Shown: piece after piece, positions 1 to 64,000 of the stretch
Layout of the letters: the number at the start of each line of letters is the position of its first letter
Position numbering within the stretch: position 1 is the stretch's first letter
DNA from: Lingula anatina
Lineage: Eukaryota; Animalia; Brachiopoda
Reading direction: 5' to 3'
Assembly (NCBI GenBank): GCA_051362555.1
Contig: CM120645.1
Coordinates: forward strand, 3,286,001 to 3,350,000
Length of the DNA stretch: 64,000 nt
Made by a program: the position numbers and the translations under genes
The notes under the pieces: generated by a model
The model's database searches: none
Seen by the model: only the letters and a program-made list of their open reading frames with translations
What the model was told of the DNA's origin: nothing

Positions 1-47
1 ATGAAGAGAAAATATACGTTTAACATCTTTGTTACTTGTATTTTTAC

Positions 48-187
48 CTGGTCTCGAGGCATGCTGGTCCGTATCTACATGTATCTCCTCACGAGAACGA
101 GTTAGTAGTCCTTGTATAACCAGTTGTACTGCTATGTTAGATATTACTATGGCGGGTATCACGGTGAAATAGATTTGGCTTCGCCAT
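48..187 (-). pseudogene. Same putative first exon, belonging to a transferase copy left of the window
   Basis: Identical to 14052-14191, so the array continues leftward. Confidence 0.45.
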
Positions 188-2243
188 GTTCAATGAAAAA
201 ATACTGTATTGGGGGTAGGTGATATGCCAAATGTTTCCCTCATGCCCCACAGGTGGTTTTCCATATGCATGTATATATTTCTGTGCACGTGTCCATTGCC
301 ACATGACATTATTCTAGTCTCTCGTTTGACGAAGACTCTATTGCAAGTTAAATGAGGCCATTGTTCTAGCTTGTACGTACTGTACTTGTTTGAATACCTA
401 ATGTATTCGCTAACGCCGGTGAATATGGGCAAAAATGAGGGACAAGATCTATGATAATATCCTGTAGAAAATATCTTTAACTTTGTTATGGACCTGATAT
501 ATTCTAGCTTGGACTAAAAACACTCATTGGTCCAAATGAGCTTTTTTCTTTTAGATATGCATGTTTATGTGCATTATTTGACCTAATTCTATAGGACCTC
601 GCATTTTGCGTGACAAATTTCATTAATGCATGTCTCGCCGAAAATAGGGGAGGCTGAGCAGCTTAGTAAATCTACGCGGAAGATCGAAGTAAGAGATAGT
701 CAAGGTGCTGAAAAAGAGCTATAAATATCTACTGGTACAATCACATGTACATATGGGTCTGTAATACAATCTTTATACACAAACATGTAAGTGGAGGGCA
801 TTTTTTGAGCTAAAAATAATTTATGTCACAGGCCCCCTGTGCAAGTTCGTATTGCGGAAAAAGTTTGAAGTCGGTAATCTATGGTTGGGCTTCTCTAAAC
901 TTTAAACATTGACTTATTTTTCTTGTTCATGTTCAATTAGTACAGAAGAGAACAGTTTCTCTGATCATCTGATATATCCTGCGTCGTTTTTCAAAGCAGT
1001 TTTACGAAATTATTTTTAATACGAGGTTACACGGGGAAAGTGGAAAGTAATTATTTTAATAGCAGGGAAATTTTGTCACTGGTACCTTTTATGTCGTTTG
1101 AAACACAATTTCTGGCATTAAAGCTATTAAATATTTTTTGCATGTATCGAAAACTGCTCATGGATGGTTTAGTTGTTTTCACTTAAATAAATTATCTCAA
1201 TTAAATGCGTATGTGTGTGAATCTATATCTATTATATGTGTGTTTTCAAACGGGGAAAGAAGGGAGATTTGAGCCTACGTGATAATTGCGATAACCACAG
1301 CATAATTATGCTGCATTATTTTAATCACTTGAAAGGTTTGGCCGTAAGTTTGAGTCGTGTTTGTACTGTTTGTACATTGTACTGAATTATCATGTTTTTT
1401 TTTCAATATATAGAACGAAAAGAGAAGCCATACGTTCGAAATAACGGATCAAAATAAAGGAGTTTAGCATTCACTTTTAGTGACATAGGAACAAAATTAG
1501 ACGCTGACCAGCGATACACCTGCCTGAGAGGGCAGGGGGGGGGGGGGGGGGGCACGAAGTAAAATTTACGCCAGAAAGATTTCAAAGCCTTATTTAAGAA
1601 CAAAAAGAAAGCACAACCAATGTTGACGCACGCACGCTGTTTATGACAGCGGGTGGGAACCAGTGCAATACGAGCTGCATTTTTCTACATTTATTTACTT
1701 GGAGATACAGTGTTTGCCGGCAATGAAAGCGCAAGGGAATAAAACTGAGAAAAAACTCCTACTACTTCAACACGCTGGTCATACGTGAAACCTTTGTTTT
1801 AAAATCTAACTTTTTCAGAATGCACTGATGCCCCTTCTTGTTCGATAAGACAATAAGTTGGCGGCCAGTAGCAATTGGTATCGGTAAACTGGTAGAGCAG
1901 AGGCAGTTGATGTGTTCGACTGTCAAAATAAATGCTTTTGACCCAACTGAAATAAACTTTATTAAACAAACCTTCCAACAGGTGCTCATTGATTTATGAG
2001 TCTACAAAATGGGCGTTTCTGACCTATTACATGTCATCTACCTACAGTTTGTGCAGTTTCGAGGGCGCCTTTTTAATCTCCATCTCTCTCTCTTTCGGCA
2101 ACTTTTCTTGCGCTACTGATTGATTCGCCAGCGATGCTTGTTCTCATGAAAGTGCCAACTATCTATTATTTAATGTTTCATCACTTTCTGGAGTCTGAAG
2201 TTACGCCAGTGAAACGTATGTCAGTTTTAAGTTGATAAAATGT

Positions 2244-2366
2244 CCAATAGGAACCCGTCGCGTGGTATACGTTATGATAGTGCCACCAATTATTTACCTT
2301 ATATGGTAAAGATTGTGCGGGCTGACAGTCACGGCGAGGCTGGGGTGCTACGTTGATATGTATAAA
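2244..2366 (+). promoter_or_regulatory. Putative CCAAT + TATA promoter of the lectin gene (equivalents upstream of the other three copies)
   Basis: CCAAT at 2244 and TATAAA at 2361, about 125 bp before the ATG; conserved in all four units. Confidence 0.55.
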
Positions 2367-2486
2367 TACGAACCCTCGAAACACAACTTCTCACCCTTCC
2401 TCATCCACTGGAGACGCAGGGACAGAAGAGAACCCATCAAGGACGCGACAGTTGCAGCAAGAAGCCCCGTACTTCTGAACGATACC

Positions 2487-5400
2487 ATGCATTTGTTCCT
2501 GGCTATAGTGCTGTCTGCCAGCCTGGCGGTTGCCGAAGGTAAGTTCCAACATGATTCGAAGGTCGATCTTGCTCTTACCAAGGGCTTTCACGAACTCTTG
2601 ACTGCATTTCAACCTCTTAGAACGCTAGACCGAACCTAGTGTAGGAACGTTTCCCGGAAACCGAGATTTAAACAGAGACCGTGACAGAGAATCAGATAGT
2701 CACCCATTGTTCTCTGGGCTTTATTCATTTCATCCGGGAAACGCGCTCCACCCCAAAGTGTGTAATGCCCTTGCTTTTAGCATCTTCAATTAAAGTTTTT
2801 GGTGAAGCTGCCCCCACCCACCCACCCACCCATAAAAAGCCTAAAAGTTGATCCTAAGACAAAATATTTAGTGCACTCCAGTTCAGGATAAAAACATACC
2901 GGTCTATTAAAATAAATGTTTGGTACATGTACTGTTCGGACTGCTGGACGCAGAAAGGACGCCGCCCAGTGTAAAGGGGGCTTTAGTGACAGCATGCAGT
3001 GACTAAGATCGGGGAGTGTTTTGTACAGTAACTTTAGTTGAATGACATGCTCTCATGATATTTATACAACCACGCATAATGTAAACAGGAGAAGAAGGCC
3101 CCTAGAGACTGCATGAGGTAGAAGTAGGGGTAAAGGAAGCGGCACATGTAACAACTGGAAAGTAGTTCAATAAATAATAAGAAAGTCCATAACTGAGTTG
3201 TATTTGGTACCTCGCGTAACATGAAGCCAATAACGTCGTCACTAAAGCCCCCTTTACACTGGGCGGCGTCCTTTCTGCGTCCAGCAGTCCGGCCCCATTT
3301 GAGAGTTAAAAAATTATAATATTTTACGTGCCGACAACTGGCCGATCATTGAGCATTCATTCTGATACAAAATTAATGCTCATGCCTCCTTATTAAGACC
3401 ACAGCGATGCCAAATTTCATGGTCGCAGAAAGAACGCAGAAAGAACGCCGTCCAGTGTAAAGGGGGTATTTCTAACATTACAGAGGTATTGTTTAGTGAG
3501 GAACCACTGCCTAATCTGTTGTCCAAAATATAGCTGGATATATAGCAAATATAACAAGGATATGCCACTTTACTGATAACATACCTGACAGAGGCGCCCC
3601 TTCCAATCGCTGAGCGTCGGTGCTTCAGAGATTTTTAGTTCATCAATATCAAAACAAAGAATTCAGTCTTAAGAGAGGGTCCGAGAACATTAATTGTCAA
3701 GTAACCGTACAGCTACAGTCTAGCACACAAGTTTATAACGAGCAAAATATTTTCCTTTGATAACTGCAAGAAAATCAACTTCTCAGATTATGTATATTTA
3801 ACCAACAAACCCGATAACCTGCCGATCACATTCTGGTATGTATATGAATAACCATTCAACGTAAAATGATACCCCTGTATGTTCAAGAACATGTACATCT
3901 GCAATGTCTGAGTCTTGAACTGAAAAATTTTGCAGATGGATTGCACGACTAGGAAAGCTCATTGACAAATATGAAACAAAAGAAAAAGAAATAAAATTCA
4001 AAGTTCACACTCATGAATTTGATGTTCATTATCACATATTGTAATCTAATGGAAATTGTGATGGTTTAAATTCAAAGGAGGTCAGAAAGTGCAAGAAATG
4101 TGTTCTCCAATCTGTCGCATGCCTAGTTGAATAGGTCAATGATAATATTTAGGTATTGTTCTTGAGACCCACTATAGCAAAACACAGTCAAGTTAAAAGC
4201 TAATGTTATATTTTTTTCTTGCCACTGAAATAAGGTTACAAGGGGTTGGGAAAACACACCCTTTATTTTCTTTGCATAAAGGGGGGATTGTACTCAGCGA
4301 ACTGCTTCAACTTATATAAATCGATGACGACTTTCCTTCTTAACGTCGTTTCATCGATTGATTAATCGATTTTAGGTTGATACATGTTAGTTTGGTAACC
4401 AAGCTGAAGGGTCGTTTTTGTGATCTCTTGGTTTATTAATTAGTTTTTCAGCTTATGTTTTTTCGCGATTGATCGATGATTTATTCAATCGTTTCATTTG
4501 TTGTATGGTTGACAATGTAATTAAATGATTGAATTTGCAGTTGATGGATGATTTGATTGTGAAACAGCTCGATTGAGTGGTTAATTAACCAATATGTCGA
4601 ATGACTGGTTTGTATGATAGTTGGTCGTCCAATTAGTAAATGACAGACGGTTACTTTGGTTTGCAGGAGGATACGTCAGCCCTAGGTTCATTGTTAGGCA
4701 CAGGTCTAGCGGCCGTTGTTACGCCTATGCTGACTGGTGGTCCTGGGGCCATCATTATGAAAAATTCCGTGCAGACAATTGCCCCAATGCGGCTGAACTA
4801 GAATGGCATCAGAAGGAAGGACACTGGGGCTATCTGAAGGTCGTAGGCACTGCCGGACATTGTTTGAACCCCTTCGGCGGCTGGGCTCATCCAGGAGACA
4901 ATACAGCAATTTTCCCACATCCAAATTGCTACAATTCTGCATTGTTTGCAATCAACCAAGAGAAGGGCTTCATCAAACATTCTGGGGGCAAATATGTTCA
5001 CCCGTACCCATATAACGGTGAAATGCCAAGCTGGCATTCCGATACGATGATACACGGAGGAACTTTCTCAAATATGCAGTTTGACTTTCTTAACCGCAAC
5101 CTCCAGAAAGTTCAGGTTATTCCAAACCCATCAGTTGCCGGAGACTGGGTTAAAATCAGCTGTTGGGGCCATGTTGGCCCTGGGTCTTTGTCGTATACAT
5201 TTAAAGCTGGCTACTCTAAAACCGAGTCCTCGACGTTAACAAATTCATGGGAAATGACCATCGAAGTGGCCAAAAAAGTCATTACAGCCAGCGTCACCTA
5301 TAGTGGTTCTTACTCAACCTCCTACGAATCGCAATGGACGCAGGAACGGGAAATAACCAGAACAGTCACTGTCACTGTAGCTGGCACCATATGTTTGTGG

Positions 5401-5514
5401 CAGTGGCAGTATGTATTTGAGCAGTTTAATGATAAATATGTGTTCAAACCCATGATTATGCAAGAAACCCGTTCTGACGTGAAACCAACCAATATCCCCA
5501 GAAACAAAAAGTAG
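2487..5514 (+). CDS. Secreted mytilectin-type beta-trefoil lectin fused to an aerolysin-like pore-forming domain, copy 1 (exons 2487-2538 and 4667-5514; 299 aa)
   Basis: Exon 1 encodes signal peptide MHLFLAIVLSASLAVAE and ends at a G|GTAAGT donor. The TTTGCAG acceptor at 4666 is phase-compatible. Motifs WGYLK, NPFGG, ALFA, IKHSGGKYVHP, IHG and MQFDF match the MytiLec pattern. The C-terminal ~125 aa has an alternating Ser/Thr-rich amphipathic stretch (GYSKTESSTLTNSWEMTIEV..TASVTYSGSYSTS) and LWQWQY. Confidence 0.85.
2937..3482. mobile_element. Rearranged (partly inverted) copy of the solo LTR + MITE, with a 54 bp perfect inverted repeat (2937-2990 / 3238-3291)
   Basis: Direct comparison with 16939-17436. 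Confidence 0.8.
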
Positions 5515-5718
5515 AAATTGGTCCAATTACCTGTCAATCTTATTAATTTACAATATCTTTATTTCTTCTTTCTCTGCTATGCTAAATATCATGGATTGGG
5601 TTTTTGTCTCTTTTCCCCCACTATTCTGTCTATTTAATATTCAGATTTTTCTGATGACATACCTATAGAGGTATTTAGCGAACACACAAAGGCGTTTTTT
5701 TTCTGGTTGGGTTTTTGT

Positions 5719-5724
5719 AATAAA
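5719..5724 (+). other. Candidate polyadenylation signal of lectin copy 1
   Basis: First AATAAA noticed after the stop, ~205 bp downstream; also present in copy 2. Confidence 0.35.
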
Positions 5725-7330
5725 CAGTGGATCATTAAGGTTGCTGTCGCTGAGAATTACACATTCTAAAATATGGTATTTGAATTCAATTCATTATAAA
5801 CAGTATCACCATAATGAAATCACTTTTAAACCCAGAAATATAGTTTATGATACACGTTTCTCACTTCAATTGCCTTCGTAGTGTACGATCACTACCTTAT
5901 ATTATATTCTATTCTATACCTCACTACCTCAACTTGTAGTCATATTAACTTATTTTTATTTCTTACTCTGATAATCTCTTATTTTGGTGGAGGAACCAAA
6001 AAAATGAGCAAAATGATAAAAAAGGTTCTGATTCTTTTCTTAATGGACAGTTGTTCAGCATGGAGGACATCTTTCACGTTTGCTGCGCCCACAGTTAGTT
6101 TCACCAAGGAGGTAGTTGTTGGGACTCCTTGGTTTCACACATTTCGATTTTTGACAGTACTTGTAAACCACACTAGACCTGTTAATCCACATATTTGTAA
6201 TAAAAGTAGAAAGACTCAGGACCACAGACACGTGCTTGACTTTTTTTTGTATCACGTCTCTCCGTTTGTTACCCTGAATCCTATTTTTTGCATATTATTT
6301 ATTTATTTATATATCTATTTATTTTGCTTGCCCCTTTTCTTTGGAACAAATTTGTTATTATTTAAAGTTCTGTTCATGGACAGTGTTTTTCACGTTTATT
6401 ACTCTCTTCAAAATGCTCAACAAACAAAGCGTAGATAAGTTTTTAATAATAAATGTATCAGACCGTTTTTATATTTTATAATTATTTAACGGAATCATCT
6501 CCAATTGAATTCCTCGTAAATAATTCAAACTTATGATTGCTTGAATAAGGACCTTATAGTCCATGGGCCAAATACCGACCCCCACCCCCTTAGTGATTTT
6601 TGTTCACTATGTTTTTCTAATAGGCCCTTAGTTTTTATTTTTTTGCGTGTTTGCCAGTAAAGTGGTTGTTGGTGTGTCTTGGTAACACACGGGTTAAAAA
6701 ATGACAGTTCTGAGGCCAACAAAATCTTAAATATTTCAAATGCATTGACTAAATGACATTTAAAATCATTCTAGAGTCATTCTAAAATCATTCTAAAATG
6801 AGAGCTATATTCCTCATTTCATCTTAAATTTGGATGAGAACTTATTTTCATAATACTGCTCATCACTACTAGATGTGTGTCCATGTAAAATGATTAAAAA
6901 AGAAAGATGAAATGGTCAACAATAACCGAAGACTAGGTAACAGCAAATCTTGATTGGCTTTCCAATGAACTACAGCCAAGACATTTCACCTGTTACCATA
7001 AAGCCTTAATCCTGAATATGCAATTAAATATGGACAAGTATTTCCATGAAAGCAGTGTAGAAAGGTCATATAAGATTGCAATTGACTGCACAACTTTTAG
7101 AATTATACGTTTCTTGCATTAAAATTCATACCCGCACTGTCAATTGTGGCCATGTTGAATTTTGGAACAACCAAGCAAATATAATATGGCCAAATAAAAA
7201 TAATTTATATTTAGATTATAGGTTAATTATGTTCAACAGAAAGTGTAAGATACATTTTGAAAGAAAAAAGTAACATTTATTCAGTTAGCACAGCAATATG
7301 TATACACCGTGTTTTGTGATGGCCACCTTG

Positions 7331-8332
7331 AGTTCCTTCGTCATTTCATCCTCAGAAAGTTTTTCACAGTATTTATTATATGCAGATTGGTACTTTTCAA
7401 ATAATTCATCGTACTGTTCCAAATTTGTTTTCACGATATGAAGGTTATTAAAGTCAGTCATAGCATTCACTATTTTGTTACAGCATACTGTAACTGAGCG
7501 TAGCGCTGCACTTTTTCTGTCCTTTAAAGTTTTAATGGTAGTTGTGTCTGACTGTGGTACATCTGCGTTTGTTTCACCGTTCATGATGCCAGTGTTCGGA
7601 ACAAAATATTTGTACTAATATTGTAGACGACGTTACGCATAAAATGACTGAATCATTTATTGTCTTTTAGATAGCACAATTTGTTACAGTTTCGTTATCA
7701 AAATGGACACCGTGGCACGTTTGTTCTTTGTGTACGTTGAGCTTTTGTACAAATCTAAAAAAAAATGAAAAATGACATAAGTATGCGACAAACAATAAAC
7801 TCATAGAAACTAATATAAACAAACTACGGTATATACGTTAAAGTAAAAATAAAAAACATTTTACAATTACTCACATTATATGCTATCTACGGTTCCAAAC
7901 ACAGGTGACCGACCGGTATGCTTGCTACTTGTCTTCTGAATTCTCTATATATTTCTATACCACACACACCCAAAATCACGTGACTGATTACTGTTCGCAT
8001 AACTAAGAGTGACCACACCCGCACAAAAACGAAGTAGATACTCCAGCGCAGTAGACTACTGCAATCATACTGCAAACATGCTTCAAATCTGCTTCGATGT
8101 GGGAGCTAATTAGCATATTTGAAACATGCTTCTATCATGCTGCTAATCTACTGCATTAATGCTCCTCCTCTGTACAAGCCTATGTAATTTTTGAAGTAGA
8201 ATTGCAGTAGGCTATACTGCATTTCTACTGCAAATATGCTCCACACCTCTACTGCGTTTAAAATGCTTCTTTGCTACTTCGATACTACTGCATTTTCGTG
8301 CGGGCAAGGTCATGTGATTTGGTGCACTAACA
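7331..8332 (-). mobile_element. Truncated LTR retrotransposon: 5' LTR (8332-7593), PBS and start of a gag-like ORF (possibly BEL/Pao)
   Basis: TGTT...AACA termini; TGGCATCA PBS-like motif 1 nt after the LTR; helical ORF from 7584; absent from type B units. Confidence 0.65.
8018..8304. mobile_element. EnSpm/CMC-like MITE
   Basis: TIR CCCGCAC(G/A)AAAA...TTTTCGTGCGGG with 2 bp TSD CA; nested in the LTR. Confidence 0.8.
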
Positions 8333-8540
8333 CTTGGATTGGCTGCCATTTTGGCAATTTAACTATGATATTTTTTCAAATAATTTCATTAATTGCTGAG
8401 GCCCAAGTCTTATTTTATAAGATTACAATACAGGTACCCGCGTTCATATATTTGAAATACATGACAATTTAAAGGTCTCAGAAATTATAATTCAAAACCC
8501 CTGTATTACTATGGCCACAGCTAAATCTGTCACACCCATA

Positions 8541-10250
8541 ATAATAATAATAATTATACTACAACTACTACTACTACTACTACTACTACTAATTATAATA
8601 AATTTATTTTGAGTCTAAACTCCATTATTACATGTTCAGAAGACTTTACATATACATAAACAATTACTAAATAATCATTTATTAGGAATAGATAAATAAA
8701 TAAATTACAGAGTTTAACGACAAAAAATTAAGAGTGTTCACATAAAAGTACTTACAGTACATAGCTAAAATATGTTTGTGAAGAAGAAATAATCAATTCT
8801 AGGTAAAAAAAAAGCCTTATTTACATATAGAAAAATTATAAGTATAAGCCTTATTTCTTACAGTGGAAAAATGCAATTACTATAACATTTGTAAAAACAA
8901 TTTAAAAGTTGATTAGTCAAAAAAAATTCCTGAATAGGTATGTCGTTAATTCTTTTTTAAAATACTTGGTAGATTCAATTGATCGGATTTTCAGTGGTTA
9001 TAAATTCCATTCCTTTGGACCTGCTGATTTAAAAGAAATGTCACCATAAGTTTTTAGGCGCATTTTTACCAGCTTATATAAGTAACAATTTGTCTACAGA
9101 CCGCACGTTTCTTGCTGGAACATAGTGAGTGACTAATTCACTTAGGTAGATCGGTGCGACTTTGTAAAAAGCGTCATGAACAAGACTAGAAATTTAAAAC
9201 AATCCTGGCTTGCAGTCAGGTAGCCAATGTAACTCTGCTAAAACTGGGGTGATATGGTTACTCATGGATGTACGGGTTGATAATTTAGCTGAGATGTTCT
9301 GAATACGCTGCAGTATTTTAATGTTTTTTTGACACCCATATAAAATAGAATTACAGAAACCCAATCTAGACGTTACTAAACAATTTGTAACTGTACATGT
9401 AGCTGCAGCAGAGTCAGAGAGGTGATTACGAATTGTGCATATGTTCCTAATATTAAATACTGCTCACTTGCATATGCTAGCAATTTGATTATTCATAGAA
9501 AGCGTTCTATCAACCACCCTCGTAGATCATCAATACACTTAGACAGCTTTTCCATTGATTCATTAGGATTTTTTACATTACAGCATGTTAAAATTTGCGT
9601 ATCATCAGCATAGATGTTATAGCCAAAACTGTGATGTCTCAATATGGCCCCAGTGGGTCATGTATAGAAAGCTAGAGGTCCAAGAACATTACCTTGAGAT
9701 GCACCAAAAGCTAACTCTGACACATTTGACAATATTCCATTAATTAAAACCTGTTGTGAGCGACCTGTATGATAAGAGCGTAAAAGACTAAGTGCAGAGT
9801 CCCTGATATCAACATAATCTTGTAGTTCATGATCGATTGTATCAAAAGCTGCAGACAGGACAAATAAGACTAAAAGAATCATTGAGTGTTCATTGACTCC
9901 ACACGGGAGATCACTTTTTTATTCTTAGCAGTGGTGATTCAGTACTGTGTCTGGCCTAAATGTGATAGTAATCTTGCAGCAATGACCCTTTCAACGGTTT
10001 TTGATAGAAACGAGAGGTTAGACACAGATCTGTAATTTCCAAATGTATCAGTGTCTAGAGATGGCTTTTTTAGTAGGGCTTGAACCACACCTTTCTTGAG
10101 TTGACCAGTGAAAGAACCAGAAACAAAACTAGTACTGATGATGTGTGTTATCAGGTTGATGACAGCAGGGAGTATCTGAACCATGGGCGCTGTCGACATT
10201 GGATCAAGTATGCATGACGTCTTCTTAGAATTGTTAATTATTTTTGTAAT
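8541..10250 (-). mobile_element. Decayed, 5'-truncated CR1/L2-group LINE (reverse transcriptase 3' part)
   Basis: Fragments LLKKPSLD..NYRSVSNLSFLSKTVER, LSAAFDTIDH, QG.VLGP and LQRIQN; simple-repeat 3' tail at ~8541-8600; multiple frameshifts. Confidence 0.85.
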
Positions 10251-10470
10251 GTAATATTTTCATCTTGATGACTTCATGGTTTGGCAACAAAGCTAGAAAA
10301 CGTGTCAGTTTTGGTGTTTCAACTTCAAAGTTTTACAATTAAAGCAAAAATAACCTTTCGACTAATTATTTCCTGTGGGAGAAAAAAATCTTTTCAAGGG
10401 GTAAGCACTCTGTATACTGCTCCTAGCGCTTCCATCCTGTTGTCAGCAATACACAGAGCCAGCCGCATCT

Positions 10471-10929
10471 TTAGTCGACTTCTTCATTAATTCTTTTGTA
10501 ATCCATTCGATAAACGTAATACTCAATCTCATACATGACAACGGGCTTGATATAATGAAATGAGATGGGGTACCTGCTACAGCATTCAAAACCCTGGAAA
10601 AGATTAAGAAAAAATACAGATCAGCGGTAGTTATTGGTAATGAAGTATATTCTATACTGATGTACACGCAAGAGTGCTAAAATATCAAGGCCAAAGTTAA
10701 CATAAAGTAACAGTAGGTACTAGTAGTATGTTTTCGTCGGGATGTCTAGGTTGAACGTTTTGAATCTGCAATAATACAATTGTTCAATAAAGAAAAGTTG
10801 ACATTTGTAGTAAAATCTGTTTAACCAAATTGAACAACAGTGTAGTAAACGGGGCAATTTTACAAAAAAATAAAAATAAAATAATAAATAAATAAATAAA
10901 TAAATGAATAAATAAATAAAAAATAATAA

Positions 10930-11002
<73 letters not shown>

Positions 11003-11465
11003 TGGCGAATTTGTCTAGTTTCGTTTGTTATGCTGTTTTTAACAATACAAGGGCGGGAGGGGTGAGCTCCGAAGGGGTGGGTGTGGAGGAGGCAGTGGCC
11101 CGCTGTAAGCACCACCCCCTTAGTCTGCCTTCGTATCTTCAGGGCCCCATCTAAATAAAATATATAATCATAAAATTTAAGATCGGCTGGTGTGGACTTT
11201 ATCCTACCCACCTCCACTGCCCCATGAGCGTCCCCCTTTTTATACCAGTCAGCGTAGTGGCCCTTCAGGTGGACATAAGGAGGAAAAATCATAAACCGCT
11301 CTCTGCCCAACTCGTCCCGAGTGTCCACCGGTTCGGCACCAACACTTAACAAGCATTTCGCCGTTTTCATGTCCTCGGCTGATGTCCAGAAAACAAATGG
11401 CAGATTAAAATACTAAATCAAGTCAGAATATTTTTTGTTGATTTTAAGCCTATTGCGTGATCAGT

Positions 11466-11501
<36 letters not shown>

Positions 11502-12480
11502 GGTACCCTGGATATGCTACATGTGTAAGAACATAATGTTTATTGAGACAGAATATATGTTTGAAGCTAATAGAACGGTGCAATGTGACATCTTCTCTAC
11601 CACAATCTATCTCCTGTATTTCCAATTTGTGTGATTATGAATACAGTTGCCTATAAAGACTGCTTGGATTTTCACGTATACTTTAAGGTTATAAATGTTG
11701 TTAAAATATGCTGGGCAAATACCGTCATGCGGATTTCATTAGAAATATATATATTGACTATTGAACATTTTAACACGTGTCACGTAAACATACTGGTATG
11801 TGTCAGCTGTAACGAAAAGAGATCTGTTAGAGATATGCAACTTGAATAATAATAGGTTAAAAAGATGAAACGATATACAGGCTGTTCCTTATACAACGAC
11901 CTATTTTGAATTGAGATGGAAAGCAAAAATGGTCGTTTTTATGGACCACCCTGTACATGTATGAAATACATACCCTCTCCGTCCTGCAGGCATTTCGGGT
12001 CGCTGTTAATGGCTTTCGTAACAAGCAATCTGACAGCTTCCCTGCTAAGCACCAACCCTGGACCTCCACTCATATACACGGACTTCTTAATTCTAGTATC
12101 AGCGTTGAATTCCCAATCACTGGGGTAAAACTGGTGTCCATAAAACTCTGCCCTCTTTGGGTCCCTAGATGTTAGATAATGTTTCAAATTTTCTACAATT
12201 ACGTATGTATCAGGGTCAGCTTTGATAAAGAAATCTGCTTCGTTCAGATGATGCTCGTAAATGTATTTCCATGCAGCTTTGGCCTTTTTTGCAATGTGTC
12301 CTCTCCCGGGTGGTACACGTAAACCAATTGTTGGGAACGTCTTATTTTCCATGGAGCTCATAAATAATGTGACGTCACATCTTCTCGCCCACGTGTCTCT
12401 GACGTGAATAACACGCTTGTCGACATCTGGAGGATCAGTAAGTAGCCAACAAAGAACTCTTGGCATTGGAGGTCCTTTTT
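10471..12480 (-). CDS. C1GALT1: Core-1 beta-1,3-galactosyltransferase (T-synthase, GT31/Fringe-like) catalytic exons, copy 1: 12480-11974, 11378-11212, 10593-10471
   Basis: Motifs RVLCWLLT, TWARRCD, FIKADPDTY (DxD), YMSGGPG.VLSREA, AEDM..KCL..VG...DTRD..GRERF, and a last exon GFECCSRYPISFHY...stop that the ORF track does not show. All GT-AG sites are phase-compatible. Confidence 0.85.
10863..11001. repeat. (AAAT)n/(AAT)n microsatellite in a transferase intron
   Basis: Directly visible. Confidence 0.9.
11878..11953. mobile_element. Tiny Tc1/mariner-like MITE remnant
   Basis: TA-CAGGCTGTTCC...GGACCACCCTG-TA imperfect TIR with TA flanks. Confidence 0.45.
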
Positions 12481-13306
12481 CTGTAAGCAAAGGTGAAATA
12501 ATGTGTTTATATAGAAAAACATATCAGATAGCAAATCTGTTTTTATACTCCAAACATAAAGACGATCGAGATAGATTTGCTATGCATAAATGTAAACGTA
12601 GGACAGGGGCGGATCCAGAGAATTTTTCTGACAGTCTTCCATATTACGTTTGTTAATCCATCCTCCATTTTTGACCGTCTTCCGACAGAAAGAACAGATA
12701 CCCGACGATGTAAACTTGAAAAGCTGACCGTCTTCCGATCTCAGAAGACGGCCTGAATCAGTACCTGCCTAATAATAAGTTGTTTCGCACTCTGTCTATC
12801 CCCTTTATTTTTCTTTGGTGTTTCATTCTACCGGTAGTCTACCCCATTATGAGTACATCTCTGACTCATCATCCCAATCACCCCTTGTCTTTTTGAAATT
12901 TGTTTTTGAAAACACTTTTGATGCGGGATCCCAAAGGGAAAATGAGATGAGATTACTTCAACAGGATAATTTTATCACAGGTGCTTTTTATTTCTCTTAA
13001 AATTCAATCATTAAAATAATTACAGTAATCAAATATTTTCCCTGGGAATCGTCAATTGCGCATTTTGGTAGATAGTAAGATTTTCCATTTGGAGGGGGGG
13101 GGGAGAAAGGAAGACGACAAGATGACTAAATCTGTTTGCATAGTCATTACCTTGACTAGAAAAGTATGCTTACGTTACAGATATTTCCCTAACCAGCCGT
13201 CTCTGTAATTGCAGATTTTTATAAGTCTCAGATTTGTATCTCAAAGCCTGCCTTAATTTTGACCACATAGATGCAAGTGTTCAAAAATTGCTTTTGTTAA
13301 CGGCTC

Positions 13307-13590
13307 CCCGCACGAAAACGAAGTAGATACTCCAGCGCAGTAGACTACTTCAATCATACTGCAAACATGCTTCAAATCTGCTTCGATTGGGGAGCTAATT
13401 AGCATATTTGAAACATGCTTCTATCATGCTGCTAATCTACTGCATTAATGCTCCTCCTCTGTACAACCCTATGTAATTTTTGAAGTAGCATTGCAGTAGG
13501 CTATACTGCATTTCTACTGCAAATATGATCCACACCACTACTGCGTTAATGCTTCTTTGCTACTTCGATACTACTGCATTTTCGTGCGGG
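13307..13590. mobile_element. EnSpm/CMC-like MITE, independent insertion of the same family
   Basis: Same TIRs and 2 bp TSD TC; empty site AACGGCTCAAGCC seen at ~28739 and ~46083. Confidence 0.85.
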
Positions 13591-13929
13591 TCAAGCCAAT
13601 GTTAAGATTTTAGCAGTGCATGCATTCTCTCATTATGATGCAGGCGGAATGCGACTACCTGTACAATAAGTGGTAGATAGTCGTTGGGATCCGTTTTATT
13701 AAAATCACTGGCCGAAAAGAAAGTTAAACAGGGCAACCATATTTTTAAAAGTTATACTGGAGAAATGAATTGTAGATCTCCGCTAATAACGAACGGTACC
13801 CCCCCCCCCCCACCCCTATTTACCTTACAGATGTATCCACAGCAGCGCTTCGCGGGCGCCAACACACTTCCACACACAAACACACTCACTTTAACTGTCG
13901 CACACACTCCAACTCTCTCTAGTAACCTT

Positions 13930-13981
<52 letters not shown>

Positions 13982-14051
13982 CACTTCCTGTGTATATTCT
14001 GATTATGAAGAGAAAATATACGTTTAACATCTTTGTTACTTGTATTTTTAC

Positions 14052-14191
14052 CTGGTCTCGAGGCATGCTGGTCCGTATCTACATGTATCTCCTCACGAGA
14101 ACGAGTTAGTAGTCCTTGTATAACCAGTTGTACTGCTATGTTAGATATTACTATGGCGGGTATCACGGTGAAATAGATTTGGCTTCGCCAT
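14052..14191 (-). pseudogene. Putative first coding (signal-anchor) exon of transferase copy 1, apparently frameshifted by 2 bp just after the ATG
   Basis: Homologous to 32036-32171 but reads ATG GCG AAG instead of ATG AGG CGA AGC. The hydrophobic IYFTVIPAIVISNIAVQLVI frame has no ATG. A phase-1 donor CAG|GTAAAA is present. Confidence 0.5.
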
Positions 14192-16488
14192 GTTCAATGA
14201 AAAAATACTGTATTGGGGGTAGGTGATATGCCAAATGTTTCCCTCATGCCCCACAGGTGGTTTTCCATATGCATGTATATATTTCTGTGCACGTGTCCAT
14301 TGCCACATGACATTATTCTAGTCTCTCGTTTGACGAAGACTCTATTGCAAGTTAAATGAGGCCATTGTTCTAGCTTGTACGTACTGTACTTGTTTGAATA
14401 CCTAATGTATTCGCTAACGCCGGTGAATATGGGCAAAAATGAGGGACAAGATCTATGATAATATCCTGTAGAAAATATCTTTAACTTTGTTATGGAACTG
14501 ATATATTCTAGCTTGGACTAAAAACACTCATTGGTCCAAATGAGCTTTTTTCTTTTAGATATGCATGTTTATGTGCATTATTTGACCTAATTCTATAGGA
14601 CCTCGCATTTTGCGTGACAAATTTCATTAATGCATGTCTCGCCGAAAATAGGGGAGGCTGAGCAGCTTAGTAAATCTACGCGGAAGATCGAAGTAAGAGA
14701 TAGTCAAGGTGCTGAAAAAGAGCTATAAATATCTACTGGTACAATCACATGTACATATGGGTCTGTAATACAATCTTTATACACAAACATGTAAGTGGAG
14801 GGCATTTTTTGAGCTAAAAATAATTTATGTCACAGGCCCCCTGTGCAAGTTCGTATTGCGGAAAAAGTTTGAAGTCGGTAATCTATGGTTGGGCTTCTCT
14901 AAACTTTAAACATTGACTTATTTTTCTTGTTCATGTTCAATTAGTACAGAAGAGAACAGTTTCTCTGATCATCTGATATATCCTGCGTCGTTTTTCAAAG
15001 CAGTTTTACGAAATTATTTTTAATACGAGGTTACACGGGGAAAGTGGAAAGTAATTATTTTAATAGCAGGGAAATTTTGTCACTGGTACCTTTTATGTCG
15101 TTTGAAACACAATTTCTGGCATTAAAGCTATTAAATATTTTTTGCATGTATCGAAAACTGCTCATGGATGGTTTAGTTGTTTTCACCTAAATAAATTATC
15201 TCAATTAAATGCGTATGTGTGTGAATCTATATCTATTATATGTGTGTTTTCAAACGGGGAAAGAAGGGAGATTTGAGCCTACGTGATAATTGCGATAACC
15301 ACAGCATAATTATGCTGCATTATTTTAATCACTTGAAAGGTTTGGCCGTAAGTTTGAGTCGTGTTTGTACTGTTTGTACATTGTACTGAATTATCATGTT
15401 TTTTTTTCAATATTTAGAACGAAAAGAGAAGCCATACGTTCGAAATAACGGATCAAAATAAAGGAGTTTAGCATTCACTTTTAGTGACATAGGAACAAAA
15501 TTAGACGCTGACCAGCGATACACCTGCCTGAGAGGGCAGGGGGGGGGGGGGGGGCACGAAGTAAAATTTACGCCAGAAAGATTTCAAAGCCTTATTTAAG
15601 AACAAAAAGAAAGCACAACCAATGTTGACGCACGCACGCTGTTTATGACAGCGGGTGGGAACCAGTGCAATACGAGCTGCATTTTTCTACATTTATTTAC
15701 TTGGAGATACAGTGTTTGCCGGCAATGAAAGCGCAAGGGAATAAAACTGAGAAAAAACTCCTACTACTTCAACACGCTGGTCATACGTGAAACCTTTGTT
15801 TTAAAATCTAACTTTTTCAGAATGCACTGATGCCCCTTCTTGTTCGATAAGACAATAAGTTGGCGGCCAGTAGCAATTGGTATCGGTAAACTGGTAGAGC
15901 AGAGGCAGTTGATGTGTTCGACTGTCAAAATAAATGCTTTTGACCCAACTGAAATAAACTTTATTAAACAAACCTTCCAACAGGTGCTCATTGATTTATG
16001 AGTCTACAAAATGGGCGTTTCTGACCTATTACATGTCATCTACCTACAGTTTGTGCAGTTTCGAGGGCGCCTTTTTAATCTCCATCTCTCTCTCTTTCGG
16101 CAACTTTTCTTGCGCTACTGATTGATTCGCCAGCGATGCTTGTTCTCATGAAAGTGCCAACTATCTATTATTTAATGTTTCATCACTTTCTGGAGTCTGA
16201 AGTTACGCCAGTGAAACGTATGTCAGTTTTAAGTTGATAAAATGTCCAATAGGAACCCGTCGCGTGGTATACGTTATGATAGTGCCACCAATTATTTACC
16301 TTATATGGTAAAGATTGTGCGGGCTGACAGTCACGGCGAGGCTGGGGTGCTACGTTGATATGTATAAATACGAACCCTCGAAACACAACTTCTCACCCTT
16401 CCTCATCCACTGGAGACGCAGGGACAGAAGAGAACCCATCAAGGACGCGACAGTTGCAGCAAGAAGCCCCGTACTTCTGAACGATACC

Positions 16489-19468
16489 ATGCATTTGTTC
16501 CTGGCTATAGTGCTGTCTGCCAGCCTGGCGGTTGCCGAAGGTAAGTTCCAACATGATTCGAAGGTCGATCTTGCTCTTACCAAGGGCTTTCACGAACTCT
16601 TGACTGCATTTCAACCTCTTAGAACGCTAGACCGAACCTAGTGTAGGAACGTTTCCCGGAAACCGAGATTTAAACAGAGACCGTGACAGAGAATCAGATA
16701 GTCACCCATTGTTCTCTGGGCTTTATTCATTTCATCCGGGAAACGCGCTCCACCCCAAAGTGTGTAATGCCCTTGCTTTTAGCATCTTCAATTAAAGTTT
16801 TTGGTGAAGCTGCCCCCACCCACCCACCCACCCATAAAAAGCCTAAAAGTTGATCCTAAGACAAAATATTTAGTGCACTCCAGTTCAGGATAAAAACATA
16901 CCGGTCTATTAAAATAAATGTTTGGTACATGTACGAGGTGTGACGACGTTATTGGCTTCATGTTACGCGTGGTACCAAATACAACTCAGTTATGGACTTT
17001 CTTATTATTTATTGAACTACTTTCCAGTTGTTACATGTGCCGCTTCCTTTACCCCTACTTCTACCTCATGCAGTCTCTAGGGGCCTTCTTCTCCTGTTTA
17101 CATTATGCGTGGTTGTATAAATATCATGAGAGCATGTCATTCAACTAAAGTTACTGTACAAAACACTCCCCGATCTTAGTCACTGCATGCTGTCACTAAA
17201 GCCCCCTTTACACTGGGCGGCGTCCTTTCTGCGTCCAGCAGTCCGGCCCCATTTGAGAGTTAAAAAATTATAATATTTTACGTGCCGACAACTGGCCGAT
17301 CATTGAGCATTCATTCTGATACAAAATTAATGCTCATGCCTCCTTATTAAGACCACAGCGATGCCAAATTTCATGGTCGCAGAAAGAACGCAGAAAGAAC
17401 GCCGTCCAGTGTAAAGGGGGTATTTCTAACATTACAGAGGTATTGTTTAGTGAGGAACCACTGCCTAATCTGTTGTCCAAAATATAGCTGGATATATAGC
17501 AAATATAACAAGGATATGCCACTTTACTGATAACATACCTGACAGAGGCGCCCCTTCCAATCGCTGAGCGTCGGTGCTTCAGAGATTTTTAGTTCATCAA
17601 TATCAAAACAAAGAATTCAGTCTTAAGAGAGGGTCCGAGAACATTAATTGTCAAGTAACCGTACAGCTACAGTCTAGCACACAAGTTTATAACGAGCAAA
17701 ATATTTTCCTTTGATAACTGCAAGAAAATCAACTTCTCAGATTATGTATATTTAACCAACAAACCCGATAACCTGCCGATCACATTCTGGTATGTATATG
17801 AATAACCATTCAACGTAAAATGATACCCCTGTATGTTCAAGAACATGTACATCTGCAATGTCTGAGTCTTGAACTGAAAAATTTTGCAGATGGATTGCAC
17901 GACTAGGAAAGCTCATTGACAAATATGAAACAAAAGAAAAAGAAATAAAATTCAAAGTTCACACTCATGAATTTGATGTTCATTATCACATATTGTAATC
18001 TAATGGAAATTGTGATGGTTTAAATTCAAAGGAGGTCAGAAAGTGCAAGAAATGTGTTCTCCAATCTGTCGCATGCCTAGTTGAATAGGTCAATGATAAT
18101 ATTTAGGTATTGTTCTTGAGACCCACTATAGCAAAACACAGTCAAGTTAAAAGCTAATGTTATATTTTTTTCTTGCCACTGAAATAAGGTTACAAGGGGT
18201 TGGGAAAACACACCCTTTATTTTCTTTGCATAAAGGGGGGATTGTACTCAGCGAACTGCTTCAACTTATATAAATCGATGACGACTTTCCTTCTTAACGT
18301 CGTTTCATCGATTGATTAATCGATTTTAGGTTGATACATGTTAGTTTGGTAACCAAGCTGAAGGGTCGTTTTTGTGATCTCTTGGTTTATTAATTAGTTT
18401 TTCAGCTTATGTTTTTTCGCGATTGATCGATGATTTATTCAATCGTTTCATTTGTTGTATGGTTGACAATGTAATTAAATGATTGAATTTGCAGTTGATG
18501 GATGATTTGATTGTGAAACAGCTCGATTGAGTGGTTAATTAACCAATATGTCGAATGACTGGTTTGTATGATAGTTGGTCGTCCAATTAGTAAATGACAG
18601 ACGGTTACTTTGGTTTGCAGGAGGATACGTCAGCCCTAGGTTCATTGTTAGGCACAGGTCTAGCGGCCGTTGTTACGCCTATGCTGACTGGTGGTCCTGG
18701 GGCCATCATTATGAAAAATTCCGTGCAGACAATTGCCCCAATGCGGCTGAACTAGAATGGCATCAGAAGGAAGGACACTGGGGCTATCTGAAGGTCGTAG
18801 GCACTGCCGGACATTGTTTGAACCCCTTCGGCGGCTGGGCTCATCCAGGAGACAATACAGCAATTTTCCCACATCCAAATTGCTACAATTCTGCATTGTT
18901 TGCAATCAACCAAGAGAAGGGCTTCATCAAACATTCTGGGGGCAAATATGTTCACCCGTACCCATATAACGGTGAAATGCCAAGCTGGCATTCCGATACG
19001 ATGATACACGGAGGAACTTTCTCAAATATGCAGTTTGACTTTCTTAACCGCAACCTCCAGAAAGTTCAGGTTATTCCAAACCCATCAGTTGCCGGAGACT
19101 GGGTTAAAATCAGCTGTTGGGGCCATGTTGGCCCTGGGTCTTTGTCGTATACATTTAAAGCTGGCTACTCTAAAACCGAGTCCTCGACGTTAACAAATTC
19201 ATGGGAAATGACCATCGAAGTGGCCAAAAAAGTCATTACAGCCAGCGTCACCTATAGTGGTTCTTACTCAACCTCCTACGAATCGCAATGGACGCAGGAA
19301 CGGGAAATAACCAGAACAGTCACTGTCACTGTAGCTGGCACCATATGTTTGTGGCAGTGGCAGTATGTATTTGAGCAGTTTAATGATAAATATGTGTTCA
19401 AACCCATGATTATGCAAGAAACCCGTTCTGACGTGAAACCAACCAATATCCCCAGAAACAAAAAGTAG
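16489..19468 (+). CDS. Secreted mytilectin-type lectin / pore-forming protein, copy 2 (exons 16489-16540 and 18621-19468; 299 aa)
   Basis: Translation identical to copy 1; same splice sites. Confidence 0.85.
16939..17436. mobile_element. Solo LTR in the lectin intron with a nested MITE (~17199-17421)
   Basis: TGT...ACA termini, 4 bp TSD GAGG, empty site in type B units (~37419). Inner TIR CCCCCTTTACACTGG...CCAGTGTAAAGGGGG. Confidence 0.7.
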
Positions 19469-21284
19469 AAATTGGTCCAATTACCTGTCAATCTTATTAA
19501 TTTACAATATCTTTATTTCTTCTTTCTCTGCTATGCTAAATATCATGGATTGGGTTTTTGTCTCTTTTCCCCCACTATTCTGTCTATTTAATATTCAGAT
19601 TTTTCTGATGACATACCTATAGAGGTATTTAGCGAACACACAAAGGCGTTTTTTTTCTGGTTGGGTTTTTGTAATAAACAGTGGATCATTAAGGTTGCTG
19701 TCGCTGAGAATTACACATTCTAAAATATGGTATTTGAATTCAATTCATTATAAACAGTATCACCATAATGAAATCACTTTTAAACCCAGAAATATAGTTT
19801 ATGATACACGTTTCTCACTTCAATTGCCTTCGTAGTGTACGATCACTACCTTATATTATATTCTATTCTATACCTCACTACCTCAACTTGTAGTCATATT
19901 AACTTATTTTTATTTCTTACTCTGATAATCTCTTATTTTGGTGGAGGAACCAAAAAAATGAGCAAAATGATAAAAAAGGTTCTGATTCTTTTCTTAATGG
20001 ACAGTTGTTCAGCATGGAGGACATCTTTCACGTTTGCTGCGCCCACAGTTAGTTTCACCAAGGAGGTAGTTGTTGGGACTCCTTGGTTTCACACATTTCG
20101 ATTTTTGACAGTACTTGTAAACCACACTAGACCTGTTAATCCACATATTTGTAATAAAAGTAGAAAGACTCAGGACCACAGACACGTGCTTGACTTTTTT
20201 TTGTATCACGTCTCTCCGTTTGTTACCCTGAATCCTATTTTTTGCATATTATTTATTTATTTATATATCTATTTATTTTGCTTGCCCCTTTTCTTTGGAA
20301 CAAATTTGTTATTATTTAAAGTTCTGTTCATGGACAGTGTTTTTCACGTTTATTACTCTCTTCAAAATGCTCAACAAACAAAGCGTAGATAAGTTTTTAA
20401 TAATAAATGTATCAGACCGTTTTTATATTTTATAATTATTTAACGGAATCATCTCCAATTGAATTCCTCGTAAATAATTCAAACTTATGATTGCTTGAAT
20501 AAGGACCTTATAGTCCATGGGCCAAATACCGACCCCCACCCCCTTAGTGATTTTTGTTCACTATGTTTTTCTAATAGGCCCTTAGTTTTTATTTTTTTGC
20601 GTGTTTGCCAGTAAAGTGGTTGTTGGTGTGTCTTGGTAACACACGGGTTAAAAAATGACAGTTCTGAGGCCAACAAAATCTTAAATATTTCAAATGCATT
20701 GACTAAATGACATTTAAAATCATTCTAGAGTCATTCTAAAATCATTCTAAAATGAGAGCTATATTCCTCATTTCATCTTAAATTTGGATGAGAACTTATT
20801 TTCATAATACTGCTCATCACTACTAGATGTGTGTCCATGTAAAATGATTAAAAAAGAAAGATGAAATGGTCAACAATAACCGAAGACTAGGTAACAGCAA
20901 ATCTTGATTGGCTTTCCAATGAACTACAGCCAAGACATTTCACCTGTTACCATAAAGCCTTAATCCTGAATATGCAATTAAATATGGACAAGTATTTCCA
21001 TGAAAGCAGTGTAGAAAGGTCATATAAGATTGCAATTGACTGCACAACTTTTAGAATTATACGTTTCTTGCATTAAAATTCATACCCGCACTGTCAATTG
21101 TGGCCATGTTGAATTTTGGAACAACCAAGCAAATATAATATGGCCAAATAAAAATAATTTATATTTAGATTATAGGTTAATTATGTTCAACAGAAAGTGT
21201 AAGATACATTTTGAAAGAAAAAAGTAACATTTATTCAGTTAGCACAGCAATATGTATACACCGTGTTTTGTGATGGCCACCTTG

Positions 21285-22286
21285 AGTTCCTTCGTCATTT
21301 CATCCTCAGAAAGTTTTTCACAGTATTTATTATATGCAGATTGGTACTTTTCAAATAATTCATCGTACTGTTCCAAATTTGTTTTCACGATATGAAGGTT
21401 ATTAAAGTCAGTCATAGCATTCACTATTTTGTTACAGCATACTGTAACTGAGCGTAGCGCTGCACTTTTTCTGTCCTTTAAAGTTTTAATGGTAGTTGTG
21501 TCTGACTGTGGTACATCTGCGTTTGTTTCACCGTTCATGATGCCAGTGTTCGGAACAAAATATTTGTACTAATATTGTAGACGACGTTACGCATAAAATG
21601 ACTGAATCATTTATTGTCTTTTAGATAGCACAATTTGTTACAGTTTCGTTATCAAAATGGACACCGTGGCACGTTTGTTCTTTGTGTACGTTGAGCTTTT
21701 GTACAAATCTAAAAAAAAATGAAAAATGACATAAGTATGCGACAAACAATAAACTCATAGAAACTAATATAAACAAACTACGGTATATACGTTAAAGTAA
21801 AAATAAAAAACATTTTACAATTACTCACATTATATGCTATCTACGGTTCCAAACACAGGTGACCGACCGGTATGCTTGCTACTTGTCTTCTGAATTCTCT
21901 ATATATTTCTATACCACACACACCCAAAATCACGTGACTGATTACTGTTCGCATAACTAAGAGTGACCACACCCGCACAAAAACGAAGTAGATACTCCAG
22001 CGCAGTAGACTACTGCAATCATACTGCAAACATGCTTCAAATCTGCTTCGATGTGGGAGCTAATTAGCATATTTGAAACATGCTTCTATCATGCTGCTAA
22101 TCTACTGCATTAATGCTCCTCCTCTGTACAAGCCTATGTAATTTTTGAAGTAGAATTGCAGTAGGCTATACTGCATTTCTACTGCAAATATGCTCCACAC
22201 CTCTACTGCGTTTAAAATGCTTCTTTGCTACTTCGATACTACTGCATTTTCGTGCGGGCAAGGTCATGTGATTTGGTGCACTAACA
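21285..22286 (-). mobile_element. Same truncated LTR element, unit 2
   Basis: Identical to 7331-8332. Confidence 0.65.
21972..22258. mobile_element. EnSpm/CMC-like MITE (duplicate of 8018-8304)
   Basis: Identical sequence and TSD. Confidence 0.8.
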
Positions 22287-22492
22287 CTTGGATTGGCTGC
22301 CATTTTGGCAATTTAACTATGATATTTTTTCAAATAATTTCATTAATTGCTGAGGCCCAAGTCTTATTTTATAAGATTACAATACAGGTACCCGCGTTCA
22401 TATATTTGAAATACATGACAATTTAAAGGTCTCAGAAATTATAATTCAAAACCCCTGTATTACTATGGCCACAGCTAAATCTGTCACACCCA

Positions 22493-24025
22493 TAATAATA
22501 ATAATAATTATACTACAACTACTACTACTACTACTACTACTACTAATTATAATAAATTTATTTTGAGTCTAAACTCCATTATTACATGTTCAGAAGACTT
22601 TACATATACATAAACAATTACTAAATAATCATTTATTAGGAATAGATAAATAAATAAATTACAGAGTTTAACGACAAAAAATTAAGAGTGTTCACATAAA
22701 AGTACTTACAGTACATAGCTAAAATATGTTTGTGAAGAAGAAATAATCAATTCTAGGTAAAAAAAAGCCTTATTTACATATAGAAAAATTATAAGTATAA
22801 GCCTTATTTCTTACAGTGGAAAAATGCAATTACTATAACATTTGTAAAAACAATTTAAAAGTTGATTAGTCAAAAAAAATTCCTGAATAGGTATGTCGTT
22901 AATTCTTTTTTAAAATACTTGGTAGATTCAATTGATCGGATTTTCAGTGGTTATAAATTCCATTCCTTTGGACCTGCTGATTTAAAAGAAATGTCACCAT
23001 AAGTTTTTAGGCGCATTTTTACCAGCTTATATAAGTAACAATTTGTCTACAGACCGCACGTTTCTTGCTGGAACATAGTGAGTGACTAATTCACTTAGGT
23101 AGATCGGTGCGACTTTGTAAAAAGCGTCATGAACAAGACTAGAAATTTAAAACAATCCTGGCTTGCAGTCAGGTAGCCAATGTAACTCTGCTAAAACTGG
23201 GGTGATATGGTTACTCATGGATGTACGGGTTGATAATTTAGCTGAGATGTTCTGAATACGCTGCAGTATTTTAATGTTTTTTTGACACCCATATAAAATA
23301 GAATTACAGAAACCCAATCTAGACGTTACTAAACAATTTGTAACTGTACATGTAGCTGCAGCAGAGTCAGAGAGGTGATTACGAATTGTGCATATGTTCC
23401 TAATATTAAATACTGCTCACTTGCATATGCTAGCAATTTGATTATTCATAGAAAGCGTTCTATCAACCACCCTCGTAGATCATCAATACACTTAGACAGC
23501 TTTTCCATTGATTCATTAGGATTTTTTACATTACAGCATGTTAAAATTTGCGTATCATCAGCATAGATGTTATAGCCAAAACTGTGATGTCTCAATATGG
23601 CCCCAGTGGGTCATGTATAGAAAGCTAGAGGTCCAAGAACATTACCTTGAGATGCACCAAAAGCTAACTCTGACACATTTGACAATATTCCATTAATTAA
23701 AACCTGTTGTGAGCGACCTGTATGATAAGAGCGTAAAAGACTAAGTGCAGAGTCCCTGATATCAACATAATCTTGTAGTTCATGATCGATTGTATCAAAA
23801 GCTGCAGACAGGACAAATAAGACTAAAAGAATCATTGAGTGTTCATTGACTCCACACGGGAGATCACTTTTTTATTCTTAGCAGTGGTGATTCAGTACTG
23901 TGTCTGGCCTAAATGTGATAGTAATCTTGCAGCAATGACCCTTTCAACGGTTTTTGATAGAAACGAGAGGTAAAACACAGGTCTGTAATGTCTAAATGTA
24001 TCAGAGTCTAGAGATGGCTTTTTTA
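22493..24025 (-). mobile_element. Same LINE remnant, unit 2 (cut by the insertion)
   Basis: Homologous to 8541-10072. Confidence 0.85.
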
Positions 24026-24188
24026 TGCCCCTATTTCACACAGACCACGAATCCCACAAATGGCCATGACTTGACAAATTACGGCGCCAATTACAGCCGG
24101 CCCCCCAGGAGTCAACGGCAACCCCTACCACGACGAAGTCGTCAGAGCAAAAGCTTACCTGAAAGGCTGCTCTGACTGGGCAGACCAC

Positions 24189-24590
24189 ATGCTCAAACAA
24201 CTCGGCAACAACGCCCACCATGTCAGATGCCGTGTAGACTTCAGGGGATGCCCTGATGACGACATCCTTCTGGCAACAATGATCAACATACAAGACAAGG
24301 CCGCAACGGAGCTTAAATCCGCGATCGAGGCCCACACGCAATCTTTCGTAGACAAAGCTAAGGAAAGCTTGGCAAAGGCAGAAGAGAGGGAATCCAGGGC
24401 GGAAGAGCACTTCAACATCCACGGCGTGTACACGCCAGGACACCAACCCTCTACTTCAACGACCGCAAACAACCAGATCATGGAGCAAATGAGACTCCTC
24501 ATTCTCGCCATGAAGGACAAGAAGAAGAGCCGCGTGCTAGCCAGCAAAGTGAAACGAAGACTAACCTCAGTCAAGAAAACCACACTGTAA
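24189..24590 (+). CDS. Unknown helical protein with basic C-terminus (133 aa; frame open from 24075, possibly from ATG 24060 across one TGA)
   Basis: GC content clearly above the flanks with coding-like composition; coiled-coil-like stretch and a K/R-rich tail. Confidence 0.55.
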   Translation: MLKQLGNNAHHVRCRVDFRGCPDDDILLATMINIQDKAATELKSAIEAHTQSFVDKAKESLAKAEERESRAEEHFNIHGVYTPGHQPSTSTTANNQIMEQMRLLILAMKDKKKSRVLASKVKRRLTSVKKTTL

Positions 24591-24628
24591 AATAGAAGCC
24601 ATTGCTTCGACGTCCTAAAAAAAAAAAC

Positions 24629-24667
24629 GGCCCTTTTCAGGGCACCCCATTTCTACCAGGAAAAGCT
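24629..24667 (+). promoter_or_regulatory. Histone-mRNA-like 3' stem-loop plus purine-rich downstream element
   Basis: AAAC-GGCCCT-TTTC-AGGGCA-CCCC 38 nt after the ORF stop, then CAGGAAAAGCT; second copy TGCCCT-TTTC-AGGGCC at 25584-25599. Confidence 0.55.
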
Positions 24668-24713
24668 AAACCTGAATGTTCAAATAGAGCGCAATAAATC
24701 ATACCACAAATAA

Positions 24714-25698
24714 AAGGCGAGATGCCTTCCCCACATTTATTTATAATCAATAAAGCAAAGAAAAGTCATTCTGGAGATAAAGCAAAATGCCCTAATCTCA
24801 CTTAGACCAAATTTTAACACTTACAGGGCACAATCGACTTATAAGACACAAACATCGCAAATAAAAGGCGAGATGCCTTCTCACTTTATTTATAAGCAAC
24901 AAGGAAAAGGAATCCAAAATTAAAAAAGGTGCCCGAAACCTATACAGACCATCTCAGCAAATGAAAAGTCAGTGTTAACACGTATATGCACAGCATAAGA
25001 ATACTAATAAATTTGATCCGAGGTTAAAAAACCTTGCCAAAAATGAAACCAATAAACTACATCTAAACAGAAAGGATTAAGATACACCACGAGAACAGCC
25101 AATCAAAACTCATAATCTAAACAACCAATCAGATCCCGGCCTCGTTCTCGTTTTGACACAATTTCAACAAATCCTCAGTCGACCTCCGACTCTTGAGCCA
25201 TTCACACGCTCAATTCATACCGTCCACTTTGACACAAGCGAGACACTTGTGATCAAGCATGATACTATAAAGCCGAGATGGCTCGTATCATTCACAATGG
25301 CGAGACACCATTGATGAAAACTCGCTAAACGAAGCATGATACTTAAAAGCCGAGATGCCTCGTATCATTCACAATGGCGAAACACCATTGATGAAAACTT
25401 ACTAAACAAAGGCGAGACACCTTTGCTTACCAACCCCTACGTCCCTAAATTTTCTTTTTTTTTTTATTATCGGACTCTGCAGCTGATGAAGGTCACTTGT
25501 TGACCGAAAAGCGCTTTCTGCAACCAGTCCACCCTCCCCCTTCCCCCGACAGGCGAGATGCCTCTATTGTGCCAATCACGAAATGCCCTTTTCAGGGCCC
25601 CCTGTGTAGATCGGTATCTATAAATCTCATACGAAGTAGGCGAGACACCTACTCTCTTATCAAAGACATTCTTTCCCTATAATAAAGGCGAGAAGCCT
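24714..25698 (+). repeat. Array of 11 short hairpins with conserved CGAGAYR-like 7 nt loops; includes a 77 bp tandem duplication (~25256-25407)
   Basis: Stems differ in sequence but remain complementary in 10 of 11 copies. Confidence 0.75.
25478..25522 (+). ncRNA. Minimal type I hammerhead ribozyme
   Basis: Stem I TGCAG/CTGCA, core CTGATGA, stem II GGTCA-cttgt-TGACC, GAAA, palindromic stem III AAGCGCTT, predicted UUU cleavage triplet. Confidence 0.75.
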
Positions 25699-26066
25699 AA
25701 CACACTCTAAGAGTCGCTGTCATTTCTGCAAGGGGCGCTGTAAAAATACACGTCCTCAGAGGCCCAGCTCTGAATCGTGTTATTTTGGTAAAGTGGAATC
25801 TAACTAGGTCATGAGCCCACCACCCCCAACACACACGCAAGAGTGGTAAAATATCTAGGCCAAAGTTGACATAAAGTAACAGTAGGTACTAGTAGTATGT
25901 TTTCGTCGGGATGCCTAGGTTGAACGTTTTGCATCTGCAATGATACAATTGTTCAATAAAGAAAAGTTGACATTTGTAGTAAAATCTGTTTAACCAAATT
26001 GAACAACAGTGTAGTGAACGGGGCAATTTTACAAAAAAAAAAAATATAAAAAAAAAATAATAATAA

Positions 26067-26109
<43 letters not shown>

Positions 26110-26358
26110 AAATGATAATAATTAATAAAAAATAAAATAAAATAAATGGCGAATTTGTCTAGTTTTGTTTGTTATGCTGTTTTTAACAATACAGGGGCTG
26201 GAGGGGTGAGCTCCGAAGGGGTGGAGGTGGTGGAGGAGGCAATGGCACACAGTAAGCACCTTCCCCTTAGTCTGCCATCGTATCTTCAGGGCCCCATCTA
26301 AATAAAATATATAATTATAAAATTTAAGATCGGCTGGTGTGGACTTTATCCTACCCAC

Positions 26359-27764
26359 CTCCACTGCCCCATGAGCGCCCCCCTTCTTATACCAGTCAGC
26401 GTAGTGGCCCTTCAGGTGGACATAAGGAGGAAAAATCATATACCGCTCTCTGCCCAACTGGTCCCGAGTGTCCATCGGTTCGGCACCAACACTTAACAAG
26501 CATTTCGCCGTTTTCATGTCCTCGGCTGATGTCCAGAAAACAAATGGCAGATTAAAATACTAAATTAAGTCAGAATATTTTTGTTGATTTTAAGCTTATT
26601 GCGTGATCAGTGGATATATATATATAGAAGGTACCCTGGATATGTTACATTGTATAAGGACATTATGTTTATTGAGACAGAATATACGTTTGAACCAAAT
26701 AGGACGGTGCAATGTGAAATCTTCTCTACCACAATCTATCTCATGTATTTCCAATTTGTGTGATTATGAATACAGTTGCCTATAAAGATTGCTTGAGTTT
26801 TCACGTGTACTATAAGGTTATAAATGTTGTTAAAATATGCTGGGCAAATACCGTCATGCGGATTTCATTAGAAATATATATGTATATTGACTATTGAACA
26901 TTTTAACACGTCATTTTAACATACTTGTATGTGTCATCTGAAACGAAAGGAGATCTGTGAGAGATATGCAACTTGAATAATAATAGGTTAAATAGATGAA
27001 ACGATATACAGGCTGTTCTTTGTACAACGACTTATATTGAATTGAGATTGAAAGTAAAAATAGTCGTTTCAATGGACCACCCTGTACACTCCCCAGGGAG
27101 GTGAGACCGTCTACAGAGTGCACCAGTGCAAAAATGACCAGGCTTCCTTGACTTGAATATTCATTTCATTTAAATAAATAATTTACATAATTGTATAACT
27201 TCAACCTTCGGGTTGTGATTTTCCAATAAAGATTATTATTATGTATGGAATACATACCCTCTCCGTCCTGCAGGCATTTCGGGTCGCTGTTAATGGCTTT
27301 CGTAACAAGCAATCTGACAGCTTCCCTGCTAGACACAAACCCTGGACCTCCACTCATATACACGGACTTCTTAATTCTAGTATCAGCGTTGAATTCCCAA
27401 TCACTGGGGTAAAACTGGTGTCCATAAAACTCTGCCCTCTTTGGGTCCCTAGATGATAGACAATGTTTCAAATTTTCTACAATTACGTATGTATCAGGGT
27501 CAGCTTTGATAAAGAAATCTGCGTCGTTCAGATGATGCTCGTAAATGTATTTCCATGCAGCTTTGGCCTTTTTTGCAATGTATCCTCTCCCGGGTGGTAC
27601 ACGTAAACCAATTGTTGGGAACGTCTTATTTTCCATGGAGCTCATAAATAATGTGACGTCACATCTTCTCGCCCACGTGTCTCTGACGTGAATAACGCGC
27701 TTGTCGAGATCTGGAGGATCAGTAAGTAGCCAACAAAGAACTGTTGGCATTGGAGGTCCTTTTT
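26359..27764 (-). pseudogene. C1GALT1: C1GALT1-like copy 2 (exons 27764-27258 and 26525-26359); terminal CCS/SFHY exon deleted
   Basis: Both exons are open with intact splice sites, but the segment equivalent to ~10073-10664 is replaced by the 24026-25830 insertion. Confidence 0.75.
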
Positions 27765-28129
27765 CTGTAAGCAAAGGTGAAATAATGTGTTTATAAAGAA
27801 AAAATATCAGATAGTAAATCTGTTTTTATATTACAAACATAAAGACGATCGAGATAGATTTGCTATGCATAAATCTAAACGTAGGACCGGGGCGGATCCA
27901 GAAAATTTTTCTGACAGTCTTTCATATTACATTTGTTGATCCATCCTCCATTTTTGACCGTCTTCCGACAGAAAGAACAGATACCCGACGATGTAAACTT
28001 GAAAAGCTGACTGTCTTCCGGAAGACTCAGAAGACGGCCTGAATCAGTACCTGTCTAATAATAAGTTGTTTCGCACTCTGTCTATCCCCTTTATTTTTTC
28101 TTTGGTGTTTCATTCTACCGGTAGTCTAC

Positions 28130-28160
<31 letters not shown>

Positions 28161-29143
28161 GTATACGTCTTTCTTGGGTGCACTGCAACTATTAATAAAT
28201 CAACCATTTTTTTTGGCCCTCTGTCATGTTTCACTTGTTCACTCGTTCGTATTTTTCCAGTTTCAGTGCAGTTATTATGAGTACATCTCTGACTCATCAT
28301 CCCAATCACCCCTTGTCTTTTTGAAATTTGTTTTTGAAAACACTTTTGATGCGGGATCCCAAAGGGAAAATGAGATGAGATTACTTCAACAGGATAATTT
28401 TATCACAGGTGCTTTTTATTTCTCTTAAAATTCAATCATTAAAATAATTACAGTAATCAAATATTTTCCCTGGGAATCGTCAATTGCACATTTTGGTAGT
28501 TAGTAAAATTTTCCATTTGGCAAAAGAAAAATGGGGGGGGGGGGTAGAAAGGAAGATGAAAAGATGACTAATTCTGTTTGCATAGTCATTACCTTGACTA
28601 GAAAAGTATGCTTACGTTACAGATACTTTCCTAACCAGCCGTCTCTGTAATTGCCGTCTTTATCTATTCAGATTTTTATTTCAAAGCCTGCCTTAATTTT
28701 GACGACATAGATGCAAGTGTTCAAAAATTGCTTTTGTTAACGGCTCAAGCCAATGCTTAGATTTTAGCAGTACATGCATTCTCTCATTATGATGCAGGCG
28801 GAATGCGACTACCTGTACCATAAGTGGTAGATAGTCGTAGGGATATGTTTTATTCAAATCACTGGCCGAAAAGAAAGTTTAATAGGGCAACCATATTTTT
28901 AAAAATTATACTGGAGAAATAAATTGTAGATCTAAGCTGATAACGAACGGTACCCTTCTCCCCCCCCACCCCATTTCCTTTACAGATATATCCACAGCAG
29001 TGCTTCGCGGACGCCATCACACTTTCACACACACACACGCACACACACTTTACGTGTCGCACACACTTCAACTCTCTCTAATAACTTCTCTCTTTGTCTC
29101 TGTCACTCTGTCACACACACACACATACACACACACACACACA

Positions 29144-31953
29144 CTGTGTGCTCTTGTTCACGCATTCTAACCGAGGACACACACCCGCCCGAAACCCACT
29201 AACCGAGGACACACCTCCAACCGAGGACGTCCTCGGTTGACATAAGCAGTGGAATGCATAAAGGGGCCCATTTCAAGTTAGGTGGTGAAATTTGACGCTA
29301 TTCTGAGCCAGTCCTCGGTTATGCTGTATAGCGCGGGCCAAATTCCCGCCACGAGTGTATCAGAAATACTGTCCAACTTTTTGTCTGAAATCGAGCTATA
29401 CACACGCGTCCTCGGTTGTGCTGTAAAGGGCGGACCAAATTCCGCGTCCTCGGTTGTGCTGTAAAGGGCAGACTAAACTGAAACTAATGTTATATCTCAG
29501 ATGTCTATATATTCAGTAAGTTCATATTTTTAAACTAAAGGTCTTTTTTATCAAATTAAGCTCTCCTAGGCTTTTCATAAAACTCACAGAACTGATGATT
29601 ATAAGTAAAAGAATGGTCAAGATTGAAAATCAGCATGACCAGGCCCTTTTCTTTCAAATGTTATGCTGTTTTTTTTTTTTTTTCAGCATATAAGTAACAC
29701 TGTAAGCACATTTCAGGGAGAACCAATAAGCCTGTTTTCATGAAACTCACAGGAGTAATCAATGTTATCTATATACAAATCAAGTTTAAAAATAAGATTG
29801 ATTGGTTGAGTTTTGAGGGACTTCAGCTTTTATTTGTATATAAGTGGTTTTCCTCAGATTTGATTGTCAGGCATGTTGACAGTTTCGTTATTGAACTAAC
29901 TAGATATGTAAATATGTTAGTGTTTGTCTGAAATTTTCTGCATCTTTACAACATTGCTAGTTGATTATATAAATATGACGGTAAACATGTTATCATGTAC
30001 TGTGTAATACAGTGTCTCAAAATGGAGGAAATGGGGTGATTATTTTCAAAAGTTTTGCATTTTTTTTCTCCTTTTTTCAGTGTACATGCAACACTGTAAA
30101 CACACTTCAAGGAGAACCAATAGGCCTGTTTTCATGAAACTCAGAGAACTAATGATTATTAGTAAATTAAAAAGAATGATCAAGATTGAAAATCAGCATG
30201 ACCAGGCCCTTTTCTTTCAAATGTTATGCTGTTTTTTTTTCAGCATATATGTAACACTGTAAGCACATTTCAAGGAGAACCAATAAGCCTGTTTTCATGA
30301 AACTCACAGAACTGATGATTATTAGTAAAAGAATGGTCAAGATTGAAAATCGGCATGACCAGGCCCTTTTCTTTCAAATGTTATGCTGTTTTTTTTTAAG
30401 CATATAAGTAACACTGTAAGCACATTTCAGGAAGAACCAATAACTTAAAGCCTGTTTTCATGAAACTCACAGAACTGATTATTATGAGTAAAAGAATGGT
30501 CAAGATTGAAAATCAGCATGACCAGGCCCTTTTCTTTCAAATTTTATGCTGTTTTTTTTTTTTTAGCATATAAGTAGTTCACTGTAAGCACATTTCAGGG
30601 AGAACCGATAGGCCTGTTGTCATTAAACTCACAAGAGTGATCAATGTTATCTATATACAAATCAAATTTAAAAATAAGATTGATTGGTTGAGTTTTGAGG
30701 GACTTCAGCTTATATTTGTATATAAGTGGTTTTCCTCAGATTTGATTGTCAGGCATGTTGACAGTTTCGTTATTGAATTTACTAGATATGTAAAATGGGT
30801 TGTTTGACAATTTCTGCGTCTTGACAATATTGCTAGTTGATTATATAAAAATGGTGGTAAACCTGTTATCTTGTATTGTGTAAAAAAAGTGCCAAAATGG
30901 AAATGAACTCGTATCATTGTAGTTTGTCAGATTCAATCATTCACAATGTTCGGAATGGAGGAAATTGGACATTTAAACTTGTTATATTGATATTTTTGCC
31001 ATCTCAACAATTTTCTTAGTTGATCATGTGAAATGGCAGTAAACTGTATTATTTTATGTAAAAAAGTTAAAAATGGAAAGAAACCCATTTCAGTACAGTG
31101 CTCTCTTGTATACATTTAGCATTTTCAAAGTATGACTTTGGAGTTCCATGAACCTGAAAACCTTTGCTAGTCACATTTTCTGAATATTCATGATACTAAT
31201 ATTTTATTATAAAAAATTGATGATCATTATGCTGTTAAGCATTATATAATATTGCATCAAATTGGAAGAAAGCACAATTTTGGGTGCTGCTGGCATGATG
31301 TCCTCAATTGTAAAATTGTGTACTGTGCAAGTCTGTATCCAATGGACGACACTTTGTGTTATCAAAATATAAAATTCATGATAATAAAAGAGTGCTAAAT
31401 AGAAAATAAGCATTATGAAAATAAAATGTTTGAAAACGAATTTCTTTGGTCTTTTATTTTATTTCATCAGTATCCTTTCTTTTCCTAAATTAATTGATGT
31501 TTTATCTCATAATCTTCAATTCTAAAAAAGTGGCAAAGCCCAGCATTAAATATTGTATAACTGTTCATTTAATCATCACCTCTGGTGTTATTTTGGAATT
31601 TACCTTAAATATGAAAGAATTTCATAAAAATGTGAATTTCTGCAAAGTAACGCTATATAAAATTTGCTTTGCATTAAAAGTACAATCATTATTACATGTA
31701 GATGCATGCATGTCCTCGGTTGTAATGTGTAGTGTCTGTCCGTGTGTGTGTCCGTGTGTGTCCTCGGTTAGAATGTAAAATTCTTGTCAGCAAAAAATTA
31801 GTTTTTATAAAAAATTAATTTATAACATTCATACTCGAATAGATTTTACCCTAAATTGATGTTTTTATTTTGATTTAACCAAGGAATAAGATGTCCTCGG
31901 TTGTATGGTGTTGTGCTGATGTCCTCGGTTGGTACACATAGACAAGTACACAC
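29144..31953. mobile_element. ~2.8 kb non-autonomous DNA transposon-like insertion in a (CA)n tract, with an internal ~125 bp minisatellite
   Basis: Absent at the equivalent (CA)n at ~13945-13980; imperfect TIRs; AACCGAGGAC/GTCCTCGGTT motifs clustered at both ends; no credible ORF. Confidence 0.7.
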
Positions 31954-34900
31954 ACACACACACAGCTCTTCCTGTGTATATTTTAATTATGAAGAGAAAA
32001 TAGAGAATTAACATCTTTGTTACTTGTATTTTTACCTGGTCTCGAGGCATGCTGGTCCGTATCTATCTCCTCACGAGAACGAGTTAGTGGTCCCTGTATA
32101 ACAAGTTGTACTGCTATGTTAGATATTACTATGGCGGGTATCACGGTGAAATAAATTTGGCTTCGCCTCATGTACAATGAAAATGAAAATGCCGTATTGG
32201 GGGTAGGTTATATGCCAAATGTTTCTCTCATGCCCCACAGGTGGATTTCCATACGCTTGTATATATTTCTGTGCATGTGTCCTTTGCGACATCTCATTAT
32301 TCCAGTCTCTCGTTTGACGAAGACTGTTTTTCAAGTTAAAGGAGGCCATTGTTCTCGCTTGTACGTACTGTACTTGTATGAATACCTTATGTATTCGCTA
32401 ACGTCGGTGAATATGGACAAAATACGGGATAAGATCTATGATAATATCCTGTAGAAAATATCTTTAACTTTGTTATGGACCTGATATATTCTAGTTTGGA
32501 CTCAAAACACTCATTGGTCCAAATGAGCTTTTTTCTTGTAGATATGCATGTTTATGTACATTATTAGACCTAATTCTATAGGACCTCGCATTTTGCGTGA
32601 CAAATTTCATTGCTGCATGTCTAGCCGAAAATAGGGCAGGCTGTGCAGCTTAGTAAATCGAAGATCGAAGTAAGAGATAGTCAAGGTGCTGAAAAAGAGC
32701 GATGAATATCAACTGGTACTTCCACATGTACATATGGGTGTGTAATACAATCTTTATACACAAACATATAAGTAAAAGACATTTTTTGAGCTAAAGATAA
32801 TTTATGCCACTGGCCCCTGTGCACGTTCGTATTGCGGAAAAAAGTTTGAAGTCGGTAAGGTATGGTTGCGCTTCTCTAAACTTTAAACATTGACTTGTTT
32901 TTTCTTGTTCATGTATGTCAATAAGTAATCATTATTACATGTAAATGCATGCATGTCCTCGGTTGTAATGTGTAGTGTCTGTCCGTGTGTGTGTCCGTGT
33001 GTGTCCTCGGTTAGAATGTAAAATTCTTGTCAGCAAAAAATTAGTTTTTATAAAAAATTAATTTATAACATTCATACTCGAATAGATTTTACCCTAAATT
33101 GATGTTTTTATTTTGATTTAACCAAGGAATAAGATGTCCTCGGTTGTATGGTGTTGTGCTGATGTCCTCGGTTGGTACACATAGACAAGTACACACACAC
33201 ACACACAGCTCTTCCTGTGTATATTTTAATTATGAAGAGAAAATAGAGAATTAACATCTTTGTTACTTGTATTTTTACCTGGTCTCGAGGCATGCTGGTC
33301 CGTATCTATCTCCTCACGAGAACGAGTTAGTGGTCCCTGTATAACAAGTTGTACTGCTATGTTAGATATTACTATGGCGGGTATCACGGTGAAATAAATT
33401 TGGCTTCGCCTCATGTACAATGAAAATGAAAATGCCGTATTGGGGGTAGGTTATATGCCAAATGTTTCTCTCATGCCCCACAGGTGGATTTCCATACGCT
33501 TGTATATATTTCTGTGCATGTGTCCTTTGCGACATCTCATTATTCCAGTCTCTCGTTTGACGAAGACTGTTTTTCAAGTTAAAGGAGGCCATTGTTCTCG
33601 CTTGTACGTACTGTACTTGTATGAATACCTTATGTATTCGCTAACGTCGGTGAATATGGACAAAATACGGGATAAGATCTATGATAATATCCTGTAGAAA
33701 ATATCTTTAACTTTGTTATGGACCTGATATATTCTAGTTTGGACTCAAAACACTCATTGGTCCAAATGAGCTTTTTTCTTGTAGATATGCATGTTTATGT
33801 ACATTATTAGACCTAATTCTATAGGACCTCGCATTTTGCGTGACAAATTTCATTGCTGCATGTCTAGCCAAAAATAGGGCAGGCTGTGCAGCTTAGTAAA
33901 TCGAAGATCGAAGTAAGAGATAGTCAAGGTGCTGAAAAAGAGCGATGAATATCAACTGGTACTTCCACATGTACATATGGGTGTGTAATACAATCTTTAT
34001 ACACAAACATATAAGTAAAAGACATTTTTTGAGCTAAAGATAATTTATGCCACTGGCCCCTGTGCACGTTCGTATTGCGGAAAAAAGTTTGAAGTCGGTA
34101 AGGTATGGTTGCGCTTCTCTAAACTTTAAACATTGACTTGTTTTTTCTTGTTCATGTATGTCAATAAGTAATCATTATTACATGTAGATGCATGCATGTC
34201 CTCGGTTGTAATGTGTAGTGTCTGTCCGTGTGTGTGTCCGTGTGTGTCCTCGGTTAGAATGTAAAATTCTTGTCAGCAAAAAATTAGTTTTTATAAAAAA
34301 TTAATTTATAACATTCATACTCGAATAGATTTTACCCTAAATTGATGTTTTTATTTTGATTTAACCAAGGAATAAGATGTCCTCGGTTGTATGGTGTTGT
34401 GCTGATGTCCTCGGTTGGTACACATAGACAAGTACACACACACACACACAGCTCTTCCTGTGTATATTTTAATTATGAAGAGAAAATAGAGAATTAACAT
34501 CTTTGTTACTTGTATTTTTACCTGGTCTCGAGGCATGCTGGTCCGTATCTATCTCCTCACGAGAACGAGTTAGTGGTCCCTGTATAACAAGTTGTACTGC
34601 TATGTTAGATATTACTATGGCGGGTATCACGGTGAAATAAATTTGGCTTCGCCTCATGTACAATGAAAATGAAAATGCCGTATTGGGGGTAGGTTATATG
34701 CCAAATGTTTCTCTCATGCCCCACAGGTGGATTTCCATACGCTTGTATATATTTCTGTGCATGTGTCCTTTGCGACATCTCATTATTCCAGTCTCTCGTT
34801 TGACGAAGACTGTTTTTCAAGTTAAAGGAGGCCATTGTTCTCGCTTGTACGTACTGTACTTGTATGAATACCTTATGTATTCGCTAACGTCGGTGAATAT

Positions 34901-35412
34901 GGACAAAATACGGGATAAGATCTATGATAATATCCTGTAGAAAATATCTTTAACTTTGTTATGGACCTGATATATTCTAGTTTGGACTCAAAACACTCAT
35001 TGGTCCAAATGAGCTTTTTTCTTGTAGATATGCATGTTTATGTACATTATTAGACCTAATTCTATAGGACCTCGCATTTTGCGTGACAAATTTCATTGCT
35101 GCATGTCTAGCCAAAAATAGGGCAGGCTGTGCAGCTTAGTAAATCGAAGATCGAAGTAAGAGATAGTCAAGGTGCTGAAAAAGAGCGATGAATATCAACT
35201 GGTACTTCCACATGTACATATGGGTGTGTAATACAATCTTTATACACAAACATATAAGTAAAAGACATTTTTTGAGCTAAAGATAATTTATGCCACTGGC
35301 CCCTGTGCACGTTCGTATTGCGGAAAAAAGTTTGAAGTCGGTAAGGTATGGTTGCGCTTCTCTAAACTTTAAACATTGACTTGTTTTTTCTTGTTCATGT
35401 ATGTCAATAAGT
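31684..35412. repeat. 1243 bp tandem repeat, 3 copies
   Basis: Exact 1243 periodicity in sequence and ORF track. Confidence 0.95.
32036..32171 (-). CDS. Putative first coding exon of transferase copy 2 (type II signal anchor and stem); repeated at 33279-33414 and 34522-34657
   Basis: Encodes MRRSQ-IYFTVIPAIVISNIAVQLVI-QGPLTRSREEIDTDQHASRP, then a phase-1 donor matching the phase-1 acceptor at 27764. Confidence 0.55.
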
Positions 35413-36958
35413 ACAGAAGAGAACAGTTTCTCTGATCATCTGTAATATCCTGCGTCGTTTTTCAAAGCAGTTTTACGAAATTATTTTTAATACGAGGTTA
35501 CACGGGGAAAGTGGAAGGTAATAAATTTTAATAGCAGGGAAATTTTGTCACTGGTACCTTTTATGTCGTTTGAAACTCAATTTTTGGCATTAAAGCTATT
35601 AAATATTTTTTGCATGCATCAAAAATTGCTCATGGATGGTTTAGTTGTTTTCACTTAAATTATAATGTTTTCAAACGGGGCAAGAATTAAGGGAGATTTT
35701 AGTCTACGTGATAACGATAACCACAGCATAATTATGCTGCATATTTTTAATCGCTTGAAACGTTTGGCCGTAAGTTTAAGTCGTGTTTGTACTGTTTGTA
35801 CATTGTACTGAATAATCATGTTTTATTGTAATGTATAGAACGAAAAGAGAAGCCATACGTTCGAAATATCGGATCAAAAAAAGGAGTTAATCACTTTTAG
35901 TGACATAGGAACAAAATTAGAAGCTGACCTGGGATACACCTGCCTGAAAAGAGGGGGGGGGGGGCACGGCGATAGATAAAAGCCTGAAGTAAAATTTACG
36001 TCAGGAAGTTTTCAAAGCCTTATTTAAGAACAAAAAGAAAGGAGACCCAATGTTGACGCACGCACGCTGCTCATGACAGTGGGTGGGAAACAGTACAATA
36101 CGAGCTGCATTTTCTACATTTATTTACTTGGAAATACAGTGTTTGCCGGCAATGGAAGCACAAGGGAATAAAACTGAGAAAAAAAAAACCCTCTCCATTA
36201 CAGCTGAATCTGAATTAATTTCGACTTCAACACGCTGGTCATACGTGAAACATTTGTCTTAAACTGTATATTTTTCAAAATGTGCTGACTCTGCCCCTGG
36301 TTGTTCGATAAAACAATATGTTGGCGGCCAGCAGCAATTGGTATCGGTAAACTGGTAAATCAGTTGATATGTTCGACTGTCAAAATAAATGCTTTAGACC
36401 TCAATAAAATAGACACAACTAAAATATACTGTATTAAACAAGCCTTCCAACAGGTGCTCATTGGTTTATGGGCCTGTAAATTGAGCGTTTCTGACCTATT
36501 TCATGTCTTCAACCTACAGTTTGTGCAGTTTCGAGGGCGCCTTTTTAATCTCCATCTCTCCTTCTTTCGGCAACTTTTCTTGCGCTACTGATTGATTCGC
36601 CCGCGATGCTTGTTCTCATGAAAGTGCCAACTATCTATTATTTAATGTTTCATCACTTTCTGGAGTCTGAAGTTACGCCCGTGAAACGTATGTCAGTTTT
36701 AAGTTGATAAAATGTCCAATAGGAACCCGTCGCGTGGTACACGTTATGGTAATGCCACCAATTATTTACCTTATATGGTAAAGATTGTGCGGGCTGACAG
36801 TCACTGCGAGGCTGGGGTGCCGCGTTGATATGTATAAATACGAACCCTCAAAGCACAACTCCTCACCCTACCTCATCCATCGGAGACGCAGGGACCCAAG
36901 AGAACCCACCAAGGACGCGACAGTTGCAGCAAGAAGCCCCGTACTACTGAACGCCACT

Positions 36959-38801
36959 ATGCACTTGTTCCTGGCTATAGTGCTGTCTGCCAGCCTGGCG
37001 GTTGCCGAAGGTAAGTTCCAAGATGCTTCGCAGGCCGATCTTGCTCTTACCAAGGGGTTTCAAGAACCTTTTACTGCATTTCCATTTGAAACCTCTTAGA
37101 ACGCTAGACCTTACCTAGTGTAGGAACGTTTCCCAGGAAACGAGATTTAAACAGAGACCGTAACAGAGATGGTCGCCCATTGTTCTCCGGTCTCTATTCA
37201 TTTCGACCAATGAAAGACCGGCAAACGCGCTCCACCCCAAAGTGTGTAATCTCCTTTGTTCGAACTGCTTGCTTTTAGCAACTTCAATTAAAGTTTTTTT
37301 TTTGCTACAGCTGCCCCCCCCCCCTAAAAAGCCTAAAATTTGATCTTAAGATGAATTTTTTAGTGCACTCCAGTTTAGGATAAACCCATAGCCGTTTATT
37401 AAAATAAAGGTTTGGTACGAGGCATTATTTAGTGAGGAACCGCTACTAAATTTGATGTTGATTATCACATATTTTAATTTCATGGAAATTGTAATGGTCC
37501 AAATTCGAAGGAGGTCAGAGTGCAAAATTTGTTCTCCAATCAGTCGCATGCCGAGTTGAATAGGTCAATGATAATATTTAGGTATTGTTCTTTAGACCCA
37601 CTAAAGCAAAACACAGTCAAGGTAAAAGCTAGCGTTTTAACTCTTTTTCTTCCCGATGAAATAAGGTAATTAGGAGTTCGAAACAGACCCCCTTTATTTT
37701 CCTCGCAAAAAGGGTAATATACTGAGTAAGCTGCTTCAACTTATATAAATCGATGACGGTTTTGCTTCTAAACGTTGTTTCATCGATTGATTGATCGATT
37801 TCAGGTTGACACATGTAACGATGCTAGTTTGGTAATCTAAGAGTGCATTCCCATAGATTTTAGATCGATCTATCCCCGTGGGGAGTCTCACTATAATACT
37901 GTCAGATAATCTGGCTTAAATGTTCGTCCCGCCTACTACAAGCTGTAAAGGGGTAATTAACTTCCGTGTCCGCTCAGCTGACAGCTATTCAACGTGAACC
38001 CCCAGGGAGTTAGGTCGATCTAGTTGGATCGATCTAATCTCTGGGAATGGGGTCTAACTGAAGGGTGGATTTCGTGATCTCATGGTTGATTAGTTTTTCA
38101 GGTCATGTTTTTTCGCGATTGACCGATGGTTTATTCAATCGTTTCATTTGTTGTCTGGTTGACTATGTAATTAAATTATTAAATTTGCAATAACTTTATT
38201 ATTTGATTGATGATTTGATGGTGAAACAGCTCGATTGAGTGATTGATTAACCGATTTGTCGAACGAATGGTTTGTATGATAATTATTCGTCCAATCAATG
38301 AATGACTGACTGTTGCTTTGGTTTGCAGGGGGATACATCAGCCCTCCGTTCCTTCTGAGGCACAGATCTAGCGGCCAATGTTACGCCTATGCTACATGGT
38401 GGGCCTGGGGCATGCAGTATGAAAAATTCCGTGCAGACGATTGCAGCAAGTCGACATTACTGCGCTGGTATCAGGAGGAAGGGCAATTGGGCTATCTGAA
38501 GGTCGAAGGCTCTGACGGACATTGTTTGACTCCCCTCGGTAGCTCGGCTGAACCAGCGGATAATACAGGGATTTTCCCACACTCAAAATGCGATAATGCT
38601 GCATTGTTTGCAATCGAAGAAGGAGAAGGCCGGATCAAACATTCTGGGGGTAAATATGTTCACGCGTCCCCATATAACCAAGAAGTGCCAGGCGTCAATT
38701 CCGATTTGATCATACACGGAGGAACTTCCCAATACAATCAGTTTGACTTTGTTGACAAGCAACTCAATAAAGTTCAGGTTATTCCAAACGATCTGGTGTA
38801 G
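36959..38801 (+). CDS. Secreted lectin-only mytilectin-type protein, copy 3 (exons 36959-37010 and 38329-38801; 174 aa; pore domain deleted)
   Basis: Same signal peptide and intact GT/AG sites. The trefoil domain is open, aligns to copy 1 without gaps and keeps 4 Cys. The stop falls right after KVQVIPN, followed by a remnant of the old C-terminus. Confidence 0.8.
37841..38054. mobile_element. PIF/Harbinger-like MITE in the lectin intron
   Basis: TAA TSD and imperfect TIR GA..CATTCCCA.AGATT..AGATCGATC; absent from type A. Confidence 0.75.
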
Positions 38802-41171
38802 GACACTGGATTATAATCAGAGACCAACCAGTATCCCCAATAACAAAAAGTAGATATTGGTGCAATTGCCTGTCAATATTATTCATTTAGAATAACTTTT
38901 TTTTTATCTCCCTGCCATGCCAAATTTCACGGATCGGGTTTCTGTCTTTTTTCCCCACAGTCCTTTCTATTTAGCATTCAGATTTTTCAGTGGAGCACTA
39001 AGGTTGCTGTCGCTGAGAATTACAAATTCCAAAATTTGGTATTTGGATTCAATTCATTGTACACAGTGTCTCCATAATGAAATCACTTTAAAAACCAAAA
39101 ATATATTTTATGATACACGTGTCCCACTTTAATTGCCTTCGTAGTGTACGATCACTACCTTATGTTATAGTATATTCTATACCTCAATACCTCAACTTGA
39201 AGCCACATTAACTTATTATTATTTCTTACTCTGATATATCTCTTATTTTGGTGGAGGAACCAAAAAAATGAGCAAAATGATAAAAAAGGTTCTGATTCGA
39301 TCTTTTCTTAATGGACAGCTGTTTTGTATCGAGGACAACTTTCATGAGGCCGTTGTTGGAACTCCTTGGTTTCACACATTTCGCTTTTTGACAGTACTTG
39401 TGAACTACACTTGACATGTTAATCGACATATCTGAAATAAAAGTAGAAAGATTCAGGACCACAGACACTTGCTTGACTTGTTTTTTTTTTGTATCGCGTC
39501 TCTTCGTTTGTTACCCTAAATCCTAATTTTTGCATATTATTTATTTATTTATTTATTTTGCTTGCCACTTTCTATGGAACAAATTTATTATTATTTAAAG
39601 ACCTGTTCATGGACAGTGTTTTTCACGTTTATAATTCTCTTCAAAATGCTCAACAAACAATGCATAATTAAATTTTTAATGATAAACGTATCAGACCGTG
39701 TTTATATATTTTGTAATTATCTAATGAAATAATTTCCAGTTGAATTCCTCGTAAATAATGCAGACTTATTATTGCTTGAATAAGGACCTTATTGTCCATG
39801 GGCCAAATACCCCCCCCCTAGTGATTTTCGTTCACTATGTTTTTTCTGATAGCTTATGTCCTTAGCTTTTATATTCTGTTTGTTTGTCATTAAACAGGTG
39901 GTGGGGGCGTGTCGTACAGCCGTTGTCATGGTAGCAAACGTGGTAAAAACTAACAGTTCCGAGACCAACAAAATCTAATATATTTCAAATGCATTGACTA
40001 AATGGAATTTAAAATCATTCTAGACGTGTAGTCCAAGAAATGCACTAGAAATGATAATTTTTATTTCATCATTAAAGAATTAGAATATCAGAGATATTTT
40101 GATGCACCAGTGTAGCCTAGAGTCTCTACTTTCTGCCTAATAGTGCTTGTTCAAGGTGCAGTCTTTATATTGAGATGACAAATCCTGAAATCCAATATGG
40201 CTGCCACAAAACATGTCTTTTACATATAGCTGTCCTGTCTGGAAATATGACAGATTCATCATCCCATATTAAAATCTTCATTACTTTTGATGTATTGAAT
40301 ATGAAAATAGAACCGTTTTCAATTACTTGAGTTAATTTGGATGGAAGTATGACTTTCAAATTTCAAAATGGCCGCCAATGATCATGAAATAACATCTTTT
40401 TAACCAGTGGACTGAAAAGTTAGAGCTATATGCCTCATTTCATCTAAAGTTTGGATGAGAATTTATTTTCATAATACTGCTCATCCCTTCTAGATGTGTG
40501 GCCATGTAAAATGATTAAAAAAGAAAGATGAAATGGTCAACAATAACCGAAGACTCATCCCTTCTAGATGTGTGGCCATGTAAAATGATTATAAAAGATA
40601 GATGAAATGGTCAACAATAACCGAAGACTTGGACTTGAAATTCCCAGTGAAATCTTAATGAATAGAAATGATTTATATTTAGATAATAGGTTAGTTATGT
40701 TCATCACAAAGTGTAAGAGGTATTTTGAAAGGAAAATGTAACATTTATTCAGTCAGCACAACAATATGCATAAACCGTATTTTGTGATGGCCACCTTGGG
40801 TTTCAGGTTTTTACACTTAAAAAAGAGGGTTTTGGAGTAACGGTCACTCTACACAGTAATTATGTGATTCAGATCCTATCAACATCCTAACAGTTTTCAA
40901 TTCTAATGCTAAGTTTGCAAAAAGCTACTTTCAGTAATAAGAAGTAAATTTAACACAAATCTGTCACTATCTTGGATTGGCTACCATTTTGGCAATTTAA
41001 CTATGATATTTTTTCAAATAATTTCATTAATTGCTGAGGCCCAAGTCAATTTTTTTTAAGTTTACAATACACCGAGTTCATATTTTTGAAATACATGACA
41101 ATTTAAAGGTCTCAGAAATTATCATTTAAAAACCCCTGTGTTACTATGGCAACAGCTAATTCTGTCACACC

Positions 41172-41172
<1 letters not shown>

Positions 41173-41215
<43 letters not shown>

Positions 41216-43120
41216 ATTTATTTTGAGTCTAAAATCCATGATTATATGTTCAGAAAACTTGACATATACAAAAAACAATTACTTAAGAATCAATTATTAA
41301 GAATAGATAAATAAATAAATTACAAAGCTTAACAACAAAAAAATTAAGAGTATTCTAGATAAAACATACGTTTCATCACATAAAAGTACTTACAGTACAT
41401 AAATAAAACATGTTTGTTAAGAAAAAATAATCAATTCTAAGTAAAAAAAAAAGAAAAAAAAAGCCCTATTTGCACATAGAAAGAAACATAGAAGTAGAAC
41501 AGCTTTATTTCTTACAGTGCAAAAATGCAATTACTATAAAATTTGTAAAATCAATTTAAAAGTTGATTAGTCAAAAAAATTACTGAATAGTTATGTCTTC
41601 AATTCTTATTTTAAAATGCTTGGTAGACTGAATTGATCGGATTTTCAGTGGTAATAAATTCCATTCCTTTGGACCTGTTGATTTAAAAGAAATGTTGCCA
41701 TAAGTTTTAAGGCGCATTTTTACCAGCTTATATAAGTAACAATTTGTCTACAGCCCGCAGGGTTCTTTCTAGAACATAGTGAGTGACTAATTCACTTAGG
41801 TAGATCGGTGCAACTTTGTAAAAAGCGTCATGAACAAAGGCTAGGAATTTAAATAAAATCCTGGCTTGCAGAGGTATAGCCAATGTAACTCTTTAAAAAC
41901 TAGGGTGATATGGTAACTCATGGATGTACGGATTGATAAGCTAGCTGAGATGTTCTGAATACGCTGCAGTCTTTTAATCTGTTTTTTTTTTTTTGACAAC
42001 CATAAAATAGAATTACAGTAATCCAATCTAGATATTACTAAACAATTTGTAACTGTAGCTGCAGCAGAGTCAGATAGGTGATTACGAATTGCGTACTGTT
42101 CCTCATGTTAAATACTGCTGTCTTGCATATGCTAGCAATTTGCTTATTCATAGAAAGTGTTCTATCTAAAAAAACACCAAAATTCTTAGCATGGGGCGTT
42201 GGCTTTATGATACTGGATCCAATTTTGAATTTTTTTCTGATATTTTTTGATTATGTGGCTGGGTTACAACTAAAAGTTCAGATTTTACATCATTGATTTT
42301 CAACTTATTTCTTATCAACCACCTTCGTAGATCATCAATACACCTAGACAGCTTTTCAATTGATTCATTAGGATTTTCTACATTACAGCATGTAAAAAAT
42401 TTGCGTATCATCAGAAAAAATATGACAGCGAATACTGTGATGTCTCAATATGGCCACAATGGGTCATGTATACAATGTATACATACAAAAAGTTAGAGGT
42501 CCAAGAACACTACATTGAGGTGCACCAAAAGCTAACTCTGACACATTTGACAATATTCCATTAATTAAAACCTGTTGTGAACGACCTGTAAGATAGGAGC
42601 GTAAAAGGCTAAGTGCAGAGTCCCTGATAACAACATAATCTTCGAGAAAAGATAAAAGTAGTTCATGATCGACTGTATCAAATACTGCAGATAGGTCTAA
42701 TAAGACTAAAAGAATCATTGAGTGTTCATCGAGTCCACACAGGAGATCACTTTTTATTCTTAGCAATGCTGATTCAGTACTGTGTCTGGCCTAAATGTGA
42801 TAGCAATCTTCCAACAATGACCCTTTCAACGGTTTTTGATAGAAACGAGAGGTTAAACACATGTCTGTAATTTCCAAATGTATCAGTGTTTAGAGATGGC
42901 TTTTTTTTAGTAGGGGTTAAACCACAGCTTTCTTGAGTTGATCAGGGAAAGAACCTTAAGCAAAACTAGTGTCCATGATTTGCGTTATCAGGTTGATGAA
43001 CCATGAACGCTGTCAACATTGGATCAAGTATGCATGACCTCTTCTTAGTTTTGTTAATTATTTTTGTTACTTCGTCTGTAGATGCTTCTTGGCATATGAA
43101 AGGGTTGAAATGGGCTCCAG
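41173..43120 (-). mobile_element. Same LINE remnant, unit 3
   Basis: LVLLDLSAVFDTVDH, PQCSVLGP, NKLKIND.KSE, DYCNS, LHWL. Confidence 0.85.
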
Positions 43121-43694
43121 CAGCAGATCAGATAACAAATATGATTGTTAAACATCGCATTAGTATATCAATAGTTTTGTTTGACTGAATATCTCATATA
43201 CATACTAATTATCTGTTAAAATATCGGAATACCATAAAAGAGTTTAAACAATGGTCTATGTAATATTTTCATTTATTTTCATATTGATGACTTCATGGTT
43301 TGGCAACAAAGTTAGAAAACGTGTCAATTTTGGTGTTTCAACTTCAAAGTTTTACAATTTAAGCAAAAATTAGACTTTTGGCCTGTATAATCTTCTAACT
43401 CATTATTTCTTGTGGAAGAGAAAAATCTGACTTTTCAAGGGGTAAGCACTCTGTAAAGTGCTCCTAGTGCAGAAGGTACTAGTAATATGTTTTCATTGGC
43501 ATGTCTAGTAGTGGTTGAATAATTTGAATCTGCAATAATACATCTGTGGTTAGCTCCGAAGGGGTGGGGATGGAGGAGGCAGTAGCTGTAAGCACCACCC
43601 CCTTAGTCTGCCATCTTATCTTCAGGGCCCAATCTAAATAAAATATATAATTATAAAGTTTAAGATCGGCTGTTGTGGACTTCATCCTACACAC

Positions 43695-45104
43695 CTCCAC
43701 TGCCCCATGAGCGCCCCCTTCTTATACCAGTCAGCGTAGTGGCCCTTCAGGTGGACATAAGGAGGAAAAATCATATACCGCTCTCTGCCCAACTGGTCCC
43801 GAGTGTCCACCGGTTCGGCACCAACACTTAACAAGCATTTCGCCGCTTTCATGTCCTCGGTTGATGTCCAGAAAACAAATGGCAGATTAAAATATTAAAT
43901 TAAGTCAGAATATTTTTGTTGATTTTAAGCTTATTGCGTGATCAGTGGATATATATATAGAAGGTACCCTGGATATGTTACATTGTATAATGGCAATGTT
44001 TATTGAGACAGAATATACGTTTGAACCAAATAGGACGGTGCAATGTGAAATCTTCTCTACCACAATCTATCTCATGTATTTCCACTTTGTGTGATTATGA
44101 ATACAGTTGCCTATAAAGATTGCTTAAGTTTTCACGTGTACTATAAGGTTATAAATGTTGTTAAAATATGCTGGGCAAATACCGTCATGCGGATTTCATT
44201 AGAAATATATATGTATATTGACTATTGAACATTTTAACACGTCACTTTAACATACTTGTATGTGTCATCTGAAACGAAAGGAGATCTGTGAGAGATATGC
44301 AACTTGAATAATAATAGGTTAAATAGATGAAACGATATACAGGCTGTTCTTTGTACAACGACTTATATTGAATTGAGATTGAAAGTAAAAATAGTCATTT
44401 TAATGGACCACCCTGTACACTTTGTGTCCTCCCCAGGGAGGTGAGACCGTCTACAGAGTGCACCAGTGCAAAAATGACCAGGCTTCCTTGACTTGAATAT
44501 TCATTTCATTTAAATAAATAATTTACATAATTGTATAACTTCAACCTTCGGGTTGTGATTTTCCAATAAAGATTATTATTATGTATGGAATACATACCCT
44601 CTCCGTCCTGCAGGCATTTCGGGTCGCTGTTAATGGCTTTCGTAACAAGCAATCTGACAGCTTCCCTGCTAAGCACAAACCCTGGACCTCCACTCATATA
44701 CACGGACTTCTTAATTCTAGTATCAGCGTTGAATTCCCAATCACTGGGGTAAAACTGGTGTCCATAAAACTCTGCCCTCTTTGGGTCCCTAGATGATAGA
44801 CAATGTTTCAAATTTTCTACAATTACGTATGTATCAGGGTCAGCTTTGATAAAGAAATCTGCGTCGTTCAGATGATGCTCGTAAATGTATTTCCATGCAG
44901 CTTTGGCCTTTTTTGCAATGTATCCTCTCCCGGGTGGTACACGTAAACCAATTGTTGGGAACGTCTTATTTTCCATGGAGCTCATAAATAATGTGACGTC
45001 ACATCTTCTCGCCCACGTGTCTCTGACGTGAATAACGCGCTTGTCGAGATCTGGAGGATCAGTAAGTAGCCAACAAAGAACTGTTGGCATTGGAGGTCCT
45101 TTTT
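43695..45104 (-). pseudogene. C1GALT1: C1GALT1-like copy 3 (exons 45104-44598 and 43860-43695)
   Basis: The large exon is open. The next exon has its acceptor mutated AG>AA and a 1 bp deletion in a G run. The terminal exon is removed by a deletion joining the equivalents of ~10430 and ~10711. Confidence 0.8.
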
Positions 45105-46486
45105 CTGTAAGCAAAGGTGAAATAATGTGTTTATAAAGAAAAAATATCAGATAGTAAATCTGTTTTTATATTACAAACATAAAGACGATCGAGATAGATT
45201 TGCTATGCATAAATCTAAACGTAGGACCGGGGCGGATCCAGAAAATTTTTCTGACAGTCTTTCATATTACATTTGTTGATCCATCCTCCATTTTTGACCG
45301 TCTTCCGACAGAAAGAACAGATACCCGACGATGTAAACTTGAAAAGCTGACTGTCTTCCGGAAGACTCAGAAGACGGCCTGAATCAGTACCTGTCTAATA
45401 ATAAGTTGTTTCGCACTCTGTCTATCCCCTTTATTTTTTCTTTGGTGTTTCATTCTACCGGTAGTCTACCCCTTTTTTTTTTTTTTTTTTTTTTTTGTAT
45501 ACGTCTTTCTTGGGTGCACTGCAACTATTAATAAATCAACCATTTTTTTTGGCCCTCTGTCATGTTTCACTTGTTCACTCGTTCGTATTTTTCCAGTTTC
45601 AGTGCAGTTATTATGAGTACATCTCTGACTCATCATCCCAATCACCCCTTGTCTTTTTGAAATTTGTTTTTGAAAACACTTTTGATGCGGGATCCCAAAG
45701 GGAAAATGAGATGAGATTACTTCAACAGGATAATTTTATCACAGGTGCTTTTTATTTCTCTTAAAATTCAATCATTAAAATAATTACAGTAATCAAATAT
45801 TTTCCCTGGGAATCGTCAATTGCACATTTTGGTAGTTAGTAAAATTTTCCATTTGGCAAAAGAAAAATGGGGGGGGGGGGGGGGGGGGTAGAAAGGAAGA
45901 TGAAAAGATGACTAATTCTGTTTGCATAGTCATTACCTTGACTAGAAAAGTATGCTTACGTTACAGATACTTTCCTAACCAGCCGTCTCTGTAATTGCCG
46001 TCTTTATCTATTCAGATTTTTATTTCAAAGCCTGCCTTAATTTTGACGACATAGATGCAAGTGTTCAAAAATTGCTTTTGTTAACGGCTCAAGCCAATGC
46101 TTAGATTTTAGCAGTACATGCATTCTCTCATTATGATGCAGGCGGAATGCGACTACCTGTACCATAAGTGGTAGATAGTCGTAGGGATATGTTTTATTCA
46201 AATCACTGGCCGAAAAGAAAGTTTAATAGGGCAACCATATTTTTAAAAATTATACTGGAGAAATAAATTGTAGATCTAAGCTGATAACGAACGGTACCCT
46301 TCTCCCCCCCCCACCCCATTTCCTTTACAGATATATCCACAGCAGTGCTTCGCGGACGCCATCACACTTTCACACACACACACGCACACACACTTTACGT
46401 GTCGCACACACTTCAACTCTCTCTAATAACTTCTCTCTTTGTCTCTGTCACTCTGTCACACACACACATACACACACACACACACA

Positions 46487-49295
46487 CTGTGTGCTCTTGT
46501 TCACGCATTCTAACCGAGGACACACACCCGCCCGAAACCCACTAACCGAGGACACACCTCCAACCGAGGACGTCCTCGGTTGACATAAGCAGTGGAATGC
46601 ATAAAGGGGCCCATTTCAAGTTAGGTGGTGAAATTTGACGCTATTCTGAGCCAGTCCTCGGTTATGCTGTATAGCGCGGGCCAAATTCCCGCCACGAGTG
46701 TATCAGAAATACTGTCCAACTTTTTGTCTGAAATCGAGCTATACACACGCGTCCTCGGTTGTGCTGTAAAGGGCGGACCAAATTCCGCGTCCTCGGTTGT
46801 GCTGTAAAGGGCAGACTAAACTGAAACTAATGTTATATCTCAGATGTCTATATATTCTGTAAGTTCATATTTTTAAACTAAAGGTCTTTTTTATCAAATT
46901 AAGCTCTCCTAGGCTTTTCATAAAACTCACAGAACTGATGATTATAAGTAAAAGAATGGTCAAGATTGAAAATCAGCATGACCAGGCCCTTTTCTTTCAA
47001 ATGTTATGCTGTTTTTTTTTTTTTTTCAGCATATAAGTAACACTGTAAGCACATTTCAGGGAGAACCAATAAGCCTGTTTTCATGAAACTCACAGGAGTA
47101 ATCAATGTTATCTATATACAAATCAAGTTTAAAAATAAGATTGATTGGTTGAGTTTTGAGGGACTTCAGCTTTTATTTGTATATAAGTGGTTTTCCTCAG
47201 ATTTGATTGTCAGGCATGTTGACAGTTTCGTTATTGAACTAACTAGATATGTAAATATGTTAGTGTTTGTCTGAAATTTTCTGCATCTTTACAACATTGC
47301 TAGTTGATTATATAAATATGACGGTAAACATGTTATCATGTACTGTGTAATACAGTGTCTCAAAATGGAGGAAATGGGGTGATTATTTTCAAAAGTTTTG
47401 CATTTTTTTCTCCTTTTTTCAGTGTACATGCAACACTGTAAACACACTTCAAGGAGAACCAATAGGCCTGTTTTCATGAAACTCAGAGAACTAATGATTA
47501 TTAGTAAATTAAAAAGAATAATCAAGATTGAAAATCAGCATGACCAGGCCCTTTTCTTTCAAATGTTATGCTGTTTTTTTTTCAGCATATATGTAACACT
47601 GTAAGCACATTTCAAGGAGAACCAATAAGCCTGTTTTCATGAAACTCACAGAACTGATGATTATTAGTAAAAGAATGGTCAAGATTGAAAATCGGCATGA
47701 CCAGGCCCTTTTCTTTCAAATGTTATGCTGTTTTTTTTTAAGCATATAAGTAACACTGTAAGCACATTTCAGGAAGAACCAATAACTTAAAGCCTGTTTT
47801 CATGAAACTCACAGAACTGATTATTATGAGTAAAAGAATGGTCAAGATTGAAAATCAGCATGACCAGGCCCTTTTCTTTCAAATTTTATGCTGTTTTTTT
47901 TTTTTTAGCATATAAGTAGTTCACTGTAAGCACATTTCAGGGAGAACCGATAGGCCTGTTGTCATTAAACTCACAAGAGTGATCAATGTTATCTATATAC
48001 AAATCAAATTTAAAAATAAGATTGATTGGTTGAGTTTTGAGGGACTTCAGCTTATATTTGTATATAAGTGGTTTTCCTCAGATTTGATTGTCAGGCATGT
48101 TGACAGTTTCGTTATTGAATTTACTAGATATGTAAAATGGGTTGTTTGACAATTTCTGCGTCTTGACAATATTGCTAGTTGATTATATAAAAATGGTGGT
48201 AAACCTGTTATCTTGTATTGTGTAAAAAAAGTGCCAAAATGGAAATGAACTCGTATCATTGTAGTTTGTCAGATTCAATCATTCACAATGTTCGGAATGG
48301 AGGAAATTGGACATTTAAACTTGTTATATTGATATTTTTGCCATCTCAACAATTTTCTTAGTTGATCATGTGAAATGGCAGTAAACTGTATTATTTTATG
48401 TAAAAAAGTTAAAAATGGAAAGAAACCCATTTCAGTACAGTGCTCTCTTGTATACATTTAGCATTTTCAAAGTATGACTTTGGAGTTCCATGAACCTGAA
48501 AACCTTTGCTAGTCACATTTTCTGAATATTCATGATACTAATATTTTATTATAAAAAATTGATGATCATTATGCTGTTAAGCATTATATAATATTGCATC
48601 AAATTGGAAGAAAGCACAATTTTGGGTGCTGCTGGCATGATGTCCTCAATTGTAAAATTGTGTACTGTGCAAGTCTGTATCCAATGGACGACACTTTGTG
48701 TTATCAAAATATAAAATTCATGATAATAAAAGAGTGCTAAATAGAAAATAAGCATTATGAAAATAAAATGTTTGAAAACGAATTTCTTTGGTCTTTTATT
48801 TTATTTCATCAGTATCCTTTCTTTTCCTAAATTAATTGATGTTTTATCTCATAATCTTCAATTCTAAAAAAGTGGCAAAGCCCAGCATTAAATATTGTAT
48901 AACTGTTCATTTAATCATCACCTCTGGTGTTATTTTGGAATTTACCTTAAATATGAAAGAATTTCATAAAAATGTGAATTTCTGCAAAGTAACGCTATAT
49001 AAAATTTGCTTTGCATTAAAAGTACAATCATTATTACATGTAGATGCATGCATGTCCTCGGTTGTAATGTGTAGTGTCTGTCCGTGTGTGTGTCCGTGTG
49101 TGTCCTCGGTTAGAATGTAAAATTCTTGTCAGCAAAAAATTAGTTTTTATAAAAAATTAATTTATAACATTCATACTCGAATAGATTTTACCCTAAATTG
49201 ATGTTTTTATTTTGATTTAACCAAGGAATAAGATGTCCTCGGTTGTATGGTGTTGTGCTGATGTCCTCGGTTGGTACACATAGACAAGTACACAC
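46487..49295. mobile_element. Same DNA transposon-like insertion, duplicate
   Basis: Near-identical to 29144-31953. Confidence 0.7.
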
Positions 49296-52200
49296 ACACA
49301 CACACAGCTCTTCCTGTGTATATTTTAATTATGAAGAGAAAATAGAGAATTAACATCTTTGTTACTTGTATTTTTACCTGGTCTCGAGGCATGCTGGTCC
49401 GTATCTATCTCCTCACGAGAACGAGTTAGTGGTCCCTGTATAACAAGTTGTACTGCTATGTTAGATATTACTATGGCGGGTATCACGGTGAAATAAATTT
49501 GGCTTCGCCTCATGTACAATGAAAATGAAAATGCCGTATTGGGGGTAGGTTATATGCCAAATGTTTCTCTCATGCCCCACAGGTGGATTTCCATACGCTT
49601 GTATATATTTCTGTGCATGTGTCCTTTGCGACATCTCATTATTCCAGTCTCTCGTTTGACGAAGACTGTTTTTCAAGTTAAAGGAGGCCATTGTTCTCGC
49701 TTGTACGTACTGTACTTGTATGAATACCTTATGTATTCGCTAACGTCGGTGAATATGGACAAAATACGGGATAAGATCTATGATAATATCCTGTAGAAAA
49801 TATCTTTAACTTTGTTATGGACCTGATATATTCTAGTTTGGACTCAAAACACTCATTGGTCCAAATGAGCTTTTTTCTTGTAGATATGCATGTTTATGTA
49901 CATTATTAGACCTAATTCTATAGGACCTCGCATTTTGCGTGACAAATTTCATTGCTGCATGTCTAGCCGAAAATAGGGCAGGCTGTGCAGCTTAGTAAAT
50001 CGAAGATCGAAGTAAGAGATAGTCAAGGTGCTGAAAAAGAGCGATGAATATCAACTGGTACTTCCACATGTACATATGGGTGTGTAATACAATCTTTATA
50101 CACAAACATATAAGTAAAAGACATTTTTTGAGCTAAAGATAATTTATGCCACTGGCCCCTGTGCACGTTCGTATTGCGGAAAAAAGTTTGAAGTCGGTAA
50201 GGTATGGTTGCGCTTCTCTAAACTTTAAACATTGACTTGTTTTTTCTTGTTCATGTATGTCAATAAGTAATCATTATTACATGTAGATGCATGCATGTCC
50301 TCGGTTGTAATGTGTAGTGTCTGTCCGTGTGTGTGTCCGTGTGTGTCCTCGGTTAGAATGTAAAATTCTTGTCAGCAAAAAATTAGTTTTTATAAAAAAT
50401 TAATTTATAACATTCATACTCGAATAGATTTTACCCTAAATTGATGTTTTTATTTTGATTTAACCAAGGAATAAGATGTCCTCGGTTGTATGGTGTTGTG
50501 CTGATGTCCTCGGTTGGTACACATAGACAAGTACACACACACACACACAGCTCTTCCTGTGTATATTTTAATTATGAAGAGAAAATAGAGAATTAACATC
50601 TTTGTTACTTGTATTTTTACCTGGTCTCGAGGCATGCTGGTCCGTATCTATCTCCTCACGAGAACGAGTTAGTGGTCCCTGTATAACAAGTTGTACTGCT
50701 ATGTTAGATATTACTATGGCGGGTATCACGGTGAAATAAATTTGGCTTCGCCTCATGTACAATGATAATGAAAATGCCGTATTGGGGGTAGGTTATATGC
50801 CAAATGTTTCTCTCATGCCCCACAGGTGGATTTCCATACGCTTGTATATATTTCTGTGCATGTGTCCTTTGCGACATCTCATTATTCCAGTCTCTCGTTT
50901 GACGAAGACTGTTTTTCAAGTTAAAGGAGGCCATTGTTCTCGCTTGTACGTACTGTACTTGTATGAATACCTTATGTATTCGCTAACGTCGGTGAATATG
51001 GACAAAATACGGGATAAGATCTATGATAATATCCTGTAGAAAATATCTTTAACTTTGTTATGGACCTGATATATTCTAGTTTGGACTCAAAACACTCATT
51101 GGTCCAAATGAGCTTTTTTCTTGTAGATATGCATGTTTATGTACATTATTAGACCTAATTCTATAGGACCTCGCATTTTGCGTGACAAATTTCATTGCTG
51201 CATGTCTAGCCAAAAATAGGGCAGGCTGTGCAGCTTAGTAAATCGAAGATCGAAGTAAGAGATAGTCAAGGTGCTGAAAAAGAGCGATGAATATCAACTG
51301 GTACTTCCACATGTACATATGGGTGTGTAATACAATCTTTATACACAAACATATAAGTAAAAGACATTTTTTGAGCTAAAGATAATTTATGCCACTGGCC
51401 CCTGTGCACGTTCGTATTGCGGAAAAAAGTTTGAAGTCGGTAAGGTATGGTTGCGCTTCTCTAAACTTTAAACATTGACTTGTTTTTTCTTGTTCATGTA
51501 TGTCAATAAGTAATCATTATTACATGTAGATGCATGCATGTCCTCGGTTGTAATGTGTAGTGTCTGTCCGTGTGTGTGTCCGTGTGTGTCCTCGGTTAGA
51601 ATGTAAAATTCTTGTCAGCAAAAAATTAGTTTTTATAAAAAATTAATTTATAACATTCATACTCGAATAGATTTTACCCTAAATTGATGTTTTTATTTTG
51701 ATTTAACCAAGGAATAAGATGTCCTCGGTTGTATGGTGTTGTGCTGATGTCCTCGGTTGGTACACATAGACAAGTACACACACACACACACAGCTCTTCC
51801 TGTGTATATTTTAATTATGAAGAGAAAATAGAGAATTAACATCTTTGTTACTTGTATTTTTACCTGGTCTCGAGGCATGCTGGTCCGTATCTATCTCCTC
51901 ACGAGAACGAGTTAGTGGTCCCTGTATAACAAGTTGTACTGCTATGTTAGATATTACTATGGCGGGTATCACGGTGAAATAAATTTGGCTTCGCCTCATG
52001 TACAATGAAAATGAAAATGCCGTATTGGGGGTAGGTTATATGCCAAATGTTTCTCTCATGCCCCACAGGTGGATTTCCATACGCTTGTATATATTTCTGT
52101 GCATGTGTCCTTTGCGACATCTCATTATTCCAGTCTCTCGTTTGACGAAGACTGTTTTTCAAGTTAAAGGAGGCCATTGTTCTCGCTTGTACGTACTGTA

Positions 52201-55200
52201 CTTGTATGAATACCTTATGTATTCGCTAACGTCGGTGAATATGGACAAAATACGGGATAAGATCTATGATAATATCCTGTAGAAAATATCTTTAACTTTG
52301 TTATGGACCTGATATATTCTAGTTTGGACTCAAAACACTCATTGGTCCAAATGAGCTTTTTTCTTGTAGATATGCATGTTTATGTACATTATTAGACCTA
52401 ATTCTATAGGACCTCGCATTTTGCGTGACAAATTTCATTGCTGCATGTCTAGCCGAAAATAGGGCAGGCTGTGCAGCTTAGTAAATCGAAGATCGAAGTA
52501 AGAGATAGTCAAGGTGCTGAAAAAGAGCGATGAATATCAACTGGTACTTCCACATGTACATATGGGTGTGTAATACAATCTTTATACACAAACATATAAG
52601 TAAAAGACATTTTTTGAGCTAAAGATAATTTATGCCACTGGCCCCTGTGCACGTTCGTATTGCGGAAAAAAGTTTGAAGTCGGTAAGGTATGGTTGCGCT
52701 TCTCTAAACTTTAAACATTGACTTGTTTTTTCTTGTTCATGTATGTCAATAAGTAATCATTATTACATGTAGATGCATGCATGTCCTCGGTTGTAATGTG
52801 TAGTGTCTGTCCGTGTGTGTGTCCGTGTGTGTCCTCGGTTAGAATGTAAAATTCTTGTCAGCAAAAAATTAGTTTTTATAAAAAATTAATTTATAACATT
52901 CATACTCGAATAGATTTTACCCTAAATTGATGTTTTTATTTTGATTTAACCAAGGAATAAGATGTCCTCGGTTGTATGGTGTTGTGCTGATGTCCTCGGT
53001 TGGTACACATAGACAAGTACACACACACACACACAGCTCTTCCTGTGTATATTTTAATTATGAAGAGAAAATAGAGAATTAACATCTTTGTTACTTGTAT
53101 TTTTACCTGGTCTCGAGGCATGCTGGTCCGTATCTATCTCCTCACGAGAACGAGTTAGTGGTCCCTGTATAACAAGTTGTACTGCTATGTTAGATATTAC
53201 TATGGCGGGTATCACGGTGAAATAAATTTGGCTTCGCCTCATGTACAATGAAAATGAAAATGCCGTATTGGGGGTAGGTTATATGCCAAATGTTTCTCTC
53301 ATGCCCCACAGGTGGATTTCCATACGCTTGTATATATTTCTGTGCATGTGTCCTTTGCGACATCTCATTATTCCAGTCTCTCGTTTGACGAAGACTGTTT
53401 TTCAAGTTAAAGGAGGCCATTGTTCTCGCTTGTACGTACTGTACTTGTATGAATACCTTATGTATTCGCTAACGTCGGTGAATATGGACAAAATACGGGA
53501 TAAGATCTATGATAATATCCTGTAGAAAATATCTTTAACTTTGTTATGGACCTGATATATTCTAGTTTGGACTCAAAACACTCATTGGTCCAAATGAGCT
53601 TTTTTCTTGTAGATATGCATGTTTATGTACATTATTAGACCTAATTCTATAGGACCTCGCATTTTGCGTGACAAATTTCATTGCTGCATGTCTAGCCAAA
53701 AATAGGGCAGGCTGTGCAGCTTAGTAAATCGAAGATCGAAGTAAGAGATAGTCAAGGTGCTGAAAAAGAGCGATGAATATCAACTGGTACTTCCACATGT
53801 ACATATGGGTGTGTAATACAATCTTTATACACAAACATATAAGTAAAAGACATTTTTTGAGCTAAAGATAATTTATGCCACTGGCCCCTGTGCACGTTCG
53901 TATTGCGGAAAAAAGTTTGAAGTCGGTAAGGTATGGTTGCGCTTCTCTAAACTTTAAACATTGACTTGTTTTTTCTTGTTCATGTATGTCAATAAGTAAT
54001 CATTATTACATGTAGATGCATGCATGTCCTCGGTTGTAATGTGTAGTGTCTGTCCGTGTGTGTGTCCGTGTGTGTCCTCGGTTAGAATGTAAAATTCTTG
54101 TCAGCAAAAAATTAGTTTTTATAAAAAATTAATTTATAACATTCATACTCGAATAGATTTTACCCTAAATTGATGTTTTTATTTTGATTTAACCAAGGAA
54201 TAAGATGTCCTCGGTTGTATGGTGTTGTGCTGATGTCCTCGGTTGGTACACATAGACAAGTACACACACACACACACAGCTCTTCCTGTGTATATTTTAA
54301 TTATGAAGAGAAAATAGAGAATTAACATCTTTGTTACTTGTATTTTTACCTGGTCTCGAGGCATGCTGGTCCGTATCTATCTCCTCACGAGAACGAGTTA
54401 GTGGTCCCTGTATAACAAGTTGTACTGCTATGTTAGATATTACTATGGCGGGTATCACGGTGAAATAAATTTGGCTTCGCCTCATGTACAATGAAAATGA
54501 AAATGCCGTATTGGGGGTAGGTTATATGCCAAATGTTTCTCTCATGCCCCACAGGTGGATTTCCATACGCTTGTATATATTTCTGTGCATGTGTCCTTTG
54601 CGACATCTCATTATTCCAGTCTCTCGTTTGACGAAGACTGTTTTTCAAGTTAAAGGAGGCCATTGTTCTCGCTTGTACGTACTGTACTTGTATGAATACC
54701 TTATGTATTCGCTAACGTCGGTGAATATGGACAAAATACGGGATAAGATCTATGATAATATCCTGTAGAAAATATCTTTAACTTTGTTATGGACCTGATA
54801 TATTCTAGTTTGGACTCAAAACACTCATTGGTCCAAATGAGCTTTTTTCTTGTAGATATGCATGTTTATGTACATTATTAGACCTAATTCTATAGGACCT
54901 CGCATTTTGCGTGACAAATTTCATTGCTGCATGTCTAGCCAAAAATAGGGCAGGCTGTGCAGCTTAGTAAATCGAAGATCGAAGTAAGAGATAGTCAAGG
55001 TGCTGAAAAAGAGCGATGAATATCAACTGGTACTTCCACATGTACATATGGGTGTGTAATACAATCTTTATACACAAACATATAAGTAAAAGACATTTTT
55101 TGAGCTAAAGATAATTTATGCCACTGGCCCCTGTGCACGTTCGTATTGCGGAAAAAAGTTTGAAGTCGGTAAGGTATGGTTGCGCTTCTCTAAACTTTAA

Positions 55201-55240
55201 ACATTGACTTGTTTTTTCTTGTTCATGTATGTCAATAAGT
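49026..55240. repeat. 1243 bp tandem repeat, 5 copies
   Basis: Exact 1243 periodicity. Confidence 0.95.
49378..49513 (-). CDS. Putative first coding exon of transferase copy 3; five tandem copies at 1243 bp spacing
   Basis: Identical to 32036-32171. Confidence 0.5.
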
Positions 55241-56785
55241 ACAGAAGAGAACAGTTTCTCTGATCATCTGTAATATCCTGCGTCGTTTTTCAAAGCAGTT
55301 TTACGAAATTATTTTTAATACGAGGTTACACGGGGAAAGTGGAAGGTAATAAATTTTAATAGCAGGGAAATTTTGTCACTGGTACCTTTTATGTCGTTTG
55401 AAACTCAATTTTTGGCATTAAAGCTATTAAATATTTTTTGCATGCATCAAAAATTGCTCATGGATGGTTTAGTTGTTTTCACTTAAATTATAATGTTTTC
55501 AAACGGGGCAAGAATTAAGGGAGATTTTAGTCTACGTGATAACGATAACCACAGCATAATTATGCTGCATATTTTTAATCGCTTGAAACGTTTGGCCGTA
55601 AGTTTAAGTCGTGTTTGTACTGTTTGTACATTGTACTGAATAATCATGTTTTATTGTAATGTATAGAACGAAAAGAGAAGCCATACGTTCGAAATATCGG
55701 ATCAAAAAAAGGAGTTAATCACTTTTAGTGACATAGGAACAAAATTAGAAGCTGACCTGGGATACACCTGCCTGAAAAGAGGGGGGGGGGGCACGGCGAT
55801 AGATAAAAGCCTGAAGTAAAATTTACGTCAGGAAGTTTTCAAAGCCTTATTTAAGAACAAAAAGAAAGGAGACCCAATGTTGACGCACGCACGCTGCTCA
55901 TGACAGTGGGTGGGAAACAGTACAATACGAGCTGCATTTTCTACATTTATTTACTTGGAAATACAGTGTTTGCCGGCAATGGAAGCACAAGGGAATAAAA
56001 CTGAGAAAAAAAAAACCCTCTCCATTACAGCTGAATCTGAATTAATTTCGACTTCAACACGCTGGTCATACGTGAAACATTTGTCTTAAACTGTATATTT
56101 TTCAAAATGTGCTGACTCTGCCCCTGGTTGTTCGATAAAACAATATGTTGGCGGCCAGCAGCAATTGGTATCGGTAAACTGGTAAATCAGTTGATATGTT
56201 CGACTGTCAAAATAAATGCTTTAGACCTCAATAAAATAGACACAACTAAAATATACTGTATTAAACAAGCCTTCCAACAGGTGCTCATTGGTTTATGGGC
56301 CTGTAAATTGAGCGTTTCTGACCTATTTCATGTCTTCAACCTACAGTTTGTGCAGTTTCGAGGGCGCCTTTTTAATCTCCATCTCTCCTTCTTTCGGCAA
56401 CTTTTCTTGCGCTACTGATTGATTCGCCCGCGATGCTTGTTCTCATGAAAGTGCCAACTATCTATTATTTAATGTTTCATCACTTTCTGGAGTCTGAAGT
56501 TACGCCCGTGAAACGTATGTCAGTTTTAAGTTGATAAAATGTCCAATAGGAACCCGTCGCGTGGTACACGTTATGGTAATGCCACCAATTATTTACCTTA
56601 TATGGTAAAGATTGTGCGGGCTGACAGTCACTGCGAGGCTGGGGTGCCGCGTTGATATGTATAAATACGAACCCTCAAAGCACAACTCCTCACCCTACCT
56701 CATCCATCGGAGACGCAGGGACCCAAGAGAACCCACCAAGGACGCGACAGTTGCAGCAAGAAGCCCCGTACTACTGAACGCCACT

Positions 56786-58631
56786 ATGCACTTGTTCCTG
56801 GCTATAGTGCTGTCTGCCAGCCTGGCGGTTGCCGAAGGTAAGTTCCAAGATGCTTCGCAGGCCGATCTTGCTCTTACCAAGGGGTTTCAAGAACCTTTTA
56901 CTGCATTTCCATTTGAAACCTCTTAGAACGCTAGACCTTACCTAGTGTAGGAACGTTTCCCAGGAAACGAGATTTAAACAGAGACCGTAACAGAGATGGT
57001 CGCCCATTGTTCTCCGGTCTCTATTCATTTCGACCAATGAAAGACCGGCAAACGCGCTCCACCCCAAAGTGTGTAATCTCCTTTGTTCGAACTGCTTGCT
57101 TTTAGCAACTTCAATTAAAGTTTTTTTTTTGCTACAGCTGCCCCCCCCCCCCCCTAAAAAGCCTAAAATTTGATCTTAAGATGAATTTTTTAGTGCACTC
57201 CAGTTTAGGATAAACCCATAGCCGTTTATTAAAATAAAGGTTTGGTACGAGGCATTATTTAGTGAGGAACCGCTACTAAATTTGATGTTGATTATCACAT
57301 ATTTTAATTTCATGGAAATTGTAATGGTCCAAATTCGAAGGAGGTCAGAGTGCAAAATTTGTTCTCCAATCAGTCGCATGCCGAGTTGAATAGGTCAATG
57401 ATAATATTTAGGTATTGTTCTTTAGACCCACTAAAGCAAAACACAGTCAAGGTAAAAGCTAGCGTTTTAACTCTTTTTCTTCCCGATGAAATAAGGTAAT
57501 TAGGAGTTCGAAACAGACCCCCTTTATTTTCCTCGCAAAAAGGGTAATATACTGAGTAAGCTGCTTCAACTTATATAAATCGATGACGGTTTTGCTTCTA
57601 AACGTTGTTTCATCGATTGATTGATCGATTTCAGGTTGACACATGTAACGATGCTAGTTTGGTAATCTAAGAGTGCATTCCCATAGATTTTAGATCGATC
57701 TATCCCCGTGGGGAGTCTCACTATAATACTGTCAGATAATCTGGCTTAAATGTTCGTCCCGCCTACTACAAGCTGTAAAGGGGTAATTAACTTCCGTGTC
57801 CGCTCAGCTGACAGCTATTCAACGTGAACCCCCAGGGAGTTAGGTCGATCTAGTTGGATCGATCTAATCTCTGGGAATGGGGTCTAACTGAAGGGTGGAT
57901 TTCGTGATCTCATGGTTGATTAGTTTTTCAGGTCATGTTTTTTCGCGATTGACCGATGGTTTATTCAATCGTTTCATTTGTTGTCTGGTTGACTATGTAA
58001 TTAAATTATTAAATTTGCAATAACTTTATTATTTGATTGATGATTTGATGGTGAAACAGCTCGATTGAGTGATTGATTAACCGATTTGTCGAACGAATGG
58101 TTTGTATGATAATTATTCGTCCAATCAATGAATGACTGACTGTTGCTTTGGTTTGCAGGGGGATACATCAGCCCTCCGTTCCTTCTGAGGCACAGATCTA
58201 GCGGCCAATGTTACGCCTATGCTACATGGTGGGCCTGGGGCATGCAGTATGAAAAATTCCGTGCAGACGATTGCAGCAAGTCGACATTACTGCGCTGGTA
58301 TCAGGAGGAAGGGCAATTGGGCTATCTGAAGGTCGAAGGCTCTGACGGACATTGTTTGACTCCCCTCGGTAGCTCGGCTGAACCAGCGGATAATACAGGG
58401 ATTTTCCCACACTCAAAATGCGATAATGCTGCATTGTTTGCAATCGAAGAAGGAGAAGGCCGGATCAAACATTCTGGGGGTAAATATGTTCACGCGTCCC
58501 CATATAACCAAGAAGTGCCAGGCGTCAATTCCGATTTGATCATACACGGAGGAACTTCCCAATACAATCAGTTTGACTTTGTTGACAAGCAACTCAATAA
58601 AGTTCAGGTTATTCCAAACGATCTGGTGTAG
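56786..58631 (+). CDS. Secreted lectin-only mytilectin-type protein, copy 4 (exons 56786-56837 and 58159-58631; 174 aa)
   Basis: Translation identical to copy 3. Confidence 0.8.
57671..57884. mobile_element. PIF/Harbinger-like MITE (duplicate)
   Basis: Identical to 37841-38054. Confidence 0.75.
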
Positions 58632-61004
58632 GACACTGGATTATAATCAGAGACCAACCAGTATCCCCAATAACAAAAAGTAGATATTGGTGCAATTGCC
58701 TGTCAATATTATTCATTTAGAATAACTTTTTTTTTATCTCCCTGCCATGCCAAATTTCACGGATCGGGTTTCTGTCTTTTTTCCCCACAGTCCTTTCTAT
58801 TTAGCATTCAGATTTTTCAGTGGAGCACTAAGGTTGCTGTCGCTGAGAATTACAAATTCCAAAATTTGGTATTTGGATTCAATTCATTGTACACAGTGTC
58901 TCCATAATGAAATCACTTTAAAAACCAAAAATATATTTTATGATACACGTGTCCCACTTTAATTGCCTTCGTAGTGTACGATCACTACCTTATGTTATAG
59001 TATATTCTATACCTCAATACCTCAACTTGAAGCCACATTAACTTATTATTATTTCTTACTCTGATATATCTCTTATTTTGGTGGAGGAACCAAAAAAATG
59101 AGCAAAATGATAAAAAAGGTTCTGATTCGATCTTTTCTTAATGGACAGCTGTTTTGTATCGAGGACAACTTTCATGAGGCCGTTGTTGGAACTCCTTGGT
59201 TTCACACATTTCGCTTTTTGACAGTACTTGTGAACTACACTTGACATGTTAATCGACATATCTGAAATAAAAGTAGAAAGATTCAGGACCACAGACACTT
59301 GCTTGACTTGTTTTTTTTTTGTATCGCGTCTCTTCGTTTGTTACCCTAAATCCTAATTTTTGCATATTATTTATTTATTTATTTATTTTGCTTGCCACTT
59401 TCTATGGAACAAATTTATTATTATTTAAAGACCTGTTCATGGACAGTGTTTTTCACGTTTATAATTCTCTTCAAAATGCTCAACAAACAATGCATAATTA
59501 AATTTTTAATGATAAACGTATCAGACCGTGTTTATATATTTTGTAATTATCTAATGAAATAATTTCCAGTTGAATTCCTCGTAAATAATGCAGACTTATT
59601 ATTGCTTGAATAAGGACCTTATTGTCCATGGGCCAAATACCCCCCCCCCCCTAGTGATTTTCGTTCACTATGTTTTTTCTGATAGCTTATGTCCTTAGCT
59701 TTTATATTCTGTTTGTTTGCCATTAAACAGGTGGTGGGGGCGTGTCGTACAGCCGTTGTCATGGTAGCAAACGTGGTAAAAACTAACAGTTCCGAGACCA
59801 ACAAAATCTAATATATTTCAAATGCATTGACTAAATGGAATTTAAAATCATTCTAGACGTGTAGTCCAAGAAATGCACTAGAAATGATAATTTTTATTTC
59901 ATCATTAAAGAATTAGAATATCAGAGATATTTTGATGCACCAGTGTAGCCTAGAGTCTCTACTTTCTGCCTAATAGTGCTTGTTCAAGGTGCAGTCTTTA
60001 TATTGAGATGACAAATCCTGAAATCCAATATGGCTGCCACAAAACATGTCTTTTACATATAGCTGTCCTGTCTGGAAATATGACAGATTCATCATCCCAT
60101 ATTAAAATCTTCATTACTTTTGATGTATTGAATATGAAAATAGAACCGTTTTCAATTACTTGAGTTAATTTGGATGAAAGTATGACTTTCAAATTTCAAA
60201 ATGGCCGCCAATGATCATGAAATAACATCTTTTTAACCAGTGGACTGAAAAGTTAGAGCTATATGCCTCATTTCATCTAAAGTTTGGATGAGAATTTATT
60301 TTCATAATACTGCTCATCCCTTCTAGATGTGTGGCCATGTAAAATGATTAAAAAAGAAAGATGAAATGGTCAACAATAACCGAAGACTCATCCCTTCTAG
60401 ATGTGTGGCCATGTAAAATGATTATAAAAGATAGATGAAATGGTCAACAATAACCGAAGACTTGGACTTGAAATTCCCAGTGAAATCTTAATGAATAGAA
60501 ATGATTTATATTTAGATAATAGGTTAGTTATGTTCATCACAAAGTGTAAGAGGTATTTTGAAAGGAAAATGTAACATTTATTCAGTCAGCACAACAATAT
60601 GCATAAACCGTATTTTGTGATGGCCACCTTGGGTTTCAGGTTTTTACACTTAAAAAAGAGGGTTTTGGAGTAACGGTCACTCTACACAGTAATTATGTGA
60701 TTCAGATCCTATCAACATCCTAACAGTTTTCAATTCTAATGCTAAGTTTGCAAAAAGCTACTTTCAGTAATAAGTAGTAAATTTAACACAAATCTGTCAC
60801 TATCTTGGATTGGCTACCATTTTGGCAATTTAACTATGATATTTTTTCAAATAATTTCATTAATTGCTGAGGCCCAAGTCAATTTTTTTTAAGTTTACAA
60901 TACACCGAGTTCATATTTTTGAAATACATGACAATTTAAAGGTCTCAGAAATTATCATTTAAAAACCCCTGTGTTACTATGGCAACAGCTAATTCTGTCA
61001 CACC

Positions 61005-61060
<56 letters not shown>

Positions 61061-62965
61061 ATTTATTTTGAGTCTAAAATCCATGATTATATGTTCAGAA
61101 AACTTGACATATACAAAAAACAATTACTTAAGAATCAATTATTAAGAATAGATAAATAAATAAATTACAAAGCTTAACAACAAAAAAATTAAGAGTATTC
61201 TAGATAAAACATACGTTTCATCACATAAAAGTACTTACAGTACATAAATAAAACATGTTTGTTAAGAAAAAATAATCAATTCTAAGTAAAAAAAAAAGAA
61301 AAAAAAGCCCTATTTGCACATAGAAAGAAACATAGAAGTAGAACAGCTTTATTTCTTACAGTGCAAAAATGCAATTACTATAAAATTTGTAAAATCAATT
61401 TAAAAGTTGATTAGTCAAAAAAATTACTGAATAGTTATGTCTTCAATTCTTATTTTAAAATGCTTGGTAGACTGAATTGATCGGATTTTCAGTGGTAATA
61501 AATTCCATTCCTTTGGACCTGTTGATTTAAAAGAAATGTTGCCATAAGTTTTAAGGCGCATTTTTACCAGCTTATATAAGTAACAATTTGTCTACAGCCC
61601 GCAGGGTTCTTTCTAGAACATAGTGAGTGACTAATTCACTTAGGTAGATCGGTGCAACTTTGTAAAAAGCGTCATGAACAAAGGCTAGGAATTTAAATAA
61701 AATCCTGGCTTGCAGAGGTATAGCCAATGTAACTCTTTAAAAACTAGGGTGATATGGTAACTCATGGATGTACGGATTGATAAGCTAGCTGAGATGTTCT
61801 GAATACGCTGCAGTCTTTTAATCTGTTTTTTTTTTTTTTGACAACCATAAAATAGAATTACAGTAATCCAATCTAGATATTACTAAACAATTTGTAACTG
61901 TAGCTGCAGCAGAGTCAGATAGGTGATTACGAATTGCGTACTGTTCCTCATGTTAAATACTGCTGTCTTGCATATGCTAGCAATTTGCTTATTCATAGAA
62001 AGTGTTCTATCTAAAAAAACACCAAAATTCTTAGCATGGGGCGTTGGCTTTATGATACTGGATCCAATTTTGAATTTTTTTCTGATATTTTTTGATTATG
62101 TGGCTGGGTTACAACTAAAAGTTCAGATTTTACATCATTGATTTTCAACTTATTTCTTATCAACCACCTTCGTAGATCATCAATACACCTAGACAGCTTT
62201 TCAATTGATTCATTAGGATTTTCTACATTACAGCATGTAAAAAATTTGCGTATCATCAGAAAAAATATGACAGCGAATACTGTGATGTCTCAATATGGCC
62301 ACAATGGGTCATGTATACAATGTATACATACAAAAAGTTAGAGGTCCAAGAACACTACATTGAGGTGCACCAAAAGCTAACTCTGACACATTTGACAATA
62401 TTCCATTAATTAAAACCTGTTGTGAACGACCTGTAAGATAGGAGCGTAAAAGGCTAAGTGCAGAGTCCCTGATAACAACATAATCTTCGAGAAAAGATAA
62501 AAGTAGTTCATGATCGACTGTATCAAATACTGCAGATAGGTCTAATAAGACTAAAAGAATCATTGAGTGTTCATCGAGTCCACACAGGAGATCACTTTTT
62601 ATTCTTAGCAATGCTGATTCAGTACTGTGTCTGGCCTAAATGTGATAGCAATCTTCCAACAATGACCCTTTCAACGGTTTTTGATAGAAACGAGAGGTTA
62701 AACACATGTCTGTAATTTCCAAATGTATCAGTGTCTAGAGATGGCTTTTTTTTAGTAGGGGTTAAACCACAGCTTTCTTGAGTTGATCAGGGAAAGAACC
62801 AGAAGCAAAACTAGTGTCCATGATTTGCGTTATCAGGTTGATGAACCATGAGCGCTGTCAACATTGGATCAAGTATGCATGACCTCTTCTTAGTTTTGTT
62901 AATTATTTTTGTTACTTCGTCTGTAGATGCTTCTTGGAATATGAAAGGGTTGAAATGGGCTCCAG
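61005..62965 (-). mobile_element. Same LINE remnant, unit 4
   Basis: Near-identical to unit 3. Confidence 0.85.
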
Positions 62966-63539
62966 CAGCAGATCAGATAACAAATATGATTGTTAAACAT
63001 CGCATTAGTATATCAATAGTTTTGTTTGACTGAATATCTCATATACATACTAATTATCTGTTAAAATATCGGAATACCATAAAAGAGTTTAAACAATGGT
63101 CTATGTAATATTTTCATTTATTTTCATATTGATGACTTCATGGTTTGGCAACAAAGTTAGAAAACGTGTCAATTTTGGTGTTTCAACTTCAAAGTTTTAC
63201 AATTTAAGCAAAAATTAGACTTTTGGCCTGTATAATCTTCTAACTCATTATTTCTTGTGGAAGAGAAAAATCTGACTTTTCAAGGGGTAAGCACTCTGTA
63301 AAGTGCTCCTAGTGCAGAAGGTACTAGTAATATGTTTTCATTGGCATGTCTAGTAGTGGTTGAATAATTTGAATCTGCAATAATACATCTGTGGTTAGCT
63401 CCGAAGGGGTGGGGATGGAGGAGGCAGTAGCTGTAAGCACCACCCCCTTAGTCTGCCATCTTATCTTCAGGGCCCAATCTAAATAAAATATATAATTATA
63501 AAGTTTAAGATCGGCTGTTGTGGACTTCATCCTACACAC

Positions 63540-63705
63540 CTCCACTGCCCCATGAGCGCCCCCTTCTTATACCAGTCAGCGTAGTGGCCCTTCAGGTGGA
63601 CATAAGGAGGAAAAATCATATACCGCTCTCTGCCCAACTGGTCCCGAGTGTCCACCGGTTCGGCACCAACACTTAACAAGCATTTCGCCGCTTTCATGTC
63701 CTCGG
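63540..63705 (-). pseudogene. C1GALT1: C1GALT1-like copy 4, penultimate exon (upstream exons lie beyond the window)
   Basis: Same lesions as copy 3. Confidence 0.75.
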
Positions 63706-64000
63706 TTGATGTCCAGAAAACAAATGGCAGATTAAAATATTAAATTAAGTCAGAATATTTTTGTTGATTTTAAGCTTATTGCGTGATCAGTGGATATATA
63801 TATAGAAGGTACCCTGGATATGTTACATTGTATAATGGCAATGTTTATTGAGACAGAATATACGTTTGAACCAAATAGGACGGTGCAATGTGAAATCTTC
63901 TCTACCACAATCTATCTCATGTATTTCCACTTTGTGTGATTATGAATACAGTTGCCTATAAAGATTGCTTAAGTTTTCACGTGTACTATAAGGTTATAAA

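Follow-up and report, generated by a model that had tools for sequence, protein, structure and literature searches.

Units of 14-20 kb, each with a galactosyltransferase-like gene on the minus strand, are repeated in tandem along the 64-kb stretch of DNA analysed here (the window). One of the four array units carries an insert. Comparison with the empty site in unit 1 identified host DNA up to position 24025 and again from 25833; the right boundary of the insert was located at 25832, with an AC ambiguity, and not at 25830 as given in an earlier note on this DNA. The flanks are 98.8% (left) and 96.4% (right) identical to unit 1. Relative to that unit, 591 bp of the target are absent from the insertion site and there is no target duplication.

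The insert (24026-25832), which the earlier note had taken for a single 1.8 kb unit, is composed of two things: a MITE-like end, which had been overlooked, and a copy of a separate multi-copy element. The first 56 bp (24026-24081, plus strand) follow a TTA (24023-24025) and form the end of a MITE-like DNA transposon of very high copy number, outside the hammerhead element described below. This part was recognised by a jump in depth and by branching reads: in run X3 the depth was 154,961 in the bin 24022-24095 compared with 246 in the neighbouring bin, and reads on the MITE end diverged into other sequence past 24066-24080. Three loose ends (24023, 24025 and 24027) show that other copies of the MITE end likewise follow a TTA or a TAA, and the empty site in the paralogous array units is TTA; from this TWA target we presume that the MITE belongs to the PIF/Harbinger type. 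For 24026-24081, neither a blastn self-comparison nor the 25 longest inverted repeats (out of 173) contained a matching right terminal inverted repeat; the missing right end has probably been deleted. The junction between the MITE and the ORF was present without differences in contigs of runs X1 and X3, which may represent this same locus. An in-frame TGA at 24072 was considered as a selenocysteine codon or an ORF mutation; both were ruled out because it sits within the MITE part.

The remainder of the insert (24082-25832, plus strand) was identified by contig comparison as a 5'-truncated, slightly decayed copy of a multi-copy hammerhead family. Parts of the insert were found in 10 of the 21 listed sequencing runs, all from organism A and from four studies; the depths given are sums over contigs aligned at a threshold of 80% and do not represent copy numbers. 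In run X1 the depth was 7-18 over the ORF, 70-106 over 25132-25797, 55 in the bin of the right junction and 0 beyond it, and in run X3 it was 137-449 compared with 2,200-10,200 toward the 3' end. The segment belongs to a multi-copy family with 5' truncation and an excess of 3' ends, in which contigs bearing the ORF are far rarer than 3'-end contigs. Contigs covering the ORF were 5-20% diverged in X3, X5 and X10. In X10, one ORF contig had a depth of 1,173 and the others 12-36, and none was 99% alike; thus, subfamilies differ strongly between samples. For organism B (run X11) no contig aligned on 24062-24720, which is no proof of absence.

Individual contigs link the parts of the element to one another. 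An X10 contig spans the end of the ORF and the first stem-loop as far as 24720, and an X3 contig joins the ORF to 24654-24703 and then to 25089 onward. Another X3 contig leaves out 24751-24968, and an abundant X1 contig aligns to 24939-25209 with its preceding 523 nt unaligned. Some family copies are frameshifted (24181, 24315). In contigs of X3 and X10, family sequence extends at least 255-298 nt upstream of 24084, of which 30 letters are readable.

A stop-free frame of 171 codons runs from 24075 to 24587 on the plus strand; since an equally long one was obtained in 9 of 500 shuffles, frame length alone is weak evidence. Within the element this frame corresponds to a 5'-truncated orphan ORF (24082-24590, plus strand) of 168 codons from 24084, with the stop ending at 24590. 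In relatives from three of the four runs compared (X3, X5 and X10), the ORF extends in frame at least 10 codons upstream of 24084; these codons read P-P-R-x-R-I-P-K-R-P, with two silent changes within the invariant part. A diverged X10 contig stays in frame near the C-terminus, with the pattern T-S-x-K-K-x-T. Among 40 listed differences out of 211, 29 fell in the ORF and 11 outside it; of those in the ORF 14 were at third and 5 at second codon positions, and 13 were silent against 27% expected (p 0.026, the differences not being independent). An apparent stop at 24438 was a single-letter scoring artefact, as 24438 and 24439 change at equal depth in X10. Judged by these sequence comparisons, the ORF is likely to be a real gene, although low recognition by the protein language model (ESM Atlas values below) and the frameshifts in some copies count against it.

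The predicted protein has a pI of 9.3 and contains 26 K+R and 20 D+E in 168 aa, and is therefore mildly basic; the basic residues are concentrated in the last 25 positions (11 K/R). AlphaFold2 placed helices at 19-52, 62-116 and 129-170 in a low-confidence model (pLDDT 58), according to which the protein is predicted to form a long helical hairpin with a basic tail. The earlier note had described an unassigned basic/coiled-coil ORF; overall the protein is only mildly basic, and the 5' truncation had escaped notice.

A search of 1.84 billion representative proteins returned a single homolog, P0002 (E 3.9e-6, 29% identity), an unnamed, stand-alone protein of 170 aa encoded on a 1,420-bp Logan contig. 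Six residues past its Met, P0002 carries RIPK, which is common to the part missing from this copy. The ORF had no match among proteins of 94-300 aa; a two-sequence alignment had none among proteins of 301-2000 aa, in a search that is weak by the tool's own account, and the alignment-based protein search returned P0002 alone, already part of the alignment. No Pfam family was obtained for the ORF at E up to 1, and P0002 gave one sub-threshold DUF7553 match. The ESM Atlas gave no usable match, with recognition values of 1384 (ORF) and 1357 (P0002) compared with 2300 typical of known families. No match was found among PDB sequences, nor with Foldseek, a check proposed in the earlier note, at E up to 0.001 with the low-confidence model; a fold search gave generic helical hairpins only (best Z 8.8, rmsd 4.2, 101 aligned residues). 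Homodimer prediction scored 0.01, which counts neither way. The sequence searches made showed no similarity to proteins of Penelope-like elements (PLEs), and protein-family and sequence searches no matching host gene family. Viral contigs matched neither the protein nor the combination of hairpin and stem-loop. A match in a prokaryote genome was dropped, being 28 residues inside an unrelated 453-aa frame.

A histone-type stem-loop (24629-24644, plus strand) lies 38 nt past the stop, in the place where the earlier note had seen one. In this copy five of six pairs are formed, and Rfam scored it as Histone3 with 22.8 bits (E 0.0034), below the gathering score of 34. Relatives in X3, X5 and X10 carry a complete stem-loop of six pairs followed by AACCA (loose ends 24643, 24652 and 24655; differences at 24645-24646); by depth, the change at 24645 was found in X3 (127 of 169), X5 (75 of 84) and X10 (25 of 25). 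The distance from stop to stem is 1-4 letters shorter in relatives (34-38 nt overall), and histone mRNAs are described as having their stem-loop 25-60 nt from the stop (bioRxiv 10.64898/2026.10.14.759114). The stem-loop has a G-C at pair 2, a U at loop position 3 and a four-base loop. Thirteen nt past the stem, a purine run (24658-24665, plus strand) matching four of the five letters of an AAAGA core is a candidate U7-binding downstream element; this core was deduced from the U7 UCUUU box in PMC5054213, which may not be that of the host's U7. Judged by sequence, a histone-type 3' signal is in the right place behind the ORF and is better in relatives than in this copy. The stem-loop was seen in some subfamilies but not in the most diverged ones; the dominant X10 subfamily had no alignment over 24568-24655, and a diverged subfamily in X3 and X5 was unaligned at 80% across the stop and the stem-loop (joints from 24549 to 24654/24657).

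The second histone-like stem-loop previously reported is present at 25585-25598 (plus strand), but it has five pairs, no ORF ahead of it and no purine run behind. The Rfam matches to RAGATH-25, narK, DUF805b and COG3860 were far below cut-off and were discarded.

Ten well-paired hairpins with the loop C-GA(G/A)A(C/T/A)-R were found in the insert, all on the plus strand; the remaining one of the eleven loop-conserved hairpins originally counted has a mismatch in its stem. Two of them (loops 24718 and 24869) belong to an internal duplication of about 150 bp (24700-24960), identified by self-comparison, with AATAAA directly before a hairpin in each copy. Repeats and a motif scan revealed a six-hairpin array at 25233-25425 (loops 25239, 25274, 25301, 25351, 25378 and 25413), partly a 77-bp duplication, and three further hairpins (loops 25554, 25641 and 25689) which, with the second stem-loop, occupy 25551-25698. 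The same hairpin occurs on both sides of the hammerhead and beside both stem-loops, on one strand.

In 1000 dinucleotide shuffles of the insert, scanned on both strands, the number of hairpins had a mean of 0.39 and a maximum of 3, compared with 10 in the insert; the two stem-loops occurred in 1 of 1000 and the hammerhead in none, and because the motif definitions were read off the insert itself these controls flatter the result. When 3' arms were swapped between hairpins, the Watson-Crick pairing observed (52 of 66 cells, against a mean of 37.3) was reached in none of 20000 swaps, and for the eight distinct stems (38 of 48, against a mean of 27.0) in 11 of 20000. Differences at 25284 and 25358 in the X1 subfamily of higher abundance extend or restore stems. 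Varied but paired stems with a near-fixed loop fit a structure that would be recognised by its loop. Folding z-scores, from 40 shuffles each, were -3.2 (plus) and -0.8 (minus) for 24600-25200 and -2.4 (plus) and -4.1 (minus) for 25200-25830, and do not favour the plus strand everywhere. In the readable parts the motifs are conserved among copies, relatives having a better histone stem-loop and better hairpin stems.

A minimal type I hammerhead (25478-25522, plus strand) was identified by pattern, folding and the published signature, as the earlier note had claimed; like the other motifs it lies on the plus strand, and its core with helix II was absent from the minus strand. Helix I has 5 bp, an extra base stands between position 9 and helix II, helix II has 5 bp with G10.1-C11.1, and an 8-nt palindrome replaces helix III. 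The marks of PLE minimal hammerheads (extra base, G10.1-C11.1, short helix I and palindrome) are listed in PMC4209133; all are present, and by its sequence the motif is of the PLE kind. Rfam gave no hammerhead match in the insert, and no hammerhead variants were seen among 40 listed of 298 differences. The active fold reached -29.5 kcal/mol as a dimer (cofold minimum -31.3) and -5.0 kcal/mol as a monomer (minimum -10.8). Cleavage is predicted after 25517, at the triplet UUU, which is a poor cleavage site. Self-cleavage is uncertain, since PMC4209133 describes low activity for such motifs and the anole PLE hammerhead is described as protein-assisted, and as dispensable for insertion in vitro, in PMC11167929. 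Hammerhead-pattern loci elsewhere (3 viral, 54 metagenome) were dropped as chance: apart from the pattern itself, the 57 showed no match to the insert or to the proteins (best blastn E 0.19).

Past the hammerhead there are three ATGs, of which only that at 25811 is open to the right junction; it has a purine at -3 and lies 22 nt before the end. The start codon and first seven codons (M-S-P-P-P-P-T) of this frame, cut by the junction, occupy 25811-25832 (plus strand), and a diverged relative keeps CATGA at the 25811 site and runs on (loose end at X3 25787). In a head-to-tail arrangement, the following unit's copy of the element's own ORF likely has this frame as its N-terminus. With the seven right-end codons added to the six invariant upstream codons, the protein would come to 181 aa and the unit to about 1,766 bp, close to the layout of P0002; the fit rests on position and composition, the two ends being seen in no one contig. 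PLE copies are described as ending at reverse transcription start sites inside the ORF, and reverse transcription of the anole PLE as starting in an AC-rich stretch within it (PMC11167929); with the start codon at the right end, this is the basis for reading the element as a head-to-tail unit. No joint leading from the 3' end back to where the ORF begins was present among 13 joints from runs X1, X3, X12 and X15. This absence is weak but real counter-evidence, because the long contigs stem from diverged copies whose non-coding part may be less than 80% alike. No second hammerhead or second unit was found within the window, and no reverse transcriptase (RT) or GIY-YIG frame within the insert.

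None of the runs listed as containing parts of the insert was an RNA run, which has no bearing on expression. RNA reads were aligned from two runs, of which about 6% each was sampled. These yielded 160 and 280 aligned reads, of which 0 and 2 were 99% alike. Coverage peaked on the MITE end and was thin on the ORF (depth under 5), with reads in both directions along the element. On the ORF the first mate was always on the plus strand, which would make these reads antisense if the library is of the common stranded kind. No pile-up of starts or ends and no unit-length joint were detected in the same 6% of each run; one library was poly(A)-selected and would miss RNA ending in a stem-loop, and the other was prepared with unspecified selection. 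The RNA reads look like passengers in host transcripts.

The element resembles PLEs in its minimal hammerhead of type I (short helix I, an additional base ahead of helix II, G10.1-C11.1 and a palindromic helix III), in its excess of 3' ends and in a right end that likely falls in an AC-rich stretch among an ORF's first codons. It differs from them in having no RT/GIY-YIG in the insert, an orphan ORF of about 180 aa, a histone-type stem-loop after the stop, eleven loop-conserved hairpins, a helix II of 5 bp instead of 7-8 and no target duplication. Like the animal non-LTR retrozymes described in PMC7229834 and bioRxiv 10.64898/2026.07.22.740005, it is likely non-autonomous and PLE-derived, each unit having a single type I hammerhead which depends on a partner for folding. 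Retrozymes, however, are defined as non-coding tandem units (PMC7229834) with family consensus sequences of 51-972 bp (bioRxiv 10.64898/2026.07.22.740005), whereas this element has a conserved ORF, a length of about 1.77 kb, a minimal instead of a canonical hammerhead and one hammerhead in the 64-kb window. With the Terminons/Athena elements of bdelloid rotifers, as described in PMC6431247, it has in common a coiled-coil accessory ORF, a hammerhead near the 3' end and 5' truncation; it differs in having no telomeric repeat right behind the hammerhead (310 nt follow), where Terminons have reverse-complement telomeric repeats and attach at telomeres, an intrachromosomal site and no RT seen. Compared with the 3' end of replication-dependent histone mRNAs (RF00032; bioRxiv 10.64898/2026.10.14.759114; PMC5054213), relatives have the six-pair stem, four-base loop, pair-2 G-C and loop-3 U, and the A-rich 5' flank, the position 34-38 nt past the stop and the downstream purine run are also shared; the differences are that the ORF is not a histone by Pfam and that this copy falls under the Rfam cut-off.

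In our reading, to which we give an even chance, the segment 24082-25832 would be a near-complete, 5'-truncated head-to-tail unit of about 1.77 kb, of a non-autonomous PLE type without reverse transcriptase, encoding a helical protein of about 181 aa whose mRNA has a histone-type end. Such an element likely borrows the copying enzyme of another retroelement and the host pathway for histone messages. Of the origins put forward previously, a PLE-dependent satellite, or an element resembling a protein-coding retrozyme, is the best reading, given the PLE-type hammerhead, the multiple copies, the 3' enrichment, the conserved ORF and the absence of an RT in the insert. The element works like a non-autonomous PLE; it falls outside the definition of a retrozyme, and the insert lacks the frame for a telomerase-like RT and GIY-YIG endonuclease by which an autonomous PLE is defined.

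In the proposed mechanism, tandem units would be transcribed, and SLBP and U7 would cut part of the transcripts past the first stem-loop, giving a message without poly(A), timed to S phase or stored in the egg. Read-through RNAs would retain the hairpin array, to which either the element's own protein or the RT of a helper likely binds, and two hammerheads, paired by their palindromes, may cut multimers. The protein would likely act as an RNP scaffold, and its origin may perhaps lie in the N-terminal domain of PLE proteins, which is long and helical; in the anole PLE, an extended helix is predicted for residues 27-173 (PMC11167929). Acting in trans, the RT-endonuclease of a PLE would start within the first codons of the ORF, as in the anole PLE, and copy back almost one unit; such copying would yield short 3' copies in large number but few that include the ORF. 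At this locus, a copy would have joined the MITE end at the TTA, and what remained of the MITE would have been lost together with 591 bp of host DNA.

It is possible, though somewhat unlikely, that the insert is instead the terminal 1.75 kb, on the 3' side, of an autonomous PLE-like element of greater length, either Terminon-like or a PLE of a new kind with two ORFs. The orphan ORF, with its histone-type end, would then be the last of the accessory coiled-coil genes, and the first ORF of the next unit would start from the ATG at 25811. The hammerhead and the 3' enrichment would be the same, Terminons are described as having co-oriented coiled-coil ORFs and as mostly 5'-truncated (PMC6431247), the family's sequence runs on upstream for 255-298 nt or more, and none of the 13 joints was a tandem one. 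Against this, the sole homolog is a stand-alone 170-aa protein and the (weak) search gave no match among proteins of 301-2000 aa; the hammerhead lies 310 nt from the end, with no adjoining telomeric repeat and in a gene array, and canonical PLE ORFs are described as ending in GIY-YIG or RT (PMC8557442). We find it improbable that a PLE end captured a host gene with a pre-existing histone-type 3' end and that the composite was amplified in trans as cargo, its protein irrelevant to mobility. PLEs are described as able to mobilise host genes between terminal repeats (PMC3846280), and both the rarity of ORF contigs and the unaligned 523 nt of the abundant X1 contig would fit; but the protein matched no host gene family in the searches made, the ORF is retained in each of several subfamilies that lie 10-20% apart, and the module of stem-loop and hairpin recurs past the hammerhead, which argues that it belongs to the element's own vocabulary.

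The recurrence of one hairpin around the hammerhead and beside both stem-loops, on a single strand, also makes it very improbable that the array came from a tyrosine-recombinase (Ngaro/DIRS) element or other repeat and that unrelated pieces make up the insert as a mosaic. Its left 56 bp do come from elsewhere, but the X10 contig reaching from the end of the ORF to 24720 and the X3 contig joining the ORF, 24654-24703 and 25089 onward speak for one element, and no recombinase frame was found. Least probable of all is that the insert arose by reverse transcription of a replicating circular RNA, viroid-like or deltavirus-like, akin to the endogenised viroid-like RNA once suggested. A length of about 1.75 kb with one ORF of about 180 aa recalls HDV-like RNAs of 1,500-1,700 nt (PMC7936874), and a circle would give a near-unit-length copy. 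That origin is contradicted by the lack of a rod fold, with 49% of bases paired in the linear or circular minimum-energy fold, by a strong skew of A over T (600 against 364), and by a ribozyme whose core with helix II is on the plus strand only and is of minimal type I, whereas toad and termite HDV-like RNAs have an extended type III (PMC7936874). The protein had no Pfam match at E up to 1, delta antigen included, and gave generic helical matches only in fold searches with its low-confidence model; the family has many diverged DNA copies.

Two traits of this PLE-type element are unusual: the conserved orphan ORF with no RT in the insert and the histone-type 3' signal; the family may still be present in PLE consensus sets, Repbase or Dfam. 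In the literature (titles and abstract openings, chiefly of non-subscription papers) no histone-type 3' end in a retroelement and no coding animal retrozyme were found. According to PMC5054213, histone mRNAs appear to be the sole mRNAs processed by the stem-loop/U7 route; if our reading is true, a non-histone message on the histone 3'-end pathway would break this rule. The expression of a selfish element would then be timed to DNA replication or early embryos, and would escape poly(A)-based surveys. A short modular RNA of this kind would make testable the role of the PLE hammerhead in vivo and the RNA structure recognised by the PLE protein. More tentatively, the element may stand for a class of protein-coding PLE satellites, RT-less units of about 1.8 kb that would depend on a helper PLE and have a helical RNA-packaging protein of their own, with an mRNA ended by SLBP and the U7 snRNP. 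The gap that separates full PLEs from the animal retrozymes, described as non-coding, would be closed by a PLE satellite that has a coding region but no RT.

Analysis of the hammerhead element showed that the motif AATAAA occurs at positions 24709, 24860 and 25680, in each case immediately 5' of one of three hairpins; the element therefore holds both poly(A) signals and histone-type signals (histone-like stem-loops). In the sequencing runs whose contigs contain diverged relatives of the element (X3, X5 and X10), the coding sequence just 5' of the point at which the window copy is truncated, equivalent to 24054-24083, can fold into a small hairpin whose loop is GAGA (3/3 runs). This coding hairpin, located before position 24084, is similar to the non-coding, loop-conserved hairpin array of the element itself. 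It may mark a protein-binding site that lies within the start of the ORF; alternatively, it may be a side effect of the codons for RIPK that are read there.

For run X10, over the region equivalent to 24084-24560, one subfamily approximately 83% identical to the window copy was found at a contig depth near 1,000, against 12-36 for the other subfamilies. This difference in depth suggests that, in the X10 sample, the subfamily has undergone a recent burst or forms a homogeneous tandem array.

Decayed reverse-transcriptase-like frames (approximately 23147-23835, minus strand) adjoin the left side of the insert and are common to all units of the array. They presumably belong to a LINE-type repeat, a label taken from the motif; a Pfam search with a 74-aa piece of these frames yielded no match.

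Self-comparison of the window revealed a 306-bp inversion (2937-3242 versus 16940-17245) and a difference between units 3 and 4 in the copy number of a 99.9% identical 1,243-bp tandem repeat, which occurs in runs at 31684-35413 and 49026-55241.

Among the four units, only unit 1 has the final coding exon of the galactosyltransferase-like gene (10474-10620, minus strand). Unit-to-unit comparison showed that in unit 2 this exon was removed by the 591-bp deletion at the insert. Its absence from units 3 and 4 looks, from the sequence, like the result of a separate deletion. The galactosyltransferase-like gene may be truncated in three of its four copies in the window.

Follow-up and report, generated by a model that had tools for sequence, protein, structure and literature searches.

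A histone-type 3′ end signal behind a non-histone open reading frame in a candidate Penelope-related retroelement

Does a gene that encodes no recognisable histone, and that sits in a mobile element, end in the 3′ signal of replication-dependent histone mRNAs? The locus that raises this question lies in a 64,000-nucleotide stretch of DNA, here called the window, in which four related units of 14-20 kb form an animal tandem array. According to the portion of PMC4604434 available to us, the sole non-polyadenylated cellular mRNAs known are those of histones, and both that portion and the accessible part of bioRxiv 10.64898/2026.10.14.759114 state that no expressed non-histone target of SLBP was found in HeLa cells. 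The histone 3′-end machinery with which we compared the locus comprises SLBP, the U7 snRNP and CPSF73.

An insert in one of four tandem units

Comparison of the tandem units and of copies in other reads delimits the insert and its first features as follows.

24026..25832, + strand: the whole insert, 1807 bp, in one of the four tandem units, where it replaces about 590 bp of the flank of unit A (10073-10663); from unit comparison
24026..24080, + strand: the terminal part of a distinct repeat of very high copy number (116,624 summed depth in X3; other copies diverge after 24066-24080)
24075..24590, + strand: an open frame of 171 codons, first ATG at 24189 (133 aa), predicted to be helical; from the ORF list, homology and a fold model

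As far as 24025 unit B follows unit A with a match of 99.9%, and the match resumes at 25833; the intervening 1807 bp are absent from three of the four paralogous units. The insert opens with 55 bp that belong to the end of the high-copy repeat, and loose ends were found around it, before 24017-24027 and behind 24066, 24074 and 24080. The junction at this repeat end is not an assembly error, because it was found unchanged in run X1 (rec 2). Anatomy and insertion status are thus read directly from the DNA. A single deletion that began within the high-copy repeat and reached the ORF would account at once for the halved repeat, the missing flank and the loss of the ORF start. The window copy is a damaged one, from which a likely single deletion removed the ORF start and the ~590 bp of flank; the bottom pair of its hairpin, described below, is also lost. 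The insert itself sits inside a decayed minus-strand fragment (~22900-24025) common to the paralogous units, which by its motifs we take to be LINE-like reverse transcriptase.

The ORF protein had been read from its sequence as no recognisable histone, and the searches agree: it belongs to no Pfam family and has neither a solved-structure match nor a fold match. Two atlas searches and a PDB sequence search came back blank. The structure model, whose confidence is low (pLDDT 57.9), consists of helices throughout, and a fold search with it gave no match at E ≤ 0.001. Among 1.84 billion representatives the sole homolog is P0001 (170 aa), at 29% identity over residues 8-147 (E 3.9e-6), and P0001 itself has a weak Pfam match only (E 0.1). 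Besides P0001 no homolog of near length or longer was found, a two-sequence profile recovered P0001 only, and the viral and metagenome contigs searched yielded none. No intron is evident in the frame. The homology to P0001 begins 30 codons upstream of the first ATG, so that the true start of the ORF has probably been lost in the window copy. Within 24026-25832 there is no ORF for a reverse transcriptase or a GIY-YIG endonuclease; the copy is 5′-truncated, and the full element is not visible in it.

As to the array in which the insert lies, each of the 14-20 kb units carries minus-strand exons of a Fringe/galactosyltransferase-like gene (27166-27750 among them, with E 7.9e-9 for Pfam Fringe), as well as an ORF on the plus strand (4621-5514, with its paralogs). 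This ORF has a weak match to CEL_III_C in its C-terminal part (E 0.068) and looks like a relative of pore-forming lectins. Eight copies of a 1243-bp unit, ~99.9% identical, are found at 31684-35413 and 49026-55241, in runs of three and five. At 2937-3291 and 16940-17245 lies a short element bounded by terminal inverted repeats of 54 nt; its interior is inverted between the two near-identical units.

A histone-type hairpin and the block downstream of it

Two features follow the stop codon of the ORF.

24625..24644, + strand: stem-loop 1, histone-type, with its AAAC flank; from Rfam, pattern search and diverged copies
24653..24673, + strand: a conserved downstream block that includes the purine-rich, HDE-like CAGGAAAAG (24657-24665); none of its 21 sites has a listed change

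The sequence-only reading had claimed a hairpin one base away from the canonical histone stem-loop, and a second near-copy at 25584. Both are present: GGCCCTTTTCAGGGCA occupies 24629-24644 and is one base from the canonical 16-mer, and TGCCCTTTTCAGGGCC is located at 25584-25599. These are the sole matches with at most two mismatches in the 64 kb, where 0.01 were expected, and none of 100 shuffles reached two. The setting of hairpin 1 is also as it had been described. The A-rich 5′ flank consists of an A run and AAAC before the stem, the stop (24588-24590) lies at a histone-like distance of 38 nt before the stem, and the purine-rich, HDE-like motif begins at 24657, 12 nt past hairpin position 16. 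In the part of bioRxiv 10.64898/2026.10.14.759114 available to us, histone hairpins are placed 25-60 nt from the stop codon, a range that the window copy fits. In these spacings and this flank, in the 16-nt hairpin with pair G2-C15 and loop U3 and in having no evident intron, the locus is like a metazoan replication-dependent histone 3′ end (RF00032, Histone3); it is unlike replication-dependent histone genes in that the upstream ORF is non-histone and the window copy scores below Rfam gathering.

A Histone3 score had been proposed as a check, and its outcome is mixed. Rfam does pick up hairpin 1 as Histone3, with 22.8 bits and E 0.0024 in a 2.1-kb search, and this score stays below the gathering threshold of 34; no Rfam match above gathering occurs anywhere in the 64-kb window. 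A RAGATH-25 match (23.9 bits, gathering 49) that overlaps hairpin 1 was taken as incidental. Both hairpins fold with only five pairs each. In the window copy of hairpin 1, pair 1-16 is a G/A mismatch and five of the six stem pairs are formed, with the two features diagnostic of histone hairpins, the G2-C15 pair and the loop U3, both present. Neither Pfam nor sequence inspection revealed a histone sequence upstream of hairpin 1 in the window. Downstream of it, AATAAA occurs at 24693 and 24709, which would allow ordinary polyadenylation.

Other copies are represented by 13 contigs from sequencing run X3 and 10 from run X10 (what follows refers to the 16 pieces and 12 of the 18 loose ends listed). 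Absence of the hairpin from such copies, together with polyadenylation elsewhere, had been named as the observation that would speak against the reading; what we found is that diverged copies keep the hairpin, with one compensatory change, together with the downstream block. Each of the three diverged contigs that can be read on both sides forms pair 1-16: X3 rec 11 and X10 rec 4 have G-C there, and X10 rec 3 has A-U. The last of these, which has 28 differences over 200 nt, carries a compensatory two-sided change from G-C to A-U at this pair. C16 is present in two further contigs that hold the 3′ arm only (X3 rec 15 and X10 rec 5), and X3 rec 13 is the window sequence exactly. All three of the contigs readable on both sides have six stem pairs, one of them containing a G-U: in X10 rec 4 the diagnostic pair 2-15 becomes G-U, which weakens the conservation pattern.

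With each site counted once, the core of the hairpin taken together with the downstream block of 21 nt has 1 variable site in 35, and other non-coding sequence has 23 in 85 (one-sided Fisher p 0.0012, which is indicative only, as the boundaries were drawn post hoc, the copies are related and short contigs are anchored on conserved blocks). The ORF stop is unchanged across copies, and of the indel rows none falls in the ORF and five in the non-coding part. In the last 19 codons of the ORF, 7 of 10 substitutions alter the residue, and therefore its C-terminal tail is weakly constrained. The conservation pattern is, like the anatomy, a direct observation. Judged from it, hairpin 1 and the downstream block make up a predicted cassette of a histone-type 3′ end that is conserved across diverged copies, and we take the histone-type signal to be real, selected in the family and damaged in the window copy, with a function that is predicted.

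The same pattern bears on the possibility that the 3′ end of a histone gene was captured once and is now decaying without function, its apparent conservation being an alignment artefact. Under this explanation the imperfection of both window hairpins, which lie below Rfam gathering, would be expected, as would the RNA reads described below, none of which is shown to be sense RNA, and the statistics are post hoc. The two-sided A-U swap in a contig as diverged as X10 rec 3 is hard to reconcile with it, as is the persistence of the hairpin in long contigs that are anchored beyond, and not solely on, the hairpin, and the window holds no histone sequence upstream. We therefore consider a decaying capture very improbable.

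The 3′ half and its Penelope-like features

The remaining features lie between the downstream block and the end of the insert.

24716..25693, + strand: ten short modules around G(G/C)CGA(G/A)A, nine of them as hairpins of 4-6 bp; from sequence inspection
25473..25528, + strand: the motif of a minimal type I hammerhead ribozyme, with its core at 25483 and a predicted cut after 25517; from pattern search and the features in PMC4209133
25584..25599, + strand: stem-loop 2, histone-type, 5 bp, 74 nt after the hammerhead GAAA; from pattern search, with the order as in L065 (see below)
25725..25832, + strand: a 3′ terminal block common to diverged copies and closed by an AC-rich run; from the joints 25314/25725 and 25548/25748

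The hammerhead lies between hairpin 1 and hairpin 2. It is made up of an extra base before a 5-bp helix II, a palindromic loop III and a 5-bp helix I with a 4-bp extension, and it is the only one in the window; two of 100 shuffles yield one. Its cut triplet is UUU, a slow hammerhead cleavage site. Minimal hammerheads of Penelope-like elements likewise have a palindromic loop III and an extra base ahead of helix II, as given in the part of PMC4209133 that we could use, and in the Anolis Penelope-like element PAc reverse transcription begins in an AC-rich stem-loop (PMC11167929, in part). The AC-rich 3′ end of the insert shares 4 bp of microhomology with the flank. The insert is thus like Penelope-like elements in its minimal hammerhead near the 3′ end, in its AC-rich terminus and in 3′ ends that are far commoner than bodies. 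It is unlike them in having no ORF for a reverse transcriptase or GIY-YIG enzyme and in having a short orphan ORF and histone-type hairpins. Another likeness is to animal non-LTR retrozymes, which are also non-autonomous, carry a type I hammerhead and are thought to derive from Penelope-like terminal repeats (PMC7229834 and bioRxiv 10.64898/2026.07.22.740005, each in part). Retrozymes are short, non-coding and tandem, with a hammerhead in each unit, whereas the present element is at least 1.75 kb long, single here and coding, with one hammerhead in the window.

No purine-rich, HDE-like block follows hairpin 2. The G(G/C)CGA(G/A)A modules are possible protein-binding sites; their number differs in other copies, and the module region includes a 77-bp tandem duplication (25255-25411). 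A TATA-like sequence lies at ~25619, and an ATG at 25811 opens a proline-rich frame that runs to the end of the insert. Together they might represent a promoter and the opening codons of a tandem unit that follows; no joint supporting such a unit was seen.

The order of hammerhead and hairpin was then used as a search pattern. Viral contigs gave no match, and metagenomes gave 120 loci in 52 of 64 parts scanned, mostly chance matches, none of which passed the preset hammerhead filter. Locus L065 was chosen after the filter, for its 7-bp helix II. It has, in order, the end of an ORF, a minimal hammerhead with a helix I of only 2 bp, a canonical histone hairpin of 16 nt and, after it, another ORF, which is long; within L065:500-592 the hairpin is fully canonical, 45 nt past the hammerhead and without an HDE-like block. 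By hand arithmetic, the chance of the 14-nt hairpin pattern is ~9e-7 per hammerhead end over a span of 31 nt, a figure that applies to single ends. Pfam found nothing on L065, and viral contigs held no relatives of it. Comparison with the N-terminal region of L065 showed no similarity (probability 0.3) and so did not support the window ORF as a free-standing Penelope N-terminal helical domain, a candidate identity that we had considered. The ORF end of L065 itself we take, by its motifs, to be a Penelope-like endonuclease. One of its motifs matches a figure in the available part of the PMC8557442 supplement. The word 'histone' has no occurrence in the main text of PMC8557442, and the 12-nt hairpin core was not found in its Naiad, Chlamys and Hydra consensus files, in which line breaks could hide a match.

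Read depth distinguishes subfamilies and parts of the element. In X10 one subfamily reaches a summed depth of ~1,200-2,800 alongside contigs at 25-46. Toward the 3′ end depth climbs in two DNA runs, from 7.5 (ORF) to 70-99 in X1 and from 78-298 to 2,355-11,446 in X3, where summed depth is not copy number and is used relatively only; the rise resembles what would be expected of 5′-truncated retrocopies. The diverged-copy contigs overlap at 24652-25143, 24939-25209, 25180-25535 and 25506-25772, so that linkage comes from overlapping pieces, and none of them spans the whole element. No reverse transcriptase or endonuclease was found accompanying the element, and the 13 joints listed include no head-to-tail joint that would point to the partial-tandem pseudo-LTR arrangement, with tail, of Penelope-like elements; the window holds a single truncated copy. 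That the locus belongs to a selfish element, as had been proposed, gains support from its absence from three paralogous units, from depth that varies strongly between subfamilies and from the Penelope-type hammerhead.

The explanation that we prefer, and for which we consider the case evenly balanced, is a non-autonomous Penelope-related retroelement whose small non-histone gene uses SLBP/U7 processing and whose message is non-polyadenylated. From the features above we infer processing, SLBP binding, ribozyme cutting, timing and the route and enzyme of mobilisation. U7 and CPSF73 would cut ~5 nt after hairpin 1, and the product would be the mRNA that encodes the small helical protein. Transcripts escaping this cut would extend across both the hammerhead and hairpin 2 as far as the AC-rich end and would be copied in trans by an autonomous Penelope-like enzyme. 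A bolder proposal is that a Penelope-related lineage uses the histone mRNA pathway as a switch between two fates, a U7-cut mRNA with cell-cycle or oocyte timing and an uncut retrotransposition template with the hammerhead and a second SLBP site. RNAs of mobile elements would then be natural non-histone substrates of SLBP and U7 in marine invertebrates. This proposal we hold as tentative and rather doubtful.

The two halves of the insert may instead have separate histories. Here the ORF, hairpin 1 and the HDE would be a real histone-route gene, from a host multigene family or carried as cargo by a DNA transposon, and the Penelope end an old separate insertion that was co-duplicated with it. Depth at the hammerhead end is 10-30 times that over the ORF, and hence this end also occurs on its own; the ORF does not resemble a Penelope N-terminus (that of L065); and the insert opens with the end of another high-copy repeat, at a junction that is unchanged in X1. 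All three fit separate origins, but contigs of diverged copies overlap all the way between the HDE and the 3′ block, and the hairpin recurs behind the hammerhead both here and in L065, with both halves of the insert sharing the same unusual signal. Separate histories thus seem to us unlikely.

RNA reads, known systems and other loci

The region 24500-24740 is covered by two reads in X12 and eight in X13, all with the first mate on the + strand, and the reads over the ORF in X12 and X15 likewise all have the first mate on +. Reads of this orientation possibly represent RNA antisense to the ORF, as in most stranded libraries, the strand being uncalibrated here. No pile-up of read ends was seen among the ten reads of X12 and X13, both of which are poly(A)-selected. 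A single X13 read runs across both hairpin 1 and the HDE, further reads lie downstream, and in X12 one read pair, which belongs to a diverged copy, ends within 20 nt past 24643. Poly(A) selection would deplete the predicted mRNA, and ~6% of each of these two runs was read. The RNA data neither show nor exclude the predicted histone-route mRNA, and they give no support for a 3′ end at hairpin 1.

A read that spans the hairpin and the HDE would also be expected if the hairpins bind SLBP on uncut element RNA, where they would aid its export or translation, protect it from decay or act as a decoy, with no U7 cleavage and with the downstream block kept for other reasons. Neither hairpin 2 nor the L065 hairpin has an HDE-like block, which fits such a role, and a cut at hairpin 1 would part the ORF from the end needed for copying. 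Set against these points are the purine-rich block itself, at histone spacing and with 0 of 21 sites variable, and the place of hairpin 1, 38 nt past a conserved stop. SLBP binding without cleavage is, in our judgement, distinctly unlikely.

In the literature that we covered, to which subscription papers, Repbase and bioRxiv supplements did not belong, we found no transposon or non-histone gene with stem-loop/U7 processing. The nearest likeness is to HERV1/LTR12 under U7 snRNA (PMC11417402, in part), where HDE-like motifs also occur in a retroelement. That case is unlike the present one in that U7 there represses transcription, and the abstract describes no stem-loop-based 3′ processing.

Under the preferred explanation, that of a Penelope-related retroelement with a histone-route message, a mobile non-histone gene selected to keep the full signal would break the rule that, among cellular mRNAs, those of histones alone end in a stem-loop in place of poly(A). 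Transposons would gain expression timed to S phase or the oocyte and might evade poly(A)-linked surveillance. The natural variants, with A-U at pair 1, G-U at pair 2 or an open pair 1, are useful for direct SLBP/U7 tests. The layout of hammerhead plus hairpin, in the insert and in L065, bears on RNA processing in Penelope-like elements.

Some further loci came out of the metagenome scan. A repeat family of 18 loci (L002, L004, L013, L015 and 14 similar ones) has a 5-bp histone-like core with pair 1 unpaired and no hammerhead, and was set aside; it comes from one collection prefix. Of 11 loci picked by eye from the 120, six (L019, L044, L048, L055, L067 and L078) reach the Histone3 gathering threshold, with no histone Pfam match upstream of their hairpins in the frames scanned. 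L044 and L067 bear several hairpins, and L055 also has a reverse transcriptase fragment.

Follow-up and report, generated by a model that had tools for sequence, protein, structure and literature searches.

This locus raises the question of why one short insertion should carry eleven small hairpins with nearly the same loop, and what would make use of them. The window, by which is meant the whole 64,000-nucleotide stretch analyzed (1-64000), is animal-type DNA containing a tandem segmental duplication with units of 14 to 20 kb, some pairs of which are >99.7% identical; the duplication is either recent or an uncollapsed assembly. Positions 24026-25832 are occupied in one of the four segment copies of the window and missing from the three sisters. 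At the insertion site about 590 bp of host DNA are gone, no target duplication was seen, and ACAC is common to the 3′ joint. The features of the insertion are as follows.

24026..24080, + strand: end of a different, very high-copy, MITE-like repeat, 55 bp, following TA; separate from the element by its depth and unrelated flanks
24081..25832, + strand: the element, a multicopy insertion, apparently 5′-cut, likely a Penelope-like retroelement end (empty sister sites, depth profile)
24075..24590, + strand: open frame of 171 codons, first ATG at 24189 (133 aa); its first codons overlap the MITE-like piece
24629..24644, + strand: histone-type stem-loop 1, 38 nt past the stop codon (15/16 letters; Rfam Histone3, 22.8 bits)
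24658-24665, + strand: purine run 13 nt downstream, candidate downstream element of stem-loop 1
24714..24728, + strand: hairpin 1, CGAGA-TG, 4-bp stem
24865..24879, + strand: hairpin 2, duplicate of hairpin 1 via a duplication of about 151 bp
25233..25425, + strand: six closely packed hairpins (loop starts 25239, 25274, 25301, 25351, 25378, and 25413), including a 77-bp tandem duplication
25472..25530, + strand: predicted type I hammerhead motif
25551..25563, + strand: hairpin 9, CGAGA-TG, 3-bp stem
25584..25599, + strand: histone-type stem-loop 2, which follows the hammerhead by 54 nt and has no clear purine run after it
25635..25698, + strand: hairpins 10 and 11, CGAGA-CA with 6 bp and CGAGA-AG with 3 bp
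25743..25787, + strand: long predicted 3′ hairpin directly before the shorter element end
25788..25832, + strand: AC-rich extension, about 45 nt long and optional, that contains an ATG at 25811

A sequence-only reading of this DNA had described the eleven stem-loops, and all of their loops were found where it placed them on the + strand (starting at 24718, 24869, 25239, 25274, 25301, 25351, 25378, 25413, 25554, 25641, and 25689), with 10 of the 11 stems reaching at least 3 bp. The mobile insertion, with its hammerhead and two histone-type stem-loops around the array, was absent from that reading. Stems of 3 to 6 bp are Watson-Crick paired in 10/11 hairpins; the closing pair of the loop at 25351 is broken, in agreement with the single mismatch noted earlier for the copy at 25348. 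Each loop consists of CGARA plus two bases (11/11), the two-base tail being TG in five, CA in five, and AG in one, so that position 7 is a purine in all 11. CA-tailed loops have 6-bp stems in all five cases, and TG- or AG-tailed loops have stems of 3 to 4 bp. All eleven represent a single RNA motif, written GG-CGARA-N-R-CC.

Hairpin frequency was compared with that of shuffled sequence: when the insert was dinucleotide-shuffled 1,000 times, no single shuffle contained more than one such hairpin (mean, 0.025) versus 10 observed. A motif-free statistic, defined as the count of the commonest 5-mer at the start of 7-nt loops with a 3-bp closing stem on either strand, gave 9 for the insert, with maxima of 3 in shuffles and 4 among 68 other tiles of the window. 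The strict motif CGARA-H-R was not found on the minus strand of the insert. When flanks were swapped among the 8 nonduplicated sites, the observed pairing was reached in 4 of 40,320 permutations, and both-sided change was seen at least once in each of the six stem pairs, a value equaled in none of 500 shuffles. The covariation proposed in the sequence-only reading was borne out in that 6/6 stem pairs change on both sides, with two corrections: internal duplications (about 151 bp and 77 bp) account for three of the hairpins, leaving about eight that are independent, and because the two inner pairs are almost invariably G-C (9/11 and 10/11) the covariation rests on few events. Selection on a single-stranded structure, which that reading also proposed, is supported by the flank swaps, by the both-sided stem changes, and by the same hairpin grammar in phage (see below). 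Altogether, it is highly probable that the hairpins are a selected RNA motif.

The dense cluster at 25233..25425 gave fold z-scores of −4.8 and −3.7, and in a whole-region fold pairing probability exceeded 0.5 for only 7 of the 11 hairpins. In the six loops with a final G, C1-G7 pairing is possible and leaves a 5-nt loop. Cluster unit number differs among relatives, as indicated by a back-joint from 25444 to 25229 in DNA contigs and one from 25431 to 25230 in 2 RNA reads; a 95-nt back-joint from 25718 to 25624 was present in 3 RNA reads. A single loop difference, 25381 A to G, was found in DNA relatives among the 40 of 463 entries listed, and it restores the common loop form.

Depth was summed over the contigs of four sequencing runs made from DNA of this organism, a measure that is not a copy number. 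For the 55-bp repeat at 24026..24080 the sum was about 80,000 to 120,000 in three of the four runs; many unrelated flanks precede 24025, and a different shared continuation follows 24080. The joint at 24080 was crossed without differences by contigs of runs X1 and X3, which come from different studies (one perhaps the source of the assembly). This repeat end is also common in RNA reads, and the remainder of the repeat is missing at the site. In X3, X6, and X10, summed depth was 137 to 1,938 over the open reading frame (ORF), 1,111 to 15,175 over 25211-25831, and 161 to 314 just beyond; it thus climbs towards the 3′ end of the element, with a step up near 25211, and drops after 25831 (X1 was shallow). 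Loose contig ends lie behind 25787 and 25791 (X3 and X6), pointing to two 3′ ends about 45 nt apart, and one deep contig runs into other sequence upstream of 24084. Given this depth, the loose ends, and the upstream switch, the element is a dispersed repeat, likely 5′-truncated, with two 3′ ends; the depth profile, loose ends, and empty sites describe dispersed, 5′-truncated copies with a defined 3′ end and an optional tail. Only one element end is present in the copy at 24081..25832, and the check for a pseudo-LTR, as a direct or inverted repeat flanking the ORF, covered 15 of 37 joints.

Several other features of the window were recorded. Arrays of a 1,243-bp unit lie at about 31684-35413 and 49026-55241, and a 306-bp stretch is inverted between near-identical segment copies (2937-3242 versus 16940-17245). 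An intact 297-aa ORF without a Pfam match, which we take to resemble a lectin joined to a pore-forming-type domain, occurs at 18575-19468 and 4621-5514 (+ strand). A Fringe-like/galactosyltransferase exon is repeated at 27166-27825, 11942-12523, and 44509-45165 (− strand), the copy at 27166 matching Pfam PF02434 (E value, 8.9e−9). The short frame at 23611-23835 (− strand) belongs to the duplicated host segment, on the strand opposite to the insertion; it has no Pfam match and presumably resembles a decayed LINE reverse transcriptase motif.

Within the predicted hammerhead, the core (25483-25489) is followed by an extra A (25490), stem II (25491-25505), and GAAA (25506-25509); stem III (25509-25516) is palindromic and loop-less, stem I is bulged, and the predicted cut follows 25517. 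By this hand anatomy a hammerhead motif of the minimal type I lies near the element end, its cleavage being predicted from sequence. In the available parts of PMC4209133, hammerheads of Penelope-like elements (PLEs) are described as having one additional base inserted between 9 and 10.1, G10.1 paired with C11.1, and a stem III that is palindromic, and the minimal PLE type is said to need a dimer. The predicted motif shares all three traits, its additional base being unpaired and its stem III loop-less. The depth bin that holds the motif ranks first within the element in X3 and X1 and second in X6 and X10. The predicted cleavage triplet is UUU, a poor hammerhead triplet; the fold z-score is only −1.7, Rfam gave no hammerhead match to 25472-25530, and the bare core pattern occurs 10 times in the window against a chance mean of 5. 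A tandem repeat of about 163 bp at 29572-30901 and 46915-48243 also contains some units with a hammerhead-core-like word pair.

The hammerhead, the histone stem-loops, the ORF, and the hairpin loops are all on the + strand. No reverse transcriptase or endonuclease was found in the insert or among window ORFs of at least 170 aa, so membership among the Penelope-like elements is likely but unproven; we consider a Penelope-type element the probable identity. There are no telomeric repeats by the hammerhead, and the copy sits inside a duplicated gene segment. The AC-rich sequence at 25788..25832 is likely, by analogy, a Penelope-type "tail" in which a following ORF would also begin. The RNA reads of four runs (6 to 25% of each examined; two poly(A)/oligo-dT) were sparse, ran in both directions, and came mostly from relatives, with no pile-up of read starts or ends over the element in these thinly covering runs. 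No RNA run was listed as containing the insert among indexed sequencing runs, and a tRNA scan was empty.

Both histone-type stem-loops match 15/16 letters of a human histone stem-loop listed in PMC7807067, and nowhere else in the 64 kb of the window is the pattern matched (chance mean, 0.00). Each is without one outer pair, and the loose end of a relative has the completed stem for copy 1. As far as the replication-dependent histone 3′ stem-loop is set out in the accessible text on it (RF00032; PMC7807067), the likeness extends to the place after a stop codon and to the downstream purine run of copy 1. It differs in that the ORF here is nonhistone and lies in a mobile element, one outer pair is missing, and the Rfam Histone3 (RF00032) score of stem-loop 1, 22.8 bits, is under the gathering score of 34. 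Stem-loop 1 could end the ORF message without poly(A). Histone-type stem-loops on a nonhistone mobile ORF would widen a pathway thought to serve histone messages.

These stem-loops and the step in depth near 25211 bear on an alternative in which a captured host gene with a histone-type end lies before a Penelope terminal repeat, and the hairpins are an old motif multiplied neutrally, with tails decaying from CG to TG or CA. Penelope elements can carry host genes, according to the accessible portion of PMC3846280, and the tails are TG in five loops, CA in five, and AG in one. Internal duplications are frequent in the element (77 and 95 nt, and approximately 151 and 216 nt), for which reason neutral multiplication was retained for consideration. 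However, stems vary on both sides while loops stay fixed, and hairpins as well as histone-type stem-loops lie both before and after the step in depth. The initial CG is also intact in 11/11 loops, a relaxed search for decayed copies found none that was convincing, and CpG observed/expected is 0.86 in the hairpin-bearing part; CpG decay as the sole cause of the TG and CA tails is not supported. This alternative is considered unlikely.

The frame at 24075..24590 is predicted to be all-helical with a basic tail (model mean pLDDT, 58) and likely lacks its true start. The "adjacent basic protein" of the sequence-only reading is basic overall (pI 9.28), but the basicity is confined to the last 31 residues, residues 1 to 140 having a pI of 6.05. 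A search with the 171-aa frame and its alignment identified one relative, P0001 (E value, 3.9e−6; 28 to 29% identity); the 133-aa ORF had no match in a protein search, and no longer relative was found, which is weak evidence. The ORF had no Pfam or PHROGs family and no Atlas match, its low-confidence model had no fold match in the PDB or viral structures, and no viral locus was found. Among diverged contig pieces, 5 of 7 were gap-free over the ORF versus 1 of 14 over noncoding sequence (Fisher p, 0.006), counts taken from the best 32 of 2,093 pieces with near-identical and mixed pieces left out. Six synonymous changes among 16 listed substitutions, each judged singly, are too few and too selected for use. 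By the gap counts, the ORF looks to be under constraint. Nothing ties the ORF protein directly to the hairpins.

Twin hairpins of the same form were then sought in viral contigs, where 121 loci were identified. Raw counts of the twin pattern (about 140) are no evidence, because two control patterns were equally frequent (150 and 150). The ATG in the second hairpin opened an ORF of at least 100 aa in 27 of 80 flanked loci, with a Shine-Dalgarno-like word just upstream in 22, and among the 24 distinct proteins from such ORFs, 11 had head-scaffolding PHROGs matches and 7 more were assigned by profile (probability, 94.6). The twin hairpins surround the Shine-Dalgarno sequence and the start codon (Met-Pro), for example in L016:1501-1535, L017:1501-1534, L047:1501-1540, and L379-L462. 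An arrangement of two hairpins across a ribosome-binding site is that of an operator to which a protein binds, as is established for several phage genes. By its sequence and position, the twin hairpin of phages is a candidate translational operator of scaffolding genes.

A scan in which the upstream loop was left open gave 70 distinct matches, from related phages and so not independent, and 41 of the 70 had N-G-N-N-A in that loop. In these 41 loops, position 1 is C in 35, U in 5, and A in 1; position 3 is A in 34; position 4 is G and position 7 a purine in all 41; position 6 is free; and the third pair is formed in 39. The fixed and free positions argue for a selected sense-strand RNA motif. 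In phage, the upstream hairpin may derive by duplication from its downstream partner. When T was set at position 3 of the downstream loop, the scan gave 10/39; this is not a true negative control, because T there is an allowed variant. Rfam had no match at the phage hairpins in the 40 loci scanned (twenty plus twenty); the twin hairpin is therefore a candidate regulatory RNA without an Rfam match, whose 41 natural variants expose the loop rules.

Homology between the window ORF and the phage scaffold proteins was rejected (probability, 0.2), and because the two are unrelated the likeness to phage is one of analogy, confined to a motif of 11 nt, and not a sign of descent. ATGs in the hairpin loops of the window open only 16 to 27 codons, so the start-codon role seen in phage does not carry over. 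A hammerhead plus hairpin pattern had 2 chance-like matches in viral contigs, and a hairpin plus histone stem-loop pattern had 12 in metagenomes, none with a nearby hammerhead core or array. One animal-type contig (L012:3001-3946) carries an inverted-repeat element in which a single weak CGAGA-CA hairpin is followed, 33 nt later, by a complete histone stem-loop.

The strand of the hairpins is relevant to a further alternative, that they act as DNA, either as single-stranded cDNA hairpins during copying or as imperfect inverted repeats in double-stranded DNA bound by a mobility protein. Minus-strand folds are equally or more stable, and since nearest-neighbor energies favor that strand for 10 of the 11 hairpins, a DNA-level function was kept under consideration; related repeats, presumably REP-like, were also present among the phage-contig matches. 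Against this, the hammerhead and histone stem-loop make sense only as + strand RNA, all 11 hairpins point the same way, and the phage twins lie on the sense strand over a ribosome-binding site. A role as DNA appears very unlikely.

The loops resemble T-loops. Within the parts of 10.1101/2022.12.26.521914 available to us, the riboswitch T-loop consensus is YGNRA, with CGNRA making up 10.9% of FMN loops, and T-loops have two strand-biased closing G-C pairs in the corresponding parts of PMC2258182. YGNRA plus 2 nt fits 11/11 loops, and GG/CC closing pairs are present in 8/11. The T-loops of FMN and cobalamin riboswitches, as presented there, are thus alike in the 7-nt loop, CGNRA, and the two closing G-C pairs; they have a pyrimidine at position 7, whereas the array here has a purine, stands as eleven free-standing copies, and has no receptor identified. 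The hairpin may adopt a T-loop-like fold, with a reverse Hoogsteen pair between positions 1 and 5, judging from this analogy. Its invariant purine at position 7 suits a GNRA loop that carries one bulged base and is closed by pairing of Y1 with R7. Because position 6 is free in phage (10/41 purines), a strict AGA-triloop reading was rejected.

This resemblance leads to an alternative for the same element, in which the hairpins, as T-loop- or GNRA-like modules, would find RNA partners in one another, in an internal-loop receptor, or in another transcript; the RNA would be compacted and two dimer-type hammerheads joined without a specific protein. The fit of all 11 loops to YGNRA plus 2 nt, the CGNRA share of FMN T-loops, the strand-biased closing pairs in 8/11, the U found first in 5 of 41 phage loops, and the dimer requirement given for this hammerhead type in the portion of PMC4209133 seen are all consistent with it, and CGAGA also fits the receptor consensus YNANA in the available text of 10.1101/2022.12.26.521914. 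By the receptor rules in that text, purines at position 7 are not tolerated with a 5-nt receptor and U is preferred with an internal-loop receptor, yet position 7 is a purine in 11/11 loops here and 41/41 in phage; CGNRA loops there prefer a pyrimidine at receptor position 2, which is G here. Variable spacing and copy number also suit independent sites over one fixed fold. Docking of RNA on RNA is the main rival reading, possible but on balance doubtful.

The sequence-only reading had suggested two roles, binding or packaging sites for a protein and GNRA-like tertiary contacts. The reading preferred here is that the main role of the hairpins is to serve as repeated protein docking sites, likely for the element's own protein, to which a probability of about one-half is given. 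The variable number and spacing of the hairpins fit independent sites. The element RNA would fold the hairpins, and a helical, dimer-forming protein would bind several at once and pack the RNA; the binder could be the ORF product or an N-terminal helical region of a parent reverse transcriptase. Bound protein could help the dimer-type hammerhead to fold. The packaged transcript would then enter target-primed copying, which would begin at the AC-rich 3′ end and insert 5′-truncated copies. In the accessible sections of PMC11167929, a long helix at the N terminus of the Poseidon protein is predicted to dimerize, the hammerhead cleaves only with protein, and copying starts at two sites, the commoner of them in an AC-rich stem-loop, giving an optional 30- to 40-bp tail.

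A broader proposal, offered as a speculation with the odds against it, is that a PLE lineage assembles its RNA from borrowed parts, namely histone stem-loops, which would allow processing without poly(A), and an array of an uncatalogued hairpin, GG-YGNRA-N-R-CC, read by a helical dimeric protein; phages would use the same hairpin, paired, as a translational operator of scaffolding genes, and animals and phages would thus share a recurring RNA motif on which proteins dock. The array bears on how PLE RNA is chosen and packaged and on what the hammerhead does, both questions of PMC11167929 and PMC8557442. Eleven copies of one defined hairpin beside a small helical protein lend themselves to a direct binding test.

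Compared with known systems, the element is closest in description to Penelope-like elements, which, in the accessible parts of PMC4209133, PMC11167929, and PMC3846280, are alike in hammerhead traits, 3′-biased truncated copies, an optional tail, an AC-rich 3′ end, insertion without target duplication, and a helical coding region. Unlike the elements described there, the one here has no reverse transcriptase or GIY-YIG domain between the ORF and the terminal repeat, its ORF has its own stop, and it also carries the pair of histone-type stem-loops and the 11-hairpin array, of which those parts make no mention. Non-LTR retrozymes, as far as given in the portions seen of PMC7229834 and 10.64898/2026.07.22.740005, are alike in being nonautonomous with a type I hammerhead, are described as PLE derived, and occur in invertebrates; they are noncoding tandem units of about 170 to 400 nt with a hammerhead each, in contrast to the 1.75 kb, single hammerhead, and constrained ORF here. 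Identity with retrozymes was rejected, since the tandem units seen exclude the hammerhead and the ORF is constrained. Terminons/Athena, in the available text of the review PMC6431247, share coiled-coil accessory ORFs co-oriented with hammerhead-bearing ends and 5′ truncation; they attach to telomeres via telomeric repeats by the hammerhead, whereas this copy is internal, in a duplicated gene segment without such repeats, and this identity was likewise set aside. In the literature searched, Penelope-like elements and hammerheads were not linked to histone stem-loops or T-loops by any paper, and a supplement file of PMC8557442, the part of that paper searched, held no copy of the full motifs. 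Hammerhead-bearing Penelope ends are already well known; the RNA anatomy of this one is unusual.
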